Assembly (NCBI GenBank): GCA_016713875.1
Contig: JADJOI010000003.1
Location: 3,576,069-3,640,068 of the forward strand
DNA length: 64,000 bases
Reading direction: 5' to 3'
Origin: Flavobacteriales bacterium
GTDB taxonomy: Bacteria; Bacteroidota; Bacteroidia; Flavobacteriales_F; PHOS-HE28
The notes under the pieces were generated by a model. The model was given only the letters and a program-made list of their open reading frames with translations, made no database searches and was not told the DNA's origin. Below, one piece after another: positions 1 to 64,000 of this stretch; positions within the stretch are counted from its first letter, which is position 1, and each line of letters starts with the position of its first letter. The position numbers and the translations under genes are program-made.

Positions 1-556
1 ATCGATCGCTGGATCCACTACGCGGGCTGGTGCGACAAGTACCAGGCGCTCTTCAGCAGCGTGAACCCCACGAACAGTTCGCACTTCAACTTCAGCGTGC
101 AGGAACCCACCGGTGTGGTGGGCGTGATGGCTCCTGCCGATAGCGCGTTGCTCGGGCTGGTGAGCGTGATCGCGCCGGTGATCGCGGGCGGCAACACGTG
201 CATCGTTGTGGCAAGCGAGAACATGCCCTTGCCTGCCGTCACCTTCACCGAAGTGCTGGCTACGAGCGATCTGCCCGGCGGCGTTGTGAACCTGATGTCA
301 GGTTTCCGCAGCGAGTTGCTCAAGCCGCTCGTTGCGCACATGGACATCAACGCGCTAGTCGTGGCGGGTGTTTCCAAAGAGGAGCGCGATGCTCGACAAT
401 GAAGCTACCTGCAACCTGAAGCGCATGGTGTACCCGAAGGTGAGCGATTGGAGCAGCGACGATGCGAGAAGCCCCTACATGATCCTCGACACGCAGGAGG
501 TGAAGACCACCTGGCATCCGATCGAGCGCGGGCAGGGAGGGGGTGGGGGGTATTGA
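1..556 (+). pseudogene. aldehyde dehydrogenase family fragment (window starts mid-gene; truncated/frameshifted)
   Basis: Frame 1 (1-402) has the ALDH NAD-binding region (PVIAGGNTCIVVASENMPLP, GGVVNLMSGFRSELLKPLVAHMDINALVV) but stops after ~130 aa. A second frame (368-556) carries an ALDH-like C-terminal tail ending TTWHPIERGQGGGGGY*. Most of the catalytic domain is missing. Confidence 0.5.
508..556 (+). repeat. 48-bp direct repeat, copy 1 (3' end of the ALDH reading frame)
   Basis: cacctggcatccgatcgagcgcgggcagggagggggtggggggtattga; repeated at 1288-1335 with 4 mismatches. Confidence 0.85.
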
Positions 557-569
557 TCTCTTGACCTTC

Positions 570-878
570 ATGCCCAAGCTTTACGAGTACTTCGGAATGG
601 TGTTCCTGATGTTCAGCAATGAACACAGCCCCATCCATGTACATGTTCGGTATGGCAGCTACGAGTCAGTGATCGAGTTGATCATGCTTGAAGGGGAGTT
701 GGTAAAGGTCGTGTTCAGGAAGCTGGGCAATAAACGAGCGCTCCCGGTCGCTCAGCAATGTGAGGCGGAACTGTTCGTTCGTGCCAAGGCGAAGGACATC
801 ATCCGCAAGTGGAATGATTACTTTGTGTTGAACAAGCGGGTCACGCCCGAACACATCACCAAACGCATCAAGGGATGA
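570..878 (+). CDS. DUF4160 domain protein
   Basis: MFSNEHSPIHVHV motif typical of DUF4160. Overlaps the downstream DUF2442 gene by 4 bp. Confidence 0.7.
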   Translation: MPKLYEYFGMVFLMFSNEHSPIHVHVRYGSYESVIELIMLEGELVKVVFRKLGNKRALPVAQQCEAELFVRAKAKDIIRKWNDYFVLNKRVTPEHITKRIKG

Positions 879-1246
879 CCATCCCAGAGAAGGTCCATAT
901 CAAGAGCGCCAAATACGTGGGCGACTACCGCATCGCGTTCCGCTTCACGGATGGTCATACCACCGAGGTCGATTTCCACGCCTTCCTTACGGCACCAGGC
1001 CAGAACCCCATGGCCACACAGTTCCTGGATGTGACCCGGTTCAAGGGCTTTCACATCGAACAACGTGCGGACATCGTCTGGGGTGATTGGGAGATGTGTT
1101 TCCCATTGGCTGCTTTGTATGTTGGTGATCTTGGCGTGGATTCCCTCGGAAAGAAGCGGGGGGCACGCGTTGGCACCGGCCCACGCCGCTCGATAGGCCG
1201 TCGCAGTGGAGTGAGGAGGAAGACCACAAAAGCTGCGGTGAAATGA
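875..1246 (+). CDS. DUF2442 domain protein (partner of DUF4160)
   Basis: IKSAKYVGDYRIAFRFTDGHTTEVDF pattern. Conserved DUF4160-DUF2442 gene pair with ATGA overlap. The C-terminal extent is uncertain. Confidence 0.6.
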   Translation: MTIPEKVHIKSAKYVGDYRIAFRFTDGHTTEVDFHAFLTAPGQNPMATQFLDVTRFKGFHIEQRADIVWGDWEMCFPLAALYVGDLGVDSLGKKRGARVGTGPRRSIGRRSGVRRKTTKAAVK

Positions 1247-1287
1247 GTGAGAGCGGGTCTTCCAACAACACGCTGGGAACCACGATC

Positions 1288-1335
1288 ACCTGGCACCCGA
1301 TCGAGCGGGGGCAGGGAGGGGGTGGCGGATATTGA
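1288..1335 (+). repeat. 48-bp direct repeat, copy 2 (orphan ALDH 3' end including stop)
   Basis: Encodes ...TWHPIERGQGGGGGY* again, without an upstream gene body. Confidence 0.85.
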
Positions 1336-1339
1336 GCAC

Positions 1340-1675
1340 ATGGAGCTCCTTGGTTGGTCCGACTTCGAGAAGGTCCATCTGTGCGTGGGCACCGTGCTTT
1401 CCGCGGAGGGCCTGCCCAATGCGCGCAGGCCGGCCTACGTCCTCACCATCGACTTCGGACCGCACGGGGTGAAGCGCAGTAGCGCGCAGATCACGGTACA
1501 CTACACCAAGGACGAACTGGTGGGACGACAAGTGGTGGCGGTGATCAACTTCCCGCCCAAGCAGGTCGGCAGCGTGATGAGCGAATGCCTGATCACTGGA
1601 TTTCCAGATGCGAACGGCGATATCGTGCTCACCGCCGTGGAGCGGCCGCTGCCGAACGGGGCCCGGTTGGCGTGA
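1340..1675 (+). CDS. tRNA-binding protein (CsaA/EMAP-like)
   Basis: MELLGWSDFEKVHLCVGTVLSAEGLPNARRPAYVLTIDFGP...RQVVAVINFPPKQVGSVMSECLITGF matches the CsaA/tRNA-binding OB fold. Confidence 0.75.
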   Translation: MELLGWSDFEKVHLCVGTVLSAEGLPNARRPAYVLTIDFGPHGVKRSSAQITVHYTKDELVGRQVVAVINFPPKQVGSVMSECLITGFPDANGDIVLTAVERPLPNGARLA

Positions 1676-1740
1676 GCCATCGAACTTCCTCCATGGCATG
1701 GCCGTTGAACGGTTCGCGGGCCTTCCCGCGCGGACGACCC

Positions 1741-3066
1741 ATGCGCCCCTTCCTCACCCCGACGCTCCTGCTGTTGACCCTGGCCGTTGAGGCGCAAGTA
1801 CCGGCCAACGGGCGCCGCATCGGCTACCTGATGAACACGGCGGAGGATGGGAACACGGGAGCGGCGCTCGGGCTGGCGGAGGCGGCCTGTGTGGAAGGCG
1901 CGCACAAGACCCTCCTGTGGTCGGCCGTTCAGCCCGCCATCGGTACCTGGGATGCGGGGGAGCTGATGGCCCTGGACCTGCTGAACCTGCAGTCCGCGGT
2001 GCAGAGCGTGCCCCGTTCGCTGCAGATCGCCGTCACCAATACGGCCCGGAACGAGGTCCCGGTCGAGTTGAACGCCTATCCCTATGATCATCCGGCCATG
2101 GTGGCGGCCTTCACGGTCTATCTCGATACGCTCTTCGCCCACATCCCCGACATGCCCTTGGTGTACCTGAACATCGGCATGGAGAGCGACATCATGTGGG
2201 GAGGGGACGCCCTGCAGTACCAGCGCTTCGGGAACTTCCTGGCGCAGGTGGTCCCCCATGCGAAGCAGCGCTACCAGGCCTTGCACGGCACGGACCTGAG
2301 CGTGGGCACCACCATGACCTGGGCGGGCCTCACCAATCCGGTGAGCGCCGCGTTGTGCCAGGGGTTGAACGCCGGGCTGGACCACATCAGCCTCACCTAC
2401 TACGGGGTCGTCTTCGGCTTCACGGTGAAGCCGCCGGGCCAGGTGATCGCCGACCTGGATGCGCTGATGGCGCTCTACCCCGGGAACAAACCGGTGGTGG
2501 TGCAGGAGTGCGGATACCCCACCAGTGTGTTCAACGCCAGCAGCGAAGCGCTGCAGAGCCAGTTCGTCAGCGCGATGTTCACCGCGTGGGACCACCACTG
2601 GAGCCGGATCCCCTACCTGTCGGTGAGCATGCTGACGGATGTGGACAGCACCGCGGCGGTGGAGCTGGCGACCTACTATGGTCTGACGACCACGCCCTAT
2701 GTGGAGTTCCATCGCACGCTTGGCCTGCGTAGCTGGCCCGGCAGTGGTGCCCTGAAGCCGGCGTACGAGACCCTGCTGTGCGAGCTGCGCGACCGCGGCT
2801 TCTGCGCCACCACCTGCACGGCCTCGGTGCCGGACGGGACGGACGTGGCGGAGCCCGACTACCAGCTGGTGGTGGACCCGATCGCGGGCACGGTGCGCGT
2901 CATCACGGCACCAGGGCCTTCGCGGCCCGTTCGGGTGCATGCGGCGGATGGCCGCGTGGTGGCGAGAGGCCGGACGGGAGAGTCCGTCGCGCTCGGGGCC
3001 GGGGCGATGGGCGTGCTGTTGCTGGAGGTGGAGGGGCTTGGTGTGCGGCGGTTCGTGCTGAACTGA
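1741..3066 (+). CDS. secreted TIM-barrel glycosidase-like protein with T9SS C-terminal sorting domain
   Basis: Signal peptide MRPFLTPTLLLLTLAVEAQ. C-terminus ...RVHAADGRVVARGRTGESVALGAGAMGVLLLEVEGLGVRRFVLN is a Por/T9SS CTD pattern. The family call is tentative. Confidence 0.55.
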   Translation: MRPFLTPTLLLLTLAVEAQVPANGRRIGYLMNTAEDGNTGAALGLAEAACVEGAHKTLLWSAVQPAIGTWDAGELMALDLLNLQSAVQSVPRSLQIAVTNTARNEVPVELNAYPYDHPAMVAAFTVYLDTLFAHIPDMPLVYLNIGMESDIMWGGDALQYQRFGNFLAQVVPHAKQRYQALHGTDLSVGTTMTWAGLTNPVSAALCQGLNAGLDHISLTYYGVVFGFTVKPPGQVIADLDALMALYPGNKPVVVQECGYPTSVFNASSEALQSQFVSAMFTAWDHHWSRIPYLSVSMLTDVDSTAAVELATYYGLTTTPYVEFHRTLGLRSWPGSGALKPAYETLLCELRDRGFCATTCTASVPDGTDVAEPDYQLVVDPIAGTVRVITAPGPSRPVRVHAADGRVVARGRTGESVALGAGAMGVLLLEVEGLGVRRFVLN

Positions 3067-3088
3067 GCCGATCGCCGTTCTTCGCAGC

Positions 3089-3532
3089 ATGGAGCTGGGG
3101 CCGATGTGGGAGGGCCTGGGGTTGCCGGGCCTGTTCCTGGCGAGCTTCCTGGCGGCCACCATCCTGCCCTTCAGCAGCGAGGCGTTGTTGGCGGCCATGG
3201 CGATCGGACCGTGGTCGTGGCCGGCGCTGTGGCTGACGGCGAGCATCGGGAACACACTTGGCGGATTGAGCAGCACGGGCCTGGGCCGGCTGGGTCGTCG
3301 ACTCACTTGGCAGGGCGTGCAGGCTGGCGCATCATCCGGCCCATGGACCATGCGCATCCGCCGCTGGGGGCCTTGGGCGGCCCTGCTCACCTGGCTTCCT
3401 GTCGTGGGTGATGCGATCGCGGTGGCCCTGGGCGTGGTCGGTGCTCCCTGGGGGCCCACCGCGCTGCTGATGTTCGTGGGCAAGGCGGCGCGCTATGCCG
3501 TGGTGCTGGGGGCGATGCGTGCGATGGGCTGA
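3089..3532 (+). CDS. DedA/YqaA family membrane protein
   Basis: LFLASFLAATILPFSSEALLAAMA ... LTWLPVVGDAIAVALG is a SNARE-associated/YqaA pattern. Confidence 0.65.
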   Translation: MELGPMWEGLGLPGLFLASFLAATILPFSSEALLAAMAIGPWSWPALWLTASIGNTLGGLSSTGLGRLGRRLTWQGVQAGASSGPWTMRIRRWGPWAALLTWLPVVGDAIAVALGVVGAPWGPTALLMFVGKAARYAVVLGAMRAMG

Positions 3533-3536
3533 GGGG

Positions 3537-4292
3537 TCACGCGCGGCGGTGGCCGTTCATGCGCTCCTCGAGGAACCACCATTTGGGCGTGTCCTTGCGC
3601 GCCCGTGCGCGCTGCCACATCACCACCAGCCGGTCCTGCAGCAGTTCGGTCGCCTCCTCCACGCTGTCCGCCACGAAGACGAACTCCAGCTCCTTGCGGC
3701 CGATGGTGCCTTCGGCCACCATGCGATCGATCTGCTGCAGCATGGGCCCCCAGTAATCCCTTCCGTAGAGGAGGATCGGGAAGTCCTTCACCTTGCCGGT
3801 CTGGATGAGGGTGATGGTCTCGAAGAGCTCATCGAGGGTGCCGGCGCCGCCGGGCATCACCACGAAGCAGATGCTGTACTTCACGAGCAGCACCTTGCGG
3901 ACGAAGAAGCGCTCGAAGGTGAGGCTGACGTCGAGGTAGGGGTTGGGCTTCTGTTCGTGGGGCAGGACGATGTTGCAGCCGATGCTGCGCGCGCCCACGT
4001 CGCGGGCGCCGCGGTTGGCGGCCTCCATGATGCCCGGCCCACCGCCCGTCATGATGCTGAAGCCCACCTGGCCGATGCGCCGGGCCAGCTCGCGGGCCGC
4101 CTCGTAGTAGGGGTGGTCCTCCTGGAAGCGTGCGCTGCCGAAGAAGGTGACGCAGGGGCCCACGAAATGCAGCTTGCGGAATCCGCGGATGAACTCCCGC
4201 AGGATGGAGACCATGCTCTTGAGCTCCTTCCACCGCGAGCGCGGGCCTTCCAGGAAGCGGAGGTCGATGTGCTGCGGGTCCCCGATCGGCAT
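3537..4292 (-). CDS. LOG family protein (cytokinin riboside 5'-monophosphate phosphoribohydrolase / TIGR00730)
   Basis: VTFFGSARFQEDHPYYEAARELARRIGQVGFSIMTGGGPGIMEAANRGA ... PGGAGTLDELFE. Confidence 0.8.
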   Translation of the reverse strand: MPIGDPQHIDLRFLEGPRSRWKELKSMVSILREFIRGFRKLHFVGPCVTFFGSARFQEDHPYYEAARELARRIGQVGFSIMTGGGPGIMEAANRGARDVGARSIGCNIVLPHEQKPNPYLDVSLTFERFFVRKVLLVKYSICFVVMPGGAGTLDELFETITLIQTGKVKDFPILLYGRDYWGPMLQQIDRMVAEGTIGRKELEFVFVADSVEEATELLQDRLVVMWQRARARKDTPKWWFLEERMNGHRRA

Positions 4293-4351
4293 GGTCGGCG
4301 AAGGTAGGTCTGTGGGAAGGTGTGCTATGTTCACGCCCTCAACCACCGCCG

Positions 4352-5593
4352 ATGCGCCGCACGACACTCGCCTTCCCCCTGCTCATCTCCCTTCCGCTGC
4401 TCGCCCAGCCCCAGCTCGACAACCCCGGCTTCGAGTCCTGGCAGAACGTGGGCACCGGCACCGAGGAGCCCACCGAATGGAGCTCGGTGAAGACCAGCGA
4501 CGGCGGTACGCTGATCAACAACCTGGCGCCGCAGATGGTGTGGCGCAGCAGCGATGCGCACAGCGGGTCGTACTCGGTGAACATCCGCACGGTGTCGTCC
4601 TTTCTGGGCCCCGCCACCGGCCTGCTCACCAACGGACGCGTGCATGCCGAACTACAGGTGGAGAACAGCTACGTGTTCACCGACACGCTGAACGGGGACT
4701 GGAGCACGGCGTGCGCCTCGCGGCCGGACAGCCTGATCGGCTGGTACAAGTACACCCCGCAGCCGGGCGACCAGGCGGTGATCGGTGTGCTGATGCATGT
4801 GGATGATGCCAAGCTGCCGGCCTTCGGGACTGAACTGAACTGGGTGGGCGGTGCGGACTGGACCTCGGCGAGCGCCACGGTGGGCGCATGGACGCGTTTC
4901 GCCACGCCCTTCGTGTACACGGACAACCGCGAGCCCGAGCACATCCTGATGATCATGACCAGCGGTGACAGCACCTCGAGCCAGGTGGGCACGGAGGTGT
5001 GGTTCGACGACCTGGCCATGATCTACAATCTGGCCGCTGTGCCGGACGCGGCGGTGGCCTATGTGACGGCGCAGGATGGGTTCGACCTGAACGTGGCGTA
5101 CAGCACGGGCGGCGTGCCCACGGCGGCCCTGGACTTCACTGCCGAACTGAGCGATGCGAACGGTGATTTCAGCGCCCCGGTGGCCATCGGCACGCTGAAC
5201 AGCGACCAGCCCACGGGTGTGATCGCCTGCACCGTTCCGGCCGGCACGGTCCCGGGCACGGGGTACCGCATCCGCGTCACCACCCCCTCGCCCTATTACG
5301 CGCCGATCGATTCGGGCATCGTGGTGGAGGTGAGCACGGGGATCGCCCTGAGCTCGGTGCCGCAGGATTGGCGGGTCTGGGCCGATGCCGAGGCGCTGTG
5401 GCTTGATCTGCGCGGAAGCGCGCTTCAGGCCGAGCGGTTCGAGGTGGTGGATGCCCGCGGGGCGCTGGTGGCCGCAGGCCGGGCGACGCCCGGGATGCTG
5501 CGCCCGGTGGTGACCTCCGGTATACCCGGCCTGTACGTGGTGCGGCTCCACCATGCCGATGGCGTGGCCTCCGTGCGGCTGATCCGGTCGTGA
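4352..5593 (+). CDS. T9SS-sorted secreted protein (PCMD-like N-terminal domain)
   Basis: Signal peptide, LDNPGFESW start, C-terminal ...PGLYVVRLHHADGVASVRLIRS Por CTD. Confidence 0.55.
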   Translation: MRRTTLAFPLLISLPLLAQPQLDNPGFESWQNVGTGTEEPTEWSSVKTSDGGTLINNLAPQMVWRSSDAHSGSYSVNIRTVSSFLGPATGLLTNGRVHAELQVENSYVFTDTLNGDWSTACASRPDSLIGWYKYTPQPGDQAVIGVLMHVDDAKLPAFGTELNWVGGADWTSASATVGAWTRFATPFVYTDNREPEHILMIMTSGDSTSSQVGTEVWFDDLAMIYNLAAVPDAAVAYVTAQDGFDLNVAYSTGGVPTAALDFTAELSDANGDFSAPVAIGTLNSDQPTGVIACTVPAGTVPGTGYRIRVTTPSPYYAPIDSGIVVEVSTGIALSSVPQDWRVWADAEALWLDLRGSALQAERFEVVDARGALVAAGRATPGMLRPVVTSGIPGLYVVRLHHADGVASVRLIRS

Positions 5594-5681
5594 GCGCGCC
5601 GGGTGCGGATCTGATAACGAATTGTTAAAGGCGCTGCGTCCGGAAGGGCGGTGCGGTACGTTCGCGGCCGCTCCGTACCTC

Positions 5682-5987
5682 ATGGCCTCCCGCCACCGAT
5701 TGAACCTGCTGATCGCCTGCACGCTGCTGCTGGCGCTCCAGTTCATCCTTCCCCCTGCCACGCGGGCCGGGCATGGAGCGCCGATGACGGAGCTGAGCCT
5801 CCCCGTGGCGGAGGATGTCTTCGGCGACTCCGACCCGGGCGAAGCCTTCGGATCCTCATCCCCCCTGTTCCTGGCGCTCCTGCTGGGGCAGCGGTCGGAC
5901 GGAACCACGGGACCGCGGCTGAGCGACGCGGACAGGCCGGGCTACGCGATGATGCCGGTCACGGGCCTGCAGCCGTCGGCGCCCTGA
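5682..5987 (+). CDS. hypothetical small secreted protein
   Basis: Only a signal-peptide-like N-terminus (MASRHRLNLLIACTLLLAL). No family recognised. Confidence 0.2.
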   Translation: MASRHRLNLLIACTLLLALQFILPPATRAGHGAPMTELSLPVAEDVFGDSDPGEAFGSSSPLFLALLLGQRSDGTTGPRLSDADRPGYAMMPVTGLQPSAP

Positions 5988-6232
5988 TCCTCTTGTTCTC
6001 CCGGCCAAGAGCCGGGCATGGTGCCTAGCAAGAGGCAGAGCACCATGGAGCACGCTGTGCGGCCCTCTGTGCCCGGCGCTGCATCGGCCCATCGGAGCAC
6101 GCCCTTGGGGCTGCCCCTCCTGTTCATCGATCACGATCCTCCCACACCATGTTCCATGTCGTCGGCCCATCGGCCCATCCCATCGTTCTTCCGCTGGTCC
6201 AAGGGCTGCTGTCCGCATGCCCTCCCCGGGCG

Positions 6233-7336
6233 GTGCGGCCACCGTCCGTGCACGCGGCCGTGCTGCTCACTGCCTGGCTTCCGCTCCTCGCCGGATGCGG
6301 AGGGCACGCGGACGAGGGGGGCCACGAGGGCCATGCCCAGGGACGGTATCCGGCCACCACCGCCTTGTACACCGATACCGTGGTCCAGAAGGACTATGTG
6401 TGCCAGATCCACTCCGTCCAGCATATCGAGATGAGGGCGTTGGAGAGGGGCTATCTGCAGGACATGCTGGTGGACGAAGGCCAGCAGGTGAAGGAGGGCC
6501 AGCTGATGTTCCGGATCCGGCCGGTGCTTTACCAGGCCGAGGTCCAACGGGCGAAGGCCGAGGCGGAGTTCGCGGAGATCGAGTTCCGCAACACCAAGGC
6601 GCTGGCGGACAGCAATGTGGTCTCGGCCAACGAGCTGGCCCTGGCCAAGGCGCGGTATGACAAGGCGCTCGCGGAGCTGAACGCGGCGCAGGCCCACCTG
6701 GGCTTCACGGAGATCACCGCCCCGTTCAGCGGCATCGTCGGCCGTTTCCACGTGCGGAAGGGCAGTCTGCTGGACGAAGGGGAGCTGCTCACCGAACTGT
6801 CCGACAACAGTGAGATGTGGGTCTACTTCAACGTGCCCGAGGCCGAGTACCTGGAATACAGGAAGCGCTCCCTGGCCGGCACGGGCACGAAGCTCACCCT
6901 GCGGATGGCCAACGGAGAGCTCTTCGACCGGCCGGGGGAGATCACGGCCATTGAGTCGGACTTCAACAATGCCACCGGCAACATCGCGTTCCGGGCCACC
7001 TTCCCCAATCCCCAGGGCCTCCTGCGGCATGGGGAGACAGGCAGCATCCTGATGGATTCGCGCCTGAACGGCGTGCTCCTCATCCCGCAGAAGGCCACCT
7101 TCGAGGTGCTCGATCACCGCTACGTGTTCGTGGTGGACAGGTCGGACACGCTGCGCACCAGGCGCATCGAGGTGGGTCCGGAGCTTCAGCACGTGTTCGT
7201 GGTGGAGCAGGGGCTCACGAAGGATGACCGGTTCCTGCTGGAAGGTCTGCGGAAGGTGAAGGACGGGGACAAGGTGGAGGTCGAGCTCCTGCCCCCGGAT
7301 TCCGTGATGGACCACCTCGAGCTGTACGCGGAGTAG
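6233..7336 (+). CDS. efflux RND transporter periplasmic adaptor subunit (membrane fusion protein)
   Basis: Lipobox LLAGC after a GTG at 6233 (alternative ATG at 6149 gives an implausibly long leader). HlyD/AcrA-like coiled-coil and beta-barrel motifs (ITAPFSGIVG, NGVLLIPQKA). Confidence 0.8.
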   Translation: MRPPSVHAAVLLTAWLPLLAGCGGHADEGGHEGHAQGRYPATTALYTDTVVQKDYVCQIHSVQHIEMRALERGYLQDMLVDEGQQVKEGQLMFRIRPVLYQAEVQRAKAEAEFAEIEFRNTKALADSNVVSANELALAKARYDKALAELNAAQAHLGFTEITAPFSGIVGRFHVRKGSLLDEGELLTELSDNSEMWVYFNVPEAEYLEYRKRSLAGTGTKLTLRMANGELFDRPGEITAIESDFNNATGNIAFRATFPNPQGLLRHGETGSILMDSRLNGVLLIPQKATFEVLDHRYVFVVDRSDTLRTRRIEVGPELQHVFVVEQGLTKDDRFLLEGLRKVKDGDKVEVELLPPDSVMDHLELYAE

Positions 7337-7358
7337 CGGACCGAACACCTCCTGGACC

Positions 7359-10300
7359 ATGTTCAAGAACTTCATCCAGCGGCCCGTCCTGGCCATCGTC
7401 ATCTCGGTGCTGATCCTCTTCGTGGGCGGTCTGGCCATGGAACAGCTGCCCACCGCCCAGTTCCCGGAGATCGCGCCCACCACCGTCAACATCTTCATCG
7501 CCTACCCGGGAGCGAGCGCGGACGTGCTCACCAAGAGCACCATCATCCAGTTGGAGACGGCGATCAACGGCGTGCAGGACATGCGCTACATCGCCAGTGA
7601 TGCCACAAGCGCGGGTGAGGGCACCATCCGGGTGATCTTCGAGCCAGGCACCGACCCCGACGAGGCCGTGGTGCGCGTCAAGACGCGCGTGGACCAGGTG
7701 ATGCCCAACCTGCCCCTGCTGGTGCAGCGCGAAGGGGTGATCATCACGCCGGTGCAGCCCAGCATGCTGATGTACGTGAACCTGTACGGCAACGGGGAGG
7801 ACGCGGACGAGCTCTTCCTGTACAACTATGCGTTCACGCAGCTGATCCCGGAGATCCAGCGGATCACCGGCGTGGCGCAGGCCCAGATCCTGGGCAGCCG
7901 CAAGTACGCCATGCGCGTATGGTTGAAACCGGACCGTATGCGTGCCTACTCCATCAGCGCGGAGGAGGTGATGAAGGCCATGGAGGAGCAGAGCCTCATC
8001 GCACGCCCCGGCCGTCTGGGTCAGAGCTCCGGGATCAACGCTCAGTCGCTGGAGTACGTGCTGGTCTACCAGGGCCAGTTCAACAAACCGGAGCAGTATC
8101 GCGACATCATCGTCCGCGCCAACGAGGAGGGGGAACTGATCCGCCTGCGTGATGTGGCCGACGTGGAGCTCGGCAGCGAGTTCTTCGACATCTACTCCAA
8201 TCTGGACGGACGGCCCTCGGCGTCCATCGTGCTGAAGCAGACCCTGGGCAGCAACGCCAGCGATGTGATCGCGCAGGTGAAGGAGAAGTTGAAGGAGCAG
8301 GCCGAGTTCATGCCGCCGGGCGTGGACTACAAGGTGAGCTACGACGTCAGCACCTTCCTTGACGCGTCGATCGAGCAGGTGCTGCACACCCTCCGCGATG
8401 CGTTCATCCTGGTGGCGCTCGTGGTCTTCCTGTTCCTGGGCGACTGGCGCAGCACGCTCATCCCCATCCTCGCGGTCCCGGTGTCGCTCATCGGCGCCTT
8501 CTTCGTGATGCAGCTGTTCGGGCTGTCGATCAACCTGATCACGCTCTTCGCCCTGGTGCTGGCCATCGGCATCGTGGTGGACAACGCCATCGTGGTGGTG
8601 GAGGCCGTGCATGCGAAGATGGAGGCGGACCATCAGCTCACCCCGTACACGGCGGTGAAGCAGGTGATGGGCGAGATCGGCGGCGCCATCATCGCCATCA
8701 CGCTGGTGATGGTCTCGGTATTCATCCCCATCTCGTTCATGACCGGTCCGGTGGGGGTCTTCTACCGCCAGTTCTCCATCACGATGGCAGGCTCCATCGT
8801 GATCAGTGCCGTGGTGGCGCTCACGCTCACACCGGTGCTGTGCGCCATGCTGATGAAGCCTCATGACGGCGCGCCCAGGAAGTCCATCCTCGATCGCGGC
8901 ATCGACGCGTTCAACCGGTGGTTCGAACGCCTCACGGGCCGCTATGTGGCCGTGCTGGACCGGATCGTCGTGCGGCGTCTGCTCACCTTCGGGCTGCTCG
9001 CCGGGTTCTGCGCGGCCATCTACCTGAGCAACGAGGTCCTTCCGGCCGGCTTCATCCCGAGCGAGGACCAGGGCACCATCTACGCGATCGTGCAGACTCC
9101 GCCGGGATCCACCCTGGAGACCACCAACGAGGTGGCGCGCGAGCTGCAGCGCATCTGCGACGAGATCCCCGAAGTGGCGTCGGTATCGTCGCTGGCCGGC
9201 TATGAGATCATGACCGAGGGCCGGGGGTCGAACGCGGGCACCTGCCTGATCGATCTCAAGCCTTGGAACGAGCGGGAGAAGGATGTGAACGAGGTGATGG
9301 AGGAGCTGGAGGAGCGGACCAGGGACCTCGGCGCCGTGATCGAGTTCTTCGAACCGCCCGCAGTGCCCGGCTTCGGCTCGTCCGCCGGCTTCTCACTGCG
9401 CATGCTGGACAAGACCAACGGCACCGACTACCATGAGTTCGAGCGGATCAACAACGCGTTCATGGACGCACTTCGGCAGCGCAAGGAGCTCACCGGTCTG
9501 TTCACCTTCTATGCGGCCAACTTCCCGCAGTACGAGATGATCGTCGACAACGACATGGCGATGCAGAAGGGTGTGTCCATCGGCAAGGCGGTCGAGAACC
9601 TCAACATCCTCATTGGCAGCACCTACGAGCAGGGTTTCATCCGGTTCGGGCGCTTCTTCAAGGTGTACACCCAGGCTGGACCGGAGTACCGGCGCTATCC
9701 TTCGGACCTCAGCGGGCTCTTCGTGAAGAACGAGAGCGGGGAGATGGTGCCCTACTCCTCGTTCATGCGCTTCGAGAAGCGTCTGGGCCCCAACGAGATC
9801 ACGCGGTACAACATGTACAACTCGGCCACCATCCGCGGGCTTTCCGTGGAGGGGTACACGAGCGGCGATGCGATCAAGGCCATCCAGGAGGTGGCCCGGG
9901 AGTCCCTGCCACGCGGCTACGACATCGCTTGGGAGGGCCTGTCGTTCGACGAGGCCCGGCGCGGCAACGAGGCGCTCTACATCTTCATCGTGGTGCTCAT
10001 CTTCGTGTACCTGGTGCTGGCCGCGCAGTATGAGAGCTTCGTGCTGCCGTTGGTGGTGATCCTCTCGCTCCCCGTGGGCGTCCTGGGTTCTTTCCTGATG
10101 CTGAAGGCGATGGGGCTCGCCAACGACGTGTACGCGCAGATCGGCATCATCATGCTGATCGGTCTGCTGGGCAAGAACGCGGTGCTGATCGTGGAGTTCG
10201 CGGTGCAGAGGCAGCGCGAAGGGTCCACGGTGCGGGAGGCGGCGATCGAAGGTGCCAAGGCCCGCTTCAGGCCCATTCTCATGACCTCGTTCGCCTTCGT

Positions 10301-10598
10301 GGCCGGTCTGATCCCGCTGGTGCTGGCCAGCGGGGCGGGCGCCATCGGCAACCGCACCATCGGCTCCTCCTCGCTGGGTGGCATGCTCGCGGGCACCGTG
10401 GTCGGTGTGCTGGTGATCCCCGGCCTGTACTATGTCTTCGCCACCTTGATCCAGGGCCGCAAGCTCATCAGCGATGAACGCGATGAACCGATGTCCGAAC
10501 AGTTCGTGCGCCACGCCCAGGAGGAGGTGGAGTCGAGGGAGACGATCCGCACGCTCAAGGAGCGGGTGAGCGACCTGTTGAAACGCAAGAAGGACTGA
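7359..10598 (+). CDS. efflux RND transporter permease (HAE1/AcrB family)
   Basis: 1079 aa. MFKNFIQRPVLAIVISVLILFVGGLAM N-terminus and 12-TM AcrB architecture. Intact. Confidence 0.9.
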   Translation: MFKNFIQRPVLAIVISVLILFVGGLAMEQLPTAQFPEIAPTTVNIFIAYPGASADVLTKSTIIQLETAINGVQDMRYIASDATSAGEGTIRVIFEPGTDPDEAVVRVKTRVDQVMPNLPLLVQREGVIITPVQPSMLMYVNLYGNGEDADELFLYNYAFTQLIPEIQRITGVAQAQILGSRKYAMRVWLKPDRMRAYSISAEEVMKAMEEQSLIARPGRLGQSSGINAQSLEYVLVYQGQFNKPEQYRDIIVRANEEGELIRLRDVADVELGSEFFDIYSNLDGRPSASIVLKQTLGSNASDVIAQVKEKLKEQAEFMPPGVDYKVSYDVSTFLDASIEQVLHTLRDAFILVALVVFLFLGDWRSTLIPILAVPVSLIGAFFVMQLFGLSINLITLFALVLAIGIVVDNAIVVVEAVHAKMEADHQLTPYTAVKQVMGEIGGAIIAITLVMVSVFIPISFMTGPVGVFYRQFSITMAGSIVISAVVALTLTPVLCAMLMKPHDGAPRKSILDRGIDAFNRWFERLTGRYVAVLDRIVVRRLLTFGLLAGFCAAIYLSNEVLPAGFIPSEDQGTIYAIVQTPPGSTLETTNEVARELQRICDEIPEVASVSSLAGYEIMTEGRGSNAGTCLIDLKPWNEREKDVNEVMEELEERTRDLGAVIEFFEPPAVPGFGSSAGFSLRMLDKTNGTDYHEFERINNAFMDALRQRKELTGLFTFYAANFPQYEMIVDNDMAMQKGVSIGKAVENLNILIGSTYEQGFIRFGRFFKVYTQAGPEYRRYPSDLSGLFVKNESGEMVPYSSFMRFEKRLGPNEITRYNMYNSATIRGLSVEGYTSGDAIKAIQEVARESLPRGYDIAWEGLSFDEARRGNEALYIFIVVLIFVYLVLAAQYESFVLPLVVILSLPVGVLGSFLMLKAMGLANDVYAQIGIIMLIGLLGKNAVLIVEFAVQRQREGSTVREAAIEGAKARFRPILMTSFAFVAGLIPLVLASGAGAIGNRTIGSSSLGGMLAGTVVGVLVIPGLYYVFATLIQGRKLISDERDEPMSEQFVRHAQEEVESRETIRTLKERVSDLLKRKKD

Positions 10599-12043
10599 TG
10601 CACGAGATCCCCATGCCACGACCGACCGAGCTTCTGACCCGTATCGGCCTTTTCGCCGTGCTTGCGCTCTCCTCCTGCGTACCGGCGTTGAAGGTGCGCG
10701 AGGTGCGCCGGGACATGCCCGGCACGTACGGGGCCGGCAGCGACAGTATCAGTTCCGCAGCGACGCCTTGGGCGCAGTTCCACAGCGATCCCGATCTGCG
10801 GGCCCTGATCGACACAGCGCTGGCGAACAACCAGGAGCTCAACATCATGCTGCAGGAGATCGAGGTGCTCCGCAACGAGGCCCGCGCCCGCAAGGGCGAG
10901 TATCTGCCCTTCGTGGGGTTCGCCGCAGGCGCCGGGATCGAGAAGGCCGGAGAGCACACCCGGAACGGCGCCGTGGAGCGTTCCTTGAACATCGTGGAGG
11001 ACACGCCGTTCCCGGAGCCGTTGAGCGACCTCGGGTTCGGCTTGAGGGCCTCCTGGGAGCTCGACGTGTGGAAACGCTTCCGCAACGCGAGGAAGGCCGC
11101 CACGCTGCGCTATCTGGGCGGGATCGAGGGGCGCAACTTCATGGTGACGAACCTGGTGGCGGAGATCGCGAACAGCTACTATGAACTGCTGGCCTTGGAC
11201 GCCCAGATGTCGATCCTCCGCGCCAACATCACCATCCAACAGGACGCGTTGGAGGTGGTGAAGCTGGAGAAGGAGGCCGCGAAGGTCACCGAACTGGCGG
11301 TGCGGCGCTTCGAGGCCGAGGTGCTCAAGAACCGGAGCGATCTGTTCGACATCCAGCAGCGCATCGTCGAGACGGAGAACCGCATCAATTTCCTGGTGGG
11401 GCGCTACCCACAGCCGGTGCAGCGGGCTTCCGTGGGAGCGCTGGACCTGGTCCCCGCCGCGTTGTCCAGCGGACGGCCCGGAGACCTGCTCACGCATCGT
11501 CCGGACATTCGAAGGGCCGAGCTCGAACTGGAAGCGGCGAAGCTGGATGTGCGATCGGCCCGGGCCTGCTTCTATCCCTCCGTGGGCATCAAGGCGGGGG
11601 TCGGCTTCAACGCGTTCGATGCAGCCCTGCTGCTCGAGTCACCCGCCTCGCTGGTGTACTCCGTGGCGGGCGACCTGGTGGCACCCTTGGTCAACAGGAA
11701 CGCCATCAAGGCGATGTACGCCACCGCGAACGCCCGGCAGCTGCAGGCGGTGCATGCTTATGAGCGGACCGTGCTGGGCGCTACCGTGGAGGTGATGAAC
11801 CAGCTATCGCGGGTCGCCAACCTGGAGAACAGCTATGCCCTGCGGAAGCAGCAGGTGGACGCCCTGGGCGCCTCGATCACCATCTCGGGCAACCTGTTCC
11901 GTTCCGCACGAGCGGACTACATGGAGGTGCTGCTCACCCAGCGCGATGCGTTGGAGTCGCGCTTTGAGCTCGCGGAGACCCGGAAGCAGCGGATGAACGC
12001 GATGGTGAACCTCTACCAAGCGCTGGGTGGGGGCTGGAGGTAG
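10598..12043 (+). CDS. efflux transporter outer membrane factor (TolC/NodT family lipoprotein)
   Basis: Lipobox LALSSC. OEP repeats and the NLYQALGGGW C-terminal motif. Confidence 0.85.
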   Translation: MHEIPMPRPTELLTRIGLFAVLALSSCVPALKVREVRRDMPGTYGAGSDSISSAATPWAQFHSDPDLRALIDTALANNQELNIMLQEIEVLRNEARARKGEYLPFVGFAAGAGIEKAGEHTRNGAVERSLNIVEDTPFPEPLSDLGFGLRASWELDVWKRFRNARKAATLRYLGGIEGRNFMVTNLVAEIANSYYELLALDAQMSILRANITIQQDALEVVKLEKEAAKVTELAVRRFEAEVLKNRSDLFDIQQRIVETENRINFLVGRYPQPVQRASVGALDLVPAALSSGRPGDLLTHRPDIRRAELELEAAKLDVRSARACFYPSVGIKAGVGFNAFDAALLLESPASLVYSVAGDLVAPLVNRNAIKAMYATANARQLQAVHAYERTVLGATVEVMNQLSRVANLENSYALRKQQVDALGASITISGNLFRSARADYMEVLLTQRDALESRFELAETRKQRMNAMVNLYQALGGGWR

Positions 12044-12077
12044 CCGACTATCCGCACATGCGTGAGGCGGTCGCATC

Positions 12078-13526
12078 TCAATGCACGACCACACGGGCCG
12101 TGGCCCTTGCCCCGGAGCCATCGCGCCAGGTGACCAGGAACACACCCGCTCCGGGCGGTCGAAGCTCGAGCGCGTTCCCGGTCAGGGTCCAACGCCCCAG
12201 GGTTCGCCCGAGCACGTCTCTGACCTCGATCGAAGCCGGTCCCGACGACCGTCCCGAGCGGATGGTGAGGAGGCCACCGCGCTCCACCGGGTTGGGCCCC
12301 ACGTTGAACGCGAGCTCTTCACCGCGCTCCTCCACGCCGACGCTGAGTGCGCACTGGGCGAATTGCGGGTTCAGCCAGTCGATGTCCCCGTCGGTGTAGC
12401 ACCGCAAGGGTCCGTTGAGCTCGCCATCGCAGGCCCCGAAGATCCACGGGAACAGGAAGGGGGAGGGACCTAGCCGCTCCACGATGGAGCCATCGCACAA
12501 CGATGCGGTGCCGGCGTTCTGGGTGGCCTGCACCGCCACCTCCAGCGTTCGCAGAGTGAGACCATCGATCACGGTGCTGCCCGTGTCCGTGACGGTCCAG
12601 GTGAGCGTGTCGCTGTTGATCCAGGAGTCTCCGTGATCGGCCCGCATGCTCCAGCTGTCGCCGATATCGGCCCCGATCACGAAGAGCGTCTGAAAAACTA
12701 CTGTCCGCCCCGCACCAGAAGAGCACCGAATCGCCCATGGTGGTGACGAACCGGTGGAACGGCATGCAACCCCCGGATCCTGCGTGGGCTCCAGGATGGA
12801 GCACGTGAGTCCGTCGATGACCGTGTCCCCTACGCATTCGATGACCATTAACCCGCTGTCCGGCGCGAAGGCGAAACGCTGCGTGTAGGTCCAGGTGGCG
12901 CCCACGGGGGCGAAGACGGTGGAGGTCGGTGGTGGTTCGCAATCGTTCGATCCGGGACGCAGATAGGTGCCCAGGTCATCATCCGTGTAGCAGCGCAGCG
13001 GCCAGGGGGGGATCACATCGCAGAAGGCGGCCAGCCAGGGGAACAGGAACAGGGTGTCGCCGATGTGCTCGACCAGCACGCCGCTGCTCTGGGCCCAGGC
13101 CCCCTGTGTGTCGGTCGCTTCAACGTTCAGGGTCCGCAGGGTCTGCCCGTTCACCGTGGTGAGGCCGGTGGACAGCACGGTGTAGGTCACGGTCACCGGG
13201 CCGTTCACCCACACATTCCAGCTCTCGCCGGGCTGCGCGTTCCACCGGTACAACTCGAAGAACTGGGGGAGGAAAAGGTCGTCCGACCAGAACACCGTGT
13301 CGCCGTTCTGGTAGGTGTAGGCGCGTGACTGCCAGCAACCGGTGAAGAACGAACCTTCGATGATGGAGCAGGGGTGGCCGTTCAGGGTGGTATCACCTAC
13401 GACGGTCATGGTGTACGGGACAGCCCAGTGGTCGTAGGTCCATTGAGCCCCGGGTGGGGCGAACTGGGCCTGTACCAGGAAGGTCACGAACAGGCCGATC
13501 GAGGCAAGGAGCTGGCGCATGACCAA
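12078..13526 (-). CDS. T9SS-sorted secreted protein with internal tandem duplication
   Basis: Signal peptide. Two ~190-aa repeats (GDTVIDG...CDG...PLRCYTDD). C-terminal ...GAGVFLVTWRDGSGARATARVVVH CTD. Paralog of 30544-31416. Confidence 0.6.
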   Translation of the reverse strand: MVMRQLLASIGLFVTFLVQAQFAPPGAQWTYDHWAVPYTMTVVGDTTLNGHPCSIIEGSFFTGCWQSRAYTYQNGDTVFWSDDLFLPQFFELYRWNAQPGESWNVWVNGPVTVTYTVLSTGLTTVNGQTLRTLNVEATDTQGAWAQSSGVLVEHIGDTLFLFPWLAAFCDVIPPWPLRCYTDDDLGTYLRPGSNDCEPPPTSTVFAPVGATWTYTQRFAFAPDSGLMVIECVGDTVIDGLTCSILEPTQDPGVACRSTGSSPPWAIRCSSGAGRTVVFQTLFVIGADIGDSWSMRADHGDSWINSDTLTWTVTDTGSTVIDGLTLRTLEVAVQATQNAGTASLCDGSIVERLGPSPFLFPWIFGACDGELNGPLRCYTDGDIDWLNPQFAQCALSVGVEERGEELAFNVGPNPVERGGLLTIRSGRSSGPASIEVRDVLGRTLGRWTLTGNALELRPPGAGVFLVTWRDGSGARATARVVVH

Positions 13527-13569
13527 CTGACGGGCAATGGGGTCGCAACGCTGCCTGAAGGCATTCGGA

Positions 13570-14136
13570 TCAGTCCACCTTCACCACCACGTTCCCGATC
13601 TTCTGACCGGTCTCCACATACCGTGTCGCCTCCACAAGTTCATCGAAGCCCACCACACGATCGATCAGCGGTCGCAAAGTGCCCGCCTCGGCCATGTTCC
13701 GGAAGTGATCCACGTCGGCACGGCTGATGCTGGGAAGCGGGAATAGCACCCGCGGCCCCTTGCGCAGGCCGCCGATGAGTGCCAGGAAGACGTTCTCGCC
13801 GCGCGGACCGAGCTCCGTGCTGATGTAGCAACCCTTTTCGGTGAGCAGGTGCTTGCACAGGGTGAAGCGGCTCTTTCCGACCGCGTCGAAGACCAGATCA
13901 TAAGGTCCAGGTATCGTGCGGAAGTCGGTGGTGGTGCGGTCGATCACGGCGTGTGCCCCCAGCGCCTTGATGCGGTCCACGTAGGGCGTCGAGCACACGG
14001 CGGTCACCTTGGCGCCGAGCGATACTGCGAGTTGCACCGCTCCCGAGCCGATGGCACCCGTGGCCCCGTTCACCAGCACCCGGCTGCCTGCACCATGCTG
14101 CCATCCCCGCGGAACCGCGTGGTCAGGTATCGGCCC
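13570..14136 (-). pseudogene. zinc-type alcohol dehydrogenase/quinone oxidoreductase (MDR) C-terminal fragment, N-terminally truncated
   Basis: Starts at the Rossmann motif RVLVNGATGAIGSGAVQLA. The in-frame upstream sequence reaches a stop after ~19 codons. The GroES-like domain is absent. Confidence 0.6.
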
Positions 14137-14601
14137 TCATCTGCCCGCCCAGGGCACGGGCGCGCACTGCCCGGCTTCCCATGCGAGCATGCCGTGCACG
14201 CGCTCCACGCGCTCAAGCTGCTGCTCTGTGGCCACGGCCTGCACGCGCTGGAAGATCTCGCGCTCCTCGAAGCGGATATGCGAATCAAGCTCTTCCTCGA
14301 TGCCGGAGAGCTCGCTGGGCGCGTCATCATCTGCCAGGAACAGGCGCGTGAGGCGCCGGTGCTGGGCCAGCGCCACCTTCACCAGCGGGTCATCGGCCCC
14401 GAGGACCGGGAATATGGCCTCCTCCTCCACGGCGAAATGCGGCAGCAGCTGCTCGCGGAAATAGCGGGCGCACCGCTGCTTCACCCCAGCCGGATCGGTG
14501 CCAGCGGTTAGTTCTTTCCGGATGTACCAGCACAGCAGCAGGCCATCGTGGTGCTCGCGGCTCATGGGCCGCAGCAGCGCATGCCGCTCAAGCGGCGGCA
14601 T
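14137..14601 (-). CDS. hemerythrin domain protein
   Basis: HFAVEEEAIFP and HIRFEEREIF H-x-x-x-E motifs. Start uncertain (14565 or 14601). Confidence 0.55.
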   Translation of the reverse strand: MPPLERHALLRPMSREHHDGLLLCWYIRKELTAGTDPAGVKQRCARYFREQLLPHFAVEEEAIFPVLGADDPLVKVALAQHRRLTRLFLADDDAPSELSGIEEELDSHIRFEEREIFQRVQAVATEQQLERVERVHGMLAWEAGQCAPVPWAGR

Positions 14602-15320
14602 GGCCCAACTGCTTCTCCAAGGCGATCGCTCGTGGGAAGAGGATGTTGTTCTCCAGGTGGATGTGCAGATGGAGGTCCTGCTCGAACTCCTTGAGCATAC
14701 CATGGCCGTGTAATAGGTGGCGCAGCCATCGGGCGGGTTCTGGTAGCCGTTGCTCAGCTCAGCGATGCGGCGGAAGCGCTCACCCTCGGTCTCATGCTCG
14801 TCCATCATCATGTGCACGGGGTTCTCCACCGTGCCGAAGGGTGGCATGGGCGCGGGCTCGCCGGTCTTCTCGGCCTGCTCCAAGCGCACGATGAAGGGGA
14901 AGAGGATGAGCTCCTCCTTCTTCATGTGCGCGGCCATACCATGGCGCATTCGTTGAACTCCGTAGCGATGTCGAAGAGCTCGGGGTGGCGATCGCCGTGA
15001 ACCCGGCAGAGCTTCTCGAGGAACTGCTGGATGGTGGGGGTGCGGGCCTCGATGTACCGATGGTGCACGCGCTCGATATGCTCCACCAGCCTGCCCAGGC
15101 TCCAGGTCTTGAAGTCGCTATCGGCCGCCGTGTCGCGGTTGAGCACCTCGTGGATCTCCTGCTCGATGACCTTCTGGTCGATGCCCTTGGTGCGGCAGGC
15201 CTCCTCCAAGGAGCGGCCGCCCTTGCAGCAGAAGTCGATGCCATGGGCGTTGAAGACGGCTGCGGTGCGGAAGTCATCGGCCACGATGGAGCCAATGGTG
15301 CTGGTGGGTGCGATTTGCAT
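14588..15320 (-). pseudogene. iron-sulfur cluster repair di-iron protein (RIC/YtfE/ScdA family), two frameshifts
   Basis: N-terminal domain HGIDFCCKGGRSLEEACRTKG in one frame; HMKKEELILFPFIV...MMMDEHETEGE in a second; FEQDLHLHIHLENNILFPRAIALEK terminus in a third. Confidence 0.7.
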
Positions 15321-15414
15321 GGATTGGTTCTTAATTGCGCCAAATGAACGGGCATGCATGGCCGCTTTAGCTGACGCTCGTCAGGACCTTCGGTCATGAA
15401 CTTGTCACGAACGC

Positions 15415-17070
15415 GCTATTCCTTGACCACGATGAGCTGGCTGCGCTGAGCCGCGCCCATGAGCGTAACGCGGTACAGGCCGGCCGGCAAGCCGCGCAGG
15501 TCGATCTTGGCCTGCTGCGCCGCCATTGCCGTTCTGCTTCACCACCAACCGACCGAGCGCGTCGTTCACTTCCAAGCTTACCAGCGCGAATTCGGAGCGA
15601 ACCACCACTTGGCCGCTCGTGGGATTCGGGAACGCGTTCGCACCGCCGCTGGTCGGTTCACTGACTCCAAGCGACGGGTCCTGCACGATGTACTGCAGCA
15701 TCATCATGTTGTCCTCATGCAGCAGGTTGTGGCAGTGGTACATGAAGGGCCATCCGTCGGTGACCTCGCCGAAGCGCATCACCAGCTTCACCGTCCCCAA
15801 GCGGTCCACCAGCACCACGTCCTTGGGCCCTTGCTCCCAGGCGGGCGGCGGCGCACCGTTGCGCTCCAGCACGGTGAACGACACGCCGTGGATGTGCATG
15901 GGGTGCGCCATGTTCGAGTTGTTCACGATGTTCCACACCTCGACGGTGTTGAGCTGCATGGTGTCGTTCACCACGTCGATGTCGAACATGAGGCCGTCGA
16001 TCATGAACATGCCCATGCCCACCATGCCCATGCCGGTGATGGTCTTGGTGCGCGTGCGGATGCTCTCTGATTCCGAAGGCATGGGCACGTTGAGCAGCGC
16101 GGGAGGAATAGCGATGATGGGGTCAACTGTGGGGGCGGTGACGCGGATGCGCAGCACCGGGAAGCTCACGCCGTTGAGGATGCTGCTCTCCCACATCATG
16201 TTGCCCGAGCCGGGCACGGTGTTCGGCAATTCGTCGCCGTAGCTCATCAGCAGCAGGCTGTCGCCTTCCATGCCGGTGAGGTCCAAGAGCACCTCAGCGC
16301 GCTCGCCGTTGCTCAGCCAGAGGCGATCGGTGGCGGTGGGCGCGGGCAGCAGTCCACCATCGCCGGCGATCACGTGCAGGTCCTGGCCGTTGTCGAGGCC
16401 CAGCGGATAGATGCCGCGTTGGATCCGTTGAGCAGGCGCAGGCGCACCACTTGCGCGGGGCATTCCAGGTAGGCGTTCGGCGTGCCGTTCACCAGCACCG
16501 AATCGCCGAAGGGATAGAAGGCGAAGTCGCCGCTGGGGAGGAATTTGCGGTCCTGGATCACCACGGGGAAATCGTCCACGCCGTAATCGCGGGGCAAGGC
16601 GAGCTGTTCTTCCTCTTCATCACGCACGACGATGAAGCCGGCGATGCCGAAGTTGGCCTGCTCCGCCGTGAGCTCGTGCGGATGCGGATGGTACCAGTAT
16701 GTGGCCGCCGGGGTCTTCACCACGAACTCCGCCATGAACGAATCGCCGGGGTCGATGATCCGCCGAGGGCCGCCGTCCATCTCACCGGGCACGTGCATGC
16801 CATGCCAGTGCATGCTGGTCATCTCCGCCAATTCGTTGTGGATGCGGATACGCGCCGTGTCACCACGATGCAGGATCAACGTGGGGCCGAGGTACTCGGC
16901 GCTCGCGCCCAGGTGCTCGTGTTGATACCGGGGTAGAATTGGTGCACGTGCTCGTCGGTCACCAGGTCGAAGGTGTCCAGGTCTAGGGCGGGCGGAATGG
17001 CGAGCGGGTTCTGCGCGGCGAGGGTCAATGAAAGGACCAGTGCGGGCAGCGTGCGGATTCGGGCGATCAT
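15415..17070 (-). pseudogene. multicopper oxidase (CopA/CueO-like) with T9SS C-terminal domain, at least 3 frameshifts
   Basis: Signal peptide frame (MIARIRTLPALVLSLTLAAQ) shifts to the HWHGMHVPGEMDGGP frame, then the HPMHIHG...MYHCHNLLHEDNMMM frame, then the LYRVTLMGAAQRSQLIVVKE* CTD frame. Confidence 0.75.
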
Positions 17071-17469
17071 GGGTGCAGGTATTCGCCGCCGAAGGTATCC
17101 AGTGGTGGCGGGCAGGCGCCTGCTGTCGATCAGCTGCCAGCGGTGCCGGTGGCCGCCGCGCGCATCTATCTTCTTAGCCCCGACTTTGACGAGAATGATG
17201 GCGATCCGAAGAACCCCAGCCCCCGTGGGCGGGCTGGTGCCCCTGGGCCCAAGGCGTGTGGCCCATCGCGTGGCGCGGCCCGCATGCCGTGCTCAAATGG
17301 GTGTACACAATACATGCGAAGCCGCCCATGGTGGCTTGCGCATCCATTGGAATGTGAGCCAGGCCGACATCGTGCGCGCCATGGAGGCGCACGCGGCCTT
17401 CAGCCGGGCGCCTCCGTGCAGCTCGGCCCACTGGTGCGCCGGCGCATCCTGCAACGCAAGTGGAGCTTC

Positions 17470-17560
17470 GAGCGCGGCAGCTTCTTCTACCGCATCGAGG
17501 GCGCACGGCCCGGACGCGAATGGAGCATGGGCGAGCAGGAGCCCCTGGAGCGGCTGAAAG
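17470..17560 (+). repeat. ~90-bp direct repeat, copy 1
   Basis: ttcgagcgcggcagcttcttc...gaatggagcatgggcgagcagga...ctggagcgg; about 85% identical to 18012-18100. Confidence 0.8.
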
Positions 17561-17680
17561 CGGTGGAAGAAGCGTGAAGCGGTGACCCCGGCTCACGCGC
17601 CCAATGCACGCAACGCCTCATACACCCGTTGCGTGGGCAGGTGCTCATTTGCTCACCTGCATGCGCATGGCAGGAGCGCG

Positions 17681-17983
17681 ATGATCGCGCACCTTGCGCC
17701 CATGCCCGCATGGCTCAGCGAAGCACCGCGGTCCATCACGCTCCGCGTGCATGTGCAGCCCGGCGCCAAGCGCACCGAGGTGGCTGGCACGCATGGCGAT
17801 GCGCTCAAGATCCGCCTGGCCGCTCCGCCGGTGGATGGGCAGGCGAACGAAGCGCTCCTCTCCTATCTAGCGGAGCAATTCGGCGTGCCCAAGCGGCAGG
17901 TGGAATTGGTGAGCGGGCACGCGAGCCGCAGCAAGCGCGTGCTGGTGATTGAACCTGTGCACAGGCCGGATCGGGGGTGGTGA
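17681..17983 (+). CDS. DUF167/YggU family protein
   Basis: ITLRVHVQPGAKRTEVAGTHGDALKIRLAAPPVDGQANEALLSYLAEQFGVPKRQVELVSGHASRSKRVLV. Confidence 0.75.
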   Translation: MIAHLAPMPAWLSEAPRSITLRVHVQPGAKRTEVAGTHGDALKIRLAAPPVDGQANEALLSYLAEQFGVPKRQVELVSGHASRSKRVLVIEPVHRPDRGW

Positions 17984-18011
17984 AGCCGCCTGTCTGCGCA
18001 GGCCGTGCCGC

Positions 18012-18100
18012 TTCGAACGCGGCAGCTTCTTCGGCCGCATCCAAGGCGCGAGGCCCGGACGCGAATGGAGCATGGGCGAGCAGGAATTGCTGGAGCGGTT
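18012..18100 (+). repeat. ~90-bp direct repeat, copy 2
   Basis: See 17470-17560. Confidence 0.8.
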
Positions 18101-18809
18101 GAAGGCGGGGAAGAACCAGCGATCGCGTGCGCGATGTCACGGTGAAGAATAGTCATGATCGAGCCCGGATGCTTCGTTGACAACGGCCCTGCGAGATATC
18201 GTTCCGATCGCGACTAATGCTGCTCACCATCAATACTGCCATGCCGCGCCCACGCCCCTTCCCGCATTGCTCGTGCTCACGACAGCAACTTGTGCCACCT
18301 CCGCGCAGCGCTTCCCGGCGGCAGCAAAGTGCAGTACGGCGAGAAGGATGGCGCGCCCTACCTGGCGCAATGGACCGATGGCGCCTCGGTGCCCATCGCG
18401 GTGACCGCCGGTGTGGCGCCCGCGAAAGGAGAAATCGAGGGCGTGTGCGCCGATGTGTAACGCGACCTCTTCGGCGGCTGAATCCGCTGGCGTCACCACG
18501 CTCCACCAGGTCTTCAACGCCGACCTCAACCCTATTGGGTTCATGGTGGAGAAGCCGCTGGGCAACCTCTTCGATCATATCGCGGGGAAGATGAGGGAGG
18601 CGCATGGGTAGGAAGCAAGGGCACGGGGGCGCCGAAGACGGAGAGCCCGCTGCGGTTGAGAAGCAGTGCCATACACGGATGCAAGACCCGATGATCCTGG
18701 TCACGGTATGGAGCATCCGGGCGGGGTGCTACATTCCGGCCCGCAAGCGCTTCGCGACGCGCGCGGCCACCGCCCATGCCTTGATCCATGAAGACAGCCT
18801 CGCACACCC

Positions 18810-19509
18810 ATGGAGAACACCAGGATCCTGATCGTTGAGGATGAGCCGGATGTCCTGCAGTTCATCCGCCAGGGGCTGGAGGAGCATGGGTTCACGGTGG
18901 ATTTCGCCTATGATGGCGAATGCGGGAAGAAACTCGCGCTGTCCAGGAACTACGACCTGATCGTGCTCGACCTGATCATCCCGCAGCTCAACGGGCTCGA
19001 GCTGTGCCGCACCCTCCGCGAACGCGGGCTGGAATCCAAAGTGCTCATGCTGACGGCGCTGGGCACGCTGGATGACAAGCTCGAAGGCTTCGAGGCCGGG
19101 GCGGACGACTACCTCATCAAGCCCCTTCGAGTTCCCTGAGCTGCTGGCCCGCGTGAACGCGCTCCTGAAGCGCACTGCGCACACGGCCCCGGCGGCGGCA
19201 GCGCCGCAGAACATCCTGCGCGTAGCCGACCTGGAGATCAACTGCGACTCGAAGCGGGCGAGGCGAGGAGGCGAAGAGATCGCGCTCACAGCCAAGGAAT
19301 TCGGCCTGCTGGAGCTGTTGGTGCGCAACAAGAACCGCGTGGTGAGCAAAGTGGAGATCGCCGAGAAGATCTGGGACATCCACTTCGACCGGGGCACCAA
19401 CGTGATCGAGGTGTACATCAACTTCATTCGGAAGAAGGTGGACAAGGGTCATCCGGTGAAGCTGCTGCACACCGTGGTGGGCATGGGCTACGTCATCAAG
19501 GATGCATGA
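18810..19509 (+). pseudogene. OmpR-family response regulator, 1 frameshift
   Basis: Receiver domain (ILIVEDEPDV...DLIVLDLIIPQLNG) shifts frame at a C-run near 19125 into a winged-helix domain (LTAKEFGLLELLVRNKNRVVSK...VVGMGYVI). Confidence 0.75.
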
Positions 19510-19512
19510 GGC

Positions 19513-20933
19513 ATGAAGATCAAGACCCGGTTCACCCTGCTCTTCGCCTTCGTGGTGGGCGCGATCCTCTTCTTCTTCTCCTATGCCATCTATTACTTCT
19601 CACAGGATTACCGGCAGAAGGATTTCGAGCTGCGGCTGCGCGATCGGGCAGTGGAGGTGCTCGAGTCGGTGAAGAGCGAAACGGCGCCCGCGCAGCGCAA
19701 CGAGGAGGACAACCCCCATGCGCTGATCGGCGAACGCTCGCCATCCATGCCACCGATGGCCGGTTGCTGTTCGGCGAAGCGATACCCCTGCCCGCCGCCA
19801 TGGGCCTTGCGAGGGTGCATGAGCAGAGTCCCTACACCTGGGCCGAGAAGGACCGAAGGGAGGGCATCGCTTTCCTGCACACCTATGATGGCGTCGAGCA
19901 TGTCATCATCTCCACCGCCTACGACCGGCACGGGTGGAACTACATCGACAACCTCAAGCGCATCCTCATCGTCCGTCCGATCATCCTCATGCTCATCATC
20001 TTCATCAGCGGCTACGTGTTCGTGAGCTTCTTCCTCAAGCCCATTTCGACATGGTGAAGCAGGTGGACCGACCACCCACAGCAACCTCAGCCATCGGCTC
20101 ACGGCTGCGCATCCGCATGACGAGATCGGGCAGCTCACCGCCACCTTCAACCGCATGCTCGACCGGCTCGAGTCAGCCTTCAACGTGCAGAAGCGCTTCG
20201 TATCGAATGCCTCGCATGAGCTCCGCAATCCGCTCACGGCCATCGGCGGCAAGATCGATGTGGCGCTGATAAAGGACCGCGGCACCGAGGAATACAAAGA
20301 GACCCTCAAGGCCATCTCGGTCCACATCCGAAGCCTCAGCGCGCTCACCAACAACCTGCTTGAACTGGCCAACAGCGATGTGGAGACGCTCTTCCAGAAC
20401 CTGGAGGAGGTGCGGGTGGACGAGGTGCTTTGACCTGCCGCGAGAACCTGCTCAAGCAGAACCCCGACTATCGCGTGGACATCCGCTTCGAGGGCATCAG
20501 CGACGATGGGGCCGACCTGCTGTGCAAGGGCAAGAGCAAGCTGCTGGAGACCGCCTTCATCAACATGGCCGAGAATGCCTGCAAGTATTCCGAGGACCGC
20601 ACGGTGCGTATCCGCGTCACCGCTGACAAACGCAACATCATCCTGTTCTTCACCGACCATGGCATCGGCATGCCGGAGGAGTACCTGAAGCACCTCTTCG
20701 AGCCTTTCCACAGGGGTCGCAACGTGCATGGTGTCTCCGGCAAGGGCATCGGGCTGGCGCTGGTCAAGGGCATCATCAAGCTGCACTCCGGGAAGATCTT
20801 CGTGCAGTCCAAGGTCAACCGCGGCACCACCATTGAGATCGCGCTGCCCAAGATGGCCTGGAGCCGCTGGCCGGTCTTTAAGGCGGTTTTAACGAGGCGC
20901 GCGTTGAAGGCCGACCGAGGCGCTGATCTTTAA
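19513..20933 (+). pseudogene. sensor histidine kinase, at least 4 frameshifts
   Basis: TM N-terminus; then the HisKA motif FVSNASHELRNPLTAI and HATPase motifs (NMAENACKYS, DHGIGMPEEYLKHLFEPFHRG, GKGIGLALVKGII) spread over 4 frames. Confidence 0.75.
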
Positions 20934-20981
20934 TGAGGCTTAATGCCATGCTAAGCGGGCTTTAAGGAGGCGGTTCCAGCT

Positions 20982-22113
20982 TTGTCGGGCCGGATGACCC
21001 TCGCCGAGTTCCACAGCCACCTGTTGCCGCGCCTGCGTGCGGAGATCGCCCAGTTGTTCCCGGCCCATTTCGCCTTGGTGATGGCCACGGGCATCGTCTC
21101 CATAGGCGCTTACCAGTTGGGCATGCCCATGGCGGCTCAAGTGTTGTTCGGCTTCAACAAGACAGCCCACCTTATTCTGTGGCTGATGCTCCTGCTCCGG
21201 CTCATCTTCTACAGCGACCGGTTCCTTCGGGACATCTCCGATCACGCCGGAGCCCGGCTTCCTCACCGTGGTGGCCGCCACCAATGTGCTGGGCAGCCAG
21301 TACGCCATCATCGCCGAAGACCCTGGGCCGGCACGCTGGCTCTATTACCTCGGCTTCGCGCTCTACGTGGCCATCATCTACTTCTTCTTCGTGATGATCA
21401 CCGTGAAGCGGGGCAAGCCAACGCTCGAGATGGGGATCAATGGGGTGTGGCTGCTCATGGTGGTGTCTACCCAATCGGTAGTCGTCCTAGGGACCCAACT
21501 GGCCGACCTGCTCTCTTCATCTCCAAGGAAGCGGCCTTGTTCATCTCGATGCTCCTGTTCTTCATCGGATGCATGCTCTACATCATCGCGATCCCTGATC
21601 TTCTACCGCCTCACCTTCTTCGAGATGAGGGCCGAGGAGTGCGCCCCGCCGTTCTGGATCAGCATGGGTGCGGTGGCCATCACCACCCTCGCCGGGGCTA
21701 CTTTGATCAACGCCGCATCCCAGTGGGAGCTGCTGGCCGCTCAAGCATTCATCACCGGCCTCACGCTACTGTTCTGGGGTTTCGGCACCTGGTGGATCCC
21801 GATCATCATCGTGCTCGGGATGTGGCGCCATCTGTACCGCCTGATTCCCATGAGCTACCACCCGCAGTACTGGGGCATGGTATTCCCGATCGGCATGTAC
21901 ACGGTATGCACCTACAGGCTTGCCCAAGCGCTGGAACTCCACTTCCTGCTGCCCATCCCGCAAGCGCTGGTGTACATGTCGCTGTTCGCATGGGCCACCG
22001 TAATGACCATGTGGCTGCGCCTGACCTTGGAGAACTCGCTCTCATTCACCTCAAAACGAGCAAGCCATGAACACGCCCTTCACCACCATCGAGACCCGGC
22101 ACACACCAGTTGA
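20982..22113 (+). pseudogene. TDT family transporter (TehA/Mae1-like), at least 2 frameshifts
   Basis: LFPAHFALVMATGIVSIGAY then a frame switch to VAATNVLGSQYAII...WWIPIIIVLGMWRHL. Confidence 0.65.
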
Positions 22114-22128
22114 ACCGATCAGCCGGCT

Positions 22129-22928
22129 AAAGGAGATGACCGTGCCCGACTTCGAGTCAGTGCCCGGATCCCCGCACGCGCACTATTACGGAGAGGTGGG
22201 CTCCTATCCTTCGACATCAAGCATGTGCGCTACGGGCCCATGAGCGCCGTGCCTTCCATCGTGGGCGACATCCGCGAAGGGGTCAACGGCTCGGTCATTA
22301 AGCTCGAGTTCGACATCGAGGAGCACTACACCATGACCAAGCGGATGTACGGCGCTACGTTGATTCCGTTGAGCCTCATCTTCATCCTGCTGAGCGTGCT
22401 GATGCACTGGGGAACCGAGTACCAATGGCAGAGCCTGACTGCCTCTGGATCCTTCCTGGCGATGTCCCTGCTCATCATCTGGTTCGCCAAGGTCTCCTCA
22501 AGAGCATCCGCAAGAAGGAGCTCGGAGAGTACATAGAGGCCGTGGATGGGCATGTCATGGTGAACACGAGCCTGGGCGACCACAGGCACTCCCTGGAGCT
22601 GAGCCCCCGCCTGAGGCGCTACATCGATCCGGTGCCGGTCGGTCGGTGCCTGCACCATGCGCTGACGTTGGCAGAACGCTTCATGTGGGGCGAGAGCCAG
22701 CAGCAAGCATGGAGACGGCCTGGAAGAACCGGTCGATCACCACTGCGAATTGAGGATGTGAATAAGAGAGCAGGCCGTGCCTTTCCTCACTTCTTCACCG
22801 CCGCTGCCGCAGACTCTAGACTTTGTCCCGCGCTTAGGGTTCAGACCATAGCGAAGAAGGGCCACCGAAGAGGACTGAGCTGGGCTTGGGCAGGGCTATC
22901 GGCTCTTAAACCCACGGTGGGCGGTTAA
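22129..22928 (+). pseudogene. hypothetical membrane protein, frameshifted
   Basis: Three consecutive frames give one continuous-looking protein (MTVPDFESVPG... / ...DIKHVRYGPMSAVPSIVGDIREG...LIIWFAK / GLLKSIRKKELGEYIEAVDGH...). No family assigned. Confidence 0.3.
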
Positions 22929-22934
22929 TCGATC

Positions 22935-24113
22935 GTAGGTCGGGGGTCTTGATCCCCACCATTGAGAAGGAGTGCTTGCGGCCTCTCGCTCACATGCGGG
23001 AACCGCACCATGGACCTGTTGGAGCCCTTCGAGGAACTGGAAGACCCGCGCATCGACCGCACCAAGCGGTATCCGCTGAGCTCGCTCTTGCTGCTGATCC
23101 TCTCGGCGGTGCTCAGCGATTGCCAGGGAGCCAGCGAGATCGCCCACTTCGGCCTGGCCAAGCTCGATTGGTTCAAACGCCACGGCCACTTCACGGATGA
23201 CAAGGTGCCATCGCACGACACGATCGGCGACCTGCTCCGGCGGCTCGATCCGGTGGCCTTCGCCGCCTGCTTCGCCCGGTGGACGGCCCGCGTGTGCCAG
23301 ATCACCGAAGGAGAGCTGGTGGCCAGTGATGGCAAGCGCTTGCGCGGCAGCTACGATCGGCTCGATGGCAAGGAGGCCATCCACATGATCAGCGCATGGA
23401 GCCACCAGAACCAGCTTGTGCTGGGGCAACTGCAAAGTGGATGGCAAGACCAACGAGATCACGGCCATCCCCGCATTGCTTGAAATGCTGGAGTTGAAGG
23501 GTGGTGAGCATCGATGCCATGGGTTGCCAGAAAAAGATCGCAGCACTGATCCAGGAGCGCAAGGCCGACTATCTCCTGGGCTTGAAGGAGAACCAGCCCG
23601 AACTGCTCGAAGAGGTCGCCCTTGCCTTCGTCCATCACAAGACCCACAGCCACGACCAGCAGGACACCAAAGGCCATGGTCGCGTGGAAACACGCGGATG
23701 CGCGAAGTGATCGACGATCCTACGTGCTCTCCGATGCGGCGCATTGGACCGGCTTGCGTTCACTGGTGCGCGTCCAGGCCATCACCCACCGGGTGATCGA
23801 GAGCAAGACCACCAGCCAGACCCGCTACTACCTCTCCAGCCTCAAGACCGATGCACGCAGGTTCAACGCCCTGATACGCGCCCATTGGGGCATCGAGAAC
23901 TCGCTGCACTGGGTCTTGGACGTCACCTTCCAGGAAGACGCCTCCCGCGTGCGGAAGGACCACGCCGATCGCAATCTGGCCACCATCCGCCGATGGGCCC
24001 TCAACCTCTGTAAACTGGACCGGACACCCAAGCTCACCATGAACCTCAAGCGCAAGCAGGCCTCCTACTCAGATGCCTTCCGTGAGCAACTCCTAAGGAT
24101 TAAGACCCGATAG
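22935..24113 (+). mobile_element. ISAs1-family insertion sequence (degraded)
   Basis: Imperfect terminal inverted repeats tcgggggtcttgatcccc (left) and ggattaagacccga (right). The internal transposase matches ISAs1/H-repeat-associated proteins. Confidence 0.7.
23010..24113 (+). pseudogene. ISAs1-family transposase, at least 3 frameshifts
   Basis: MDLLEPFEELEDPRIDRTKRYPLSSLLLLILSAVL...DGKRLRGSYD; then DGKTNEITAIPALLEMLELKG, MGCQKKIAALIQERKADYLLGLKENQPEL, and THRVIESKTTSQTRYYLSSL...HWGIENSLHWVLDVTFQED in different frames. Confidence 0.75.
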
Positions 24114-24129
24114 CCCTGACAGAGCACCA

Positions 24130-24716
24130 TCACACTATCGGATGCCATCGTCGCGGCGGACATTGTGCAGCAAGCTTTCCGCGCGATCGGGCAAGAGGAT
24201 AGCGCCTACACGTACTTGCATCGCATGGTATGGCTGCAGGACAGCCTGACCAACGTGAACAACTTGTACAAGGTGCAAGGCATGACCTTCGAGCAGGAAC
24301 TGAAGGACCACGAGGATGCCAAATTGAAAGCCGAAGCCTCCGCCGCCCGCTCCCGCAACATCCAGTTCGGCATCATCGCCCTCATCGTTCTCACACTGGG
24401 CATCTTCCTGCTGGTGTTCAGCCGTACGGCGGTCGTTGGCGCCAAGGCCATCAAGAACCTCTCGCCGATCGCGCTGCTGCTCTTCTTCGAGTTCATCAAT
24501 CTGCTGCTGCATCCGTTCTTGGACCGCATCACCAACCACTCACCGATCCTGATGCTGTTGTGCATGGCCGCGATCGCAGGGGCTGCTGATCCCGCTGCAC
24601 CACCGCATGGAGAAGCTCATCACCAATATGCTTGTATCGAAGAACAACCGCGTACGATTGGAGGCGGCGAGAAGGACGATCGAGGAGTTGGAGTCCAACA
24701 CCGACAGCGCCCAATG
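24130..24716 (+). pseudogene. TPR/transmembrane paralog A: 5'-truncated by the IS, 1 frameshift
   Basis: Reading frame is open from the IS right end. Contains the conserved TM and C-terminal module (RSRNIQFGIIALIV...FFEFINLLLHPFLDRITNHSPILMLLCMAAIAG). An extra G near 24585 shifts the ...LLIPLHHRMEKLITNMLVSKNNRVRLEAARRTIEELESNTDSAQ* tail. Confidence 0.65.
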
Positions 24717-24720
24717 AGGA

Positions 24721-26146
24721 AGTACATCACGATCGCCCGGCCGGTCGTCTTTGTGTTAGCAAGCATGGTTCACCTCGTGCTATCTGCGCAGCAGTTCGTC
24801 AGTCAACCGCGGTTCGATTCCTTGCGAACGCGCTATGACTTGTCACGGCCGCCGCAAGAGCGTTATTGGATCACCAGCAACCATCGGTGGGCATGTTGGA
24901 ACAGAGGGCTCAAGCAGGAGGCCCGACAGTCTGCCAAAGAGGAGCTTGAACTTGCCGAGCAACTGCAGGTGGACACTTTGCTCGCCAACGCCTACGACGA
25001 CCTGAGCGGAAGCTTTATCGGTTCATCGGAAAGCGCGCTGCAATTGAAGTACTCGCAGAAGGCGCTGGAACATGCGAATGCTTCGGGAAGCCATGACTAT
25101 ATCGGCACCGTGCAGAAGGGCTTTGCCTCCATCTATAAGCCGTTGGGAGACTTTCCCCTGGCCAGACTACTTGAGGAAGGCGTTGACCAACCTGCGCCGA
25201 CCATCGCAGATCAATCGGGCGTGTTGTCATATGAGCGATTGTTTCAGGTTGATGGGGCAAGCCGATTCCGCGCTGTACTGGGCGCAGCGGTCGAACATTG
25301 TGACCAACCCGGCTGAGGATACGTACGGCTACGCGCTCGTATTATGTGCCTTGGGCGGCCTATGCGGCCAAGGGCGAACGCGACTTGGCCGAGGTGCATT
25401 TCAAGCGTTGCATCGAGGTGGCTGAGTCGTTCAAGGTGATGGTTCCGCTCTATGCAGCGCTGGTTGCCCGTGGGCGCATGAAGCTGGAGGCGGAGGACGT
25501 GGAGGGAGCGATCGCCGATGGCCGACGGGGCTTGAAGGTGAGCCAGGACGGGGACGATCTGGTCGGTATGATCGAGTCAACAGAGCTGCTGCGTGATGCC
25601 TTCAAACGCATTGGTCGCCTCGATAGCGCATTCCACTTCTTCACATTTAAAGCGGCCTATGACGACAGTTTGAGGAACGTGACCAACCTGAACAAGCTAC
25701 AGAACATGGCCTTCGAGCAGGAGCTGAAGGATCGAGAGGATGCGAAGCTGAAGGCCGAAGCCGCAGAGGCCCGCTCCCGCAACATCCAGTTCGGCATCAT
25801 CGCCCTCATCGTGATCACGCTGGGCATCTTCCTGCTGGTGTTCAGCCGAACGGCGGTGGGGGCGCCAAGGCCATCAAGAACCCTCTCGCTCATCGCGCTG
25901 CTGCTCTTCTTCGAGTTCATCAATCTGCTGCTGCATCCGTTCTTGGACCGCATCACCAACCACTCGCCGATCCTCATGCTGCTTTGCATGGCCGCCATAG
26001 CAGGGTTGTTGATCCCACTGCACCACCGCATGGAGAAGCTCATCACCAACATGCTTGTATCGAAGAACAACCGCGTACGATTGGAAGCGGCGCGGCGGAC
26101 GCATCGAAGAGTTGGAAGCAAGGCCAACAGACACGGGCCCGAGATG
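24721..26146 (+). pseudogene. TPR/transmembrane paralog B, at least 3 frameshifts
   Basis: Signal peptide MRKYITIARPVVFVLASMVHLVLSAQ. The TPR-like body is spread over 3 frames. Conserved TM/C-terminal module at 25700-26100. The tail RRT(I)EELE is shifted. Confidence 0.6.
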
Positions 26147-26185
26147 ATGGGAATGATGCGTAACACACCTCAAGGACGATCGATC

Positions 26186-27917
26186 ATGAAGGTGGTCCGG
26201 CTGCTCTGTGCGGTTGTCATCATGAGCACCATCGGAGATCTGCGTGCACAGCCTTTCGATACGATTCAAACGCGGTTCAGCACGCTGCCGTTGGAAGAAC
26301 TGATCGTACGGGAAAAAAGCGACCACCGACGCGCGTGAGAAGGTCGCGCTGCTCTCCAGGCTCGTAATGAAGTACCTGTACCTCAACAAGCAGGACGAAT
26401 GCACGAGCACCTCGATCCGCACGCTTGAGGTGGCCGAACCCACCAGGAACGACACGCTTATCGGCAGGGCGCATCTGGCCATCGGGTCGGCATTCACCAT
26501 CGCCAATGACGTGAACGGGGCATTGAAGCATTACAACTTATCGCTCGACCACTACACAAGTGCTGGTGACAGTATTTGGATGGGCGCGGTGTGCAAGGAG
26601 CTCGCCGTGCTCTATCAACGCGTGGGCGACAATGATGGCTCCATGCGCTACATGCGCAAAGCGCTGGCTTTGGGCATGCCCCCCGGGATCCGTTCGCGAG
26701 GGCTGTCAACAATAGCCCGGGTCTTCATGGACCGTGGCGAGCTCGATTCCGCGCTGTACTACACCAAGCAAGTGGAAATGGTCGGTTCACCAGGCGTGGA
26801 CCCATGGACCTACACGTATTCGAACGGTGCGCTTGCCGCAGTGTATGCGGCCCGGAAAGAGAACCATCTGGCCGAGCTGCATTTCAAGCGCACGATCGCC
26901 GCTGCTGATTCGTTCCAACTACCGCTTCCCCTCGTTCAGTTCGCTTCGGAGTATGCTTCCTTGCTCATGGAACAGGGCCGCACAGCGGAGGCGCAATCCA
27001 TCGCGCAATTGGCTTTCCGAGCCGCAGAAGGGGTGAGCAACCCAGGGATGGCGCAGAGAGCTGCCGAAGCCCTGGCCGATGCATACCATGCGAACGGCAG
27101 GACGGATAGCGCGTTCCATTACGCGAAGCTCTGCATCTCATTTCGCGACAGCGTTATCTCCACGCAGAACCGCAGCCAGCTCCAGAGCCAGCTCTTCGCG
27201 CAGCAGCTCAAGGACATGGAGGATGCCAAATTGCGCGCGGAGGAAGTCGCGACCCGCTCCCGCAACATCCAGTTCGGCATCATCGCCCTCATCGTTATCA
27301 CGCTGGGCATCTTCCTGCTGGTGTTCAGCCGCACGGCGGTGGTCGGCGCCAAGGCGATCAAGAACCTTTCGCTCATCGCGCTGCTGCTCTTCTTTGAGTT
27401 CATCAATCTACTGGTGCATCCTGTACTGGGTGAACTCACGCACCACTCGCCGTTGCTGATGCTGCTGTGCATGGCCGCCATCGCCGCGTTGCTCATCCCG
27501 CTGCACCACCGCATGGAGAAGCTCATCACCAACATGCTCGTGAGCAAGAACAACCGGGTGCGGTTGGAGGCGGCGCGGCGGACGATCGAGGAGTTGGAGG
27601 GGGCGGGGAAGGGGAGGCCGATGCGGCGGGTTGAACACGGACTGGTCGTGCTCCACTGTCGAGCAATCAGGGATCACAGTTCCCGTTCGAACTGCGGAGC
27701 GAAATGCTCCTCTCAACGGGCTGCGATCGCATCCAACCGTTCGAGAATGCGGCGCAGCAGCACCACGGTCTCCTCACTGGCCGCTGAGGAAGGACTGGTT
27801 TGTTCAGGTTCGCGCCCATGCTTCAAGGCTTCGCGCTGTGCCAGGATCCGGTCGCGGAACTCGTGCGCGTCGATGATGCCGATCAACCGCATGTCGTGCG
27901 CTTGTCCCTGGCTCTGA
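26186..27917 (+). pseudogene. TPR/transmembrane paralog C, frameshift near 26320 and unresolved 3' end
   Basis: Signal peptide MKVVRLLCAVVIMSTIGDLRAQ in one frame; MKYLYLNKQDE...TPR body...RSRNIQFGIIALIVITLGIFLLVF...LHHRMEKLITNMLVSKNNRVRLEAARRTIEELE in the next. The ORF then overruns into the opposite-strand gene, which is likely spurious. Confidence 0.6.
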
Positions 27918-28252
27918 CCGGCCGTCTCGAACTTCAGGATGCTCAGGTTGAAGTGCTTGAGCAGAGGACCCTCCACGAAAGTCACATCCTGGATGTTCTC
28001 CAACGGGATCGTCTTCTCGATCTGGAACAGGATGCCCTTGCGGTAGCGCAGCAGCTTCGGCCCCAACTCGCATTCCAACTTATCGAAGTAATGGCGGGCC
28101 CACCATTGACCCACACCAAGCACCCAGATCACGGCCAGCGGAATGCACACGACCGTTGCAGCAAGGAATAGGGCGACCTGAAGCACCAGGTACGGTCGTA
28201 TGAGCGGGTTGAAGCGCGCGCGTAGCGGTTCGGGCGGGGTAACGTCGGTCAT
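27713..28252 (-). CDS. bacterial PH domain (bPH_2/YdbS-like) membrane protein
   Basis: Two TM helices then GILFQIEKTIPLENIQDVTFVEGPLLKHFNLSILKFETAG. Only the last 179 aa of the 341-aa track ORF are credible. Confidence 0.65.
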   Translation of the reverse strand: MTDVTPPEPLRARFNPLIRPYLVLQVALFLAATVVCIPLAVIWVLGVGQWWARHYFDKLECELGPKLLRYRKGILFQIEKTIPLENIQDVTFVEGPLLKHFNLSILKFETAGQSQGQAHDMRLIGIIDAHEFRDRILAQREALKHGREPEQTSPSSAASEETVVLLRRILERLDAIAAR

Positions 28253-28339
28253 GCGCCTTTTCGTGTTTCTGTGGTGGCCAATGCCGAATGTACCGGTTCC
28301 CACCAGTCGGGTCGCTTGTTGTCCGCTAGCCTTGCACTG

Positions 28340-28440
28340 AAGAGGATCGTTGAAAGCGGCGAGAAGGACGATCGAGGAGTTGGAGTCCACCTCCGCCACG
28401 GCTTCTGCGGATGAAAGGGCGGGAAAGGGTGAGGCGCCGT
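28340..28440 (+). repeat. orphan 3' end of the TPR/TM paralog family (…AARRTIEELESTSATASADERAGKGEAP*)
   Basis: Shares aagaaggacgatcgaggagttggag with the 3' ends at 24670, 26095 and 27580. No gene body upstream. Confidence 0.6.
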
Positions 28441-28479
28441 AGATCCGGTCAGTGGTACTATGCCCGTGCCGTTGGTGGT

Positions 28480-30308
28480 TCAGCGACAGCTCGAGGATCG
28501 ATCCGCCCTCAGCGGGTTCGTGAGGCTGCCTGCACCAGATGCGTCTTGAAGCAGCAGGATCGCATGCGCCGATCCCGGTTCGTCCGTGTCGATGGGATCT
28601 GCTTCGGAAACGTTGTACCACGTCGAGTGGACCGTCGAAGCACTTCCGGGAAGGACACCAGCGGCCATCCGATCGCGTGCGCGCTGGATGGTTTCCTCGC
28701 GCCATGCGCCTGCCGGGTGCCACGGTGTGATCGTGCAAGCGGCGATCCCATCGTGCTTCATGGCGAAAGGCAATGCGCGTTCACCGGTCGGTTCAAACGA
28801 TGGTTCGCTATCAAGCACGATGTCAGGAACGACACCCTCCAGTTGCACACTGGTCCCCGATGGTCGGAAGAAGAGGCCCACGGTGATCTTGGCGGAACCA
28901 GTGGAGGTCACTGCGCCATCAGCATCAGCGATCGGCGCGAGGGGCACCATGTTCTGGATGGTGCCTTTGCCGTAGGTCCGAGGTCCACCCAGCACCACGG
29001 CGCGCTTGTGGTCCTGCAAGGCGGCCGCGAAGAACTCAGAGGCCGATGCGCTGTGCTCGTTCACGAGCACGACGAGCGGTCCTCGATAGCGGGCCCGCTC
29101 CGGGGTCGTCGAAAGCACGCGCACGGTGCCGTCACGGGGCAAGGCGCTGCGCGACGGGTCCCGCATCGAGAAAGAGGCCGAGGATGTGGATGGTCTCGCT
29201 CATGCTGCCGCCCTGGTTGTCGCGCAGGTCGATGGCGAGGCCGCCGATCCCTGCGTACAGGAGGGTGTCGAGCAGTTCCGCGACGTCCTGGGAACAGCGC
29301 GGCGCGCTCCCGCCGGACAGGTCGGTATAGAAGCGCGGCAAGGTGATCACACCGATGGGTGGACCGGCACCACGCACCACACATGCCCGCGCCTGGCCCG
29401 CCGCAGGGTGGATGAGCGCGCGTTCCAGGACCACGGTCCGTTGTTCGCCGTCCGCCTGGCGAAGGATCAGCTCCAGCGTGCTTCCGGCCGGGCCACGAAG
29501 CAGGTCCACCGTTGCGTCGATGGAAAGACCAGGCACCGGCACGGGTGCGGCGTTCAGCTCGCGCACCGTCAGCAGCTCATCGCCCATGGCCAATGCACCG
29601 CCCAACGCCGCGGGGCCGCCGGGTTCCATCGACCCGATGCGGATGCGGCCATCGGTGCTCGACAGCGTGACACCGATGCCGACGAAGCTCTGCGTCATCG
29701 CATGGTCGAAGCCCGTACGCTCTTCCGCCGACAGGTAGGTGCTTTGTGCGTCATGCACGTTCGCCAGCGTGCCAAGGAAAAGGTCCATGCGTTCTTCACG
29801 TCCGCGCTCGATCCGGGCGCGCAGGTCGTTCTGTGCGCGGGCCCGCACAAGGGCCCTGGCCTCATCTGCGGAACCGCCCAGGGCAGCACGGACCTCCGAG
29901 CTGCGTTCGGCGAGTCGGCAATGCCAGCGTCGGTCCGGTTCTGCGTGCGCAGTGGGCGTGCCGTCCCCATCGACCAGTGCCAGGGCGCAACAGACCGGCG
30001 TACATCAGGCTGTCGCAGCGATGCACGAACGATGGCACACCGTGCGCCAGTTGGTCATCGATGTGCAAGCGATCGCTGGCCAGAATTTCGCGCTCTGGCG
30101 CTGAGAGATAGAGGGTGTCCGGGTCAAGGGTGCGCAGGTAGCTGTCGAAGACGTCCGCTGAGAACCGGTCGTCGATGGCTCGTGGCGCGAAGTGCCGCTC
30201 CCGCAGGATCGTCATCAGCTCGGCGATGCGCGCGCTGTCGGCGTCCAGTTGCGCGGGGCAGAAAGTGCAGCAGGACAGGCAAAGAGCGAATCCCGTGATG
30301 CGTAGCAT
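28480..30308 (-). pseudogene. S41 family C-terminal processing peptidase, at least 2 frameshifts
   Basis: N-terminus ELMTILRERHFAPRAIDDRFSADVFDSYLRTLDPDTLYL. PDZ region; GVITLPRFY...DLRDNQGGS; LVVLVNEHSASASEFFAAALQDHKRAVVLGGPRTYGKGTIQ. Spread over three frames. Confidence 0.75.
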
Positions 30309-30419
30309 GATCCGAAGGTATCGGCAGTGGCATGCGTGGGATCCAAGGAACTGTTAATGGCCGGTTGCTGTTAGTGGTAACGGAGCGGGTTGCTGCATGA
30401 AGGCGAAAGTCAGCGCGCA

Positions 30420-30490
30420 TCTCTCCAAAGGCTGGAGTCGGTAAGAAGGACGATCGAGGAGTTGGAAGGTGGGCCGCGCAAGGACTAACC
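30420..30490 (+). repeat. second orphan 3' end of the TPR/TM paralog family (…RRTIEELEGGPRKD*)
   Basis: Same 24-bp core gtaagaaggacgatcgaggagttgga. Isolated. Confidence 0.55.
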
Positions 30491-30543
30491 CCATATCGCG
30501 TCCCAAAGCCCCTCGATGATATCGGGGTCTTGAGCCTCCGTTG

Positions 30544-31416
30544 TCAACGGACCATGACGCGCTCAACGAACCATTCACCTCGACCCGAACTGAACTGCAA
30601 GACATACGCGCCTGGGCGATCGAACGTAATGACCTGTTCGCCACGGACGGTCTGCGCGCTCAATTGCCGTCCGGTCGCGTCGAAGACGGTCATGGAGCCT
30701 TCAACCCCAGTAATGAAGACCGGCTCTCCGCGGGAGGCCAGGGAAGGTCTGATCCACGATCCGGCCTCTTCACGCTCTCCGATCCCGACCCCCAGCGTGC
30801 ATTGCGCGACCAATGGGTTCTGCCAGGTGATATCCGTATCCTCATAACACCGAAGACCCGCGAAGACCTCGCCATCGCAGACGCCATAGAGCCAGGCGAA
30901 CGGCGCGATCAGATTTCCGAGCCGCTCCGTGACCGTACCTCCGAAACCGAAGCTGGACCACTGCCTGGACTCCACGCTCACTTCCAGGCTGCGCAGCGAA
31001 AGTCCATCCACCCAGATCAGGCTCGTATCCAGCACGGTCCAATCGAGTGTATCCTGCTGACCGATCTGCACCACCGGAGTGGACCACACATCACCGATGG
31101 CCGCGTTCCATCGAAAGACCAGATGATGCTGGCCTGTGCTTGATCCGAAGTAGAACAGGGAGTCCTGCGACTCCGAGAGGAACTGGGCAAGTTGATGACA
31201 GCCGAACCAACCCTCGTTGATCTGGAGCTTCTTGCATATTCGGCCCTCGATGAGCGTGTCGCCCGTCACCTCGATCACCATCAGGGCGGTATCTGGACCG
31301 CCCCAATGAGCCTGCTTGTAGGTCCATTTCGCACCGGTCGGAGCGAACGTCGTCTGCGCATGCATCGAGGTCGCGACAAGAGCGGCGCTGAGCGTGAGGA
31401 TCTGCCCGTTGGTCAT
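30544..31416 (-). CDS. T9SS-sorted secreted protein (paralog of 12078-13526)
   Basis: Signal peptide MTNGQILTLSAALVATSMHAQ. FAPTGAKWTY and CDGE..LRCY motifs shared with 12078-13526. C-terminal ...GAYVLQFSSGRGEWFVERVMVR. Confidence 0.6.
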   Translation of the reverse strand: MTNGQILTLSAALVATSMHAQTTFAPTGAKWTYKQAHWGGPDTALMVIEVTGDTLIEGRICKKLQINEGWFGCHQLAQFLSESQDSLFYFGSSTGQHHLVFRWNAAIGDVWSTPVVQIGQQDTLDWTVLDTSLIWVDGLSLRSLEVSVESRQWSSFGFGGTVTERLGNLIAPFAWLYGVCDGEVFAGLRCYEDTDITWQNPLVAQCTLGVGIGEREEAGSWIRPSLASRGEPVFITGVEGSMTVFDATGRQLSAQTVRGEQVITFDRPGAYVLQFSSGRGEWFVERVMVR

Positions 31417-31494
31417 GGCATGGTGAAGATAGACCAACTGGACGCGTTTCCAGGGCGAAGTGCTGCCCGGGATCAGGCCGGACCCCCCCACCCC

Positions 31495-31620
31495 CTCCAA
31501 CGCCACCTTCGCCCCATGCACAGCCTGCCCCGCGCATTTGGCGGGGTTCTTCACGACCTGTCCCGCCTTAGCGGGATCCAGCACGCTGATCCGCAAGGTG
31601 CCTGACACATCGCGGACGTT
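31495..31620 (-). repeat. mfd 3'-end-like fragment F5 (orphan, hairpin-containing)
   Basis: Minus-strand translation ...GTLRISVLDPAKAGQVVKNPAKCAGQAVHGAKVALEGVGG is homologous to the Mfd C-terminus (KFKVYEKAGTLRVSVQD...). Contains the stems ccccgcgcatttggcgggg and tcccgcc..gcggga. Confidence 0.7.
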
Positions 31621-31630
31621 CGGGAGCCTT

Positions 31631-32002
31631 TAGAGCAGATGCAGCGTGAGTTCGTTCTTGAGCTTCTTGAAGTGCTTGTCTTCCGTGACGAGCGGTACTC
31701 CGGAGCCGGATGGCGGTCGCCGCGATCAGCGCATCGGCGAGTTTCATTCGATAACGAGCACGGAAGTCCATGGCTGCTGACTTGATCCCGTCGTCGAGGT
31801 CCACGATCTTGATGAATGCCAGGTCGGCGGTCACTTTCGCACGCTCATGGGCCGTGTAGCCATGAAAGCCGAGTATTTCGATCTCGGTGACGAAGGAGAC
31901 GTGGATGATCGTGTCTTCGAGCAGCGGCGTTGTGCGCGCATCGCCGTCCCAGTGGTGGATCAATACGTTGGTGTCGACCAGCAACGACTTAGCGGTCATC
32001 AC
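31631..32002 (-). pseudogene. vapC: PIN-domain toxin VapC, 1 frameshift near 31690
   Basis: MMTAKSLLVDTNVLIHH...ADALIAATAIRL, then a frame switch to PLVTEDKHFKKLKNELTLHLL*. Confidence 0.65.
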
Positions 32003-32213
32003 GCATGGTCTTCAAATACTCCTTCATACGCTCCGCTATGCCGGGGATCATCCCGGAGGAGCGCTTGGCATCGTAGCCTTTCTGCTTCTGCCGTTTGGAT
32101 GTTGTTCTCGGGGTCGTCTTTCGTGCGTATACGGCCTGCGGGTCGCTCACCACGGTAAGCGCCTTCTCCGAAGTCTGCTTGGGTTTCTTTGGTCGCTTTG
32201 AGCTGGTGGCCAT
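31989..32213 (-). CDS. vapB: VapB-type antitoxin (small basic protein overlapping vapC start)
   Basis: 74 aa. Ends MIPGIAERMKEYLKTMRDDR with a 14-bp overlap of the vapC start codon region. Confidence 0.45.
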   Translation of the reverse strand: MATSSKRPKKPKQTSEKALTVVSDPQAVYARKTTPRTTSKRQKQKGYDAKRSSGMIPGIAERMKEYLKTMRDDR

Positions 32214-32261
32214 GGATCGAAGATAGGTCAGGCCACCTCCTTCACCCCCACCACACTCTCC

Positions 32262-32395
32262 ATTGCCGCCTTCGCCCCTTCGATGTTCTTCACGACCTGT
32301 CCCGCCTCGGCGGGATCCTGCACGCTGATCAGCATCGTTCCCGCCTTCTCGTACACCTTGAATCGGCATGGTTTGCCCTCGGCAAGTTCTCAAGT
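32262..32395 (-). repeat. mfd 3'-end-like fragment F4
   Basis: Encodes ...RFKVYEKAGTMLISVQDPAEAGQVVKNIEGAKAAMESVV...* ; ~85% nt identity to F3 over the core. Confidence 0.7.
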
Positions 32396-32413
32396 GTGAA
32401 TGACCGGCAGGCC

Positions 32414-32977
32414 TCACCGGCGGATCTCGAATCCAGTCTCCGTCGATACAGTGTCAACCATTGGTGCAAGTCGGATCCGATCCTTACGGGTAAAGACCGT
32501 GTCAACTCCCCATTCACCCAACTCACCTGTATTCATCGAAACAACGAGTGTGTCGTTAGTCTCCACGAGGAACGCGCTGCGTTCATAGACGCCGCCATGG
32601 TCGTCGTTCTCGATGAGGGAGAACCAATGGGGCTGCTTCGAGCATCCATCGAAGAGGGTGAGCGTCAGATACCGCACCGCATGGTCGCACTCGGGAGAGC
32701 TGTTCAGCACGAGGAGTCCGATGCGAGATTCTCTTATGATGACCTTGCCTATGACCCACGCAGAATCACTTTCCGTCATTCTCCTGTCGTGGAGGGCATG
32801 GAACCCTTCCGCATCCAGGCGGATCCAACTCGGGTCGATCGCCTTGTCAACGTAATCCAGATCGAAGTGGCGTTCCGATATCTCGGGAACGAGCAAGAGC
32901 ACTTCGCAAAGGTCCTGTGGGGATGAGGGTAGGCGAGAAGCACAAGGTTGACCGAGCACGAGCGGCACACAGGTCAA
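32414..32977 (-). CDS. hypothetical protein (cargo between F3 and F4)
   Basis: Open frame with non-biased composition (…SAWVIGKVIIRESRIGLLVLNSSPECDHAVRYLTLTLFDG…). No family recognised. Start uncertain. Confidence 0.35.
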   Translation of the reverse strand: MTCVPLVLGQPCASRLPSSPQDLCEVLLLVPEISERHFDLDYVDKAIDPSWIRLDAEGFHALHDRRMTESDSAWVIGKVIIRESRIGLLVLNSSPECDHAVRYLTLTLFDGCSKQPHWFSLIENDDHGGVYERSAFLVETNDTLVVSMNTGELGEWGVDTVFTRKDRIRLAPMVDTVSTETGFEIRR

Positions 32978-33079
32978 TTAGGACAGGTAGGGCTTCATGC
33001 CAACTGGTTCAAGTATTGGTTGAACGATCTACGGCCCAAGTTCTTATGCTGCAACGTTCACCTCAACAACCGATTCCAT

Positions 33080-33270
33080 CGCCGCCTTCGCCCCTTCGAT
33101 GTTCTTCACGACCTGTCCCGCCTCGGCGGGATCCTGCACACTGATCCGCGACGTCCCCGCATTCTCGTACACCTTGAACCGTCGTGGTTGCGCCTGCGCG
33201 GCGCGCAGCAGCGCGTTGAAGCCAATGGCCTCAAAGAAGCCATACTTCCGGTCGGCAAAGGCTTCAGGCC
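33080..33270 (-). repeat. mfd 3'-end-like fragment F3 (longest)
   Basis: Encodes AFADRKYGFFEAIGFNALLRAARAQPRRFKVYENAGTSRISVQDPAEAGQVVKNIEGAKAAMESVVEVNVAA*. Aligns with Mfd ...GDGFNAVLRAVQAQPGKFKVYEKAGTLRVSVQDTKTLHEAKEVLGAVLVVPA*. Confidence 0.75.
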
Positions 33271-33563
33271 GCCTTGGCTGTCGCCAGTGGGATCTCCGCC
33301 AACTCCTTGCCTTTTCCTTTGAGCTCTTCTTCGATATCGAAATCGTCCTGTAACCCCAGCCAGAACTTGGCCGAATTACCGAAGTACTTGGAGAGGCGCA
33401 GGGCGGTATCCGCTGTGACGCGACGCTCGCCCTTGATGATCTGAGATACGCGCGTTTGCGGGATACTGATGTCCTTGGCCAGGCGGTAGGCCGTGATGCC
33501 CATGGGTACGAGGAACTCCTCTTCGAGCACAGTGCCGGGGTGGATGTTCGGGAGCTTCTTCAT
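33264..33563 (-). CDS. higA: HigA family antitoxin (XRE HTH)
   Basis: MKKLPNIHPGTVLEEEFLVPMGITAYRLAKDISIPQTRVSQIIKGERRVTADTALRLSKYFGNSAKFWLGLQ. Confidence 0.75.
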   Translation of the reverse strand: MKKLPNIHPGTVLEEEFLVPMGITAYRLAKDISIPQTRVSQIIKGERRVTADTALRLSKYFGNSAKFWLGLQDDFDIEEELKGKGKELAEIPLATAKAA

Positions 33564-33574
33564 GGGTGCTGATC

Positions 33575-33865
33575 TTAATGGTAGTCGATGATCTCCACTT
33601 CGTAGGCGTTGCCGCTTTGCCACTTGAAAATGATGCGCCACTGGTCGTTGATGCGCACGCTATAGAAGTCCTTCAGGCGGCCAGCCAGTTTCTCCAAGCG
33701 GTTGGCGGGTGGGACGCGCAGATCGGCGATGTCTTGGGCGTTGTTGATCATCCGGAGCTTTCTTCTGGCCGTTTCCTGGATCGTCGAAGGCAGTTTCCGC
33801 TGTGGATCACCGTTCCAGATCCCTTCTGTCACCTTCGATCCGAACGACCTGATCATGTCCGGCAA
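33575..33865 (-). CDS. higB: HigB-like toxin (RelE/ParE superfamily)
   Basis: ...RLKDFYSVRINDQWRIIFKWQSGNAYEVEIIDYH is a HigB C-terminal signature. Sits upstream of higA as usual for higBA. Confidence 0.7.
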   Translation of the reverse strand: MPDMIRSFGSKVTEGIWNGDPQRKLPSTIQETARRKLRMINNAQDIADLRVPPANRLEKLAGRLKDFYSVRINDQWRIIFKWQSGNAYEVEIIDYH

Positions 33866-33904
33866 ATATACTATCGCGTGGCGTCACTAGCAACTGCCAC
33901 CCCA

Positions 33905-33950
33905 CCACCCCACCACTCCCTCCATCGCCGCCTTCGCCGCGTGGATGATC
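33905..33950 (-). repeat. mfd 3'-end-like fragment F2 (short; tail only)
   Basis: Encodes ...IIHAAKAAMEGVVG..., matching the AAKAAMESVVG tails of F3 and F4. Confidence 0.5.
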
Positions 33951-33968
33951 TGACCGAAGTAAAGTGGC

Positions 33969-35005
33969 CTAGGTCTTCTTTCGTGTTGCGGACCTCCCCA
34001 TGGTAAGCGCTTTCCTTGCGCTCAACGGTGTTACGACCTTCTTGCCAGTACGAGCCTCCAATTCCAAGCGCGCCACCTTGGCCACGTTCCCACCTTGTCG
34101 CGCCACTTCTTTGTTGTCCTCGAAGGTCTCGGGCTCGGTGGCTTGTGAAATGTCCTTCGCGGATGCCTCGGCAAGCATGTTCAGGATCAGTTCCGTGTTG
34201 GTCATATTGTCGCGGAGGTTCTCCTTCTTCAGGCCCTTGAGCACCTTGTACTCCTTCGTGCTGTTCCCGCTCCACGCCTTGGTGATTATGTCCGTGAGCG
34301 TCGCGAAGTGCATGCCTTCCTTCATCCCGCGTTTCCTCCATTCATCGGTCAGCTCCTTGCGGATCTCGATGCTCTGTAGGGAGGTTCAAAGCACATCGTT
34401 CCGGCGGCGATGTATTGAAGTAGAGTATCAGTGATGCTTGCTCCCGTTCGACCATACGGCGTTGCTCCTAGGCCGGATACTTCGTTCCAGTATCCTTGCC
34501 TCGGAGCGCCTTGTCTGGTCATACGATAGCTGTGCACGCCATCCGTTCGATGTGCTTTGAACCTCCCTGGCCGCTGGTTGATCCAACTCTCCGAGTAGCC
34601 CAGCCGCAGGTATTGTTCAAGCGCACGGTCGATGGTGATCTCCGGATCCGCCATTTCATCCATCCGCTCCGATGCCACTTGTGCCAGCCATAGTTTGAAC
34701 GGCTCGGCCTTGGGTGAAGGGATGGATTGGATCAGCCGGAAGAGCTGCTCGGTGTCGGCCACATCGGTGAGGCGGAGCTTGCCGTCGTCGGCGGGCAATT
34801 TCAACTGTCCGATTTTATCGGACAGTTGGCTGCCTTCCTTCACTAGCTTGGTCTTCAGGTCGTTCCAGTACTTGCGAGGGCGCTCGTTACCGGTGAGGGC
34901 CGCTATCACATCGATGATGGAGAAGAACCACTTCTCCTGCTCCCCGTCCCACACGGTGCGAACCTGCTTCTCCTCGAAGACCTTGATGGCGTTCTTGTCG
35001 GTCAT
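33969..35005 (-). pseudogene. DinD-like / Bro-N domain DNA-damage-inducible protein, at least 2 frameshifts
   Basis: N-terminal part KVFEEKQVRTVWDGEQEKWFFSIIDVIAALTGNERPRKYWNDLKTKL (Bro-N/DinD-like). C-terminal part HFATLTDIITKAWSGNSTKEYKVLKGLKKENLRDNMTNTELILNMLAEA aligns with E. coli DinD residues ~150-200 but lies in a separate ORF. Confidence 0.55.
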
Positions 35006-35059
35006 GATAGGAGCAAGGTAGGGACTGCAAACGCTGCGGCGTTAAGCAGCGACGGTAAT

Positions 35060-35235
35060 GCCCACAACGGATTCCAACGCGTCCTTCGCCGCGTGCACAG
35101 CCTGCCCCGCGCATTTGGCGGGGTTCTTCACATCCTGCACACTGATCCTTAAGGTTCCCGCCTTCTCGTACACCTTGAAGCGTCGCGGTTGCGTCCCGCG
35201 ATTCGCCATCTCGCCTTGCTCGATCGCAAATCACT
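35060..35235 (-). repeat. mfd 3'-end-like fragment F1 (78 bp downstream of the real mfd stop)
   Basis: Encodes ...MANRGTQPRRFKVYEKAGTLRISVQDVKNPAKCAGQAVHAAKDALESVVGITVAA*. Confidence 0.75.
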
Positions 35236-35311
35236 GGATTTCGCCCTCGGTCGCTTTTGCGCCTGCGGTCCATGCCTTCGGCATTGCTCAACTTGCACCG
35301 GGCGCACTGCG

Positions 35312-38300
35312 CTAAGCGGGAACGACCAGCACTGCTCCCAGCACTTCTTTGGCCTCGTGCAAGGTCTTGGTGTCTTGAACACTTACCCTCAACGTACCGG
35401 CCTTTTCATACACTTTGAATTTCCCGGGTTGAGCCTGTACTGCTCTGAGCACCGCATTGAACCCATCCCCCTCGAAGAAGGGATGCTTCTGATCCGCAAT
35501 GAAGGTGCCGATGAGCGTGCCCTTCTTCAGCACCATCTTCGCCAGGCCCATGCGTTGGCCCAGCCAGCGGAGGCGGATGCCTTCCAGCAGTTCGTTCACC
35601 AGTTGCGGGATCGGACCGAAGCGATCGGTGACCTCCGTGGTGAACTTCTGCAGTTCCGCTTCGTCCTTGATGTCGTCCAGTCGGCGGTAGAGCGCGAGGC
35701 GTTCGGCGGTCTCGCTCACGTAGCTGTTGGGGATCAGCATCGTCAGGTCGGTCTCGATGATGCAGTCGTCGCTCTGGTCGCGACGTGATCCGCGGGCCAG
35801 CGCGTGGCTGCCTTCCTGCGCGTCGTCGAAGAGGTCCTTGAAGTGCTGGTCCTTCAGTTCGCGCACGGCCTCTTCGAGGATCTTGTGGTAGGTCTCGAAG
35901 CCGATGTCGTTGATGAAGCCGCTCTGCTCCGCGCCGAGCAGGTCGCCCGCGCCGCGGATGTCGAGGTCCTTCATGGCGATGTGGATGCCGCTGCCCAGGT
36001 CGCTGAACTGCTCGATCGCTTGCAGACGCTTGCGTGAGAGGTCAGGCAGCAAATGTGGACTTGGGGCCAGCAGGTAGCAGTACGCCTTCTTGTTGCTGCG
36101 GCCCACACGTCCGCGCAGTTGGTGCAGATCGCTAAGGCCAAAGTTCTGCGCTTCGTTCACGATGATGGTGTTGGCGTTCGGGATGTCGAGGCCGTTCTCC
36201 ACGATGGTCGTACACACGAGCACGTCGGTGTTGCCCTCGATGAAGTCGAGCATCACCTCTTCCAGCTTGTGCCCTTCCAGTTGACCGTGCCCCACGCCCA
36301 CACGCGCGCCGGGCACCAGCTTGCGGATCATGTCGGCGATGAACTCGATGTTCTTCACCTTGTCGTGCAGGAAGTACACCTGGCCGCCGCGTGAGAGTTC
36401 GTACTCGATCGCGCCACGGATCGTCACCTCATCGTACGGCTGCAACATCGTGGCCACCGGATAACGGTTCGGCGGCGGCGTGCTGATGATGCTGAGGTCG
36501 CGCGCGCCCATGAGACTGAACTGCAACGTGCGCGGGATGGGCGTGGCAGTGAGGGTGAGCGTGTCCACCGTGGCGCGCAGGGTCTTCAGCTTGTCCTTCA
36601 CGTTCACGCCGAACTTCTGCTCCTCGTCGATGATCAGCAGGCCGAGGTCCTTGTACACCACGTCCTTGCTCACCAATCGGTGCGTGCCGATGAGGATGTC
36701 GATCTTCCCTTCCTTCAGGTCTTTCAGGATCTGCGTTTGCTGCGCCGAAGAGCGGAAGCGGTTGATGTAGTCCACGCGCACGGGCAGGCCCTTCATGCGC
36801 GCCGAGAAGCTCTTCCAGTGTTGCAGCGCGAGGATGGTTGTTGGCACCAGCACCGCCGCCTGCTTGCCGTCGCACACCGCTTTGAACGCGGCGCGTATGG
36901 CAACTTCTGTCTTGCCGAAGCCCACATCGCCGCAGACCAGTCGATCCATGGGCACGCCCTTCTCCATATCGCGCTTCACGTCCTGCGTGGCCTTCAACTG
37001 GTCGGGCGTGTCCTCGTAGATGAAGCTCGCCTCCAACTCGTGCTGCAGGTAGTTGTCCGGCTGGAACGCGAAGCCCGGCTTGCTCTTGCGCTGGGCGTAG
37101 AGCTTGATCAGGTCGAAGGCCAGTGCCTTCACTTTCGCCTTGGTCTTTTCCTTCAGGTTCTTCCACGCGGGTGAACCGAGCTTGCTCACAGGCGGCGCAT
37201 TGCCACCTTCTTCACCGCTGTACTTGCTCACGCGGTGCAGGCTGTGGATGCCCACGTAGAGGATGTCGTTGTCGCGGTACTTCAGGCGGATCGCTTCCTG
37301 CATGCTTCCGCCGGCATCGATCGTTTCCAGTCCGCTGAACACACCAACGCCGTGATCGATGTGTACCACGAGGTCGCCGGGCTTCAGTTGCGTCAGCTCC
37401 TTCAGGGTGAGCGCCTGCGAGTTCTTACGGAAGCCCTCCTTCAGCCGGTAGCGGTGGTAACGCTCGAAGATCTGGTGGTCGGTGTAGAGCGCCAGCTTCA
37501 GCTCGGGATCGATGAAGCCCTCGTGCAGGTCGAGCACCAGCGGCGTGAAGGCCACCTCGTGCTCCATGTCGTTGAAGATGGTGTACAGCCGTTCGCTCTG
37601 CTTCGCGCTGTTGCACGCGATGAGATTCGTGTAGCCCGCGTTCTGCTTGTTGTGCAGGTCGCCGCTGAGCACCTTGAACTCCTTGGCGAACGTCGGTTGA
37701 GGCCGTTGCTGGAAGTCCACCACCACTTGCGCCTTACTGTCTTGCGTCGCGTTCCCGTCGCGTCGTTGCGCCGCTGCGGTTACTGCCTTCTCTGTGTCCT
37801 CTGCGTCTCGGTGGTGAATGGATCGCCCCCAGAACACCTTCCTGAACCCCAACGTCCCCTTGATCAACTCACCGTCCGTCGCCAGCAGCTCGTTCGGCGT
37901 GGGATGTTTCTCCTTCTCGGAAAGTCGCTCGTACGCTTCGCCCAGCAACTTCAACTGCTTTGTTGCCGCATCGCCGATGGCTTGCAGATCGCGGAGCCAG
38001 ATCACTGCATCCTCGGGTAGTTGCGCGAAGAAGTTCTGCTGGCGCGCGGTGTCCTCGTCCTGGAGGTCGGGCACGATCACCGCTTCGGCGAGGAACTCCA
38101 CGGTCAATTGGTCCTGCGGATCAAAGCGGCGCACGCTTTCCACGGTGTCGCCGTACAGCTCGATGCGGTAAGGCTTGTCGCTGCCGTAGCTGAACACGTC
38201 CACGATGCCGCCGCGGATGCTGAACTGCCCCGGCTCGTACACGAACTCCACGCGACTGAAGCCGGTCTCGTCCAACCACTCTTGCAGCGTGTCGATCGGC

Positions 38301-38860
38301 AGCTCCTCGTGACGCTTCACGGTGAGCGTGTTGCTCATCATCTCCTCCTGGCCCATCACGAGCGGCACCAGTGCTTCGGGGTAGGTGACGATGATGAGCT
38401 TGTTGGTGATCGGTGAATGGGAGTTGGTGAATGGGGAATGCGCATTCGCACCATTCGCCATTCGCCATTCGATATTCACCCTCATCAACGCTTCCAACAC
38501 TTCCGTCCTTGTGACGCGTTCACCGTCGTGGTGGCCTTCCGGATCGTACGGCGATCGCGAGGGTGCGGGATAGAAGAGCATGTCTTCATCCTTCTTCGCA
38601 TGACGGCCATCCTTGTCCTTGCCACGTAGCGCTTCCAGGTCGTTGATGAAGTAGGCCGCTTCTTCCTTGTCGGTGAGCACGAACACATGCACGCCGCCGC
38701 GCTGCTCGATGACCGACGCGGCGATCAGCGCTTGCGCCGAACCGATGGTGCCCGCGATCTGCACGCGCGCGGAATCTGGTTGCAGGCCTTCGGCGATGCG
38801 CGCGACGCGTGGGTCGTTGCGGTAGAGGGTGAGTAGGTCGGGGAGGGAGGTCAAAGGCAT
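35312..38860 (-). CDS. mfd: transcription-repair coupling factor
   Basis: 1182 aa, intact. UvrB-interaction region, DEAD/DEAH helicase motifs (GDVGFGKTEVA, LIIDEEQKFG), TRCF domain. Confidence 0.95.
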   Translation of the reverse strand: MPLTSLPDLLTLYRNDPRVARIAEGLQPDSARVQIAGTIGSAQALIAASVIEQRGGVHVFVLTDKEEAAYFINDLEALRGKDKDGRHAKKDEDMLFYPAPSRSPYDPEGHHDGERVTRTEVLEALMRVNIEWRMANGANAHSPFTNSHSPITNKLIIVTYPEALVPLVMGQEEMMSNTLTVKRHEELPIDTLQEWLDETGFSRVEFVYEPGQFSIRGGIVDVFSYGSDKPYRIELYGDTVESVRRFDPQDQLTVEFLAEAVIVPDLQDEDTARQQNFFAQLPEDAVIWLRDLQAIGDAATKQLKLLGEAYERLSEKEKHPTPNELLATDGELIKGTLGFRKVFWGRSIHHRDAEDTEKAVTAAAQRRDGNATQDSKAQVVVDFQQRPQPTFAKEFKVLSGDLHNKQNAGYTNLIACNSAKQSERLYTIFNDMEHEVAFTPLVLDLHEGFIDPELKLALYTDHQIFERYHRYRLKEGFRKNSQALTLKELTQLKPGDLVVHIDHGVGVFSGLETIDAGGSMQEAIRLKYRDNDILYVGIHSLHRVSKYSGEEGGNAPPVSKLGSPAWKNLKEKTKAKVKALAFDLIKLYAQRKSKPGFAFQPDNYLQHELEASFIYEDTPDQLKATQDVKRDMEKGVPMDRLVCGDVGFGKTEVAIRAAFKAVCDGKQAAVLVPTTILALQHWKSFSARMKGLPVRVDYINRFRSSAQQTQILKDLKEGKIDILIGTHRLVSKDVVYKDLGLLIIDEEQKFGVNVKDKLKTLRATVDTLTLTATPIPRTLQFSLMGARDLSIISTPPPNRYPVATMLQPYDEVTIRGAIEYELSRGGQVYFLHDKVKNIEFIADMIRKLVPGARVGVGHGQLEGHKLEEVMLDFIEGNTDVLVCTTIVENGLDIPNANTIIVNEAQNFGLSDLHQLRGRVGRSNKKAYCYLLAPSPHLLPDLSRKRLQAIEQFSDLGSGIHIAMKDLDIRGAGDLLGAEQSGFINDIGFETYHKILEEAVRELKDQHFKDLFDDAQEGSHALARGSRRDQSDDCIIETDLTMLIPNSYVSETAERLALYRRLDDIKDEAELQKFTTEVTDRFGPIPQLVNELLEGIRLRWLGQRMGLAKMVLKKGTLIGTFIADQKHPFFEGDGFNAVLRAVQAQPGKFKVYEKAGTLRVSVQDTKTLHEAKEVLGAVLVVPA

Positions 38861-38874
38861 CGCTGTTGAATCAC

Positions 38875-39804
38875 CTATTTCGAGTTCGATTGCGTAGTCA
38901 GATGGTCTTCTAGAATGACTCCCGGAGGAAATGAGAAGAGTAGTTCTCGGTACTCAGAAAGAACTGCTTGCTCTCGTGACTTTTTCCAGATTTCTACAAA
39001 GCCGTTGAGCACGTCTCTGTTCCAAGCGGCCACATAACGACTGGCCTGCTCAATGGCGAGGATATTGTAGGCTACAGCATGAGTCTTTGTACTGCCAGTC
39101 CAATCTGTGTTCTCCGGGATTGACCAGTATAGTCGTTGGCTCGAAAGAGGGAACACGAAATTCCTGAACACATCTTCATTCCTCTTGGGCGTATTACGAT
39201 ATATGACTGGATGATCACCAAGCACTAAGAATGGGATGTCCATCTGGCCAACGTGCGAGTATGCTGGTTGTTCGAACGCCTTGCCGGACTCGAAGTACTT
39301 GAGAAATTGCTCTGCTGAAAGGAAGGATCTTTCGAGTTGTATTCCATCCAAAATTCCTAGAATACGTGCTGGGTCTTCACGGATGGAAGGGTCATCAGAC
39401 AATGCGAACTTGAGTCTGTCAAATGCCTTAACAGCGAAATGGCTGTCTCGTTGAGGTGACCTAACCCATTGTGTTGCGACGAAACCGAGCGCCCCCAGCA
39501 TACGGTCCTGTGTGAGAAGGCCAGTTGCCGTTGGCTCAGTTGCCAAGGCATTCAAACGTGCTGCGGTAAGTGTTTCATTCTTTTGGTAGATGGTTTCGGG
39601 TAAGGAGGCTGGGATGTCCCCCATCATCACAGTGTTCCGATCCCATTCAAAGAACAGTTGCTTGGGAGAGAATGCCTTGCGTTCGACCTTTCCAGTTTTC
39701 TTGTCAAAGCGATAGAGCTTCCCATCCGGATTACAGAAGTTGGCCTGGAAGGACTCAGGGATGTAATGATGCCTATGTGAGTCAGGGGTATTCATCGACG
39801 CCAA
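38875..39804 (-). CDS. DUF4238 domain protein
   Basis: N-terminal HHYIPESF motif characteristic of DUF4238. 309 aa, intact. Confidence 0.6.
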   Translation of the reverse strand: MASMNTPDSHRHHYIPESFQANFCNPDGKLYRFDKKTGKVERKAFSPKQLFFEWDRNTVMMGDIPASLPETIYQKNETLTAARLNALATEPTATGLLTQDRMLGALGFVATQWVRSPQRDSHFAVKAFDRLKFALSDDPSIREDPARILGILDGIQLERSFLSAEQFLKYFESGKAFEQPAYSHVGQMDIPFLVLGDHPVIYRNTPKRNEDVFRNFVFPLSSQRLYWSIPENTDWTGSTKTHAVAYNILAIEQASRYVAAWNRDVLNGFVEIWKKSREQAVLSEYRELLFSFPPGVILEDHLTTQSNSK

Positions 39805-39861
39805 AATGCCCGAAACCCGGTGCCGGGGATTCCGGGCATCGGGTTCGGGAGCGGAACAAAG

Positions 39862-40338
39862 TTACGGAGACGGGTAGCGCGGCACCTCGTTCACTCCGCT
39901 CACGTGCGACGAGATGGCCCGCCAGTGGCCATCGGTGCGGATGAACACGTTGCTGGACCAATAGGTGGTCTCCGAGGTATCCGTGAGCATGTGCCCAACG
40001 CCGGTGACGATGGCCGTGCCGTTCGGCCACTGCTGCAAGCGCTTGATCTCGTAGCGGAACGAGTCCACGCTCCAGGTATGGGTCCTTATCCACTCCAACT
40101 CATCCTGCTTGCGGTAGACGTGCCCTTCGGCATCGACCATCTCGAAGTCAGGATGCAGGATCCGGTCCAGGAGCACGGTATCCTGTTCACGATACGCTTT
40201 AGGCCATTCCACTTCCTTGAGGCGGCGTAGCTCTGCGGCCGTGGCATCGGATGGTGGAATTCCGGTATCGGCCCCATCGTGTACGCGTGAACATGCCGAC
40301 AGGAGGATGACCGAACAGGCGAGGGCGTAGGCGCGCAT
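39862..40338 (-). CDS. NTF2-like (SnoaL/DUF4440-type) lipoprotein
   Basis: Lipobox LLSAC. About 130-aa NTF2-fold-like body. Confidence 0.45.
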   Translation of the reverse strand: MRAYALACSVILLSACSRVHDGADTGIPPSDATAAELRRLKEVEWPKAYREQDTVLLDRILHPDFEMVDAEGHVYRKQDELEWIRTHTWSVDSFRYEIKRLQQWPNGTAIVTGVGHMLTDTSETTYWSSNVFIRTDGHWRAISSHVSGVNEVPRYPSP

Positions 40339-40583
40339 CCTTGTTCAATTCAGGCCGTGCATGATGAGCGGATCGTTCCGGTACCGGCCTATTCAGCGTG
40401 AGCCTCCGTCGTCGGTCCACTGCGTCCAGGCGCCACGGTTCGAGCTGTTGCGCACGGGGCCCACTGCGGCCAGCGCCCTCTTGTTGTGCAGCGCCTTCCG
40501 GAAGGGGCGATCCGAGACGCTGCCGCCGTTGGGGAGCGCCACAAAGGTGGTGAACGGAAGGAAGCACAGGGATACGCGCATGG

Positions 40584-41546
40584 TCAGGCCTTCATCGCCT
40601 GCTCCACCATGTTCCGGCTGCCGATGTAGAGCGGGCAGCGCTGGTGCAGCTCGGTGGGCTTCAGGTCGAGGATGCGGGTGGTGCCATCGGTGGCCATGCC
40701 GCCGGCCTGTTCCACCAGGAAGGCGAGCGGGTTGGCCTCGTACAGCAGGCGCAGCTTGCCCTTCGGGGCCTTGGTCGTTCCGGGGTAGAGGTAGATGCCG
40801 CCCTTGAGCAGGTTGCGGTGGAAGTCGGCCACCAGGCTGCCGATGTAGCGCGCGCTCATCCTTTTCTGCTTGCAGGCGTCGATGTAGGTGCGTACGCCAT
40901 CGCTGAACTCGACCCAGTTGCCTTCATTGATCGAATAGATCTTGCCGTCGGCGGGCGTCCGCATGTCAGGGTGGCTCAGGCAGAAGGTGCCGATGCTGGG
41001 GTCGAGCGTGAAGCCGTTGACGCCGTGGCCGGTGCTGTAGACGAGCATGGTGCTGCTGCCGTACACGATGTAGCCTGCGGCCACCTGCGTCGTCCCGGGC
41101 TGCAGGAAGTCCTCCAGGGTGGCCTTGGGGCCGGTGCTGATGCGCTTGTAGATGCTGAAGATGGTGCCGATGCTCACGTTCACGTCGATGTTGCTGCTGC
41201 CATCGAGCGGGTCCATGGTCACCACGTACTTGCCACCATTGTCGAAATGCACGATGTCGTCGTTCTCCTCGCTGGCCACCGCGCACACCGCCCCCTGGGT
41301 CCTCATCATGCGGATGAAGAGGTTGTTGGCGTAGACATCGAGCTTCTGCTGGGCCTCGCCCTGCACGTTCTCGGTCCCTTCGGCGCCGAGGATGTCGGCC
41401 ATCAGTCCGGCCTTGTTCACTTCGCGGTTCACGATCTTGCCGGCGAGGCGGAAGGCGGTGAGCAGGGAGCTGAGGTCGCCCGAGGCGCCCGGGAACTCGG
41501 CCTGGCGTTCCACGATGAACTCGGAGAGGGTCTTGATCTCGGACAT
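40584..41546 (-). CDS. fbp: class 1 fructose-1,6-bisphosphatase
   Basis: [15 protein letters not shown]..., ...[26 protein letters not shown]..., [21 protein letters not shown]. Confidence 0.9.
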
Positions 41547-41580
41547 GGGGCAAAGATGCGGCACCGCTTTCTTTGCACGC

Positions 41581-42057
41581 ATGGAGGTCACGGTACGTCA
41601 GGCCGAGGAGCGCGATGTGCCGCGCATGTTCGAGCTGGTGAACGAACTCGCGGTCTTTGAACGGGCCCCGGATGAGGTCACGGTCACCTTGGAGCATATG
41701 CTCGACGCCGGGTTCGGCTCCGATCCGGTCTGGGTGGGCTGGGTGGCCGAGGTCGGCGGGGTGATCCAAGGGATGGCGGTCTGTTACGTGCGCTATTCGA
41801 CCTGGAAAGGGCGACGGCTCTATCTGGAGGACATCGTGGTCACGGAGTCGGCGAGAGGTCGGCGTATCGGCGAGAAGCTCTTCTTGGCCTGTGCACGCTA
41901 TGCCGTGGAGAAGAACCATAGCGGCATGCTCTGGCAGGTGCTCGATTGGAATGAGGATGCCCATCGGTTCTACGGCCGGTTCGGGGCCCGCTATTCGAAG
42001 GAGTGGTGGAACGGTTCGTTGGAACTGGACCAATTGAAGAACTTGGCCGCCCGATGA
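41581..42057 (+). CDS. GNAT family N-acetyltransferase
   Basis: ...[52 protein letters not shown]. Confidence 0.75.
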
Positions 42058-43313
42058 AGGTCTTCAAGTTCGGCGGGGCCAGCGTGAAGGACGCGGCCGG
42101 TGTGCGCAACCTGGCGGGCGTGCTGTCCCATTTCCTCCAGGATGACCTGCTCATCGTGGTGAGCGCCATGGGCAAGACCACCAACGCGCTGGAGGAGGTG
42201 GTGTGGGTGTACGGCGAGGGGCGGGACACGCGCCCGATGGTGGAGAAGCTCCGCGCCGCGCACACCGCGGTGCTGGCCGATGTGGCGCCCGGCGACGAAG
42301 CCGCGCAGGCCGCCCTGAACGGCTCGTTCCGCGAGCTGCAGCGCACCCTGGGCCAGCGCTCCAGCGGCCGGGCGGACGAGGACTACGACCAGATGGTGTC
42401 CCTCGGCGAGGTGTGGAGCACGCTGGTGGTGAGCGCTCACCTGAAGCACGCCGGCATCGCCAACACCTGGTTCGACGCGCGGACGGTAGTGCGCACCGAT
42501 GGGCGATATCGAGCGGCGAAGGTGGAGTGGCAGGCCTGCGAGAACCTGGCGACGCGATACCTGAAGCCGCTGTTCGCCGGCCAGCCGGGGCGCGTCCTCA
42601 CGCAGGGCTTCATCGGCCGCACGGCGGAAGGGCGCACCACCACCCTGGGCCGCGAGGGCTCCGACTTCAGCGCCGCCATCTTCGCCTACCTGCTCGATGC
42701 GGAGAGCGTCACCATCTGGAAGGACGTGCCCGGCATGTTCAACGCCGACCCGAAGCGGTTCGCGGACACGAAACTGCTGAGCCACATCAGCTACCGCGAG
42801 GCCATCGAGCTCAGCTACTTCGGCGCCAGCGTGATCCACCCGCGCACGCTGCAGCCCCTCCAGCAGAAGCACATCCCGCTCTACGTCCGTTCCTTCATCG
42901 ACCTCGACGCGCCAGGCAGCACCATCGACGACCGCAGCGAGAACGACTCGCTGATCCCCGCGTTCATCGTGAAGCCCGGGCAGCTGCTGATCAGCATCAC
43001 CCCGCGGGACCTGAGCTTCATCGTGGAGGAGAACCTCAGCGGCATCTTCTGGCTCTTCGCCCAGCGCAACGTGCGCATCGACCTGATGCAGAACAGCGCG
43101 CTGGCCTTCAGCGTGGTGGTGGACGACACGCCGCGCGCGCAGGAACTGATCGCCGAACTGCGCAAGGGCTACGAGGTGCGCTACAACTCCGGCTGCGAAC
43201 TGGTGACCGTGCGCCACTACGATGAGCCGACGCTGGCCGCGCTCACCACGGGCAGGGAGGTGCTGCTGGAGCAGCGCAGCCGCACCACGGCCCGCTTCGT
43301 CCTTCGGTCCTGA
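42054..43313 (+). CDS. aspartate kinase
   Basis: [20 protein letters not shown]...VVSAMGKTTN..., C-terminal ACT domains. 4-bp overlap with the GNAT gene. Confidence 0.85.
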   Translation: MKVFKFGGASVKDAAGVRNLAGVLSHFLQDDLLIVVSAMGKTTNALEEVVWVYGEGRDTRPMVEKLRAAHTAVLADVAPGDEAAQAALNGSFRELQRTLGQRSSGRADEDYDQMVSLGEVWSTLVVSAHLKHAGIANTWFDARTVVRTDGRYRAAKVEWQACENLATRYLKPLFAGQPGRVLTQGFIGRTAEGRTTTLGREGSDFSAAIFAYLLDAESVTIWKDVPGMFNADPKRFADTKLLSHISYREAIELSYFGASVIHPRTLQPLQQKHIPLYVRSFIDLDAPGSTIDDRSENDSLIPAFIVKPGQLLISITPRDLSFIVEENLSGIFWLFAQRNVRIDLMQNSALAFSVVVDDTPRAQELIAELRKGYEVRYNSGCELVTVRHYDEPTLAALTTGREVLLEQRSRTTARFVLRS

Positions 43314-44210
43314 TCACTCGCCCTCCTCCAGGATCCGCAGCACGCGGTCGGGGAAGTCGCTGATGATGCCGTCCACCCCGAGGGCGGTCATCCTGCGGAG
43401 GTCGGCCTCCTCGTTCACGGTCCACACCACCACCTCGATGTTGCGTTCCTGCAGCGACCGCACGGCAGCGGCGTCCACCAGCCCGAACTGGGGGCTGTAC
43501 ACCTCCGGGACATAGCTCAGCCGCGCAAGCTCCGTGTCGGGGTCGGTGCCGGACTCCACCAGCAAGGCGGTGCGCAGGCCCGGGTCCTGGGCGTGCACGG
43601 CCTCCAGCACGGCGGGGTCGAAGCTCTGCACCAGGCAGTTGGCGCCGAGCTGCAGGTCGGTGAGGGTGCGCAGCACGGCGGCGGCCAGGGTGTCCGGTGC
43701 GGGTTGGTAGGTGCCGTACCAGGCCGGGTCGCTCTTGATCTCGATGTTGTAGGAGACGGGCCCCACGCCTTCGGTGAGCGTGAGCTCCTCGATGGCGGCC
43801 ACCACCTCGGCCAGCGTCGGCTTGATGGCGCGGCGGTTGTCCTGGTCGGGGAAGTCCGGATGCGTGAGCGAACCGCAGTCGCAGCGCTGGGCTTCCGCAA
43901 GGGTCATGCGATGGATGTTGAGGGCCAGTCCCTGATCCTCGGTGAGCGGAGCGCCGTCGGGACCGGTGCAGATGCGGTGGTCCATCCAGGGCTCGTGGCT
44001 CACGAGCACGTGCCCGTCGGCCGTGAGCACCACGTCCAGCTCGAGCCAGGTGCAGCCCAGGCGGGCGGCGCGTTGGAAGGCGGCGATGGTGTTCTCGGGC
44101 TCCAGGCCCCGGCAGCCGCGGTGGCCGTGCACTTCGGGTGGTTCTGGAGCGGAGGTCATGCAGGCGGACAGCAGGAGGGTGAGCGCGGGCAGGGCCCTAG
44201 GGTTGGGCAT
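43314..44210 (-). CDS. glycerophosphodiester phosphodiesterase family lipoprotein
   Basis: HGHRGCRGLEPENTIAAFQRAARLGCTWLELDVVLTADGHVLVSHE (GDPD catalytic motif). Confidence 0.8.
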   Translation of the reverse strand: MPNPRALPALTLLLSACMTSAPEPPEVHGHRGCRGLEPENTIAAFQRAARLGCTWLELDVVLTADGHVLVSHEPWMDHRICTGPDGAPLTEDQGLALNIHRMTLAEAQRCDCGSLTHPDFPDQDNRRAIKPTLAEVVAAIEELTLTEGVGPVSYNIEIKSDPAWYGTYQPAPDTLAAAVLRTLTDLQLGANCLVQSFDPAVLEAVHAQDPGLRTALLVESGTDPDTELARLSYVPEVYSPQFGLVDAAAVRSLQERNIEVVVWTVNEEADLRRMTALGVDGIISDFPDRVLRILEEGE

Positions 44211-45132
44211 GGGGGAAGCGGGTGAGGATCTTGTCGGCGAGCACGGCGGCCATCTTGAAGCGGCCTTCGTGGGTGACCCCGGCGATGTGAGGGGTGAGGA
44301 TCACGCGGTCGTGGCGCAGCAGGTGCTCGAGCACCGACGCCTCGGGGCCGGGGTCGAGGCCGGAGAGGTCGGCGCGCTCGAACTCGAGCACGTCGAGGCC
44401 GGCGGCGAGGACCCGGCCGCTGTCCAGCGCATCCAGGAGAGCGGCGGTGTGCAGCACGGGCCCTCGGCTGGTGTTCACCAGGCGGATGGGGCGCGCGAAA
44501 CCCGCGAGGAACGAGGCGTTCGCGTAGTGGTGCGTTTCCGCGGTCAGCGGAAGGTGCAGGCTCACGATGTCGCTCTCGCGATGCAGGGTGGCCAGGTCGC
44601 ACTCCTCGACATGCGGAGGGGTGTGGCCATCGCGGTACTTGTCGTGGCCCAGCACGCGCACCCCGAAGCCCTGCAGGCGATCGGCGAAGGCGAGGCCCAT
44701 GTGGCCCAGGCCGATGATGCCCACCGTGAGGCCGTGGAGGTCGGTGCCGCGGTTCTCCTCGCGGCGCCACTGGCCGGTGTGCACCTGGCGGTCCGCACGG
44801 GGCAGATGCTTCAGCAGCGCCAGCACCAGCAGCAGGGTGTGCTCGGCGACGCCATCGCGATTGCCTTCGGGCGAGTTGATCACCTCCACGCCGCGTGCGG
44901 CGCAGACGGCCGTGTCGATGTTCTCCAGGCCGGAGCCCACACGGGCCACGAAACGCAGGGCGGGGACGCGGTCCAGCACGTCCCGGCCCACGCTCTTGCT
45001 GCGCACCACCAGGCCGGCGCACCGCTCCAGGTCCGCGGCCTCGGGATGGTCGTGCGCGATGCAGGTGTGGCCGGCGGCGGTGAGCCGCTCGGCGAGCACG
45101 GGATGGACCTCGTCCAGGAAGTGGACCCGCAT
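44197..45132 (-). CDS. D-isomer-specific 2-hydroxyacid dehydrogenase (PGDH-like)
   Basis: GIIGLGHMGLAFADRL NAD motif, RGPV...LDV, HIAGVT. Confidence 0.75.
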   Translation of the reverse strand: MRVHFLDEVHPVLAERLTAAGHTCIAHDHPEAADLERCAGLVVRSKSVGRDVLDRVPALRFVARVGSGLENIDTAVCAARGVEVINSPEGNRDGVAEHTLLLVLALLKHLPRADRQVHTGQWRREENRGTDLHGLTVGIIGLGHMGLAFADRLQGFGVRVLGHDKYRDGHTPPHVEECDLATLHRESDIVSLHLPLTAETHHYANASFLAGFARPIRLVNTSRGPVLHTAALLDALDSGRVLAAGLDVLEFERADLSGLDPGPEASVLEHLLRHDRVILTPHIAGVTHEGRFKMAAVLADKILTRFPHAQP

Positions 45133-45134
45133 GG

Positions 45135-46502
45135 TCAGTGGAAGAGGTCGTACATGACGTGGCCCACGGAGAAGTAGGTGAGCAGGCCGAAGATGTCGTT
45201 GAGCGTGGTGACGAAGGGCCCGGTGGCCAGGGCGGGGTCCACCTTGATGCGGTCGAGCACCAGGGGGATGAGGGTGCCGAAGAGGGCGGCGGTGAGGATC
45301 ACCGTGCAGAGGGCGATGCTGACGGTGTAGCTGAGGGCCTGGCTTTGGCGGAGGGCGAGGTTGACGGCGAAGATGAGGGTGCCACAGATGACGGCGGTGA
45401 GCACGGCCACCCGTAGCTCCTTCCACAGGCGGGCCCCTACGCGCATGTTCTGCAGGGTACCGGCGGCGAGGCCCTGCACCACGATGGCGCTGGACTGTAC
45501 GCCCACGTTGCCCGCAGTGGCGGCGATGAGCGGCATGAAGAAGGCCATCTTCGGGTCGATGCGGAGCTCTTCCTCGTAGAGGCCGATGATCTGGGAGCTG
45601 AGCACGCCGCCGGCCAGGCCGATGAGCAGCCAGGGCAGCCGCGCACGCGTCTGCACCAGCGGGCTGTCGGTGGCGTCCACGTCCTCGCTGATGCCGCTGG
45701 CGAGCTGGTAGTCCTCGGTGGCCTCCTCCTGCATCACGTCCATCACGTCGTCGAAGGTGATGCGGCCCACGAGCCGGCCGTCCTTGTCCACCACGGGCAG
45801 CACCACCACGTCGTACTTCTTCATGAGGTTCACCACCTCCTCGGCGTCGGTATCCACGCGCACATGGACGACATCGGTCTCGCAGATGTGCTTGATGAGG
45901 GTGCGCGTGCTCTCGGCCGAGAAGAGGAGCTCCTTCAACGGAAGGATGCCCACCAGGCGGTCGTCCTTGTCCACCACGTACACGGTGTAGACGTGGTCCG
46001 CCTCGCGGGCCTGCTGGCGCATCTCCACGATCGCACGGGCCACGGACGCGTCGGCGCGGACGCTCACGAGCTCCTTGGCCATCAGGGCGCCGGCGGTGCC
46101 CTCCTGGTAGCGGAGCAGTTCCTCGATGTCGTCGGCCTGCTCCGCGTCGTCCAGCAGGTCCAGCACCTCCTTGGCCTTCTCCTCGGGGAGGTCGGCCATC
46201 ACGTCGGCGGCGTCGTCCGATTCGATGTGGCCGATCACCTTGTCGGCGATCTCCTGGCTGGTGAGCCCTTCGAGCAGGCGTTCGCGCAGGTCCTCGTCGA
46301 GCTCCAGGATGGCCTCGGCGGCGGTCTCCTCCTCCAGCAGGCGCAGCACGTAGCGCGCCTCGTCGAGCGTCAGGCGGCCGAGCAGGCCCCCGATGTCGGA
46401 GGGGTGCAGCTCACTGACCACGGCCAGGATGTCCTGGTCGCGGCCCACCTCCACATCGCCCCGGATGCGGTCCAGAAGGCCTTTGGTGAGCTCGAACGAC
46501 AT
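45135..46502 (-). CDS. mgtE: magnesium transporter MgtE
   Basis: N-terminal MgtE_N, tandem CBS, and TM region with the PLIAATAGNVGVQSSAI motif. Confidence 0.9.
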   Translation of the reverse strand: MSFELTKGLLDRIRGDVEVGRDQDILAVVSELHPSDIGGLLGRLTLDEARYVLRLLEEETAAEAILELDEDLRERLLEGLTSQEIADKVIGHIESDDAADVMADLPEEKAKEVLDLLDDAEQADDIEELLRYQEGTAGALMAKELVSVRADASVARAIVEMRQQAREADHVYTVYVVDKDDRLVGILPLKELLFSAESTRTLIKHICETDVVHVRVDTDAEEVVNLMKKYDVVVLPVVDKDGRLVGRITFDDVMDVMQEEATEDYQLASGISEDVDATDSPLVQTRARLPWLLIGLAGGVLSSQIIGLYEEELRIDPKMAFFMPLIAATAGNVGVQSSAIVVQGLAAGTLQNMRVGARLWKELRVAVLTAVICGTLIFAVNLALRQSQALSYTVSIALCTVILTAALFGTLIPLVLDRIKVDPALATGPFVTTLNDIFGLLTYFSVGHVMYDLFH

Positions 46503-46566
46503 GCCGGCGGGTGGTCCATGGAGGCCCCTGAAGCGGGGCGTTCAAAGCTACGAAGGGGCGGGCGGC

Positions 46567-47340
46567 TCACACGGTGGCGGGGCCGGCGGCGGCGGCGAGC
46601 GCCACGAAGGCGTCCACCGGCAGCTGTTCGGCGCGGCGCGGGGCGAGGTCCGCGGGCAGGCCGCCTTCCAGCCCGGGGAAGTGGCGCAGGGCGTTGGCCA
46701 GGGTCTTGCGCCGCTGGTTGAAGGCGGCTTTCACCAGGCGGTGGAAAATGCCCTCGTCGCAGGCGAGCCGTGCGGTGGCGTTGCGCCGCAGGCGGATCAC
46801 CGAGCTGCGCACCTTGGGCGGCGGGATGAAAGAGCCGGGCTCCACGTGGAAGAGGAGCTCCACATCGTAGTACGCCTGCGCCAGCACGCTGGTGATGCCA
46901 TACACTTTGCTGCCATGCCCGGCGCGGATGCGGTCGGCCACCTCCTTCTGGAACATGCCCACCACCTCGGTGCAGCGGTCGCGGTGCTCCAGCACCTTGA
47001 AGATGATCTGTGTGCTGATGTTGTAGGGGAAGTTGCCAATGACGGCGAAAGGGCCGTCGCCCAGCGCGTTCAGGTCGAGCCGCAGGAAGTCGCCCTCGAT
47101 GAGCCGCAGCTCCGGATGGTGCGCACGGAGGTGGGCCAGGCTCTCGGTGTCCACCTCGATGCAGACGAGGTCGATGTCCGTGCGAGGGATCAGGTGCCTG
47201 GTGAGCGCTCCGGTGCCGGGCCCCACCTCCAGCACCCGGCGGTAGCCGCCGTGGTGGGTGAGGGCGTCGGCGATGCGCGCGGCGATGGCGTCCTCCTTCA
47301 GGAAGTGCTGGCCCAGGTGCTTCTTGGGGCGGACGTGCAT
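46567..47340 (-). CDS. rsmA: 16S rRNA (adenine1518/1519-N6)-dimethyltransferase RsmA/KsgA
   Basis: KKHLGQHFLKEDAIAARIADAL...VLEVGPGTGALT...VIGNFPYNISTQII. Confidence 0.9.
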   Translation of the reverse strand: MHVRPKKHLGQHFLKEDAIAARIADALTHHGGYRRVLEVGPGTGALTRHLIPRTDIDLVCIEVDTESLAHLRAHHPELRLIEGDFLRLDLNALGDGPFAVIGNFPYNISTQIIFKVLEHRDRCTEVVGMFQKEVADRIRAGHGSKVYGITSVLAQAYYDVELLFHVEPGSFIPPPKVRSSVIRLRRNATARLACDEGIFHRLVKAAFNQRRKTLANALRHFPGLEGGLPADLAPRRAEQLPVDAFVALAAAAGPATV

Positions 47341-47356
47341 GGGGCGGTGGCGCGGA

Positions 47357-47665
47357 TCACGCGGTGTGCAGCACCTGCAGCAGGGTGCGGAAAGCGGCGA
47401 AGCGGCCTCCGTAGCGCTTCTGCGTTTCGGCCTGCAGGCGCGGGGCGTGCTCGTCGCGGTACCGCTCGTAGGTGGCCATGTCGGCGCAGGTGTACTGCAC
47501 GGCATAGGTGAGGCCGCCGTTCTCCTCGGCCAGCACACGCAGGATCCGGCTGTCGAGGAAGAGGCCGGTGGCCATCACCTCGGGCACATGCACGCTGTGC
47601 ATCCACCGCAGCCAGTCCTCGGCCACGTCGGCATCGACGTTGACGGTGACGTTGTAGATGATCAT
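47357..47665 (-). CDS. DUF4286 family protein
   Basis: MIIYNVTVNVDADVAEDWLRWMHSVHVPEVMATGLF... is a DUF4286 pattern. Confidence 0.55.
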   Translation of the reverse strand: MIIYNVTVNVDADVAEDWLRWMHSVHVPEVMATGLFLDSRILRVLAEENGGLTYAVQYTCADMATYERYRDEHAPRLQAETQKRYGGRFAAFRTLLQVLHTA

Positions 47666-49521
47666 TGGGGCGGGGTGGTGCCGCCGTCGGCCGGATCGGT
47701 GTCCGGGGCATCGCCGCGCAACCGGCGGAACCGGGCGCGGGCCTCGGGCACGAAGATGCTGCCGGGCTGCTCGAACAGGAGCTTCTCGTAATACTGTCTG
47801 GCCTTCTCGGGGTCCTTCAGCTGGTCCTCATGCAGGCGGCCCAGTTCGAAGAGGGCGTTGTCCACCAGGATGGCGAGCGGGTGTTCGGCCACGATCCGTT
47901 CAAGATAGGAGGCGGCCTCGGCGTGCGCCTTGCGGTCGCGGGCGATGCGGTGGCGCAGGAACAGCACGTCGTCCGCGATGCCGTCCATGGGAAAGGCCCG
48001 GTCGAGGGTGTCGAGCACGGCGATGGCTTCGGGGTAGCGGCGCTGGAAGGTGAGCAGGTCCGCCTGGGCGTAAAGGGCGAGCGGCGTGCTGTTGCTGTCC
48101 GCGCCGATGTGGTCGCTGATCAGCAGGCTCAGCTCCATGGCGTCGTTGGCGATGAGCTTCGAGGTGGAGGCCTTGAGCACATCGAGCTGGCCCTTGGCCC
48201 ACAGGAAGTCGCCGGCGTAGAAGCTCACCTTGGCGTTGCGCAGGCGGGCCTCGTGGCCGAGGGGGTCGTACTTGAAGTCGAGGTCCACCTGGCTGTAGAG
48301 CAGCGAGGCCTCCCAGATGTCGCCATCGAAGAGGTGCACATCGGCCAGGGCGAGCTTGATGCGTCCGCGGGTGGCGGCATCGATGTCGGGCAGGTCCAGG
48401 GCCTGATCCAGCAGGGCGGAGGCGGCGGCGCGGTCGTTGAGGTAGTAGGCCTGCACCCGGGCGAGGTCCTCCATCAGGTCCACGGTGCTCTTGTTGCGGC
48501 CCAGCTCATCGAGGGTGACCTCGTAGCGGGTGCGCAGGGCCGCGAGGTCGGCGGCGGGGGGCTCGGCCATCGTGGTGAGGCGGGCCATTTCGGTGCGCAC
48601 CTGGCCCATGCGGGCCTTGGCGTACAGGCCATCGCGTCGGCCCAGGCCCACCACATGGTCATAGCACTTCATGGCGGTGGCGTGCTCGCCGTTGCTCAGG
48701 GCGATCTCCGCCAGGTCCATCAGCCGCGTGCCGCCCTCGTCGAAGCGCTTGTCCAGTGCCTTGCATTGCACGAAGGCGCCGTCCAGGTCCTTTTGTTGGA
48801 TGTACATCCAGATGAGCAGCTCCTGGTGGATGGAGCGTTCGGGGTTGCGCTGGATGCGCCGCAGCAGTTCGGTGCGGAGGGCCTCGGTGGCGGCATCGCG
48901 GCGGGTGAAGTCGATGGCGCGGGAAAGGCCGTTCTGCACCGCCTGGATGTAGCCCTCGTTCACCGCGAGCAGGTCCAGGTAGGCGCTGGTCATGGCGGGC
49001 ACATCGCCCTTCAGGGCGTACAGGTTGGCGATCTCGAACTGGAAGCCGGGGCCGTCCTTCAACAGGCGCTGCCCGCGCTGGTAAGCCTCCAGGGCCAGGT
49101 CGTGCTCGTTGTGCCGGGTGAAGGCGTTGGCCACCTGGCGGATGCTGTTCTGTTCGGGGCGCATGCCGCGCAGCACCTTCTCGAACTGTTGCCGGGCCTT
49201 GTCCTCCTCGCCGGCCAGGCGCAGCACCATGCCCAGGTCCACCGCGTAGCGCGGGTCGCTGTCGCGCTTCATCTGTTCGCGGGCCAGTTTCTCGGCACGC
49301 GGCAGGTCCTTCAGGGCCACATAGCTCTTGTAGAGCTGCTCGTAGTAGAAGGGCGTGGGCTGCTTGCGGTAGAGGCGTTCGTAGTAGAGGATGGCCTTCT
49401 CGTGGTCGCCGGACTGGAAGTACTGGGCGGCCAGCTGCTCGTCGGTCCCGTCCTGGGCCTGCGCGGACGCCGCCGCCGCAGTGAGCAGCAGCGCGAACAG
49501 GATGGGCCGCGGCAGCTTCAT
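47662..49521 (-). CDS. tetratricopeptide repeat protein (secreted)
   Basis: Signal peptide MKLPRPILFALLLTAAAASAQA. Multiple TPR-like helical repeats. The upstream 160 aa of the track ORF are rejected. Confidence 0.65.
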   Translation of the reverse strand: MKLPRPILFALLLTAAAASAQAQDGTDEQLAAQYFQSGDHEKAILYYERLYRKQPTPFYYEQLYKSYVALKDLPRAEKLAREQMKRDSDPRYAVDLGMVLRLAGEEDKARQQFEKVLRGMRPEQNSIRQVANAFTRHNEHDLALEAYQRGQRLLKDGPGFQFEIANLYALKGDVPAMTSAYLDLLAVNEGYIQAVQNGLSRAIDFTRRDAATEALRTELLRRIQRNPERSIHQELLIWMYIQQKDLDGAFVQCKALDKRFDEGGTRLMDLAEIALSNGEHATAMKCYDHVVGLGRRDGLYAKARMGQVRTEMARLTTMAEPPAADLAALRTRYEVTLDELGRNKSTVDLMEDLARVQAYYLNDRAAASALLDQALDLPDIDAATRGRIKLALADVHLFDGDIWEASLLYSQVDLDFKYDPLGHEARLRNAKVSFYAGDFLWAKGQLDVLKASTSKLIANDAMELSLLISDHIGADSNSTPLALYAQADLLTFQRRYPEAIAVLDTLDRAFPMDGIADDVLFLRHRIARDRKAHAEAASYLERIVAEHPLAILVDNALFELGRLHEDQLKDPEKARQYYEKLLFEQPGSIFVPEARARFRRLRGDAPDTDPADGGTTPPQ

Positions 49522-50069
49522 GGCGTGGTGCCCGGCGGGGCCAGCAGTTCGGCGATGGCGCGGTGGTGGGCCTCCCACTCGCGCTGGCAGGTGCCCACGC
49601 TGCGGGTGACGGTGGTGGCGCTCTTCTCCAGCTGGTCCAGCATCAGGCGTTCCTGCTGCAGGTAGGTGGTGCGCGGGCCTTCCGGCAGCAGGTCGCGGCC
49701 GATGTCGTGGCGCAGGTCGGTGAGCTGGGTGCGGCTGCGGTCCAGCTCGGCGCGCAGCTCCGGCGTCTGCTTGCGCACGCGGCCCAGGGAGCGGTCCATG
49801 GCGCGGTAGTAGTTGCCGATGGGCACGGCCTGTTCCTTGGCCAGGGTGTCCTTCAGCAGCTCCTCCAGCGCGGTGCGCTGGCTGCGGAACACCGAGTCCA
49901 TGTGGTCGTAGGCGGCCAGGTCGATGGTGTCCACGAGCTGCTTCAGGCTGTCGGCGCGGCGGAGCATGGCGTCCACCTCGGCCAGCAGCTCGGGGTGGGC
50001 GTTGCGGGTGCACGCGCCCAGCGTGAGGATGAACGCGGCCAGGAGGGCGATCGGTGCGCGGCGCGTCAT
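49518..50069 (-). CDS. hypothetical lipoprotein
   Basis: Lipobox LTLGAC. Coiled-coil-like body. No family assigned. Confidence 0.4.
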   Translation of the reverse strand: MTRRAPIALLAAFILTLGACTRNAHPELLAEVDAMLRRADSLKQLVDTIDLAAYDHMDSVFRSQRTALEELLKDTLAKEQAVPIGNYYRAMDRSLGRVRKQTPELRAELDRSRTQLTDLRHDIGRDLLPEGPRTTYLQQERLMLDQLEKSATTVTRSVGTCQREWEAHHRAIAELLAPPGTTP

Positions 50070-51340
50070 CGGGTGATGCGGTCGAAGCCGGTGTAGGGCT
50101 GCAGGGCCTTGGGGATGTGGATGCCGTCGGGCGTCTGGTTGTTCTCCAGCAGGGCGGCGACGATGCGGGCCAGGGCCAGGGCGCTGCCGTTCAAGGTGTG
50201 TGCCAGGCGGGGCTTCTTGTCCTCGCCGCGGAAGCGCAGTTTCAGGCGGTTGCTCTGGAAGGTCTCGAAGTTGCTGATGCTGCTCACCTCCAGCCAGCGC
50301 TGCTGGGCGGCGCTGAACACCTCCATGTCGTAGGTGAGCGCGCTGGCGAAGCCCATGTCGCCGCCGCAGAGCAGCAGCTGGCGGAAGGGCATCTCCAGGT
50401 CGCGCAGCAGTCCTTTCACGTGCTCCACCATCTCCTCCAGCGCGGCGTAGCTGTCCTCGGGTCGCTCCACGCGCACGATCTCCACCTTGTCGAACTGGTG
50501 CACGCGGTTGAGGCCGCGCACATGGGCGCCGTAGCTGCCGGCCTCACGGCGGAAGCAGGGGGTGTAGCCCACGTTGCGGATGGGCAGCCGGTCGGCGTCC
50601 ACGATCTCGTCGCGGTACAGGTTGGTGATGGGCACCTCGGCGGTGGGGATCAGGTAGAGGTCGTCCACCGTGGCGTGGTACATCTGGCCCTCTTTGTCCG
50701 GCAGCTGGCCAGTGGCGTAGGCGCTGGCGGCGTTCACCAGGTGCGGCGGGATGATCTCGCGGTAGCCGGCGGCGGTGGCGCGGTCCAGGAAGAAGGCGAT
50801 GAGGGCACGCTGCAGCCGGGCGCCCTGGCCGCTGTACACCGGGAAGCCGGCGCCGGTGAGCTTCACGCCCAGGTCCATGTGCAGGATGCCGTACTCCTCT
50901 CCCAGTTCCCAGTGGGGCTTGGCGCCGGGGCCCAGGTCGGGGATGGCGCCTTCCTGCACCACCACCACGTTGTCCTCCGGTGTGCGCCCGGCGGGAACGC
51001 GGTCGGCGGGGGCGTTGGGCAGGGTGAGCAGGTGGTCGGTGAGGGCGCGTTCGGCGGCCTCCATCGCGGAGCGCAACGGGTCCATGCCCTCTTTAAGCGC
51101 GGTGCTGCGGGCCTTGGCGGCTTCGGCCTCGGCCTTTTGGCCGGCCTTCATCAGCTCACCGATGCTGCGGCTCAGGGTATTGATCTCGGCCTGGCGGTCG
51201 TCCACGGCCACCTGGGCGGCGCGGCGCGCCTCATCCAGTTGGCGGGCGTGCTCCAGCGCGGCGCGGGCATCGATGTGGCGTTTCGCGAGGCGACGTTCGG
51301 CCTCGTCGGCCTGGGTGCGCAGGAAGGACAGTTCGAGCAT
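50066..51340 (-). CDS. serS: serine--tRNA ligase
   Basis: MLELSFLRTQADEAERRLAKR N-terminal coiled coil. Class II motifs (FRREAGSYG, GLNRVHQFDKVE). Confidence 0.9.
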   Translation of the reverse strand: MLELSFLRTQADEAERRLAKRHIDARAALEHARQLDEARRAAQVAVDDRQAEINTLSRSIGELMKAGQKAEAEAAKARSTALKEGMDPLRSAMEAAERALTDHLLTLPNAPADRVPAGRTPEDNVVVVQEGAIPDLGPGAKPHWELGEEYGILHMDLGVKLTGAGFPVYSGQGARLQRALIAFFLDRATAAGYREIIPPHLVNAASAYATGQLPDKEGQMYHATVDDLYLIPTAEVPITNLYRDEIVDADRLPIRNVGYTPCFRREAGSYGAHVRGLNRVHQFDKVEIVRVERPEDSYAALEEMVEHVKGLLRDLEMPFRQLLLCGGDMGFASALTYDMEVFSAAQQRWLEVSSISNFETFQSNRLKLRFRGEDKKPRLAHTLNGSALALARIVAALLENNQTPDGIHIPKALQPYTGFDRITR

Positions 51341-51534
51341 GCGGGCGTGGGGCGGTGAGCGGACAAAGGTAGCGGGTGGGGTGGGGCGGGGCCATCTGAT
51401 CCCGTGCCGTGGCGACCGTGCTTTGGGGCGGATGCTGCAGAATGGAACGAGGAGCGGCCACCTTGGGCTGCGGAAGGATCCCGAACTTTCCGCTGTCCAT
51501 CTCGGCCGAGGTGAAACGCAATGTGAAGAACGGA

Positions 51535-53051
51535 TGCGCTCGATCGCATGCATGGCGATGATCGTTCTGGCGGGCACCATGGGGGTGCCCGCCCAGAACG
51601 GCTTTGTCGTGCATTTTGATCAGGTCCAGGACGGTAGTCCGGGGGACGGTGTAAGCATTTTTGAAACTGATAGCGGGTATTTGCTCTTCTCCCACCAGAT
51701 TTCGCACGACGGCTCGGGCAAGACCCACCTCTTTGTGCGCAAGCTGGATGCACAGGGGCAGTTCGTGCATGAACGGGAGTATGCCTTCGGGGATCCCAGG
51801 CATTATGCCTTCGGGCAGGTCTCTCCGGTCTGTCGGATGGATACCGGCGGCTTCGCCAGCATCGTGCTGGAGGGCTCTGACTTCTGGGCGCATTCGTACC
51901 TCTATCGGTTCAATGAGGATGGGGATACGACCGATCGGAAGTTCCTCTTCACGTATGATCCTTCCGATTCCCTCACCCACTTCTTCCACCAGACCAGGCC
52001 AACCGCAGATGGAGGTTTCATCGCCGCTGGCTTCTTCGATCCGCCGGCGATCGCGGATGGTGCGCGTGCCTTTGCGGTGCGGTTGAACACCGATGGCGAT
52101 ACCCTGTGGACGCGGCGCTATGGCCAAGCGGATCAATCCACCCTGGCCTACTCATGTGCAGAGATACCTGGAGGCGGGTTTGTACTAACTGGCGTCAACT
52201 ACAGGCTGGGCGTGAATGATGAGCAGTTCCTGATCCGCACGGATACAATGGGCAACCTGCTTTGGTGGAGACAGTTCGGGGAAGATGCCACGGGGGTCTT
52301 TGCCGTGCGCATGGCACCGGACAGCACGATCATCACGGCGGGTGAATACCGGGAGGATAACTGGCCCAACTACTGGCAGCAGGTAATGTTCACCAAGTGG
52401 GATGCACAAGGCGACATCGTCTGGCAGAAGCGCTCGCACTACCACTACCTCGCCTCGCCGCTCGACATGGAGGTGCTGCCCGATGGTTCGTTCGTGAGCT
52501 GCATCCACGTCTTCCTGGGGCTCACGCACATCGCCAAGTTCAGCGCGGCCGGTGACAGCCTCTGGAGCCGGACCTATTCGGCGTTCGTCGACCTTCACAA
52601 TCCTCGGGACATCAGCCTCACCTCGGATGGTGGTTTCATCAGCACCGGCTGGGTCTATCAGGATAATACGGGCGGGCACCCGGGGCTTCAGACCGCCTAC
52701 GTGATCAAGATCGACAGCCTGGGCTGCGTGGTGCCGGGCTGCCATCTGGTGGGTGTGCAGGAGTATGAGGTCAGCCTACAGGAGCGGCTGCGGCTGTGGC
52801 CCAACCCCGCCACGGAGCAAGTGCGTCTGGAGCTGGAGCTGCCGCCTGGGTACAGGCCCACGGGCGCGGTGCAGGCCGTGCTGCTGGACGCCTCGGGCCG
52901 GGAGGTGCTGCGGGAGACCGTACCGCTGAACGGATCCTCCCTCTCGCACCTTCTCCCCCTCACGCCCTTCGCCCCCGGCCTCTACCACCTGCATCTGGCG
53001 GATGGGAAGCGCTGGTTGGCGGGGGGCAACGTGGTGGTTTCACCGCCGTAG
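51535..53051 (+). CDS. T9SS-sorted secreted protein (beta-propeller-like repeats)
   Basis: Signal peptide. Repeated D/G-rich strands. C-terminal ...LWPNPATEQVRLELELPPG...GLYHLHLADGKRWLAGGNVVV CTD. Confidence 0.55.
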
Positions 53052-53210
53052 CCTTGGCGGAGGGGGGGTGTCACCGCCGTCGCCCAAGCCGCATCCGGGC
53101 CTGCGACATGGTGGTGTTTGAACCAGGGTGGGGCGGGGCCGACGACCTCACGCCCCGGAACGCGAACGACCTCCGGGGTCGCCGGAGGTCGTTCAGCCGG
53201 GAGGTCGGGA

Positions 53211-53480
53211 TCAGGCCTTGGCCGTCTCGGCGGGGATCACGCTGACGAAGCTGCGTTCGCCGCGCTTGGTGCGGAACTCCACCACGCCGTCCACGAGGGC
53301 GTAGAGGGTGTGGTCCACACCGATGCCCACGTTCTTGCCGGGGTGGTGCTTGGTGCCGCGCTGGCGGACCAGGATGTTGCCGGCCGTGGCCTGTTGGCCG
53401 CCGTAGATCTTCACGCCGAGGCGTTTGCTGTGGCTTTCGCGACCGTTGCTGGTGCTGCCTTCACCTTTCTTGTGTGCCAT
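53211..53480 (-). CDS. rpmA: 50S ribosomal protein L27
   Basis: [29 protein letters not shown]... Confidence 0.95.
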
Positions 53481-53527
53481 GGCTGTCGGGGTCTTTCAGG
53501 GTCGGCCGTTGGCGGGCCGGGGAATGA

Positions 53528-54052
53528 TCACTTCTTGCTGTCCTTCTTGGGGGCGGCTTTCTTGGCCGGGGCCTTCTTGGCGGGCGCCGCCTTCTTGGCC
53601 GGAGCGGCCTTCTTGGCGGGGGCGGCCTTCTTGGCTGCGGCCTTGGTCGCCTTGGGGGCGGCCTCCTTCTTCGCCGGGGCCTCGGCCTTCACGGCCTTGG
53701 GGGCGGGGGCGGTGCTCTTGCTGGCGTCGAACTTCTCGCCTTTGCCGAGGATGGCCTCGATCCACAGTTCGGTGATGGCCTGGCGGTGGCCGTTCATCTT
53801 CTGGTAGCCCTTGCGGCGCTTCTTCTTGAACACCAGCACGGTGTCGCCCTTGCTGTGCGCGAGCACCTTGGCGGCCACACGGGCGCCCTCCACGGTGGGG
53901 GTGCCCACGCTGACGGTGGAGCCATTGCTCACCAGCAGCACCTGGTCCAGTTCCACGTGCTTGCCGGCCTCGGCTTCGAGGCGGTGCACCTTCAGCTTCT
54001 GGCCGCCCTGCACCTTGTATTGCTGGCCGAGGATGTTGACGATGGCGTACAT
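53528..54052 (-). CDS. rplU: 50S ribosomal protein L21 with Lys/Ala-rich C-terminal extension
   Basis: MYAIVNILGQQYKV... L21 core (~105 aa) followed by ~70 aa of APAKKAAPAKKAAPAKK encoded by 15-bp tandem repeats. Confidence 0.85.
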   Translation of the reverse strand: MYAIVNILGQQYKVQGGQKLKVHRLEAEAGKHVELDQVLLVSNGSTVSVGTPTVEGARVAAKVLAHSKGDTVLVFKKKRRKGYQKMNGHRQAITELWIEAILGKGEKFDASKSTAPAPKAVKAEAPAKKEAAPKATKAAAKKAAPAKKAAPAKKAAPAKKAPAKKAAPKKDSKK

Positions 54053-54149
54053 GTTCTCCGAAATGGGCTGCGAAAGTAGTGTGAAATCCGGATCTGGACG
54101 AAGGGGTAGAGGTCTTGTGGGGATAAGAGACTGGGAGACAGGGGGGTTT

Positions 54150-54215
54150 GTGGCGAGTAGGGAGTGGCGAGTGGCGAGTGGCGAGTAGCGAGTAGGGAGT
54201 GGTGAGGGATGCGGC
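54150..54215 (+). repeat. 21-bp GC-rich tandem repeat (short downstream block)
   Basis: gtggcgagtagggagtggcgagtggcgagtggcgagtagcgagtagggagtgg. Confidence 0.8.
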
Positions 54216-54216
54216 C

Positions 54217-54636
54217 TCAACGGAGAAAGTAGGGGGTGGAGAGGTTGAACCAGAGTCCAAGCAGGGCCATCGCACCTGGGATATTGCGCCAGCCGGTGGT
54301 CTTGGTCTTGATGTAGGTCCGCAGGAGCCGGGCAGTCTGGTCCTGTAGGGCCATCATGCGGTCGATCTGATCCGGCGGGAAGTACTTCCTGCGGCGGGCA
54401 AGATGGAGCATGGAGCAAACTTCATTGCAGGAGCCCTTGGCGATCCAGAGGTAGCGGAGCTGATGGGCCTTCGTAGGCATTTCGTGGCCTTCTGCGATGT
54501 TGTTGCAGATGGACAGGGATGCACGGAATAACTGGTCCCTGAAGCCCCAGTTCTTGTTCTCGGATAGCGCGATGTCCACGGCCTCGTTCAAGTCCATGGC
54601 CCGCTGCCAGGCGATCGACTCTTCAAAGCTCTTCAT
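54217..54636 (-). CDS. four-helix-bundle protein (PF05635 / TIGR02436; Avd-like, formerly '23S rRNA intervening-sequence protein')
   Basis: MKSFEESIAWQRAMDLNEAVDIALSENKNWGFRDQLFRASLSICNNIAEG...AKGSCNEVCSMLHLARR matches the TIGR02436 pattern. Confidence 0.7.
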   Translation of the reverse strand: MKSFEESIAWQRAMDLNEAVDIALSENKNWGFRDQLFRASLSICNNIAEGHEMPTKAHQLRYLWIAKGSCNEVCSMLHLARRRKYFPPDQIDRMMALQDQTARLLRTYIKTKTTGWRNIPGAMALLGLWFNLSTPYFLR

Positions 54637-54639
54637 GGG

Positions 54640-55360
54640 TGGGTGGGGATGGGTCGGGTTACGAGTAGCGAGTACCGAGTGGCGAGTAGCGAGTAGCGAG
54701 TACCGAGTGGCGAGTAGTGAGTACCGAGTGGCGAGTAGTGAGTACCGAGTGGCGAGTAGTGAGTACCGAGTGGCGAGTAGTGAGTACCGAGTGGCGAGTA
54801 GCGAGTAGCGAGTGGCGAGTAGTGAGTACCGAGTGGCGAGTAGTGAGTACCGAGTGGCGAGTAGTGAGTACCGAGTGGCGAGTAGTGAGTACCGAGTGGC
54901 GAGTAGTGAGTACCGAGTGGCGAGTAGCGAGTACCGGTGGCGAGTAGTGAGTGCCGAGTGGCGAGTAGTGAGTACCGAGTGGCGAGAAGCGAGTACCGAG
55001 TGGCGAGTAGTGAGTAGCGAGTGGCGAGTAGTGAGTACCGAGTGGCGAGTAGTGAGTACCGAGTGGCGAGTAGTGAGTACCGAGTGGCGAGTAGTGAGTA
55101 CCGAGTGGCGAGTAGTGAGTACCGAGTGGCGAGTAGCGAGTACCGAGTGGCGAGTAGTGAGTACCGAGTGGCGAGTAGTGAGTACCGGTGGCGAGTAGCG
55201 AGTACCGAGTGGCGAGTAGTGAGTACCGAGTGGCGAGTAGTGAGTACCGAGTGGCGAGTAGTGAGTACCGAGTGGCGAGTAGCGAGTACCGAGTGGCGAG
55301 TAGTGAGTACCGAGTGGCGAGTAGCGAGTACCGAGTGGCGAGTACCGAGTGGGTTGCTGG
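54640..55360 (+). repeat. 21-bp tandem satellite, ~34 copies (unit tggcgagtagtgagtaccgag with gcg/gtg variants)
   Basis: Perfectly phased 21-bp periodicity over ~720 bp. The track ORFs (TRYSLLATRYSLL.., SSEYRVASSEYRV..) are translations of the repeat. Confidence 0.9.
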
Positions 55361-55404
55361 ATGCACCTCAACGCCAAGGTAAAGGGCCTCCTTGAAATGC
55401 GATC

Positions 55405-55445
55405 GCGAGTGACGATGGCGGACTCGCCACGCGTCACTCGCGACT
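55405..55445 (-). terminator. stem-loop downstream of metK (11-bp perfect inverted repeat cgcgagtgacg…cgtcactcgcg)
   Basis: Located ~25 bp after the metK stop on the minus strand. The loop contains ggactcgccac, related to the GTGGCGAGT repeat core. Confidence 0.5.
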
Positions 55446-55466
55446 CGATACTTGGGTCAGGGAAGC

Positions 55467-56726
55467 TTACAGCTTGAACGCCTTTTTCACCGCGGCCACG
55501 GCATTGAGCTCCTCCCAGGGGAACAGCTTCACCTTCACGGTGGCTTTCTGACCGGCGTTGCTGAAGGTCTTGGTCACCTCCTTGCACTCGCGGCCCATGT
55601 GCCCGTAAGCGGCGGTCTCGCTGTAGATGGGGGTGCGGAGCTTGAAGCGCTGCTCGATGAAGTACGGGCGCATGTCGAACTCCTTCAGGCCGCCCACCAC
55701 CTGGGCGATCCGGCCGTCGCTCATCTTCACCTTGCTGGTGCCGTAGGTGTTCACGTAGAAGCCCACGGGCCTGGCCACGCCGATGGCGTAGGCCACCTGC
55801 ACCAGGCATTCGTCGCACACGCCGGCCGCCACCAGGTGCTTGGCCACGTGGCGCGCCGCGTAGGCCGCGCTGCGATCCACCTTGCTGGGGTCCTTGCCGC
55901 TGAAGGCACCGCCGCCGTGCGCGCCCTTGCCGCCGTAGGTGTCCACGATGATCTTGCGGCCGGTGAGGCCGGTGTCGCCGTGCGGGCCGCCGATCACGAA
56001 CTTGCCGGTGGGGTTGATGTGGTAGGCGATGTCCTTGCCGAAGAGGGCCTGCACCCGCTTGGGCAGCTTCTTCATTACGCGGGGGATCAGCACCTCGATC
56101 ACGTCCTTCTTGATGCGCGCCAGCATCTTCGCCTCGCTGTCGAAGTCGTCATGCTGGGTGCTCACCACGATGGCGTCGATGCGCTTGGGCGTGTGGTCGT
56201 CGTTGTACTCGATGGTCACCTGGCTCTTGGCGTCGGGGCGCAGGTAGGGCATCTTGCTGTTCTTCTCACGGCGGATGGCGGCGAGCTCGCGGAGCAGCAG
56301 GTGGCTGAGCTCGAGCGGCAGCGGCATGAACGTATCTGTGTCGCGGCAGGCGTAGCCGAACATCATGCCCTGGTCGCCGGCGCCCTGTTCCTCGGGCTTC
56401 TTGCGCTCCACGCCCTGGTTGATGTCGGGGCTCTGCTCGTGGATGGCGCTCAGCACACCGCAGCTGTGCGCCTCGAACATGTACTCGCTCTTGGTGTAAC
56501 CGATACGCTCGATCACCTCGCGGGCGATCTGCTGCACATCGAGGTAGGCGTTGCTCTTCACCTCGCCGGCCAGCACCACCTGTCCGGTGGTCACCAGGGT
56601 TTCGCAGGCCACCTTGCTCTGCGGGTCGAACGCGAGGAAGTGGTCGATGAGGGCATCGCTGATCTGGTCGGCGACCTTGTCGGGGTGGCCTTCGCTGACG
56701 GATTCGGAGGTGAAGAGGTAGGGCAT
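55467..56726 (-). CDS. metK: methionine adenosyltransferase
   Basis: [25 protein letters not shown]..., [19 protein letters not shown]. Confidence 0.95.
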
Positions 56727-56887
56727 GGGGCTTGGACTAAGCGGCGGCAAAGAACGGGGTTTCGCCGGGATGCGCCGACCCTGCGCACGGTCGTGGCTTC
56801 AAAGGGGGCCTGTTGGTAAGCCGTCCGTCCGGGCCCGGGACAAGGCCGTTGCGCCCCATCTACTTTTGCCCCATCGAACCTTTCGCC

Positions 56888-57478
56888 ATGTTCCGCTCCC
56901 TGCTCGCCGCCGGCCTTCTGTGGGCCCTGACCCCCGATCACGCACACGCCCAAGCCTTCCAGGCCGGCGACAACGCCGTGGGGGTGGGCGTCGGGGTGGG
57001 CGGCAACTACTACCGCTATGGCAGCTACTACGGGTTCCGCCCCACGCTCTCTCTGATGTACGACCGCGGAACGGCCATCCCGGTGGGCCCAGGCGTCCTT
57101 GGCATCGGCGGCTATTTCTCCTATACCAACCGGCGCATTTACGAGGACTATCTCTACTGGGTGGAGGACAAGCGCTACGACTTCTGGAGCTTCGGCTTCC
57201 GCGGCACCTACCACTGGAACAGTTGGCACAAGGTGGAGAACTGGGATGTGTACGCGGGCATCGGCCTGGGCTTCACCGTCACCACGTACTCCGACCGGTC
57301 CACGTATTCCTCCACGTATTACGAGAACCTCTACCGCCGGAACTTCAACGCGCGGAGCCCGGTGCGTTCCTCGGTCTTTGTTGGCACGCGCTACTACTTC
57401 ACGAACTTCCTGGGCGTGTTCGCCGAGGTGGGTTACGACACGTCCTTCCTCACGGCGGGGCTGCAGCTGAAGTTCTGA
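56888..57478 (+). CDS. outer-membrane beta-barrel protein (OmpW/porin-like, aromatic-rich)
   Basis: Signal peptide MFRSLLAAGLLWALTPDHAHAQ. Alternating Y/F/G beta-strand pattern. C-terminal LQLKF. Confidence 0.5.
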   Translation: MFRSLLAAGLLWALTPDHAHAQAFQAGDNAVGVGVGVGGNYYRYGSYYGFRPTLSLMYDRGTAIPVGPGVLGIGGYFSYTNRRIYEDYLYWVEDKRYDFWSFGFRGTYHWNSWHKVENWDVYAGIGLGFTVTTYSDRSTYSSTYYENLYRRNFNARSPVRSSVFVGTRYYFTNFLGVFAEVGYDTSFLTAGLQLKF

Positions 57479-57490
57479 GGGGGCGGCGAC

Positions 57491-58399
57491 TCACCCCTTG
57501 GTGAGCTCCTTGAACACCTCTTCCAGGCCCCGCGTGCTCTTCTGCAGGGTGAGCACCTTGCGGCCGTGGTCCACGGCGAACTGGAACACGGCGGGCCGCA
57601 CATCCTGCTCGCGAGCATGGCCGATGGCCCACCGCACCGGGCTCTCCTGGCGCGCATGCACCACGCCGGGGATGGCCAGTAGCTGCCGCATCTCCACGCC
57701 ACCGTCGAACTCCACCTCCAGCACCTCGAGGTCGCGCTGGGCGCTGCGCAGCCGGTCGGCCCGGTCGTCGGCCACGATGCGGCCGCGGTCGATGATGATC
57801 ACCCGTTCGCAGATGGCCTCCACCTCCTGCATGATATGCGTGCTGAGGAGCACGGTCTTCTCGCGTCCCACGGTGCGGATGAGGCCGCGCACCTCTTCCA
57901 GCTGATTGGGGTCGAGGCCGCTCGTGGGCTCGTCGAGGATGAGCACCTGCGGGTCATGGATCAGGGCCTGGGCCAGGCCCACGCGCTGGCGGTAGCCCTT
58001 GCTGAGCGCGCCGATGCGCTTGTGCTGTTCACGCTCCAGGCCCACCAGACCGATCATCTCCCGCACCCGGGCCTCCTTCCCCTTCAGCCCGTGGATGCCG
58101 GCCACGAACTCCAGGTACTCGCGCACATACAGGTCCACGTACAGCGGATTGTGCTCCGGCAGGTAGCCCACGTTGCGCCGCACCTGCATGCTGGCCGAGC
58201 GGATGTCGTGCCCGCACACGCTGGCCTCGCCGCTGGTGGGCGGCAGGTAGCAGGTGAGCACCTTCATCATGGTGCTCTTGCCCGCGCCGTTGGGTCCCAG
58301 GAAGCCCACCACGCCCGCCTTCGCCAGCTCGAAGCTCACGTCGTCCAGCGCCTTCTGCGGGCCGTAGAGCTTGGTGATGCCGCGGACGGAGATGGACAT
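57491..58399 (-). CDS. ABC transporter ATP-binding protein (GldA-like)
   Basis: Walker A GPNGAGKST, signature LSKGYRQRVGLAQAL, Walker B LILDEPTSGLD. Confidence 0.8.
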   Translation of the reverse strand: MSISVRGITKLYGPQKALDDVSFELAKAGVVGFLGPNGAGKSTMMKVLTCYLPPTSGEASVCGHDIRSASMQVRRNVGYLPEHNPLYVDLYVREYLEFVAGIHGLKGKEARVREMIGLVGLEREQHKRIGALSKGYRQRVGLAQALIHDPQVLILDEPTSGLDPNQLEEVRGLIRTVGREKTVLLSTHIMQEVEAICERVIIIDRGRIVADDRADRLRSAQRDLEVLEVEFDGGVEMRQLLAIPGVVHARQESPVRWAIGHAREQDVRPAVFQFAVDHGRKVLTLQKSTRGLEEVFKELTKG

Positions 58400-58580
58400 G
58401 GGGTGTAAAGGTATCCTTGGGTGGTCAGCGAGGGATAATGTGTGAATGTGGAGATGTGGCAGCCACCTCAAGGGTTGACCTGCGTGGAGCATGCGACCTC
58501 ACCCTGGCACGAACCTGAAGCCACATTCCTTTCATGTTCACATTTCCACATTGCAGCGCGTTCCCACCGATCTTCGCACC

Positions 58581-59603
58581 ATGCCCACCGGCCTTGTGAT
58601 GCGCTCCACCGGCAGCCGCTACCTGGTGCGTGGCGACGACGGCACGCTGCACGAGTGCGTGGCCAAGGGCAACCTGCGGATCAAGGGGTGGAAGAGCACG
58701 AACCCGGTGGCGGTGGGCGATCGGGTGGACTTCAGCCCGCAGGAGGATGCGGACCACCCGGGCGCCATCACCGACCTGCACGACCGGCGCAACTACCTGG
58801 TGCGGCGCAGCGTGAACCTGAGCCACCACAAGCATGTGATCGCCGCCAATCTGGACCAGGCGCTGCTGATCGTGACGGTGGCGCGCCCGCGCACCTCCAC
58901 GGGCTTCATCGACCGCTTCCTGGTGACCGCCGAGGCTTACCAGGTGCCGGTGGTGCTGGTGGTGAACAAGGTGGACGACCTGGCCGACGACGAGATGGAG
59001 GACCTGGCGGAGCTGGTGGACACCTACCAGCAGGCGGGCTATCGGGTGCTGATGACCTCGGCGCGGACCGGGGCCGGGGTGGACGATGTGCGGGAGCTGC
59101 TCGCCGGCCGGGTGACCTTGGTGGCCGGGCACAGCGGGGTGGGGAAGAGCACCCTCATCAACAGCATCGATCCGGCGCTCGACCTGCACACCGCCGTCAT
59201 CAGCGAGGCCAGTGAGAAGGGCCAGCACACCACCACCTACGCCGAGATGTTCGAGCTGGGAGTGGCGAGTGATGAATTGCGAGTGGCGAGTGATCAGCCG
59301 GCTGACACTCGCCGCTCGTCACTCGCCACTCAGGCCGTGATCCCACCGACCTTCATCATCGACACCCCCGGCATCAAGGGCTTCGGGCTGGTGGACCTGG
59401 AGGCCGAGGACATCGGCGATCAGTTCCCCGAGATCTTCCGGTTGAAGGGCGGTTGCCGCTTCAACAACTGCCTGCACAAGGACGAACCCGGCTGTGCGGT
59501 GCGCGCCGCGGTGGAGGCTGGAGAGCTGGCCGGAAGCCGCTACAGCAGCTACCGCGACATGCTCGAGGGCATCGATGAGGAGAGTCCTTACCGACTGGAT
59601 TGA
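58581..59603 (+). CDS. rsgA: ribosome small-subunit-dependent GTPase A, carrying a 26-aa in-frame palindromic insertion
   Basis: OB domain; G motifs (VVNKVD, GHSGVGKSTLIN, DTPG); C-terminal zinc-finger CLHKDEPGC. Insertion GVASDELRVASDQPADTRRSSLATQAV lies between HTTT and IIDTPG. Confidence 0.85.
   Translation: MPTGLVMRSTGSRYLVRGDDGTLHECVAKGNLRIKGWKSTNPVAVGDRVDFSPQEDADHPGAITDLHDRRNYLVRRSVNLSHHKHVIAANLDQALLIVTVARPRTSTGFIDRFLVTAEAYQVPVVLVVNKVDDLADDEMEDLAELVDTYQQAGYRVLMTSARTGAGVDDVRELLAGRVTLVAGHSGVGKSTLINSIDPALDLHTAVISEASEKGQHTTTYAEMFELGVASDELRVASDQPADTRRSSLATQAVIPPTFIIDTPGIKGFGLVDLEAEDIGDQFPEIFRLKGGCRFNNCLHKDEPGCAVRAAVEAGELAGSRYSSYRDMLEGIDEESPYRLD
59259..59332 (+). repeat. 74-bp imperfect palindromic (MITE/REP-like) element inside rsgA
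   Basis: gagtggcgagtgatgaattgcgagtggcgagtgatcagc | gctgacactcgccgctcgtcactcgccactc. The arms are reverse complements. Core GTGGCGAGT is shared with the 21-bp satellite. Confidence 0.8.
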
Positions 59604-59614
59604 ACCCGTGAACG

Positions 59615-60424
59615 ATGCGCATCCCCGTCATTCCCCTGCTCGTCCCCGTCATGGGGCTCTGGTCCTGCACCGCTCAGCGCCCGGTGGCCGAGGATGCCGA
59701 GGCCGCTGCGGCAAGAGAGCTCGTGGCCCAGAACGTGAACGCCGCCCTCTACCAGAACGCTTCGGCCGAGGTGGCCTGGTTGTACGAGCAGGGATATGCC
59801 TACGCCCGGCTGAAGCTCGACGCCAACCTCGCCATGCCCGATAGCCTGCCACCGGCCGTGATCGTGGACGTGGACGAGACCGTGCTCGACAACAGCCCGT
59901 ACGAACTCGAGAACATCCGTGCGGGGCGCGGCTACAGCCCGGAGACCTGGAAGGCCTGGACCGCGCGGGCCGAGGCCAAACCCCTGCCCGGTGCACTGGA
60001 CTTCCTGAACCACACGGTCTCCCACGGTTGCAGCGTGTACTACATCACCAACCGCGATGCCGATGAGAAGGAGGTGACCATCGCCAACCTCGCCGGGCTA
60101 GGATTCCCCATGGCGGACAAGGAACATGTGCTCACCATGCAGGGCACCAGCGACAAGACGGCCAGGCGTGATTCGGTGCGGCGCACCCATCGTGTGGTGC
60201 TGCTGGTGGGCGATCAGCTCACCGATTTCGAACAGGTGTTGAAGGACCGGAGTGCTGGTCAGGGACTGCCGGGCATGTACATGATGTCCGGCCAACTGTC
60301 GCAGTATTTCATCCTCCTGCCCAATGCCACCTATGGGTATTGGCGCGACGGCATCACCGGCAAGGGAAGTGCGGTGGAGAAGCGCGACCGGGTGCGGTCC
60401 TTCATCCAGCAGCGCGAGCACTGA
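59615..60424 (+). CDS. 5'-nucleotidase, lipoprotein e(P4) family (class B acid phosphatase, HAD)
   Basis: Lipobox LWSC. DVDETVLDNSPY HAD motif I, YITNR, LLVGDQLTDF. Confidence 0.8.
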   Translation: MRIPVIPLLVPVMGLWSCTAQRPVAEDAEAAAARELVAQNVNAALYQNASAEVAWLYEQGYAYARLKLDANLAMPDSLPPAVIVDVDETVLDNSPYELENIRAGRGYSPETWKAWTARAEAKPLPGALDFLNHTVSHGCSVYYITNRDADEKEVTIANLAGLGFPMADKEHVLTMQGTSDKTARRDSVRRTHRVVLLVGDQLTDFEQVLKDRSAGQGLPGMYMMSGQLSQYFILLPNATYGYWRDGITGKGSAVEKRDRVRSFIQQREH

Positions 60425-60426
60425 CC

Positions 60427-60879
60427 ATGAGGGCCGTGCTGCAGCGGGTATCCGGAGCGTCGGTGCACATCGGCGGGGCCGAGCACGCGCGCATCGGTCG
60501 TGGTCTGCTGGTGCTGCTGGGCGTGGAGGTGGGCGACACCGCTGCGGAGGCCGAGTGGCTGTGCGGCAAGATCGCCCGCATGCGGATCTTCCCCGATGCG
60601 GACGGGGTGATGAACCTCGACATCACCCAGGTCGGTGGGGAGGTGCTCCTGGTGAGCCAGTTCACCCTCCAGGCGAGCACCGCCAAGGGCAACCGCCCGA
60701 GCTACATCCGCGCGGCCCGGCCTGAAGAGGCGGTACCGCTTTATCTGCGCGTCAAGCAACTGCTCACCGAGGCTGTGGGCCGACCGGTGCGCACCGGTGA
60801 GTTCGGCGCGGACATGCAGGTGGAGCTGGTGAACGACGGCCCGGTCACCATCCTCATCGACAGCCGGCTCAGGGAGTAA
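60427..60879 (+). CDS. dtd: D-aminoacyl-tRNA deacylase
   Basis: MRAVLQRVSGASV...VSQFTLQASTAKGNRPSY...NDGPVTILIDS (SQFTL and NxGPxT motifs). Confidence 0.9.
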   Translation: MRAVLQRVSGASVHIGGAEHARIGRGLLVLLGVEVGDTAAEAEWLCGKIARMRIFPDADGVMNLDITQVGGEVLLVSQFTLQASTAKGNRPSYIRAARPEEAVPLYLRVKQLLTEAVGRPVRTGEFGADMQVELVNDGPVTILIDSRLRE

Positions 60880-62640
60880 GGCTGCGGTCCACCAGCACGC
60901 GGGCGGTCCGTCGGTCGTCGCCGCCACCCACCACGAGCAGGTGCAGGCCCTGGGCGTGGCGGTCGAGCACCACTTCGGAACGGCCCGGGCCGGCGGGGCG
61001 CCGAAGGAAGGCCACGGCACGCCCGAGCGCGTCGAACACCTCGATCGGCGATCCGTGGCAGGCCACGGAAAAGCGCCCGGCGGACGGATTGGGCACCACG
61101 TCCACGAGGGGAGCGGACCATTCCGCGCTTACCGTGGGGCCGGTGGCGATGGTGCCGTCGTGATGCATGATCCGCAACCGATAGAAGTTGGTGCCGGTGA
61201 CGGGACGGAGATGCGTCAACGCGTATTCGGTCTCCTGCGCAGGACCACCGGAAGCCTGCACCTCGCTCACCGTGGTCCAGGCCTCGGGCCCGGTGCCGTG
61301 GTCGATCAGGAAGGAGCGCACCCCTTCCTCGCTGGAGGTGTGCCAGGCGAGGGCGATGCCCGCCTCGACCGGGTCGGCCGTGAAGCCGGTGAGCGTGATA
61401 GGCAGCACGATGGGGTCGCAGCTCACCGTGGCGGTGCCGCCGAACTCCAGGGGCACCAGGGTGGTCACGCTGCTCCAGTTGCTGAAGCAGATGATGTACT
61501 GCTGACCGGCCAGCACGTTGAGCGGCGGCTCGAAGTTGCCGGCATCACCGCCGGGCGGGGTGGTGGCCGCAAGCCCGGTGCCGCCGAAGGCCACCTCGTT
61601 CCAGTTGCAGCGGATCGGCGCGAGGGTGTTGGCGGAGATCGCGGAGCAGGTCCCTGGCGTGTAGGGGTACATGATCCAGTCGTAGAAGCCGGCCTGGCTG
61701 CCGAGCCCGCCGAAGGTGAACTCCAGCGATCCACTGCCGCTGATGTTGACCACCATCCAGGTGCTGTTGAGCTCGTTGTTGCGCAGGCAGCCCCAGTTGT
61801 CGCTGCCCCAGGTGCTGAAGGCCAGGTCGCCCAGCAACAGGTCCGGATTGCCCAGGGAGCCGAGCGGCGGGATCTCATTGAGGCTGCCGATGCCGTTGGG
61901 GTCGATCTGGAAGGCGTAGTTCGTGCAGATGTTTACGGCTTGCGGGCAATCGCTGGCCGTCACCGGCCCGCTGCTGATCGAGCAATTCGTGGTGGGGCTC
62001 AGGTCGATCACCTGCTGGCCGATGCTGCCGGTGGCCAGGGTGCCCGAGCCCACCGTGGTGCCGCCGCTGTTGGTCAGGGTCCAGGTGGCGCCGTTCCATC
62101 CATCGCCGAAGGAGTCGAACATCTGCATCACGAAGCAGCCGGTGTCCAGGCAAAGCACCTGGGAACTCGGGGCGAAGCCGGTGCCCACGATCTGCACGCC
62201 GCTCACCAGGTTCCAGCTCACCTCGGTGGGGAAGCTGCCGCCGCTGACCGTGAGCGTGTAGTTGCTGCAGTTGGCGCCACCGCACCCGCCGCCGAGGTTC
62301 ACCTGCGCGGTGCCGAAGGACCCGTTGGCCAGCGTTCCGGAGCTGACGATCGTGTTCGCCGGCTGCACGCGGACCACGAAGCTGGCGCCGTTCCAGCCAT
62401 CGCCGAAGAGATCGTACATGTACATGGTGTAGCAGCCGGCCGGCAGGCACACGCTCACCGTCTGGGGGGCGAAGCCCGTGGCCACCGTGACGCCCAGGTC
62501 GTTCACCAGCTCCCAATCGATCTCGAAGTCCCAGGTGCCACCACCTACGGTGATGGTGTAGTTCGTGCACTGCGCGGACGCGCCCTCCGCCCCGATCCCC
62601 AGCAGGAGCGCGGCGACCAGGAGGGTCCGCAGGGTCTTCA
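60869..62640 (-). CDS. T9SS-sorted secreted protein with two GDGWNG-containing repeat domains
   Basis: Signal peptide MKTLRTLLVAALLLGIGAEGASAQ. Duplicated C(T)NYT..DxFGDGWNGA..modules. C-terminal ...FYRLRIMHHDGT... then VVPNPSAGRFSVACHGSPIEVFDALGRAV CTD. Confidence 0.55.
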
Positions 62641-63012
62641 TCGCTCGGCGGGGGCCTGATCGCAGGTGCGGGGATCGAGGTGCCGGAAGGGTCCGATGCC
62701 GTCCAGCGGCGTGCGCCGATAACAACGCAGGCTCATGCCCAGCGGCGCGATCGACTGGTCGAGCTGGGCCTGGGTGACAGGGCTGCCAGGGCTCAGGTGA
62801 AGCAGCAGGTTGCGCGTGTTGTGGTCCACGCGGCCCATCTCGACGCCGGGCAGTTGGCGGATGAGGACGGCGGCCTGATGGGCATGCTGCGGGCTGCGCA
62901 CACCATCGACCACCGCCTGCACCTGATCGCGCTCCTCCTGCGCCGCCGCCGGCAGGGAGATGCACAGCACAAGCGCGATCCACACACCTTTGTGCAAAAC
63001 CCGGCTGATCAT
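62638..63012 (-). CDS. small secreted protein, heavy-metal-associated-like
   Basis: Signal peptide MISRVLHKGVWIALVLCISLPAAAQ. Otherwise weak. Confidence 0.3.
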   Translation of the reverse strand: MISRVLHKGVWIALVLCISLPAAAQEERDQVQAVVDGVRSPQHAHQAAVLIRQLPGVEMGRVDHNTRNLLLHLSPGSPVTQAQLDQSIAPLGMSLRCYRRTPLDGIGPFRHLDPRTCDQAPAER

Positions 63013-63049
63013 GGCGGTGGAAGATACGAGTTCGGGACTAAGGAGCACG

Positions 63050-63379
63050 ATGACGCTCCGCAGCCTTCAGACCGAGGTGGACCAGTGGGTCGGCACCGTG
63101 GGGGTGCGCTACTTCGATCCGCTCACCAACATGGCCATGCTCGCCGAGGAGGTGGGCGAGGTGGCGCGGATCCTCGCGCGGCGTTATGGAGAGCAGAGCG
63201 AGAAGGAGAGCGACCGGGCAAAGGACCTCGGCGAGGAGCTGGCCGATGTGCTGTTCGTGATGCTGTGCCTGGCCAACCAGACCGGCACGGACCTGGGGGC
63301 GGCGTGGGAACGCCGCATGGTGGCGAAGACCGCACGCGATGCCGAACGGCACCGGAACAATCCGAAGCTGAAGGGCTGA
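63050..63379 (+). CDS. MazG-like nucleotide pyrophosphohydrolase
   Basis: LQTEVDQWVGTVGVRYFDPLTNMAMLAEEVGEVARIL...EELADVLFVMLCLAN (EExGE and EELAD motifs). Confidence 0.75.
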   Translation: MTLRSLQTEVDQWVGTVGVRYFDPLTNMAMLAEEVGEVARILARRYGEQSEKESDRAKDLGEELADVLFVMLCLANQTGTDLGAAWERRMVAKTARDAERHRNNPKLKG

Positions 63380-63391
63380 CCCCCTGCGCCC

Positions 63392-63766
63392 TCACCAGGG
63401 CGTTTCCAGGTCCTTGGCCACGTAGGTGTGGTCGCGCACCGTCCACACACTGCCGGTGGGCTTGCGCAGGGCGAGGCCATCGGAGCGGCCCAGGCGGCGC
63501 AACAGCGCGATGGGCGTCAGCAGCGCGAAGAAGACCGCGCTGAGGAGCACGCGTCCGTTGAACCAGCCCAAGGCGAGGGCCAGCTTCATCCAGCCGCGGT
63601 GCACCAGGCGGGCCAGCGGTGGCAGCAGCAGGCCGATGAGGCCGGCGCACACGGCCACCACCAGCATCCACGGTTTGTGGAAGATGAAGTGCAGCACCAG
63701 GAAGCCCGTGGTGATGACCAGCATGCTGGCGTCGGTGCGTTCCTCGGGGTGGGCCGGGGCGCTCAT
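63392..63766 (-). CDS. SxtJ-like small membrane protein
   Basis: Two TM helices. Immediately follows the DUF5989 mini-protein, as in DUF5989-SxtJ pairs. Confidence 0.45.
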   Translation of the reverse strand: MSAPAHPEERTDASMLVITTGFLVLHFIFHKPWMLVVAVCAGLIGLLLPPLARLVHRGWMKLALALGWFNGRVLLSAVFFALLTPIALLRRLGRSDGLALRKPTGSVWTVRDHTYVAKDLETPW

Positions 63767-63769
63767 GGC

Positions 63770-63919
63770 TCAGAACAGGGTGTAGATGAAGGGGGCCACG
63801 GCCGATCCGCCGCCGATGACGAGCAGCACGCCGAGCAGCAGCAGCACGATGATGACGGGGGCAAGCCACCACTTCTTGCGGCTCCACAGGAAGCCCCAGA
63901 GGTCCTTCAGAAAGTCCAT
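63770..63919 (-). CDS. DUF5989-like small membrane protein
   Basis: MDFLKDLWGFLWSRKKWWLAPVIIVLLLLGVLLVIGGGSAVAPFIYTLF (49 aa). Not in the ORF track (shorter than the track cutoff). Confidence 0.5.
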   Translation of the reverse strand: MDFLKDLWGFLWSRKKWWLAPVIIVLLLLGVLLVIGGGSAVAPFIYTLF

Positions 63920-63923
63920 GCGT

Positions 63924-64000
63924 TCAGTGCGTCAGGTGTTGCGGAAAGCGGGCCGAAAGGTAGGCGGTGAGCCGTTCCGCGCACAGGGCTGCGACCGCGG
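63924..64000 (-). CDS. 3' end of an upstream gene (partial; unidentified)
   Basis: Open frame ending ...LTAYLSARFPQHLTH* at 63924-63926. Runs off the window. Confidence 0.3.
   Translation of the reverse strand, partial: AVAALCAERLTAYLSARFPQHLTH

Follow-up and report, generated by a model that had tools for sequence, protein, structure and literature searches.

What accounts for an extensive array of short tandem repeats on both sides of a small four-helix-bundle (4HB) gene, wedged between housekeeping genes of a Flavobacteriales bacterium, and do the gene and the repeats belong together? The gene sits between metK and rplU in the 64,000-nucleotide stretch of DNA analysed here (the window). 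We are moderately confident that positions 54150-55455 form a single cassette, in which a gene of the PF05635 family is bracketed by 7-nt repeats and the repeat of the 3' arm has been expanded in the leader. PF05635/TIGR02436, the 'rRNA intervening-sequence protein' family, is very large and is the parent of the DGR protein Avd, and to our knowledge its sole described genomic hallmark is residence in the intervening sequences (IVSs) of rRNA. The family was still called functionally uncharacterised in 2024 (PMC11270868).

The repeats on either side of the 139-aa ORF are real, as the initial annotation had stated, and its placing of one array upstream and the other downstream is correct relative to the minus-strand gene. 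TRF called the larger array (54662-55344; 683 bp) with a period of 21, 32.6 copies, 95% matches, a score of 1226, and the consensus CGAGTGGCGAGTAGTGAGTAC, and the second array (54150-54206; 57 bp) with a period of 7 and 8.1 copies; GGCGAGTRGYGAGT occurs 43 times in the window versus 0.18 expected. The 21-bp blocks that had been taken for the repeat unit do exist, but they are composed of heptamers (NNCGAGT on the plus strand and ACTCnnn on the strand of the 4HB gene), which are the basic unit. Four variants of the heptamer (ACTCGCC, 29 copies; ACTCGGT, 28; ACTCACT, 23; and ACTCGCT, 11) are ordered into 21-bp and partly into 63-bp blocks, and the information per heptamer position is 2, 2, 2, 2, 1.19, 1.10, and 1.09 bits, i.e., the 4-nt core is invariant. 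The phasing, described initially as perfect, includes 14- and 28-bp steps, and the window copy has two 1-nt deletions, neither of which is found in two further assemblies of this species. Long repeat-encoded ORFs occur on both strands of the array and are artefacts, as had been proposed.

One explanation for the locus holds that the array arose by misassembly or else represents either a degenerate DGR or an array of the CRISPR type, and it is true that short-read assemblies either collapse the array to 15 units (L005) or have contigs that end inside it (L004, L006-L010) and that the encoded protein has a fold in common with Avd. We nevertheless regard this explanation as extremely improbable. 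The long-read assemblies are concordant, with array lengths of 688 nt in the window, 690 nt in GCA_963853025, 690 nt in GCA_016717445, and 685 nt in GCA_016703685, and the array ends are identical across these four independent assemblies; the big array is not an assembly artefact. Where the cassette should be, a further assembly of the same species (L212) has 250 nt of garbled sequence, which is either a true deletion between two direct arrays or a misassembly. With respect to a DGR or CRISPR origin, which the initial annotation had rightly set aside, the neighbours metK, rplU, and rpmA are syntenic, there is no adjoining reverse transcriptase, and neither reverse-transcriptase nor cas families are among the listed Pfam matches (25 families, 50 window ORFs). 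A repeat search of positions 54000-55500 returned the heptamer arrays and one 14-nt chance pair only, with no template/variable repeat pair, and the arrays have a 7-nt period with no spacers and no PADLOC match.

The 139-aa protein, encoded at positions 54217-54636 of the minus strand, matches PF05635 (1.4e-23; 83.6 bits versus a cut-off of 33.8) and TIGR02436 (5.4e-23; 81.3 bits versus a cut-off of 24). An AlphaFold model of the monomer (pLDDT 88.4) has helices at residues 8-24, 30-52, 56-83, and 88-116, along with an extra fifth C-terminal helix at residues 120-137. The Avd-like four-helix fold suggested earlier was corroborated by Foldseek, which matched the model to 2gsc (Xcc0516; target-normalised TM-score 0.91, rmsd 1.0-1.3), 2rld (BT_0352; TM-score 0.81-0.89), and Avd 4dwl (TM-score 0.86, within a target-normalised range of 0.82-0.87), as well as to Avd in the DGR ribonucleoprotein 8ubb. 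Both the window protein and Avd are small basic proteins, but their identity is only 12-15%; Xcc0516 and BT_0352 are nearer, with 2gsc found by phmmer against the PDB at 5.4e-7, and unlike Avd loci the window locus has conserved housekeeping synteny and neither an adjacent reverse transcriptase nor a template/variable pair. In the conserved family motif GxxRxxxSxxxNxxE (PMC3936711), the residues R38, S42, N46, and E49 are present and invariant across the clade alignment, and the leading G is Q35 here. The crystals of 2gsc and 2rld contain five chains per entry, and Xcc0516 has been described as a homopentamer (PMC4990558). With dN/dS values against orthologues of 0.04-0.24, the 139-aa protein is under purifying selection. 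Searches with PADLOC and PHROGs gave no match, and the protein is thus assigned to neither a defence system nor a phage.

Read along the strand of the gene, the cassette has the order metK stop, (GAGTnnn)4, hairpin, promoter-like box, approximately 98 ACTCnnn units, ORF, and (ACTCnnn)8, with all features on the minus strand. The 5' arm (55422-55455) consists of four GAGTnnn-type heptamers, starts approximately 12 nt past the metK stop codon, and in the repeat search was 76-84% complementary both to the downstream array and to every section of the big one; a (GAGTnnn)3-5 block is also found after the metK stop in orthologous loci. Together with the first ACTC units the 5' arm forms a strong predicted hairpin (55400-55447) in a terminator-like position after metK. 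The minus-strand RNA of positions 55330-55470 has a fold of -58.1 kcal/mol (z = -4.29), with 0 of 200 shuffles equally stable, the hairpin sequence ccatcgtcACTCgcgatcgcatttca is kept in L011, L013, L014, and L022, and we infer that the hairpin acts as a terminator; a scan for sigma-70 promoters and intrinsic terminators around the locus is uninformative for a Bacteroidota genome. The promoter-like box TACCTTGG (55374-55381) is a pattern match only, agreeing at 5 of 6 positions with the Bacteroidetes -7 motif TAnnTTTG, and no other box of this kind lies in the metK-ORF interval; it precedes the ATG by 745 nt. The L027 locus has this box 35 nt ahead of the ATG, and similar boxes, again pattern matches, are located 27-38 nt upstream of the ATG in 15 clade cassettes. 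The expanded ACTCnnn array (54655-55352, with the TRF call at 54662-55344; approximately 98 heptamers by unit parse) fills the interval from the promoter-like box to the start codon, and its sense RNA is predicted to be unstructured (210 nt, -23 kcal/mol, z = +1.66, centroid open). The 3' arm, eight ACTCnnn heptamers delimited by TRF (54150-54206), starts 10 nt past the stop codon and makes with the 5' arm an inverted-repeat pair of 31 nt that is 84% complementary.

At least 15 related species of Flavobacteriales carry the cassette at the metK 3' end, and the number of upstream units among them ranges from 0 to 98. Orthologues have 0-44 ACTC units where the window has approximately 98, and a 3' array of 4-32 units is found at every orthologous locus. 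The order metK-4HB-rplU-rpmA or metK-4HB was seen in L011-L014, L015-L019, L021, L022, L024, L027, L028, L030, L038, and L220, and the neighbours metK, rplU, rpmA, an ABC ATPase gene, and serS are found in all assemblies and orthologues. There are also empty sites: the metK-rplU spacer of L223/L224 is 90 nt and has no heptamers, the 115-nt spacer of L221 holds only a mini hairpin of 2+2 units, and the cassette is absent from L222. Three cassette-free lineages are nested among occupied ones in a metK neighbour-joining tree, which has no support values. These comparisons show that the cassette is present or absent as a unit at metK, repeats included. The ACTC core is constant in orthologues whose synonymous sites are saturated, with spacers that differ, and paralogous cassettes of a single genome differ in their units (L020 versus L028, and L023 versus L037). 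We infer that the 3'-arm repeat expanded inside the 5' leader in this lineage specifically, producing the big array.

An alternative role for the variable unit number is that the array is a contingency repeat, i.e., that heptamers frequently gained or lost downstream of the promoter and ahead of the start codon would tune 4HB expression across the population as a phase switch or rheostat, as they do for the hmw adhesin genes of Haemophilus influenzae. The position of the array, downstream of the promoter-like box and ahead of the ATG, resembles that of the 7-nt simple-sequence repeat of hmw, which lies between promoter and start, and the number of upstream heptamers varies among Coxiella strains (PMC4990558) as well as among the species compared here. 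In the hmw study, the 5' UTR repeat is reported to be linked to RNase III (PMC12721329). This role appears very unlikely, however, since the four same-species assemblies are within 5 nt of each other and have identical ends, although consensus sequences could hide minor variants. Unlike the situation for hmw, no within-species variation in copy number was detected among these four assemblies, and the window array is at least ten-fold longer.

The association of repeats with the gene extends far beyond the metK locus. One or more flanking arrays with units of 7-9 nt were found in 53 of 73 homologous loci, compared with 13 of 80 control intergenic segments from the same contigs, and arrays of period 6-10 make up 14.5% of the 250-nt flanks versus 4.1% of distant ORF-free DNA, which is the preferred control, and 0.8% of all distant DNA, which is too lenient a control. 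In 50 of the 73 loci, one flank matches the other in inverted or direct orientation with a score of at least 14, as opposed to 3 of 73 in the best of 10 shuffles. Lineage-specific arrays of 7-9-nt units are found at the gene in Flavobacteriales, Bacteroidales, Cyanobacteriota, Chloroflexota, Gemmatimonadota, Alphaproteobacteria, and others, and on finished plasmids of cultured bacteria from five phyla inverted arrays of 7-8-nt units were present in 8/8 cases, with the purine-rich arm upstream. The possibility, raised in the initial annotation, that 4HB genes elsewhere are never repeat-associated is strongly contradicted by these counts. The proposal that the repeats are a genome-specific satellite also has to be replaced: they make up both arms of the cassette to which the gene belongs, the family is flanked by arrays in many phyla, and where the gene is gone the repeats are gone. 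In two Nostoc plasmids the cassette is exactly present or absent at stop-start junctions of an operon, and neighbouring slots of a single Nostoc operon hold different cassettes with different units; a clear target-site duplication was not seen at these junctions. The gene with its heptamer arms also occurs away from rRNA genes, within operons, and within cas loci. Arrays were not detectable by TRF at many Nitrospira-type homologues, and of the 28 loci that have an array on each side of the gene, approximately 10 have direct and not inverted arrays.

These comparisons bear on a simpler account, in which the big array is a product of neutral slippage without any role, heptamer repeats being common and 4HB genes landing in or near them. 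Heptanucleotide repeats have been reported to be the most abundant class of long simple-sequence repeats in many bacterial genomes and have been ascribed to polymerase slippage (summarised in PMC4679880), and the arrays in control intergenic segments, the span of 0-98 copies among orthologues with no visible consequence, and the 95% identity of the units, which indicates that the expansion was recent, all fit this account. Slippage does not predict the complementarity of the arms or the placement of the G-rich arm 5' in 29/30 and 37/42 inverted pairs, however, and the metK-rplU sites that are empty of gene and repeats alike, the arrays that accompany the gene on every finished plasmid, and the differing units at adjacent slots of one operon also argue against it. 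We consider neutral slippage to be quite unlikely.

The association does not run equally in the other direction. In metagenome contigs picked for (GAGTnnn)5, a 4HB gene adjoins the array in only 2 of 120 loci, which indicates that the arrays outnumber the gene by far, and the idea that each heptamer array marks a cassette was dropped. The contigs selected for heptamer arrays contain five 4HB ORFs in 656 kb, and none of the ORFs between other array pairs of these contigs was 4HB-like by HMM.

The closest known relative of the cassette is the ORF-bearing 23S rRNA IVS. ORF-containing IVSs occur in Leptospira and Coxiella burnetii, and in CPR bacteria they occur in both 16S and 23S rRNA. The 23S IVS of C. 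burnetii carries a PF05635 ORF and has terminal inverted repeats that are cut by RNase III, with two to three tandem heptamers upstream of the ORF whose number is strain-variable and an RNase III site at the first repeat (PMC4990558). IVSs with and without an ORF coexist, and their insertion sites are scattered (PMC11270868). The window element resembles an IVS in having an ORF of the PF05635 ('S23p') family bracketed by complementary terminal repeats, and the Coxiella IVS in having tandem heptamers beside the ORF. It differs in lying outside rRNA genes, between metK and rplU, with no Rfam match and no tRNA in the 64-kb window, in having arms that are wholly heptamer arrays, one type of which is also present in the leader in approximately 98 units, and in apparently having its own promoter-like box. 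Rfam searches of the window and 20 related loci detected no rRNA, no tRNA, and no other described RNA at the arrays; one of the cassettes (L077) has a SAM riboswitch next to it. The heptamers of the Coxiella IVS are the nearest description that we found (PMC4990558), and a full-text literature search did not find tandem-repeat arms described as a general feature of the PF05635 gene family.

By analogy with the ORF-containing 23S rRNA IVSs, the two arms of the cassette may pair in any transcript that crosses the element, such that the cassette would protrude as a stem-loop without impairing the function of the host RNA, and the paired-arm stem may be a substrate for RNase III. Arms that enclose the ORF in relatives form 481 Watson-Crick pairs over 533 aligned positions. 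The mismatches include 13 G-U versus 14 A-C, and as there is no sense-strand excess of G-U the complementarity could be kept at the DNA level; these counts neither support nor exclude RNA pairing. Extrusion as a stem-loop would explain why such elements are tolerated in rRNA helices, at operon junctions, and, as an ORF-less copy, in frame in rsgA. At positions 59255-59335 of the plus strand, rsgA (in which the RsgA_GTPase domain was confirmed) contains a heptamer hairpin (GAGTGGC... / ...ACTCGCC) related to the cassette arms, with a predicted fold of -61.7 kcal/mol (z = -5.61). It had been noted before that the array shares a core with this insert and with the metK hairpin, and the same heptamers indeed build both. 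The insert adds 23 aa, is present in the window and L220 and absent from rsgA of L221 and L222, and is a recent lineage-specific insertion.

At metK itself, the adjacent arm may double as the metK terminator hairpin, and the 3'-arm repeat, which is also found downstream of the promoter-like box and ahead of the start codon, would have grown to approximately 98 units in this species through slipped-strand or unequal exchange of blocks of 21 and 63 bp. The expansion would give the gene a leader of approximately 700 nt that is C-rich and unstructured, and the long leader most likely lowers 4HB expression, e.g., via Rho loading. The 5' arm in the window has only four units, which already find their partners in the local hairpin, and the majority of the 106 ACTC units are therefore unpartnered. 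Binding of the repeats is an obvious candidate role for the protein.

A role of this kind can be taken further, as the arrays may be binding sites for the cassette's own pentamer ring, which would contact the ACTC/GAGT core every 7-9 nt on single-stranded RNA or DNA in the manner of TRAP, which wraps (G/U)AG repeats. The purpose could be autoregulation, protection of the RNA, or mobilisation, and the ORF-less hairpins elsewhere would be sites that are acted on in trans. The design of the units, an invariant 4-nt core with a variable spacer of 3-4 nt, is consistent with binding, as are the retention of the ACTC core where synonymous sites are saturated and spacers differ, the paralogous cassettes with different units in one genome, the pentameric state of the closest solved relatives, 2gsc and 2rld, the inclusion of Avd in a solved DGR reverse-transcriptase ribonucleoprotein, and the 4HB ORFs recovered in contigs picked solely for a heptamer array. 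The constancy of the core is equally explicable by GAGT-ACTC pairing or by recent homogenisation, however, most arrays have no 4HB gene nearby, and the unit is 7, 8, or 9 nt by lineage with no known matching change in the protein. We view this binding-site role of the arrays as unlikely, and a bracketed cassette with an expanded 3'-arm repeat is the reading that we prefer.

The cassette also invites comparison with other repeat families. STRRs are heptanucleotide tandem repeats in the intergenic regions of cyanobacteria, and TAACTGA repeats are intergenic in Beggiatoaceae (PMC4679880). Such repeats, like those of the cassette, are lineage-specific 7-nt tandem units that are abundant in Cyanobacteria and some Bacteroidetes and hard for short reads, but they have been described as direct and mostly upstream of start codons, and in the literature searched neither paired inverted arms nor a link to PF05635 was described for them. 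Like REP/RAYT (REPIN) and MITE/transposon pairs, the cassette has a gene between inverted short repeats and ORF-less hairpins elsewhere, of which the rsgA insert is an example, and it shares with MITEs and transposons a presence/absence polymorphism (at the metK sites, in the Nostoc plasmids, and for the rsgA insert, which is present in 2/4 relatives). Unlike these systems, its sole ORF encodes a four-helix bundle and it has no transposase, recombinase, or nuclease fold; target-site duplication was not seen at the Nostoc junctions, and its arms are tandem arrays and not a single palindrome. In the broadest interpretation, PF05635 genes would be the cargo of widespread, unrecognised small mobile cassettes with inverted arrays of 7-9-mers, of which rRNA IVSs are the rRNA-resident members. 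The pentamer would recognise the repeat core and aid processing or spread, and the ORF-less heptamer hairpins that abound in Cyanobacteria, Bacteroidota, and other phyla (STRR-type repeats and the heptanucleotide excess) would be non-autonomous derivatives that stand to the cassettes as REPINs do to RAYTs. This interpretation is speculative, and we think it unlikely.

Given that these arrays break short-read assemblies and make false ORFs, masking them during genome annotation is advisable. The PF05635-type domain has repeatedly been scored as 'CRISPR-associated' (PMC3936711, PMC10910872), and the layout of the cassette may explain this recurring assignment, as well as part of the long-noted excess of heptanucleotides in bacterial genomes. 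The arrangement of the arms gives the PF05635 family a defined element architecture, along with testable ideas on excision by RNase III, binding of the repeats by the pentamer, and mobility of the cassette.

The long tandem array beside the four-helix-bundle (4HB) gene had been described in the initial annotation as a 21-bp satellite, but it is instead the expanded arm of a cassette of the rRNA intervening-sequence (IVS) type, in which a 4HB gene is flanked by arms of tandem heptamers, and such arms occur across the gene family (53 of 73 genes). Read along the minus strand, metK (56750..55467) is followed by the long array, the 4HB gene, a short array, rplU (54052..53528) and rpmA (53480..53211). 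The 4HB ORF of 139 codons (54636..54217) matches PF05635 (1.4e-23) and TIGR02436 (5.4e-23), in agreement with its earlier assignment. Directly past the metK stop, four GAGTnnn heptamers (55422-55455, gene's strand) form the 5' arm, which is 76-84% complementary to the two ACTC arrays flanking the 4HB gene and folds with the next few bases into a strong hairpin (-58.1 kcal/mol, z = -4.3). Past the hairpin lie a TACCTTGG box, the 98-unit array, a 24-nt C-rich stretch and the ORF, and eight further ACTCnnn units begin 10 nt past the 4HB stop codon. Coding tandem repeats of 15, 18 and 36 nt were also seen at 53542-53644, within the part of the ribosomal protein L21 gene that encodes its Lys/Ala-rich C-terminal tail, and these recur in orthologous loci.

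Tandem Repeats Finder placed the long array at 54662-55344 (period 21, 32.6 copies, 95% matches, score 1226) and the short array at 54150-54206 (period 7, 8.1 copies), and a 14-nt motif of the repeat unit occurs 43 times in the window versus 0.18 expected by chance. The actual unit is a heptamer rather than 21 bp: on the gene's strand the long array consists of about 98 copies of ACTCnnn, with positions 1-4 invariant and the last three variable (mainly ACTCGCC, 29; ACTCGGT, 28; ACTCACT, 23; and ACTCGCT, 11). These units are arranged in 21-bp, partly 63-bp, blocks, and the phasing, previously called perfect, is broken by 14- and 28-bp steps and by two 1-nt deletions in the window copy. The long ORFs on both strands of the array are repeat artefacts, as had been recognized.

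The long array is not an assembly artefact. In four long assemblies, the window included, it begins and ends with the same units and measures 688, 690, 690 and 685 nt, and two of the four are identical throughout; the 1-nt deletions are confined to the window and one other assembly and look like consensus errors. The same 4HB protein sequence is present on 17 contigs, and in the short-read assemblies the array is collapsed to 15 units (L005) or the contig ends within it (L004, L006-L010). In a fifth assembly of the species (GCA_016720105.1), a garbled 250 nt (L212:2695-2943) with gene-start fragments and homopolymer runs replaces about 1.1 kb spanning some of the array together with the 4HB gene and its 3' arm, which reflects either a real deletion between two direct ACTC arrays or a misassembly.

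The gene itself is under purifying selection, with pairwise dN/dS against orthologues of 0.04-0.24 (0.15 and 0.07 for the two closest), indicating that it is translated and constrained. Modelled by AlphaFold from 36 clade members (pLDDT 88), the protein has four long helices and a fifth, hydrophobic C-terminal helix (residues 117-139, window 54217-54285; pLDDT 62-69) with the motif PGxxxLLxLW conserved in the Flavobacteriales clade. This helix is clade-specific, being absent from Xcc0516, BT_0352 and Avd, the accessory protein of diversity-generating retroelements (DGRs), and as modelled it may be a membrane or oligomerisation segment. Foldseek matched the model to Xcc0516 (2gsc; target-normalised TM-score 0.91, rmsd about 1), BT_0352 (2rld; 0.81-0.89) and Avd (4dwl; 0.82-0.87, 12-15% identity), so that the Avd-like fold proposed from the sequence holds, with Xcc0516 closer. 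Despite that fold, the window protein groups with stand-alone intervening-sequence proteins. PADLOC and PHROGs returned no match for it. A DGR is ruled out since the window element has neither an adjacent reverse transcriptase nor a template/variable repeat pair, and a CRISPR array was likewise rejected, both as the initial annotation had concluded.

A scan of one genome per species yielded 80 loci encoding 4HB relatives, and in at least 15 Flavobacteriales species the gene lies at the metK 3' end, usually with rplU-rpmA next. All metK-linked loci share a common plan: the metK stop, (GAGTnnn)3-5, often the same hairpin, 0-44 ACTCnnn units and the ORF, followed by 4-32 ACTCnnn units and the rplU promoter region. 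In some sublineages both flanks have switched to a new unit in concert, such as GAGAGAC/GTCTCTC (L015-L017) or GTTAGTC/GACTAAC (L028). The 98-unit window array is the largest seen, and since its close relatives (L220, L013 and L011) have 4-11 units, the expansion is lineage-specific. Cassette-free relatives were located with MetK homologues as anchors. Two of them (L223 and L224) have a metK-rplU spacer of 90 nt with no heptamers, another (L221) has a 115-nt spacer with only a mini hairpin of 2+2 units, and L222 also lacks the cassette. The three empty lineages are nested among occupied ones in a neighbour-joining MetK tree without support values, which suggests at least three cassette losses. 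Thus the repeats come and go together with the gene, and the cassette is inherited and lost as a unit.

Arrays are not peculiar to this lineage. Period 6-10 arrays cover 14.5% of the bases in the 250-nt flanks of 4HB genes, versus 0.8% of DNA more than 700 nt away and 4.1% of distant ORF-free DNA; at least one array accompanies 53/73 4HB genes versus 13/80 control intergenic segments from the same contigs, although most of these loci are from metagenome-assembled genomes and the controls are crude. The two flanks match each other (score at least 14) at 50/73 loci, 40 of them inverted, versus 3/73 in the best of ten shuffles. The units are lineage-specific, for example AACTTGAA in Brumimicrobium, GAGGTGGAA/CCTCCACCT in a Kiritimatiellia genome, CGGCTAA/TTAGCCT in a deltaproteobacterium and CGGTACG/TACCGCG in a Bacteroidales genome. 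As a guard against artefacts of metagenome assembly, finished plasmids from cultured bacteria were also inspected (two Nostoc plasmids and those of Anabaena 90, Calothrix, Picosynechococcus, Gemmatirosa, Azospirillum and Riemerella), and all eight loci have a purine-rich array of 7-8-nt units upstream and its complement downstream. The G-rich arm is the 5' arm in 29 of 30 inverted pairs among protein-selected loci and in 37/42 among DNA-selected loci. Since an inverted arrangement reads alike on both strands, this polarity reflects the element itself rather than how the gene is oriented. By inspection, the 5' units in phyla that use Shine-Dalgarno sequences resemble those motifs (AGGAG, GAGG), and the 3' units look like the complementary CCTCC. 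A SAM riboswitch (L077:3704-3818; 71.9 bits) starts 77 nt past the 31-unit 3' array of a Bacteroidales cassette; its presence there and that of the window cassette by metK are probably a coincidence.

In a pair of Nostoc plasmids, one shared operon holds different cassettes at neighbouring intergenic slots (L225:1141-1645 on pNsp_c and L226:1148-1567 on pC052_D, with units GGGAAAA and TCAGGAG); their proteins are about 35% identical by a rough estimate from translations. Each insertion fits precisely between the stop codon of one gene and the start codon of the following one, at a slot that the other plasmid leaves unoccupied. Array, ORF and array thus form a precise presence/absence polymorphism; no clear target-site duplication was seen at the Nostoc junctions. 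Two further plasmid cassettes, with arms, lie inside cas operons, between cas6 and cas4 in Anabaena sp. 90 pANA02 (L227:829-1671) and between cas10 and cmr3 on a Picosynechococcus PCC 7003 plasmid (L232:1147-1582). The 23S_rRNA_IVP domain has been listed as CRISPR-associated (PMC3936711, PMC10910872), and such insertions may explain this association without any functional link.

The repeats also occur without the ORF. Of the 120 loci recovered by scanning metagenomes for (GAGTNNN)5, many are inverted array pairs 10-100 nt apart that form ORF-less hairpins, and only two have a 4HB ORF beside the scanned array; the 656 kb of scanned contigs held five 4HB ORFs overall, each with its own arrays. 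Arrays with the GAGT core were found on metagenome contigs (L091-L210) of 33% to 72% GC. In the window, an in-frame insert in rsgA (59255-59335; 69-nt hairpin, z = -5.6) is built of the same heptamers as the array, bearing out the shared core noted earlier, and lengthens the protein by 23 residues immediately ahead of the DTPG motif. The window and its closest relative (L220) have the insert and L221 and L222 lack it, indicating that an ORF-less copy recently entered a coding region. Elsewhere in the window, ORFs at about 17000-35000 have a third-position GC of 0.69-0.81 versus 0.85-0.97 in the rest, and this segment may be acquired; a DDE_Tnp_1-associated domain is among the Pfam matches listed for window ORFs.

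What might the arms do? Among known systems, the ORF-containing IVS of 23S rRNA is the best match. The Coxiella IVS carries a PF05635 ORF, terminal inverted repeats that form a stem cut by RNase III, and, upstream of the ORF, tandem heptamers that number two or three depending on the strain (PMC4990558). Insertions at several 16S and 23S positions in CPR bacteria carry the PF05635 domain, which is still described as uncharacterised (PMC11270868). In common with the 23S IVS, the window element has the ORF family, complementary arms and heptamers, but it does not reside in an rRNA gene, which is what defines an IVS. By analogy with rRNA intervening sequences, the most likely reading is that the arms pair in transcripts crossing the cassette and extrude the element as a stem-loop, which would let structured RNAs and operon junctions tolerate the insertion, and that the metK-proximal arm works as a terminator hairpin. 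Counting against RNA pairing, arm mismatches show no excess of G-U (13, versus 14 A-C) and most window ACTC units have no pairing partner. A less probable alternative is that the repeats' conserved 4-nt core is a binding site for the pentameric 4HB protein, although an invariant core with a variable spacer suits protein binding better than a simple stem.

The TACCTTGG box resembles the Bacteroidetes -7 promoter motif (a pattern match only) and lies 745 nt upstream of the start codon in the window; pattern matching places a similar box 27-38 nt upstream in 15 related cassettes, and the identical box is 35 nt upstream in one (L027). If the box is a promoter, the array lies within the 5' leader. 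Slippage or unequal exchange probably expanded the 3'-arm repeat within this leader to 98 units, and the resulting array probably now damps expression of the 4HB gene. The sense RNA of the array has almost no structure (210 nt: -23 kcal/mol, z = +1.66, centroid open), and its sense strand is C-rich and G-poor, with a GC skew of about 0.5 on the opposite strand.

Heptanucleotide tandem repeats are abundant in some bacteria (PMC4679880), and a full-text literature search found no paper linking them to the 4HB family as paired arms. The main point missed by the initial annotation is that the satellite is a cassette arm. The interest lies in how widely the pattern applies, since the entire 4HB/IVS-type gene family has such repeat arms as a hallmark.

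What the first reader, a model, noticed from the sequence alone, without database searches (positions are those of the whole stretch)
59259..59332. In-frame 74-bp palindromic element inserted into the essential GTPase gene rsgA
RsgA normally has ~5 residues between the HTTT segment and the (I/L)IDTPG G-motif. Here there are 32 residues, and the extra 26 (GVASDELRVASDQPADTRRSSLATQAV) are encoded by an imperfect hairpin (gagtggcgagtga...tcactcgccactc arms) carrying the same core as the 21-bp satellite. The reading frame is preserved and downstream motifs are intact, so the gene probably remains functional with a tolerated surface-loop insertion. It is an example of a REP/MITE-like element being absorbed into a core protein.
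Basis: partly seen in the sequence, partly recalled or inferred. Interest (0 to 1): 0.7.

Follow-up and report, generated by a model that had tools for sequence, protein, structure and literature searches.

The report
Heptamer-repeat hairpin inserted in-frame in rsgA
A 72-base DNA hairpin built from 7-base repeats sits in-frame in a surface loop of the ribosome-assembly GTPase RsgA, and it belongs to a widespread, little-described class of repeat hairpins that repeatedly land in tolerant loops of housekeeping proteins and also enclose the enigmatic "23S rRNA intervening-sequence protein" genes.

Summary
Window 59260-59331 is a strong hairpin (DNA -34.7, RNA -59.5 kcal/mol, z about -7), the strongest local fold outlier in the 64 kb. 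It lies in-frame in rsgA and adds about 26 residues between the G2 (HTTT) and G3 (DTPG) strands.

The arms are inverted arrays of heptamers (GAGTGGC/GAGTGAT). The same unit forms the 683-bp satellite 4 kb upstream. The gene is under strong purifying selection (dN/dS 0.03-0.12), and AlphaFold places the insert in a disordered loop at a beta-hairpin tip.

It is not a canonical REP or MITE: no target-site duplication, no fixed ends, no transposase seen. It belongs to a broad class of heptamer-array hairpins.
- A second in-frame copy lies in mfd (38405-38478), where many orthologs have an empty site.
- This RsgA loop, the Mfd loop and two MoeA loops in Chloroflexota are hot spots filled by hairpins with lineage-specific units.
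- At least 12 of 120 pattern-selected metagenome contigs carry such hairpins in-frame in Pfam-confirmed genes.
- All 21 examined PF05635 (23S rRNA intervening-sequence protein) genes, including the one in this window, sit inside a flanking inverted repeat, mostly of heptamer units.

This suggests, but does not show, that gene-less hairpins are miniature relatives of IVS-type selfish elements.

The parts
58581..59603 (+). rsgA coding sequence (340 aa) that hosts the insert
   Evidence: ORF listing. Pfam RsgA_GTPase 1.2e-49 and RsgA_N 7.5e-10. Start codon agrees with the consensus of 52 homologs. dN/dS 0.03-0.12.
59259..59332 (+). In-frame hairpin insert encoding about GVASDELRVASDQPADTRRSSLATQ, at the tip of the beta hairpin between G2 (HTTT) and G3 (DTPG)
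   Evidence: fold statistics. (32 residues against 5-6 in solved RsgA structures). (pLDDT below 50 for residues 230-252).
59260..59294 (+). 5' arm: five heptamer units, GAGTGGC GAGTGAT GAATTGC GAGTGGC GAGTGAT
   Evidence: Sequence. TRF period 7 at 59260-59292. Direct repeat at 21-nt spacing.
59295..59305 (+). Hairpin loop CAGCCGGCTGA, itself a small palindrome
59306..59331 (+). 3' arm: inverted heptamer units, CACTCGC CGCTCGT CACTCGC CACTC
   Evidence: TRF period 7 at 59306-59331. Inverted repeats I1-I5.
35312..38860 (-). mfd (transcription-repair coupling factor, 1182 aa), host of a second in-frame hairpin
   Evidence: Translation. Matches to solved Mfd structures. Homologs are named transcription-repair coupling factor.
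38405..38478 (-). Second in-frame heptamer hairpin (units GAATGGC / CCATTCG) encoding NIEWRMANGANAHSPFTNSHSPITN in Mfd. In 47 of 119 orthologs the loop at this site is 6 residues or shorter (empty forms such as ALMKKPEHLIIVTY).
   Evidence: DNA fold -25.1 kcal/mol, z -4.6. Second-strongest fold outlier in the window. Ortholog loop table and counts. Empty against filled DNA alignment.
54217..54636 (-). PF05635 (23S rRNA intervening-sequence protein, four-helix-bundle) gene enclosed by heptamer arrays of the same unit as the rsgA insert. Possible full-length relative of the gene-less hairpins.
   Evidence: Pfam 23S_rRNA_IVP 1.4e-23. It is the only such gene in the window. Flanking arrays.
54150..54206 (+). 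Heptamer array (GTGGCGA, about 8 copies) flanking the PF05635 gene
54662..55344 (+). 21-bp satellite made of three heptamers (CGAGTGG CGAGTAG TGAGTAC), 32.6 copies, same orientation as the rsgA 5' arm
   Evidence: TRF score 1226. Sequence.
55422..55455 (+). Inverted heptamer units that pair with the end of the satellite (34-nt arms, 79% complementary, 78 nt apart). A small hairpin lies at 55400-55450.
   Evidence: Inverted repeats I1 and I2. Fold outlier z -4.9 at 55391-55480.

Best explanation
The segment is a gene-less copy of a heptamer-array hairpin element. Its 5' arm is a run of purine-rich 7-nt units (GAGTGRY type), followed by a short loop and a 3' arm of the complementary units. Such hairpins are abundant in this Flavobacteriales lineage and in other phyla.

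Shown:
- The copy occupies the tip of the beta hairpin between the G2 and G3 motifs of RsgA.
- It is read through in one of its open frames and is predicted to be a disordered loop.
- The host gene stays under strong purifying selection, so the insert is tolerated.
- The same loop in related genomes carries hairpins with the same or quite different heptamer units, short remnants, or nothing. The history of the insert is decoupled from that of the gene.
- The same behaviour is seen in Mfd in this window, where the short, empty-looking loop is the commonest state, and in MoeA of Chloroflexota.

Inferred:
- Copies arrive by copy-and-paste from other arrays. The route would be replication template switching, ectopic conversion, or an unknown mobilisation activity, with loss of a few native loop codons.
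- Only stop-free, in-frame copies at permissive surface loops survive selection. That would explain why the same loops are hit repeatedly.
- Once in place, a copy changes by unit slippage (only steps of 21 nt keep the frame), loop inversion and decay.

More speculative:
- The gene-less hairpins are miniature relatives of the hairpins that enclose PF05635 (S23p/IVP) genes. These are the elements known as 23S rRNA intervening sequences when they sit in rRNA helices.
For: Anatomy and tolerance:
-.

The loop is a hot spot whose history is decoupled from the gene:
- Loop length varies from 25 to 85 residues across 120 homologs. 35 of 119 have loops of at least 18 aa and 65 of 119 have at most 10 aa.
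- The DNA of the long loops folds as heptamer hairpins with different units: GAGTGGC, GGTTGAG, GAGCCAC, ACGAACA.
- Carriers of the GAGTGGC type are not monophyletic.
- L007 is 97% identical in protein to L011/L012 outside the loop (200 of 200 bootstraps as nearest neighbour). It carries a 90-nt loop with a GAGTGGC-type hairpin where they have 18 nt.
- L003 and L001 flanks are 78-79% identical while the inserts are 92% identical. WIN and L004 flanks are 91-94% identical while the inserts are 68% identical.
- Synonymous divergence next to the insert is 0.25 for L001-L003, against an insert divergence of 0.08 (7 of 90 positions).
- The loop of L004 is the exact reverse complement of the L009 loop.
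- P0004 has three extra 21-nt units.

Second copy in the window:
- mfd hairpin.
- In 47 of 119 orthologs the loop at this site is at most 6 residues, including four at 89% identity with KRPDR, KKPER or KRPER.
- Other lineages are filled with other 7-aa-periodic peptides.

Generality:
- A 19-nt arm signature hit at least 120 metagenome contigs with GC 0.36-0.72.
- At least 12 lie in-frame in Pfam-confirmed genes: MoeA, P-type ATPase, RibA/RibD, DnaX, PolA, RmlD, an aminotransferase, a CCG-domain protein, an RlmI-like methyltransferase, a RecA-like protein and an S8 peptidase.
- MoeA of Chloroflexota has two hot-spot loops with lineage-specific units. In two cases both sites of one gene carry the same subtype (P0121 VTSDE, P0138 ITNYELRITNEE). 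Site 1 of P0121 differs from its relatives at 86-89% identity.
- The Flavobacteriales rsgA inserts and the Chloroflexota inserts align over about 80 nt with one shared architecture.
- Polarity is fixed: the purine-rich arm is always 5' (26 to 0).

Link to PF05635 genes:
- 9 of 9 PF05635 genes in the fetched loci lie between heptamer arrays, inverted in the clear cases.
- 12 of 12 plasmid-borne PF05635 genes from Cyanobacteriota, Bacteroidota, Gemmatimonadota and Pseudomonadota lie between inverted repeats that beat all 200 shuffles. Most are built of heptamer units.
- One of these is a copy inside a 23S rRNA gene (L209).
- Tandem heptamers in the Coxiella IVS are described in PMC4990558.
Against: - No insertion event was caught with clean junctions. 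In both rsgA and mfd the native loop is replaced, not simply interrupted.
- There are no target-site duplications and no conserved flanking motif.
- No transposase or RAYT was identified.
- The short loops of L011/L012 (GTGGAGGGTGGCGAAGGG) resemble 2.5 decayed units in the same register. Part of the pattern could therefore be one old insertion with many decays.
- The shared arrangement GAGTGAY-GARTTRC-GAGTGRC is partly forced by the need to avoid in-frame TGA. It is weaker evidence of common origin than it first looks.
- Only three heptamer loci occur in this 64 kb, and the genome-wide copy number is unknown.
- The metagenome set was selected by pattern, so the 10% intragenic figure is not an unbiased rate.
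- Only 2 of 120 pattern-selected contigs have a PF05635 gene nearby.
- PF05635 has no known activity. PMC4990558 reports evidence that S23p is not even made in Coxiella.
Confidence: 0.62

Rival explanations
1. The hairpin grew in place. A heptanucleotide simple-sequence repeat arose by polymerase slippage in a permissive loop of an ancestral rsgA. It acquired an inverted copy by fold-back template switching and has persisted since. Its units are homogenised within the array and between the arms, so no copy ever moved between loci.
For: - Heptamers are the most over-represented class of long SSR in bacteria and are attributed to slippage (Mrazek 2007, as cited in PMC4679880, and in PMC4692102).
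- Unit-number variation is seen (P0004).
- All GAGTGGC-type rsgA inserts are in the same codon register.
- The short loops of L011/L012 and the family-wide KVEG...PTF look like decayed arms. GAAGGT and ACCTTC are complementary.
- The junctions show replacement of the loop rather than a clean insertion.
Against: - For Mfd the short form KKPEH/KRPER is the commonest state. The fills differ completely between lineages, which points to repeated independent gains.
- Site 1 of MoeA in P0121 and P0138 was replaced by exactly the subtype present at site 2 of the same gene.
- The L001 and L003 inserts are 92% identical while neighbouring synonymous sites differ by 25%.
- The same unit family and architecture occur in two phyla.
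- The strict 5'-purine-arm polarity (26 to 0) is not predicted by random fold-back.
Confidence: 0.2
2. It is a classical non-autonomous transposable element (a MITE, or a REP/REPIN moved by a RAYT or other IS200/IS605-type transposase) that transposed into rsgA.
For: - It has a palindromic structure, is dispersed, and has related copies.
- REPs and Rickettsia palindromic elements are known to sit in-frame in genes (PMC3733652; PMC10969869).
- Elements moved as single strands leave no target-site duplication.
- Units of the Chloroflexota type contain CGTC.
Against: - No target-site duplication, no fixed termini, and a variable number of units per arm.
- No conserved GTAG or CGTC head in the window's copies (GAGTGGC gives CGCC).
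- No transposase gene was noticed near any copy.
- The only gene found enclosed by such arrays is PF05635, which is not a known transposase.
Confidence: 0.1
3. The hairpin or its peptide is functional and is kept by selection. Examples: an RNase III or other processing site that tunes rsgA expression, a translational pause site, or a loop that modulates binding to the 30S subunit.
For: - The RNA hairpin is very stable (-59.5 kcal/mol).
- Hairpins are retained in five rsgA lineages, and inserts are more conserved than nearby synonymous sites in some pairs.
- IVS stems of the same kind are RNase III substrates (PMC4990558).
Against: - There is no covariation in the stem (covariation term +2.0, 1 of 19 pairs compensatory).
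- More than half of the listed orthologs (65 of 119) have short loops of 10 residues or fewer, and some inserts have decayed, having lost the hairpin (L005, L006, L017; z -0.5 to +0.5).
- Peptide sequences differ completely between lineages.
- The same elements sit in many unrelated proteins.
- The insert is predicted to be disordered.
Confidence: 0.07

Closest known systems
Rickettsia palindromic elements (RPEs; Ogata et al. 2000, summarised in PMC10969869)
   Same: They are palindromic repeats found in-frame inside unrelated housekeeping genes, at positions compatible with fold and function. The host genes stay functional, and no dedicated transposase is known.
   Different: RPEs are about 100-150 bp, belong to defined sequence families and are restricted to Rickettsia. 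They are not built from tandem heptamers. No sequence similarity was seen here. The present elements vary in unit number and unit sequence, and they occur in Bacteroidota and Chloroflexota.
REP / REPIN elements (GTAG- and CGTC-tagged palindromes; PMC3733652, PMC3116915)
   Same: They are short hairpin-forming repeats, present in many copies, and sometimes found inside ORFs of known proteins. CGTC-type REPs also lack an associated transposase.
   Different: REPs have a fixed stem of 8-13 bp with a conserved tetranucleotide head, and they pair into dimers. GTAG REPs are tied to RAYT genes. Here the stems are arrays of 3-5 or more heptamer units, there is no conserved head, and no RAYT was seen.
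Heptameric simple-sequence repeats: cyanobacterial STRR, GGGAATC arrays of Xanthomonas and Nostoc (PMC4692102), TAACTGA repeats (PMC4679880)
   Same: They are tandem 7-nt units with variable copy number and are abundant in particular lineages. In Xanthomonas, 70-75 pairs of arrays lie in convergent (inverted) orientation and can form stem-loops.
   Different: Those repeats are described as intergenic and under-represented in coding regions. In-frame occupation of conserved protein loops, hot-spot recurrence, and a link to PF05635 genes are not described in the papers read.
23S rRNA intervening sequences carrying an S23p / PF05635 ORF (Coxiella, Leptospira and others; PMC4990558)
   Same: They are selfish hairpin elements inserted at exposed tips of an essential macromolecule. 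They have a long terminal stem, and tandem heptamers (GACAGAT, 2-3 copies, variable between strains) are noted in the Coxiella IVS. The window's PF05635 gene and 20 others examined are enclosed by such flanking repeats, including one copy inside an Azospirillum 23S rRNA gene.
   Different: The rsgA and mfd copies have no ORF, sit in protein-coding genes, and are translated rather than excised. Excision by RNase III is untested here.
MITEs in general
   Same: Their arms act like terminal inverted repeats, they are small and carry no coding capacity of their own. A larger relative with the same arms encloses a gene, which mirrors the relation of a MITE to its autonomous element.
   Different: There is no target-site duplication, no fixed length, and the enclosed gene is not a known transposase.

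Membership tests
RsgA (YjeQ/EngC) circularly permuted GTPase (the host gene) | RsgA_N OB domain, a GTPase domain with G1 (GxSGVGKS), G2 (HTTT) and G3 (DTPG), and a C-terminal zinc-finger motif | tested here: met
   Pfam RsgA_GTPase 1.2e-49 and RsgA_N 7.5e-10. The motifs GHSGVGKS, HTTT, IDTPG and CRFNNCLHKDEPGC are visible in the translation. Matches to 1U0L and 5NO2.
MITE | Terminal inverted repeats | tested here: met
   26-nt arms, 85% complementary.
MITE | Target-site duplication flanking the element | tested here: not met
   No direct repeat flanks the rsgA or mfd copies. Filled-against-empty alignments show replacement of the native loop codons. No common flank motif in 14 delimited elements.
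MITE | An autonomous partner with the same ends that encodes a transposase | tested here: inconclusive
   The only gene enclosed by arrays of the same unit is PF05635, whose function is unknown. The rest of the genome could not be searched.
REP / REPIN | Fixed short stem-loop with a conserved GTAG or CGTC head | tested here: not met
   The arms are variable runs of heptamers. The window's units give CGCC rather than CGTC, and there is no unpaired conserved head.
REP / REPIN | Associated RAYT (Y1 transposase) gene flanked by the repeats | not tested
   No transposase profile search of the window or genome was run. None was noticed among the ORFs inspected around the copies.
Rickettsia palindromic elements | In-frame insertion in unrelated ORFs at structurally permissive sites | tested here: met
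   rsgA, mfd, and at least 12 other Pfam-confirmed genes.
Rickettsia palindromic elements | Membership of one of the RPE sequence families of Rickettsia | not tested
   No RPE sequences were available for comparison. The host phylum and the heptamer construction are different.
Heptameric SSR / STRR-type repeats | Tandem 7-nt units with copy-number variation | tested here: met
   TRF period 7 in both arms. The 21-bp satellite is three heptamers. P0004 has three extra 21-nt units. Period 7 dominates the TRF output in related contigs (324 rows).
Heptameric SSR / STRR-type repeats | Intergenic location | tested here: not met
   This copy and the mfd copy are translated parts of conserved genes.
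23S rRNA IVS-type element | Long stem formed by terminal inverted repeats | tested here: met
   for the rsgA copy. for 21 of 21 PF05635 genes.
23S rRNA IVS-type element | PF05635 (S23p) ORF in the loop | tested here: not met
   The rsgA loop is 11 nt. The ORF-bearing form is present 4 kb upstream at 54217-54636.
23S rRNA IVS-type element | Located in helix 9, 25 or 45 of 23S rRNA and excised by RNase III | tested here: not met
   The location is a protein-coding gene. RNase III processing cannot be tested with these tools.

The most novel reading that the evidence does not exclude
Three things may be facets of one ancient, cross-phylum family of selfish hairpin elements: gene-less heptamer-array hairpins (including bacterial heptameric SSRs and STRRs), the PF05635/S23p genes of unknown function, and the 23S rRNA intervening sequences. 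The ORF-bearing form would be the full-length element. The roughly 70-90-nt hairpins would be its miniatures. They would colonise exposed tips of essential macromolecules, both rRNA helices and protein surface loops, by a transposase-independent copy-and-paste route. In doing so they would act as a general source of loop insertions in housekeeping proteins.
Probability: 0.3. Interest if true: 0.85.

Novelty: new variant of a known kind. Interest (0 to 1): 0.72.

Why it matters
In-frame palindromic "selfish DNA" in proteins is known from Rickettsia and from some REPs. Here the elements are arrays of heptamers, a repeat class whose abundance in bacteria has been noted for decades without an explanation.

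The data show several new points:
- Such hairpins repeatedly occupy the same permissive loops of core proteins (RsgA, Mfd, MoeA) in at least two phyla.
- Different lineages carry different units at the same site.
- The same kind of hairpin encloses every PF05635 gene examined, including a classical 23S rRNA intervening sequence.

Two old questions become directly testable: what PF05635/S23p proteins do, and where heptameric repeats and rRNA intervening sequences come from. The result also has practical consequences for annotation and phylogenetics. These inserts break domain models; the Pfam RsgA match stops at the insert. They also create homoplasious indels.

Tried and rejected
- **Rfam search of 53-61 kb:** only chance-level hits.
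- **Covariation in the stem across nine rsgA inserts:** none. The pairs are simply invariant, so there is no evidence for or against selection on structure.
- **Adjacency of PF05635 genes to pattern-selected hairpins:** only 2 of 120. I first took this as evidence against a link. The reverse conditional (arrays given a PF05635 gene) turned out to be 21 of 21.
- **Conserved flanking target motif or target-site duplication:** none found.
- **Viral contigs:** 3 hits in 2.9 million contigs. Nothing points to a phage vehicle.
- **Longest-spanning-ORF test for intragenic arrays in high-GC loci:** too noisy because of spurious ORFs. Replaced by Pfam confirmation.
- **Ungapped dN/dS across clades:** gave nonsense (pN about 0.4) because of indels ('all' column). 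Only within-clade values and values next to the insert are used.
- **Shared arrangement GAGTGAY-GARTTRC-GAGTGRC as proof of common origin:** weakened, because a TT unit is needed at that phase to avoid an in-frame TGA.
- **Loop of the rsgA hairpin against the 78-nt spacer at the satellite end:** no similarity, so there is no direct donor-copy evidence.
- **Literature searches:** nothing on the arm sequences or peptides. Nothing on S23p/four-helix-bundle genes together with heptamers in general.
- **Assembly artefact or pseudogene:** rejected (intact ORF, 6 contigs, purifying selection).
Full report
**1. The observation**

Window 59260-59331 is an imperfect palindrome with 26-nt arms that are 85% complementary. 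It lies inside the only long ORF of the region, 58581-59603. That ORF is RsgA by Pfam (RsgA_GTPase 1.2e-49, RsgA_N 7.5e-10), and the domain match ends at residue 227, exactly where the insert begins.

The fold is far beyond chance:
- As DNA it folds at -34.7 kcal/mol (z -7.2, 0 of 200 shuffles as stable).
- As RNA it folds at -59.5 kcal/mol (z -7.3).
- In a 90-nt sliding fold scan of all 64 kb, corrected for GC, it is the strongest outlier (z -6.4).

Both arms have a 7-nt period. They read GAGTGGC GAGTGAT GAATTGC GAGTGGC GAGTGAT, loop cagccggctga, then CACTCGC CGCTCGT CACTCGC CACTC.

The 13-mer GAGTGGCGAGTGA, with up to 2 mismatches, occurs 42 times in the window against 3.07 expected. Nearly all copies are in the arrays at 54150-55345. 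These include a 683-bp satellite whose 21-bp unit is three heptamers.

In T. maritima (1U0L) and E. coli (5NO2) RsgA, the blocks flanking the insert are 5-6 residues apart. Here they are 32 apart. The strict HTTT-to-IIDTPG spacing is normally 12-13 residues. From established knowledge, rsgA is important but not strictly essential.

**2. Position in the protein, and whether the gene works**

An AlphaFold model built on 52 homologs (pTM 0.76) shows two points:
- Strands 222-226 and 257-261 flank the insert.
- Residues 230-252 have pLDDT below 50.

The insert is thus a disordered excursion at the tip of the beta hairpin between switch I/G2 and G3.

Outside the insert, pairs of insert-carrying lineages give dN/dS of 0.03-0.12 at dS 0.2-0.5. 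The gene has therefore been functional with the insert for a long time. Whether the loop faces the 30S subunit was not tested.

**3. The same loop in relatives**

The organism is an uncultured Flavobacteriales bacterium with a 3.9-Mb contig. Across 120 homologs the segment ranges from 25 to 85 residues. Of 119 scored, 65 have loops of 10 aa or fewer and 35 have loops of 18 aa or more.

DNA from 80 genomes shows that the long loops are themselves hairpins of inverted heptamer arrays, with several unit types:
- GAGTGGC type: WIN, L001-L004, L007-L009, L077.
- GGTTGAG type: L014, and by peptide P0031, P0049 and P0104.
- GAGCCAC/ACGAGCC type: L016, L043.
- ACGAACA: L030.
- L005, L006 and L017 carry decayed versions that no longer fold.

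The carriers are not monophyletic on a loop-masked tree. The clearest case is L007. It is 97% identical in protein to L011/L012 outside the loop (nearest neighbour in 200 of 200 bootstraps). Yet it has a 90-nt loop carrying a GAGTGGC-type hairpin where they have 18 nt.

The history of the insert is decoupled from that of the gene:
- L003 and L001: flanks 78-79% identical, inserts 92% identical.
- WIN and L004: flanks 91-94% identical, inserts 68% identical.
- Synonymous divergence within about 40 codons of the insert is 0.25 for L001-L003, against an insert divergence of 0.08.

Within a site, the elements change in three ways:
- Gain or loss of 21-nt triplets of units (P0004).
- Loop inversion: the L004 loop GCTTCCGGACCGGCAGC is the exact reverse complement of the L009 loop.
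- Decay.

The stem shows no covariation. The pairs are simply invariant.

**4. A second in-frame copy in this window**

The second-strongest fold outlier, 38405-38478 (z -5.4; -25.1 kcal/mol, z -4.6), lies inside mfd (35312-38860, minus strand). Its units are GAATGGC/CCATTCG, one base away from GAGTGGC. It encodes NIEWRMANGANAHSPFTNSHSPITN.

Here the short, empty-looking loop is the commonest state. In 47 of 119 orthologs the loop at this site is 6 residues or shorter (forms such as ALMKKPEHLIIVTY or KRPER). These include proteins 89% identical to the window's (P0251, P0252, P0255, P0256).

The window's clade and several others carry quite different 7-aa-periodic fills:
- AGEWSVANGEWELANG...
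- AGMNGEKGENGEK...PLSPPSPFSP
- TLAPSHx repeats.

A DNA alignment of an empty allele (L205) with two filled alleles shows that four native codons are replaced and that there is no target-site duplication. This argues for repeated independent gains at a permissive loop.

**5. Generality**

Most hits are intergenic heptamer arrays or hairpins.

At least 12 lie in-frame inside Pfam-confirmed genes:
- MoeA (two sites)
- a P-type ATPase
- RibA/RibD
- DnaX
- PolA
- RmlD
- an aminotransferase
- a CCG-domain oxidoreductase
- an RlmI-like methyltransferase
- a RecA-like protein
- an S8 peptidase.

The MoeA contig is Chloroflexota (Ca. Promineifilum and relatives). Its orthologs repeat the pattern seen in RsgA. 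Two loops are hypervariable and are filled by hairpin-encoded peptides with lineage-specific units:
- VTSDELRVTS...LVTRHSSLVT
- ITNYELRITNEE
- MTNDELRMTNEE...FVIRHSSFVI
- GEQGSGGAGEKE...SPAPLLPRSPA
- LEIGDWRLET...QSPISNLQSP.

Some orthologs are nearly empty at these loops. In P0121 and P0138 both sites of one gene carry the same subtype. Site 1 of P0121 differs from relatives at 86-89% identity. This looks like copying between loci.

Further observations:
- Flavobacteriales rsgA inserts and Chloroflexota inserts align over about 80 nt with one architecture.
- The purine-rich arm is always 5' (26 to 0).
- Reading-frame logic explains the recurring peptides. GAGTGAC contains TGA, so a GAGTTRC unit is needed at every third position. 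The Chloroflexota element is open in 1 of 6 frames and the rsgA and mfd elements in 3 of 6.

**6. Link to PF05635 genes and rRNA intervening sequences**

The small gene between the arrays at 54217-54636 is a PF05635 "23S rRNA intervening-sequence protein" (1.4e-23).

Every PF05635 gene in the fetched loci (9 of 9) lies between heptamer arrays that are inverted in the clear cases, and the unit differs by taxon:
- GAGTGGC/CCACTCG in these MAGs.
- AATTGTG/AATTCAC in a Flavobacterium.
- AGTGACG/ACTCGTC in a metagenome contig.

As an independent test I located PF05635 homologs on plasmids by tblastn (18 records) and fetched 12. They come from Nostoc, Calothrix, Anabaena, Picosynechococcus, Geminocystis, Stanieria, Riemerella, Gemmatirosa and Azospirillum.
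- All 12 have flanking inverted repeats exceeding every one of 200 shuffles.
- Most are built from heptamers: GGGAAAA, ACAGGTG, GGGTGTA, AGGAGAT, AGGGAAC, GAGGACG. Gemmatirosa has an octamer.
- The weakest three exceed their shuffles only narrowly (scores 13-14 against 11-12).
- The Azospirillum copy lies inside a 23S rRNA gene, so it is a classical intervening sequence.

The Coxiella IVS paper notes strain-variable tandem heptamers, a 28-bp terminal stem, RNase III excision, and the old idea that the ORF might serve mobility (PMC4990558).

I found no paper that generalises this link or that mentions these arm sequences.

The inference that the gene-less hairpins are miniatures of ORF-bearing ones is a hypothesis. 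The reverse is also possible: PF05635 cassettes might home into existing hairpin loops.

**7. What it is, and what it is not**

It behaves like the Rickettsia palindromic elements and like intragenic REPs (PMC10969869; PMC3733652). In construction it resembles the inverted heptamer arrays described for Xanthomonas and Nostoc (PMC4692102).

It fails the MITE and REP membership tests:
- No target-site duplication.
- No fixed ends.
- No conserved head.
- No transposase seen.

My best account is a copy-and-paste hairpin element, filtered by selection to permissive loops and then remodelled in place (confidence about 0.6).
- The main rival is purely local growth of a heptamer repeat with many decays (about 0.2). 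It is supported by the common codon register and the remnant-like short loops. It is hard to reconcile with Mfd, with the concerted MoeA sites, and with the L001/L003 identity.
- A selected regulatory role is unlikely but not excluded.

**8. Limits**
- Only 64 kb of the genome was available, so the genome-wide copy number is unknown.
- The metagenome set was chosen by pattern.
- The trees are single-gene neighbour-joining trees.
- No junction of a fresh insertion was seen.
- No biochemical property of PF05635 is known.

Noticed in passing
window 38405-38478 (inside mfd, 35312-38860, minus strand): A second in-frame heptamer hairpin (units GAATGGC/CCATTCG) encodes NIEWRMANGANAHSPFTNSHSPITN in the transcription-repair coupling factor. 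In 47 of 119 orthologs the loop at this site is 6 residues or shorter (forms such as KKPEH).
   Followed up: yes
window 54150-55455: A PF05635 (23S rRNA intervening-sequence protein) gene lies between metK and rplU. It is enclosed by heptamer arrays, including a 683-bp satellite of 32.6 copies of a 21-bp unit. The arrangement is syntenic in L003, L007, L013, L038 and L047, even where rsgA has no insert.
   Followed up: yes
L207-L218 (plasmid loci), especially L210, L211 and L209: PF05635 genes with their flanking repeat hairpins are wedged into tight intergenic gaps inside CRISPR-cas operons of cyanobacterial plasmids (cas6 | IVP | cas4 and cas10 | IVP | cmr3). One copy sits inside an Azospirillum 23S rRNA gene.
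   Followed up: partly
L175 6252-6328 and 6929-7006; proteins P0121-P0240: MoeA of Chloroflexota (Ca. Promineifilum and relatives) has two hypervariable loops filled by heptamer hairpins. In P0121 and P0138 both sites of one gene carry the same subtype, which suggests copying between sites.
   Followed up: partly
L004 1757-1842 against L009 1385-1470: The hairpin loops are exact reverse complements of each other (GCTTCCGGACCGGCAGC and GCTGCCGGTCCGGAAGC). Either the loop flipped in place or the element entered in the opposite orientation.
   Followed up: partly
L059, L064-L067, L070, L073, L076, L078-L080 at about 5890-5995; L008 5790-5990; L027/L029 5829-5990: Heptamer arrays lie directly upstream of the rsgA start codon in many Flavobacteriales (AT-rich units such as AAATCTA and AAACTTT in Flavobacterium; GGTTGGG/CAACCCC in L008). 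This recalls the start-codon-proximal TAACTGA repeats of Beggiatoaceae.
   Followed up: no
L008 1084-1171: An intergenic hairpin of GGTTGRG/CAACCCT heptamers lies immediately next to the atpD stop codon (atpD runs 1176-2819, minus strand). Its position resembles that of a REP element or a terminator.
   Followed up: partly
window 53542-53644 (3' end of rplU, minus strand): Tandem 15/18-nt repeats encode a Lys/Ala/Pro-rich C-terminal tail (AKKAAPAKKAAPAKK...) on ribosomal protein L21. The tail is histone H1-like.
   Followed up: no
L219 (Anabaena sp. 90 pANA02) 43494-44999: All AGGTGAC-type heptamer arrays on 50 kb of this plasmid cluster within about 1.3 kb of its PF05635 gene. One array overlaps the annotated 5' end of cas4. 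The same plasmid also carries a DGR with an Avd gene, a relative of PF05635 proteins.
   Followed up: no
loci L082-L201: In contigs chosen only for one arm signature, period 7 is by far the commonest tandem-repeat period (324 TRF rows; the next is period 9 with 182). Each contig carries several unrelated heptamer units.
   Followed up: partly
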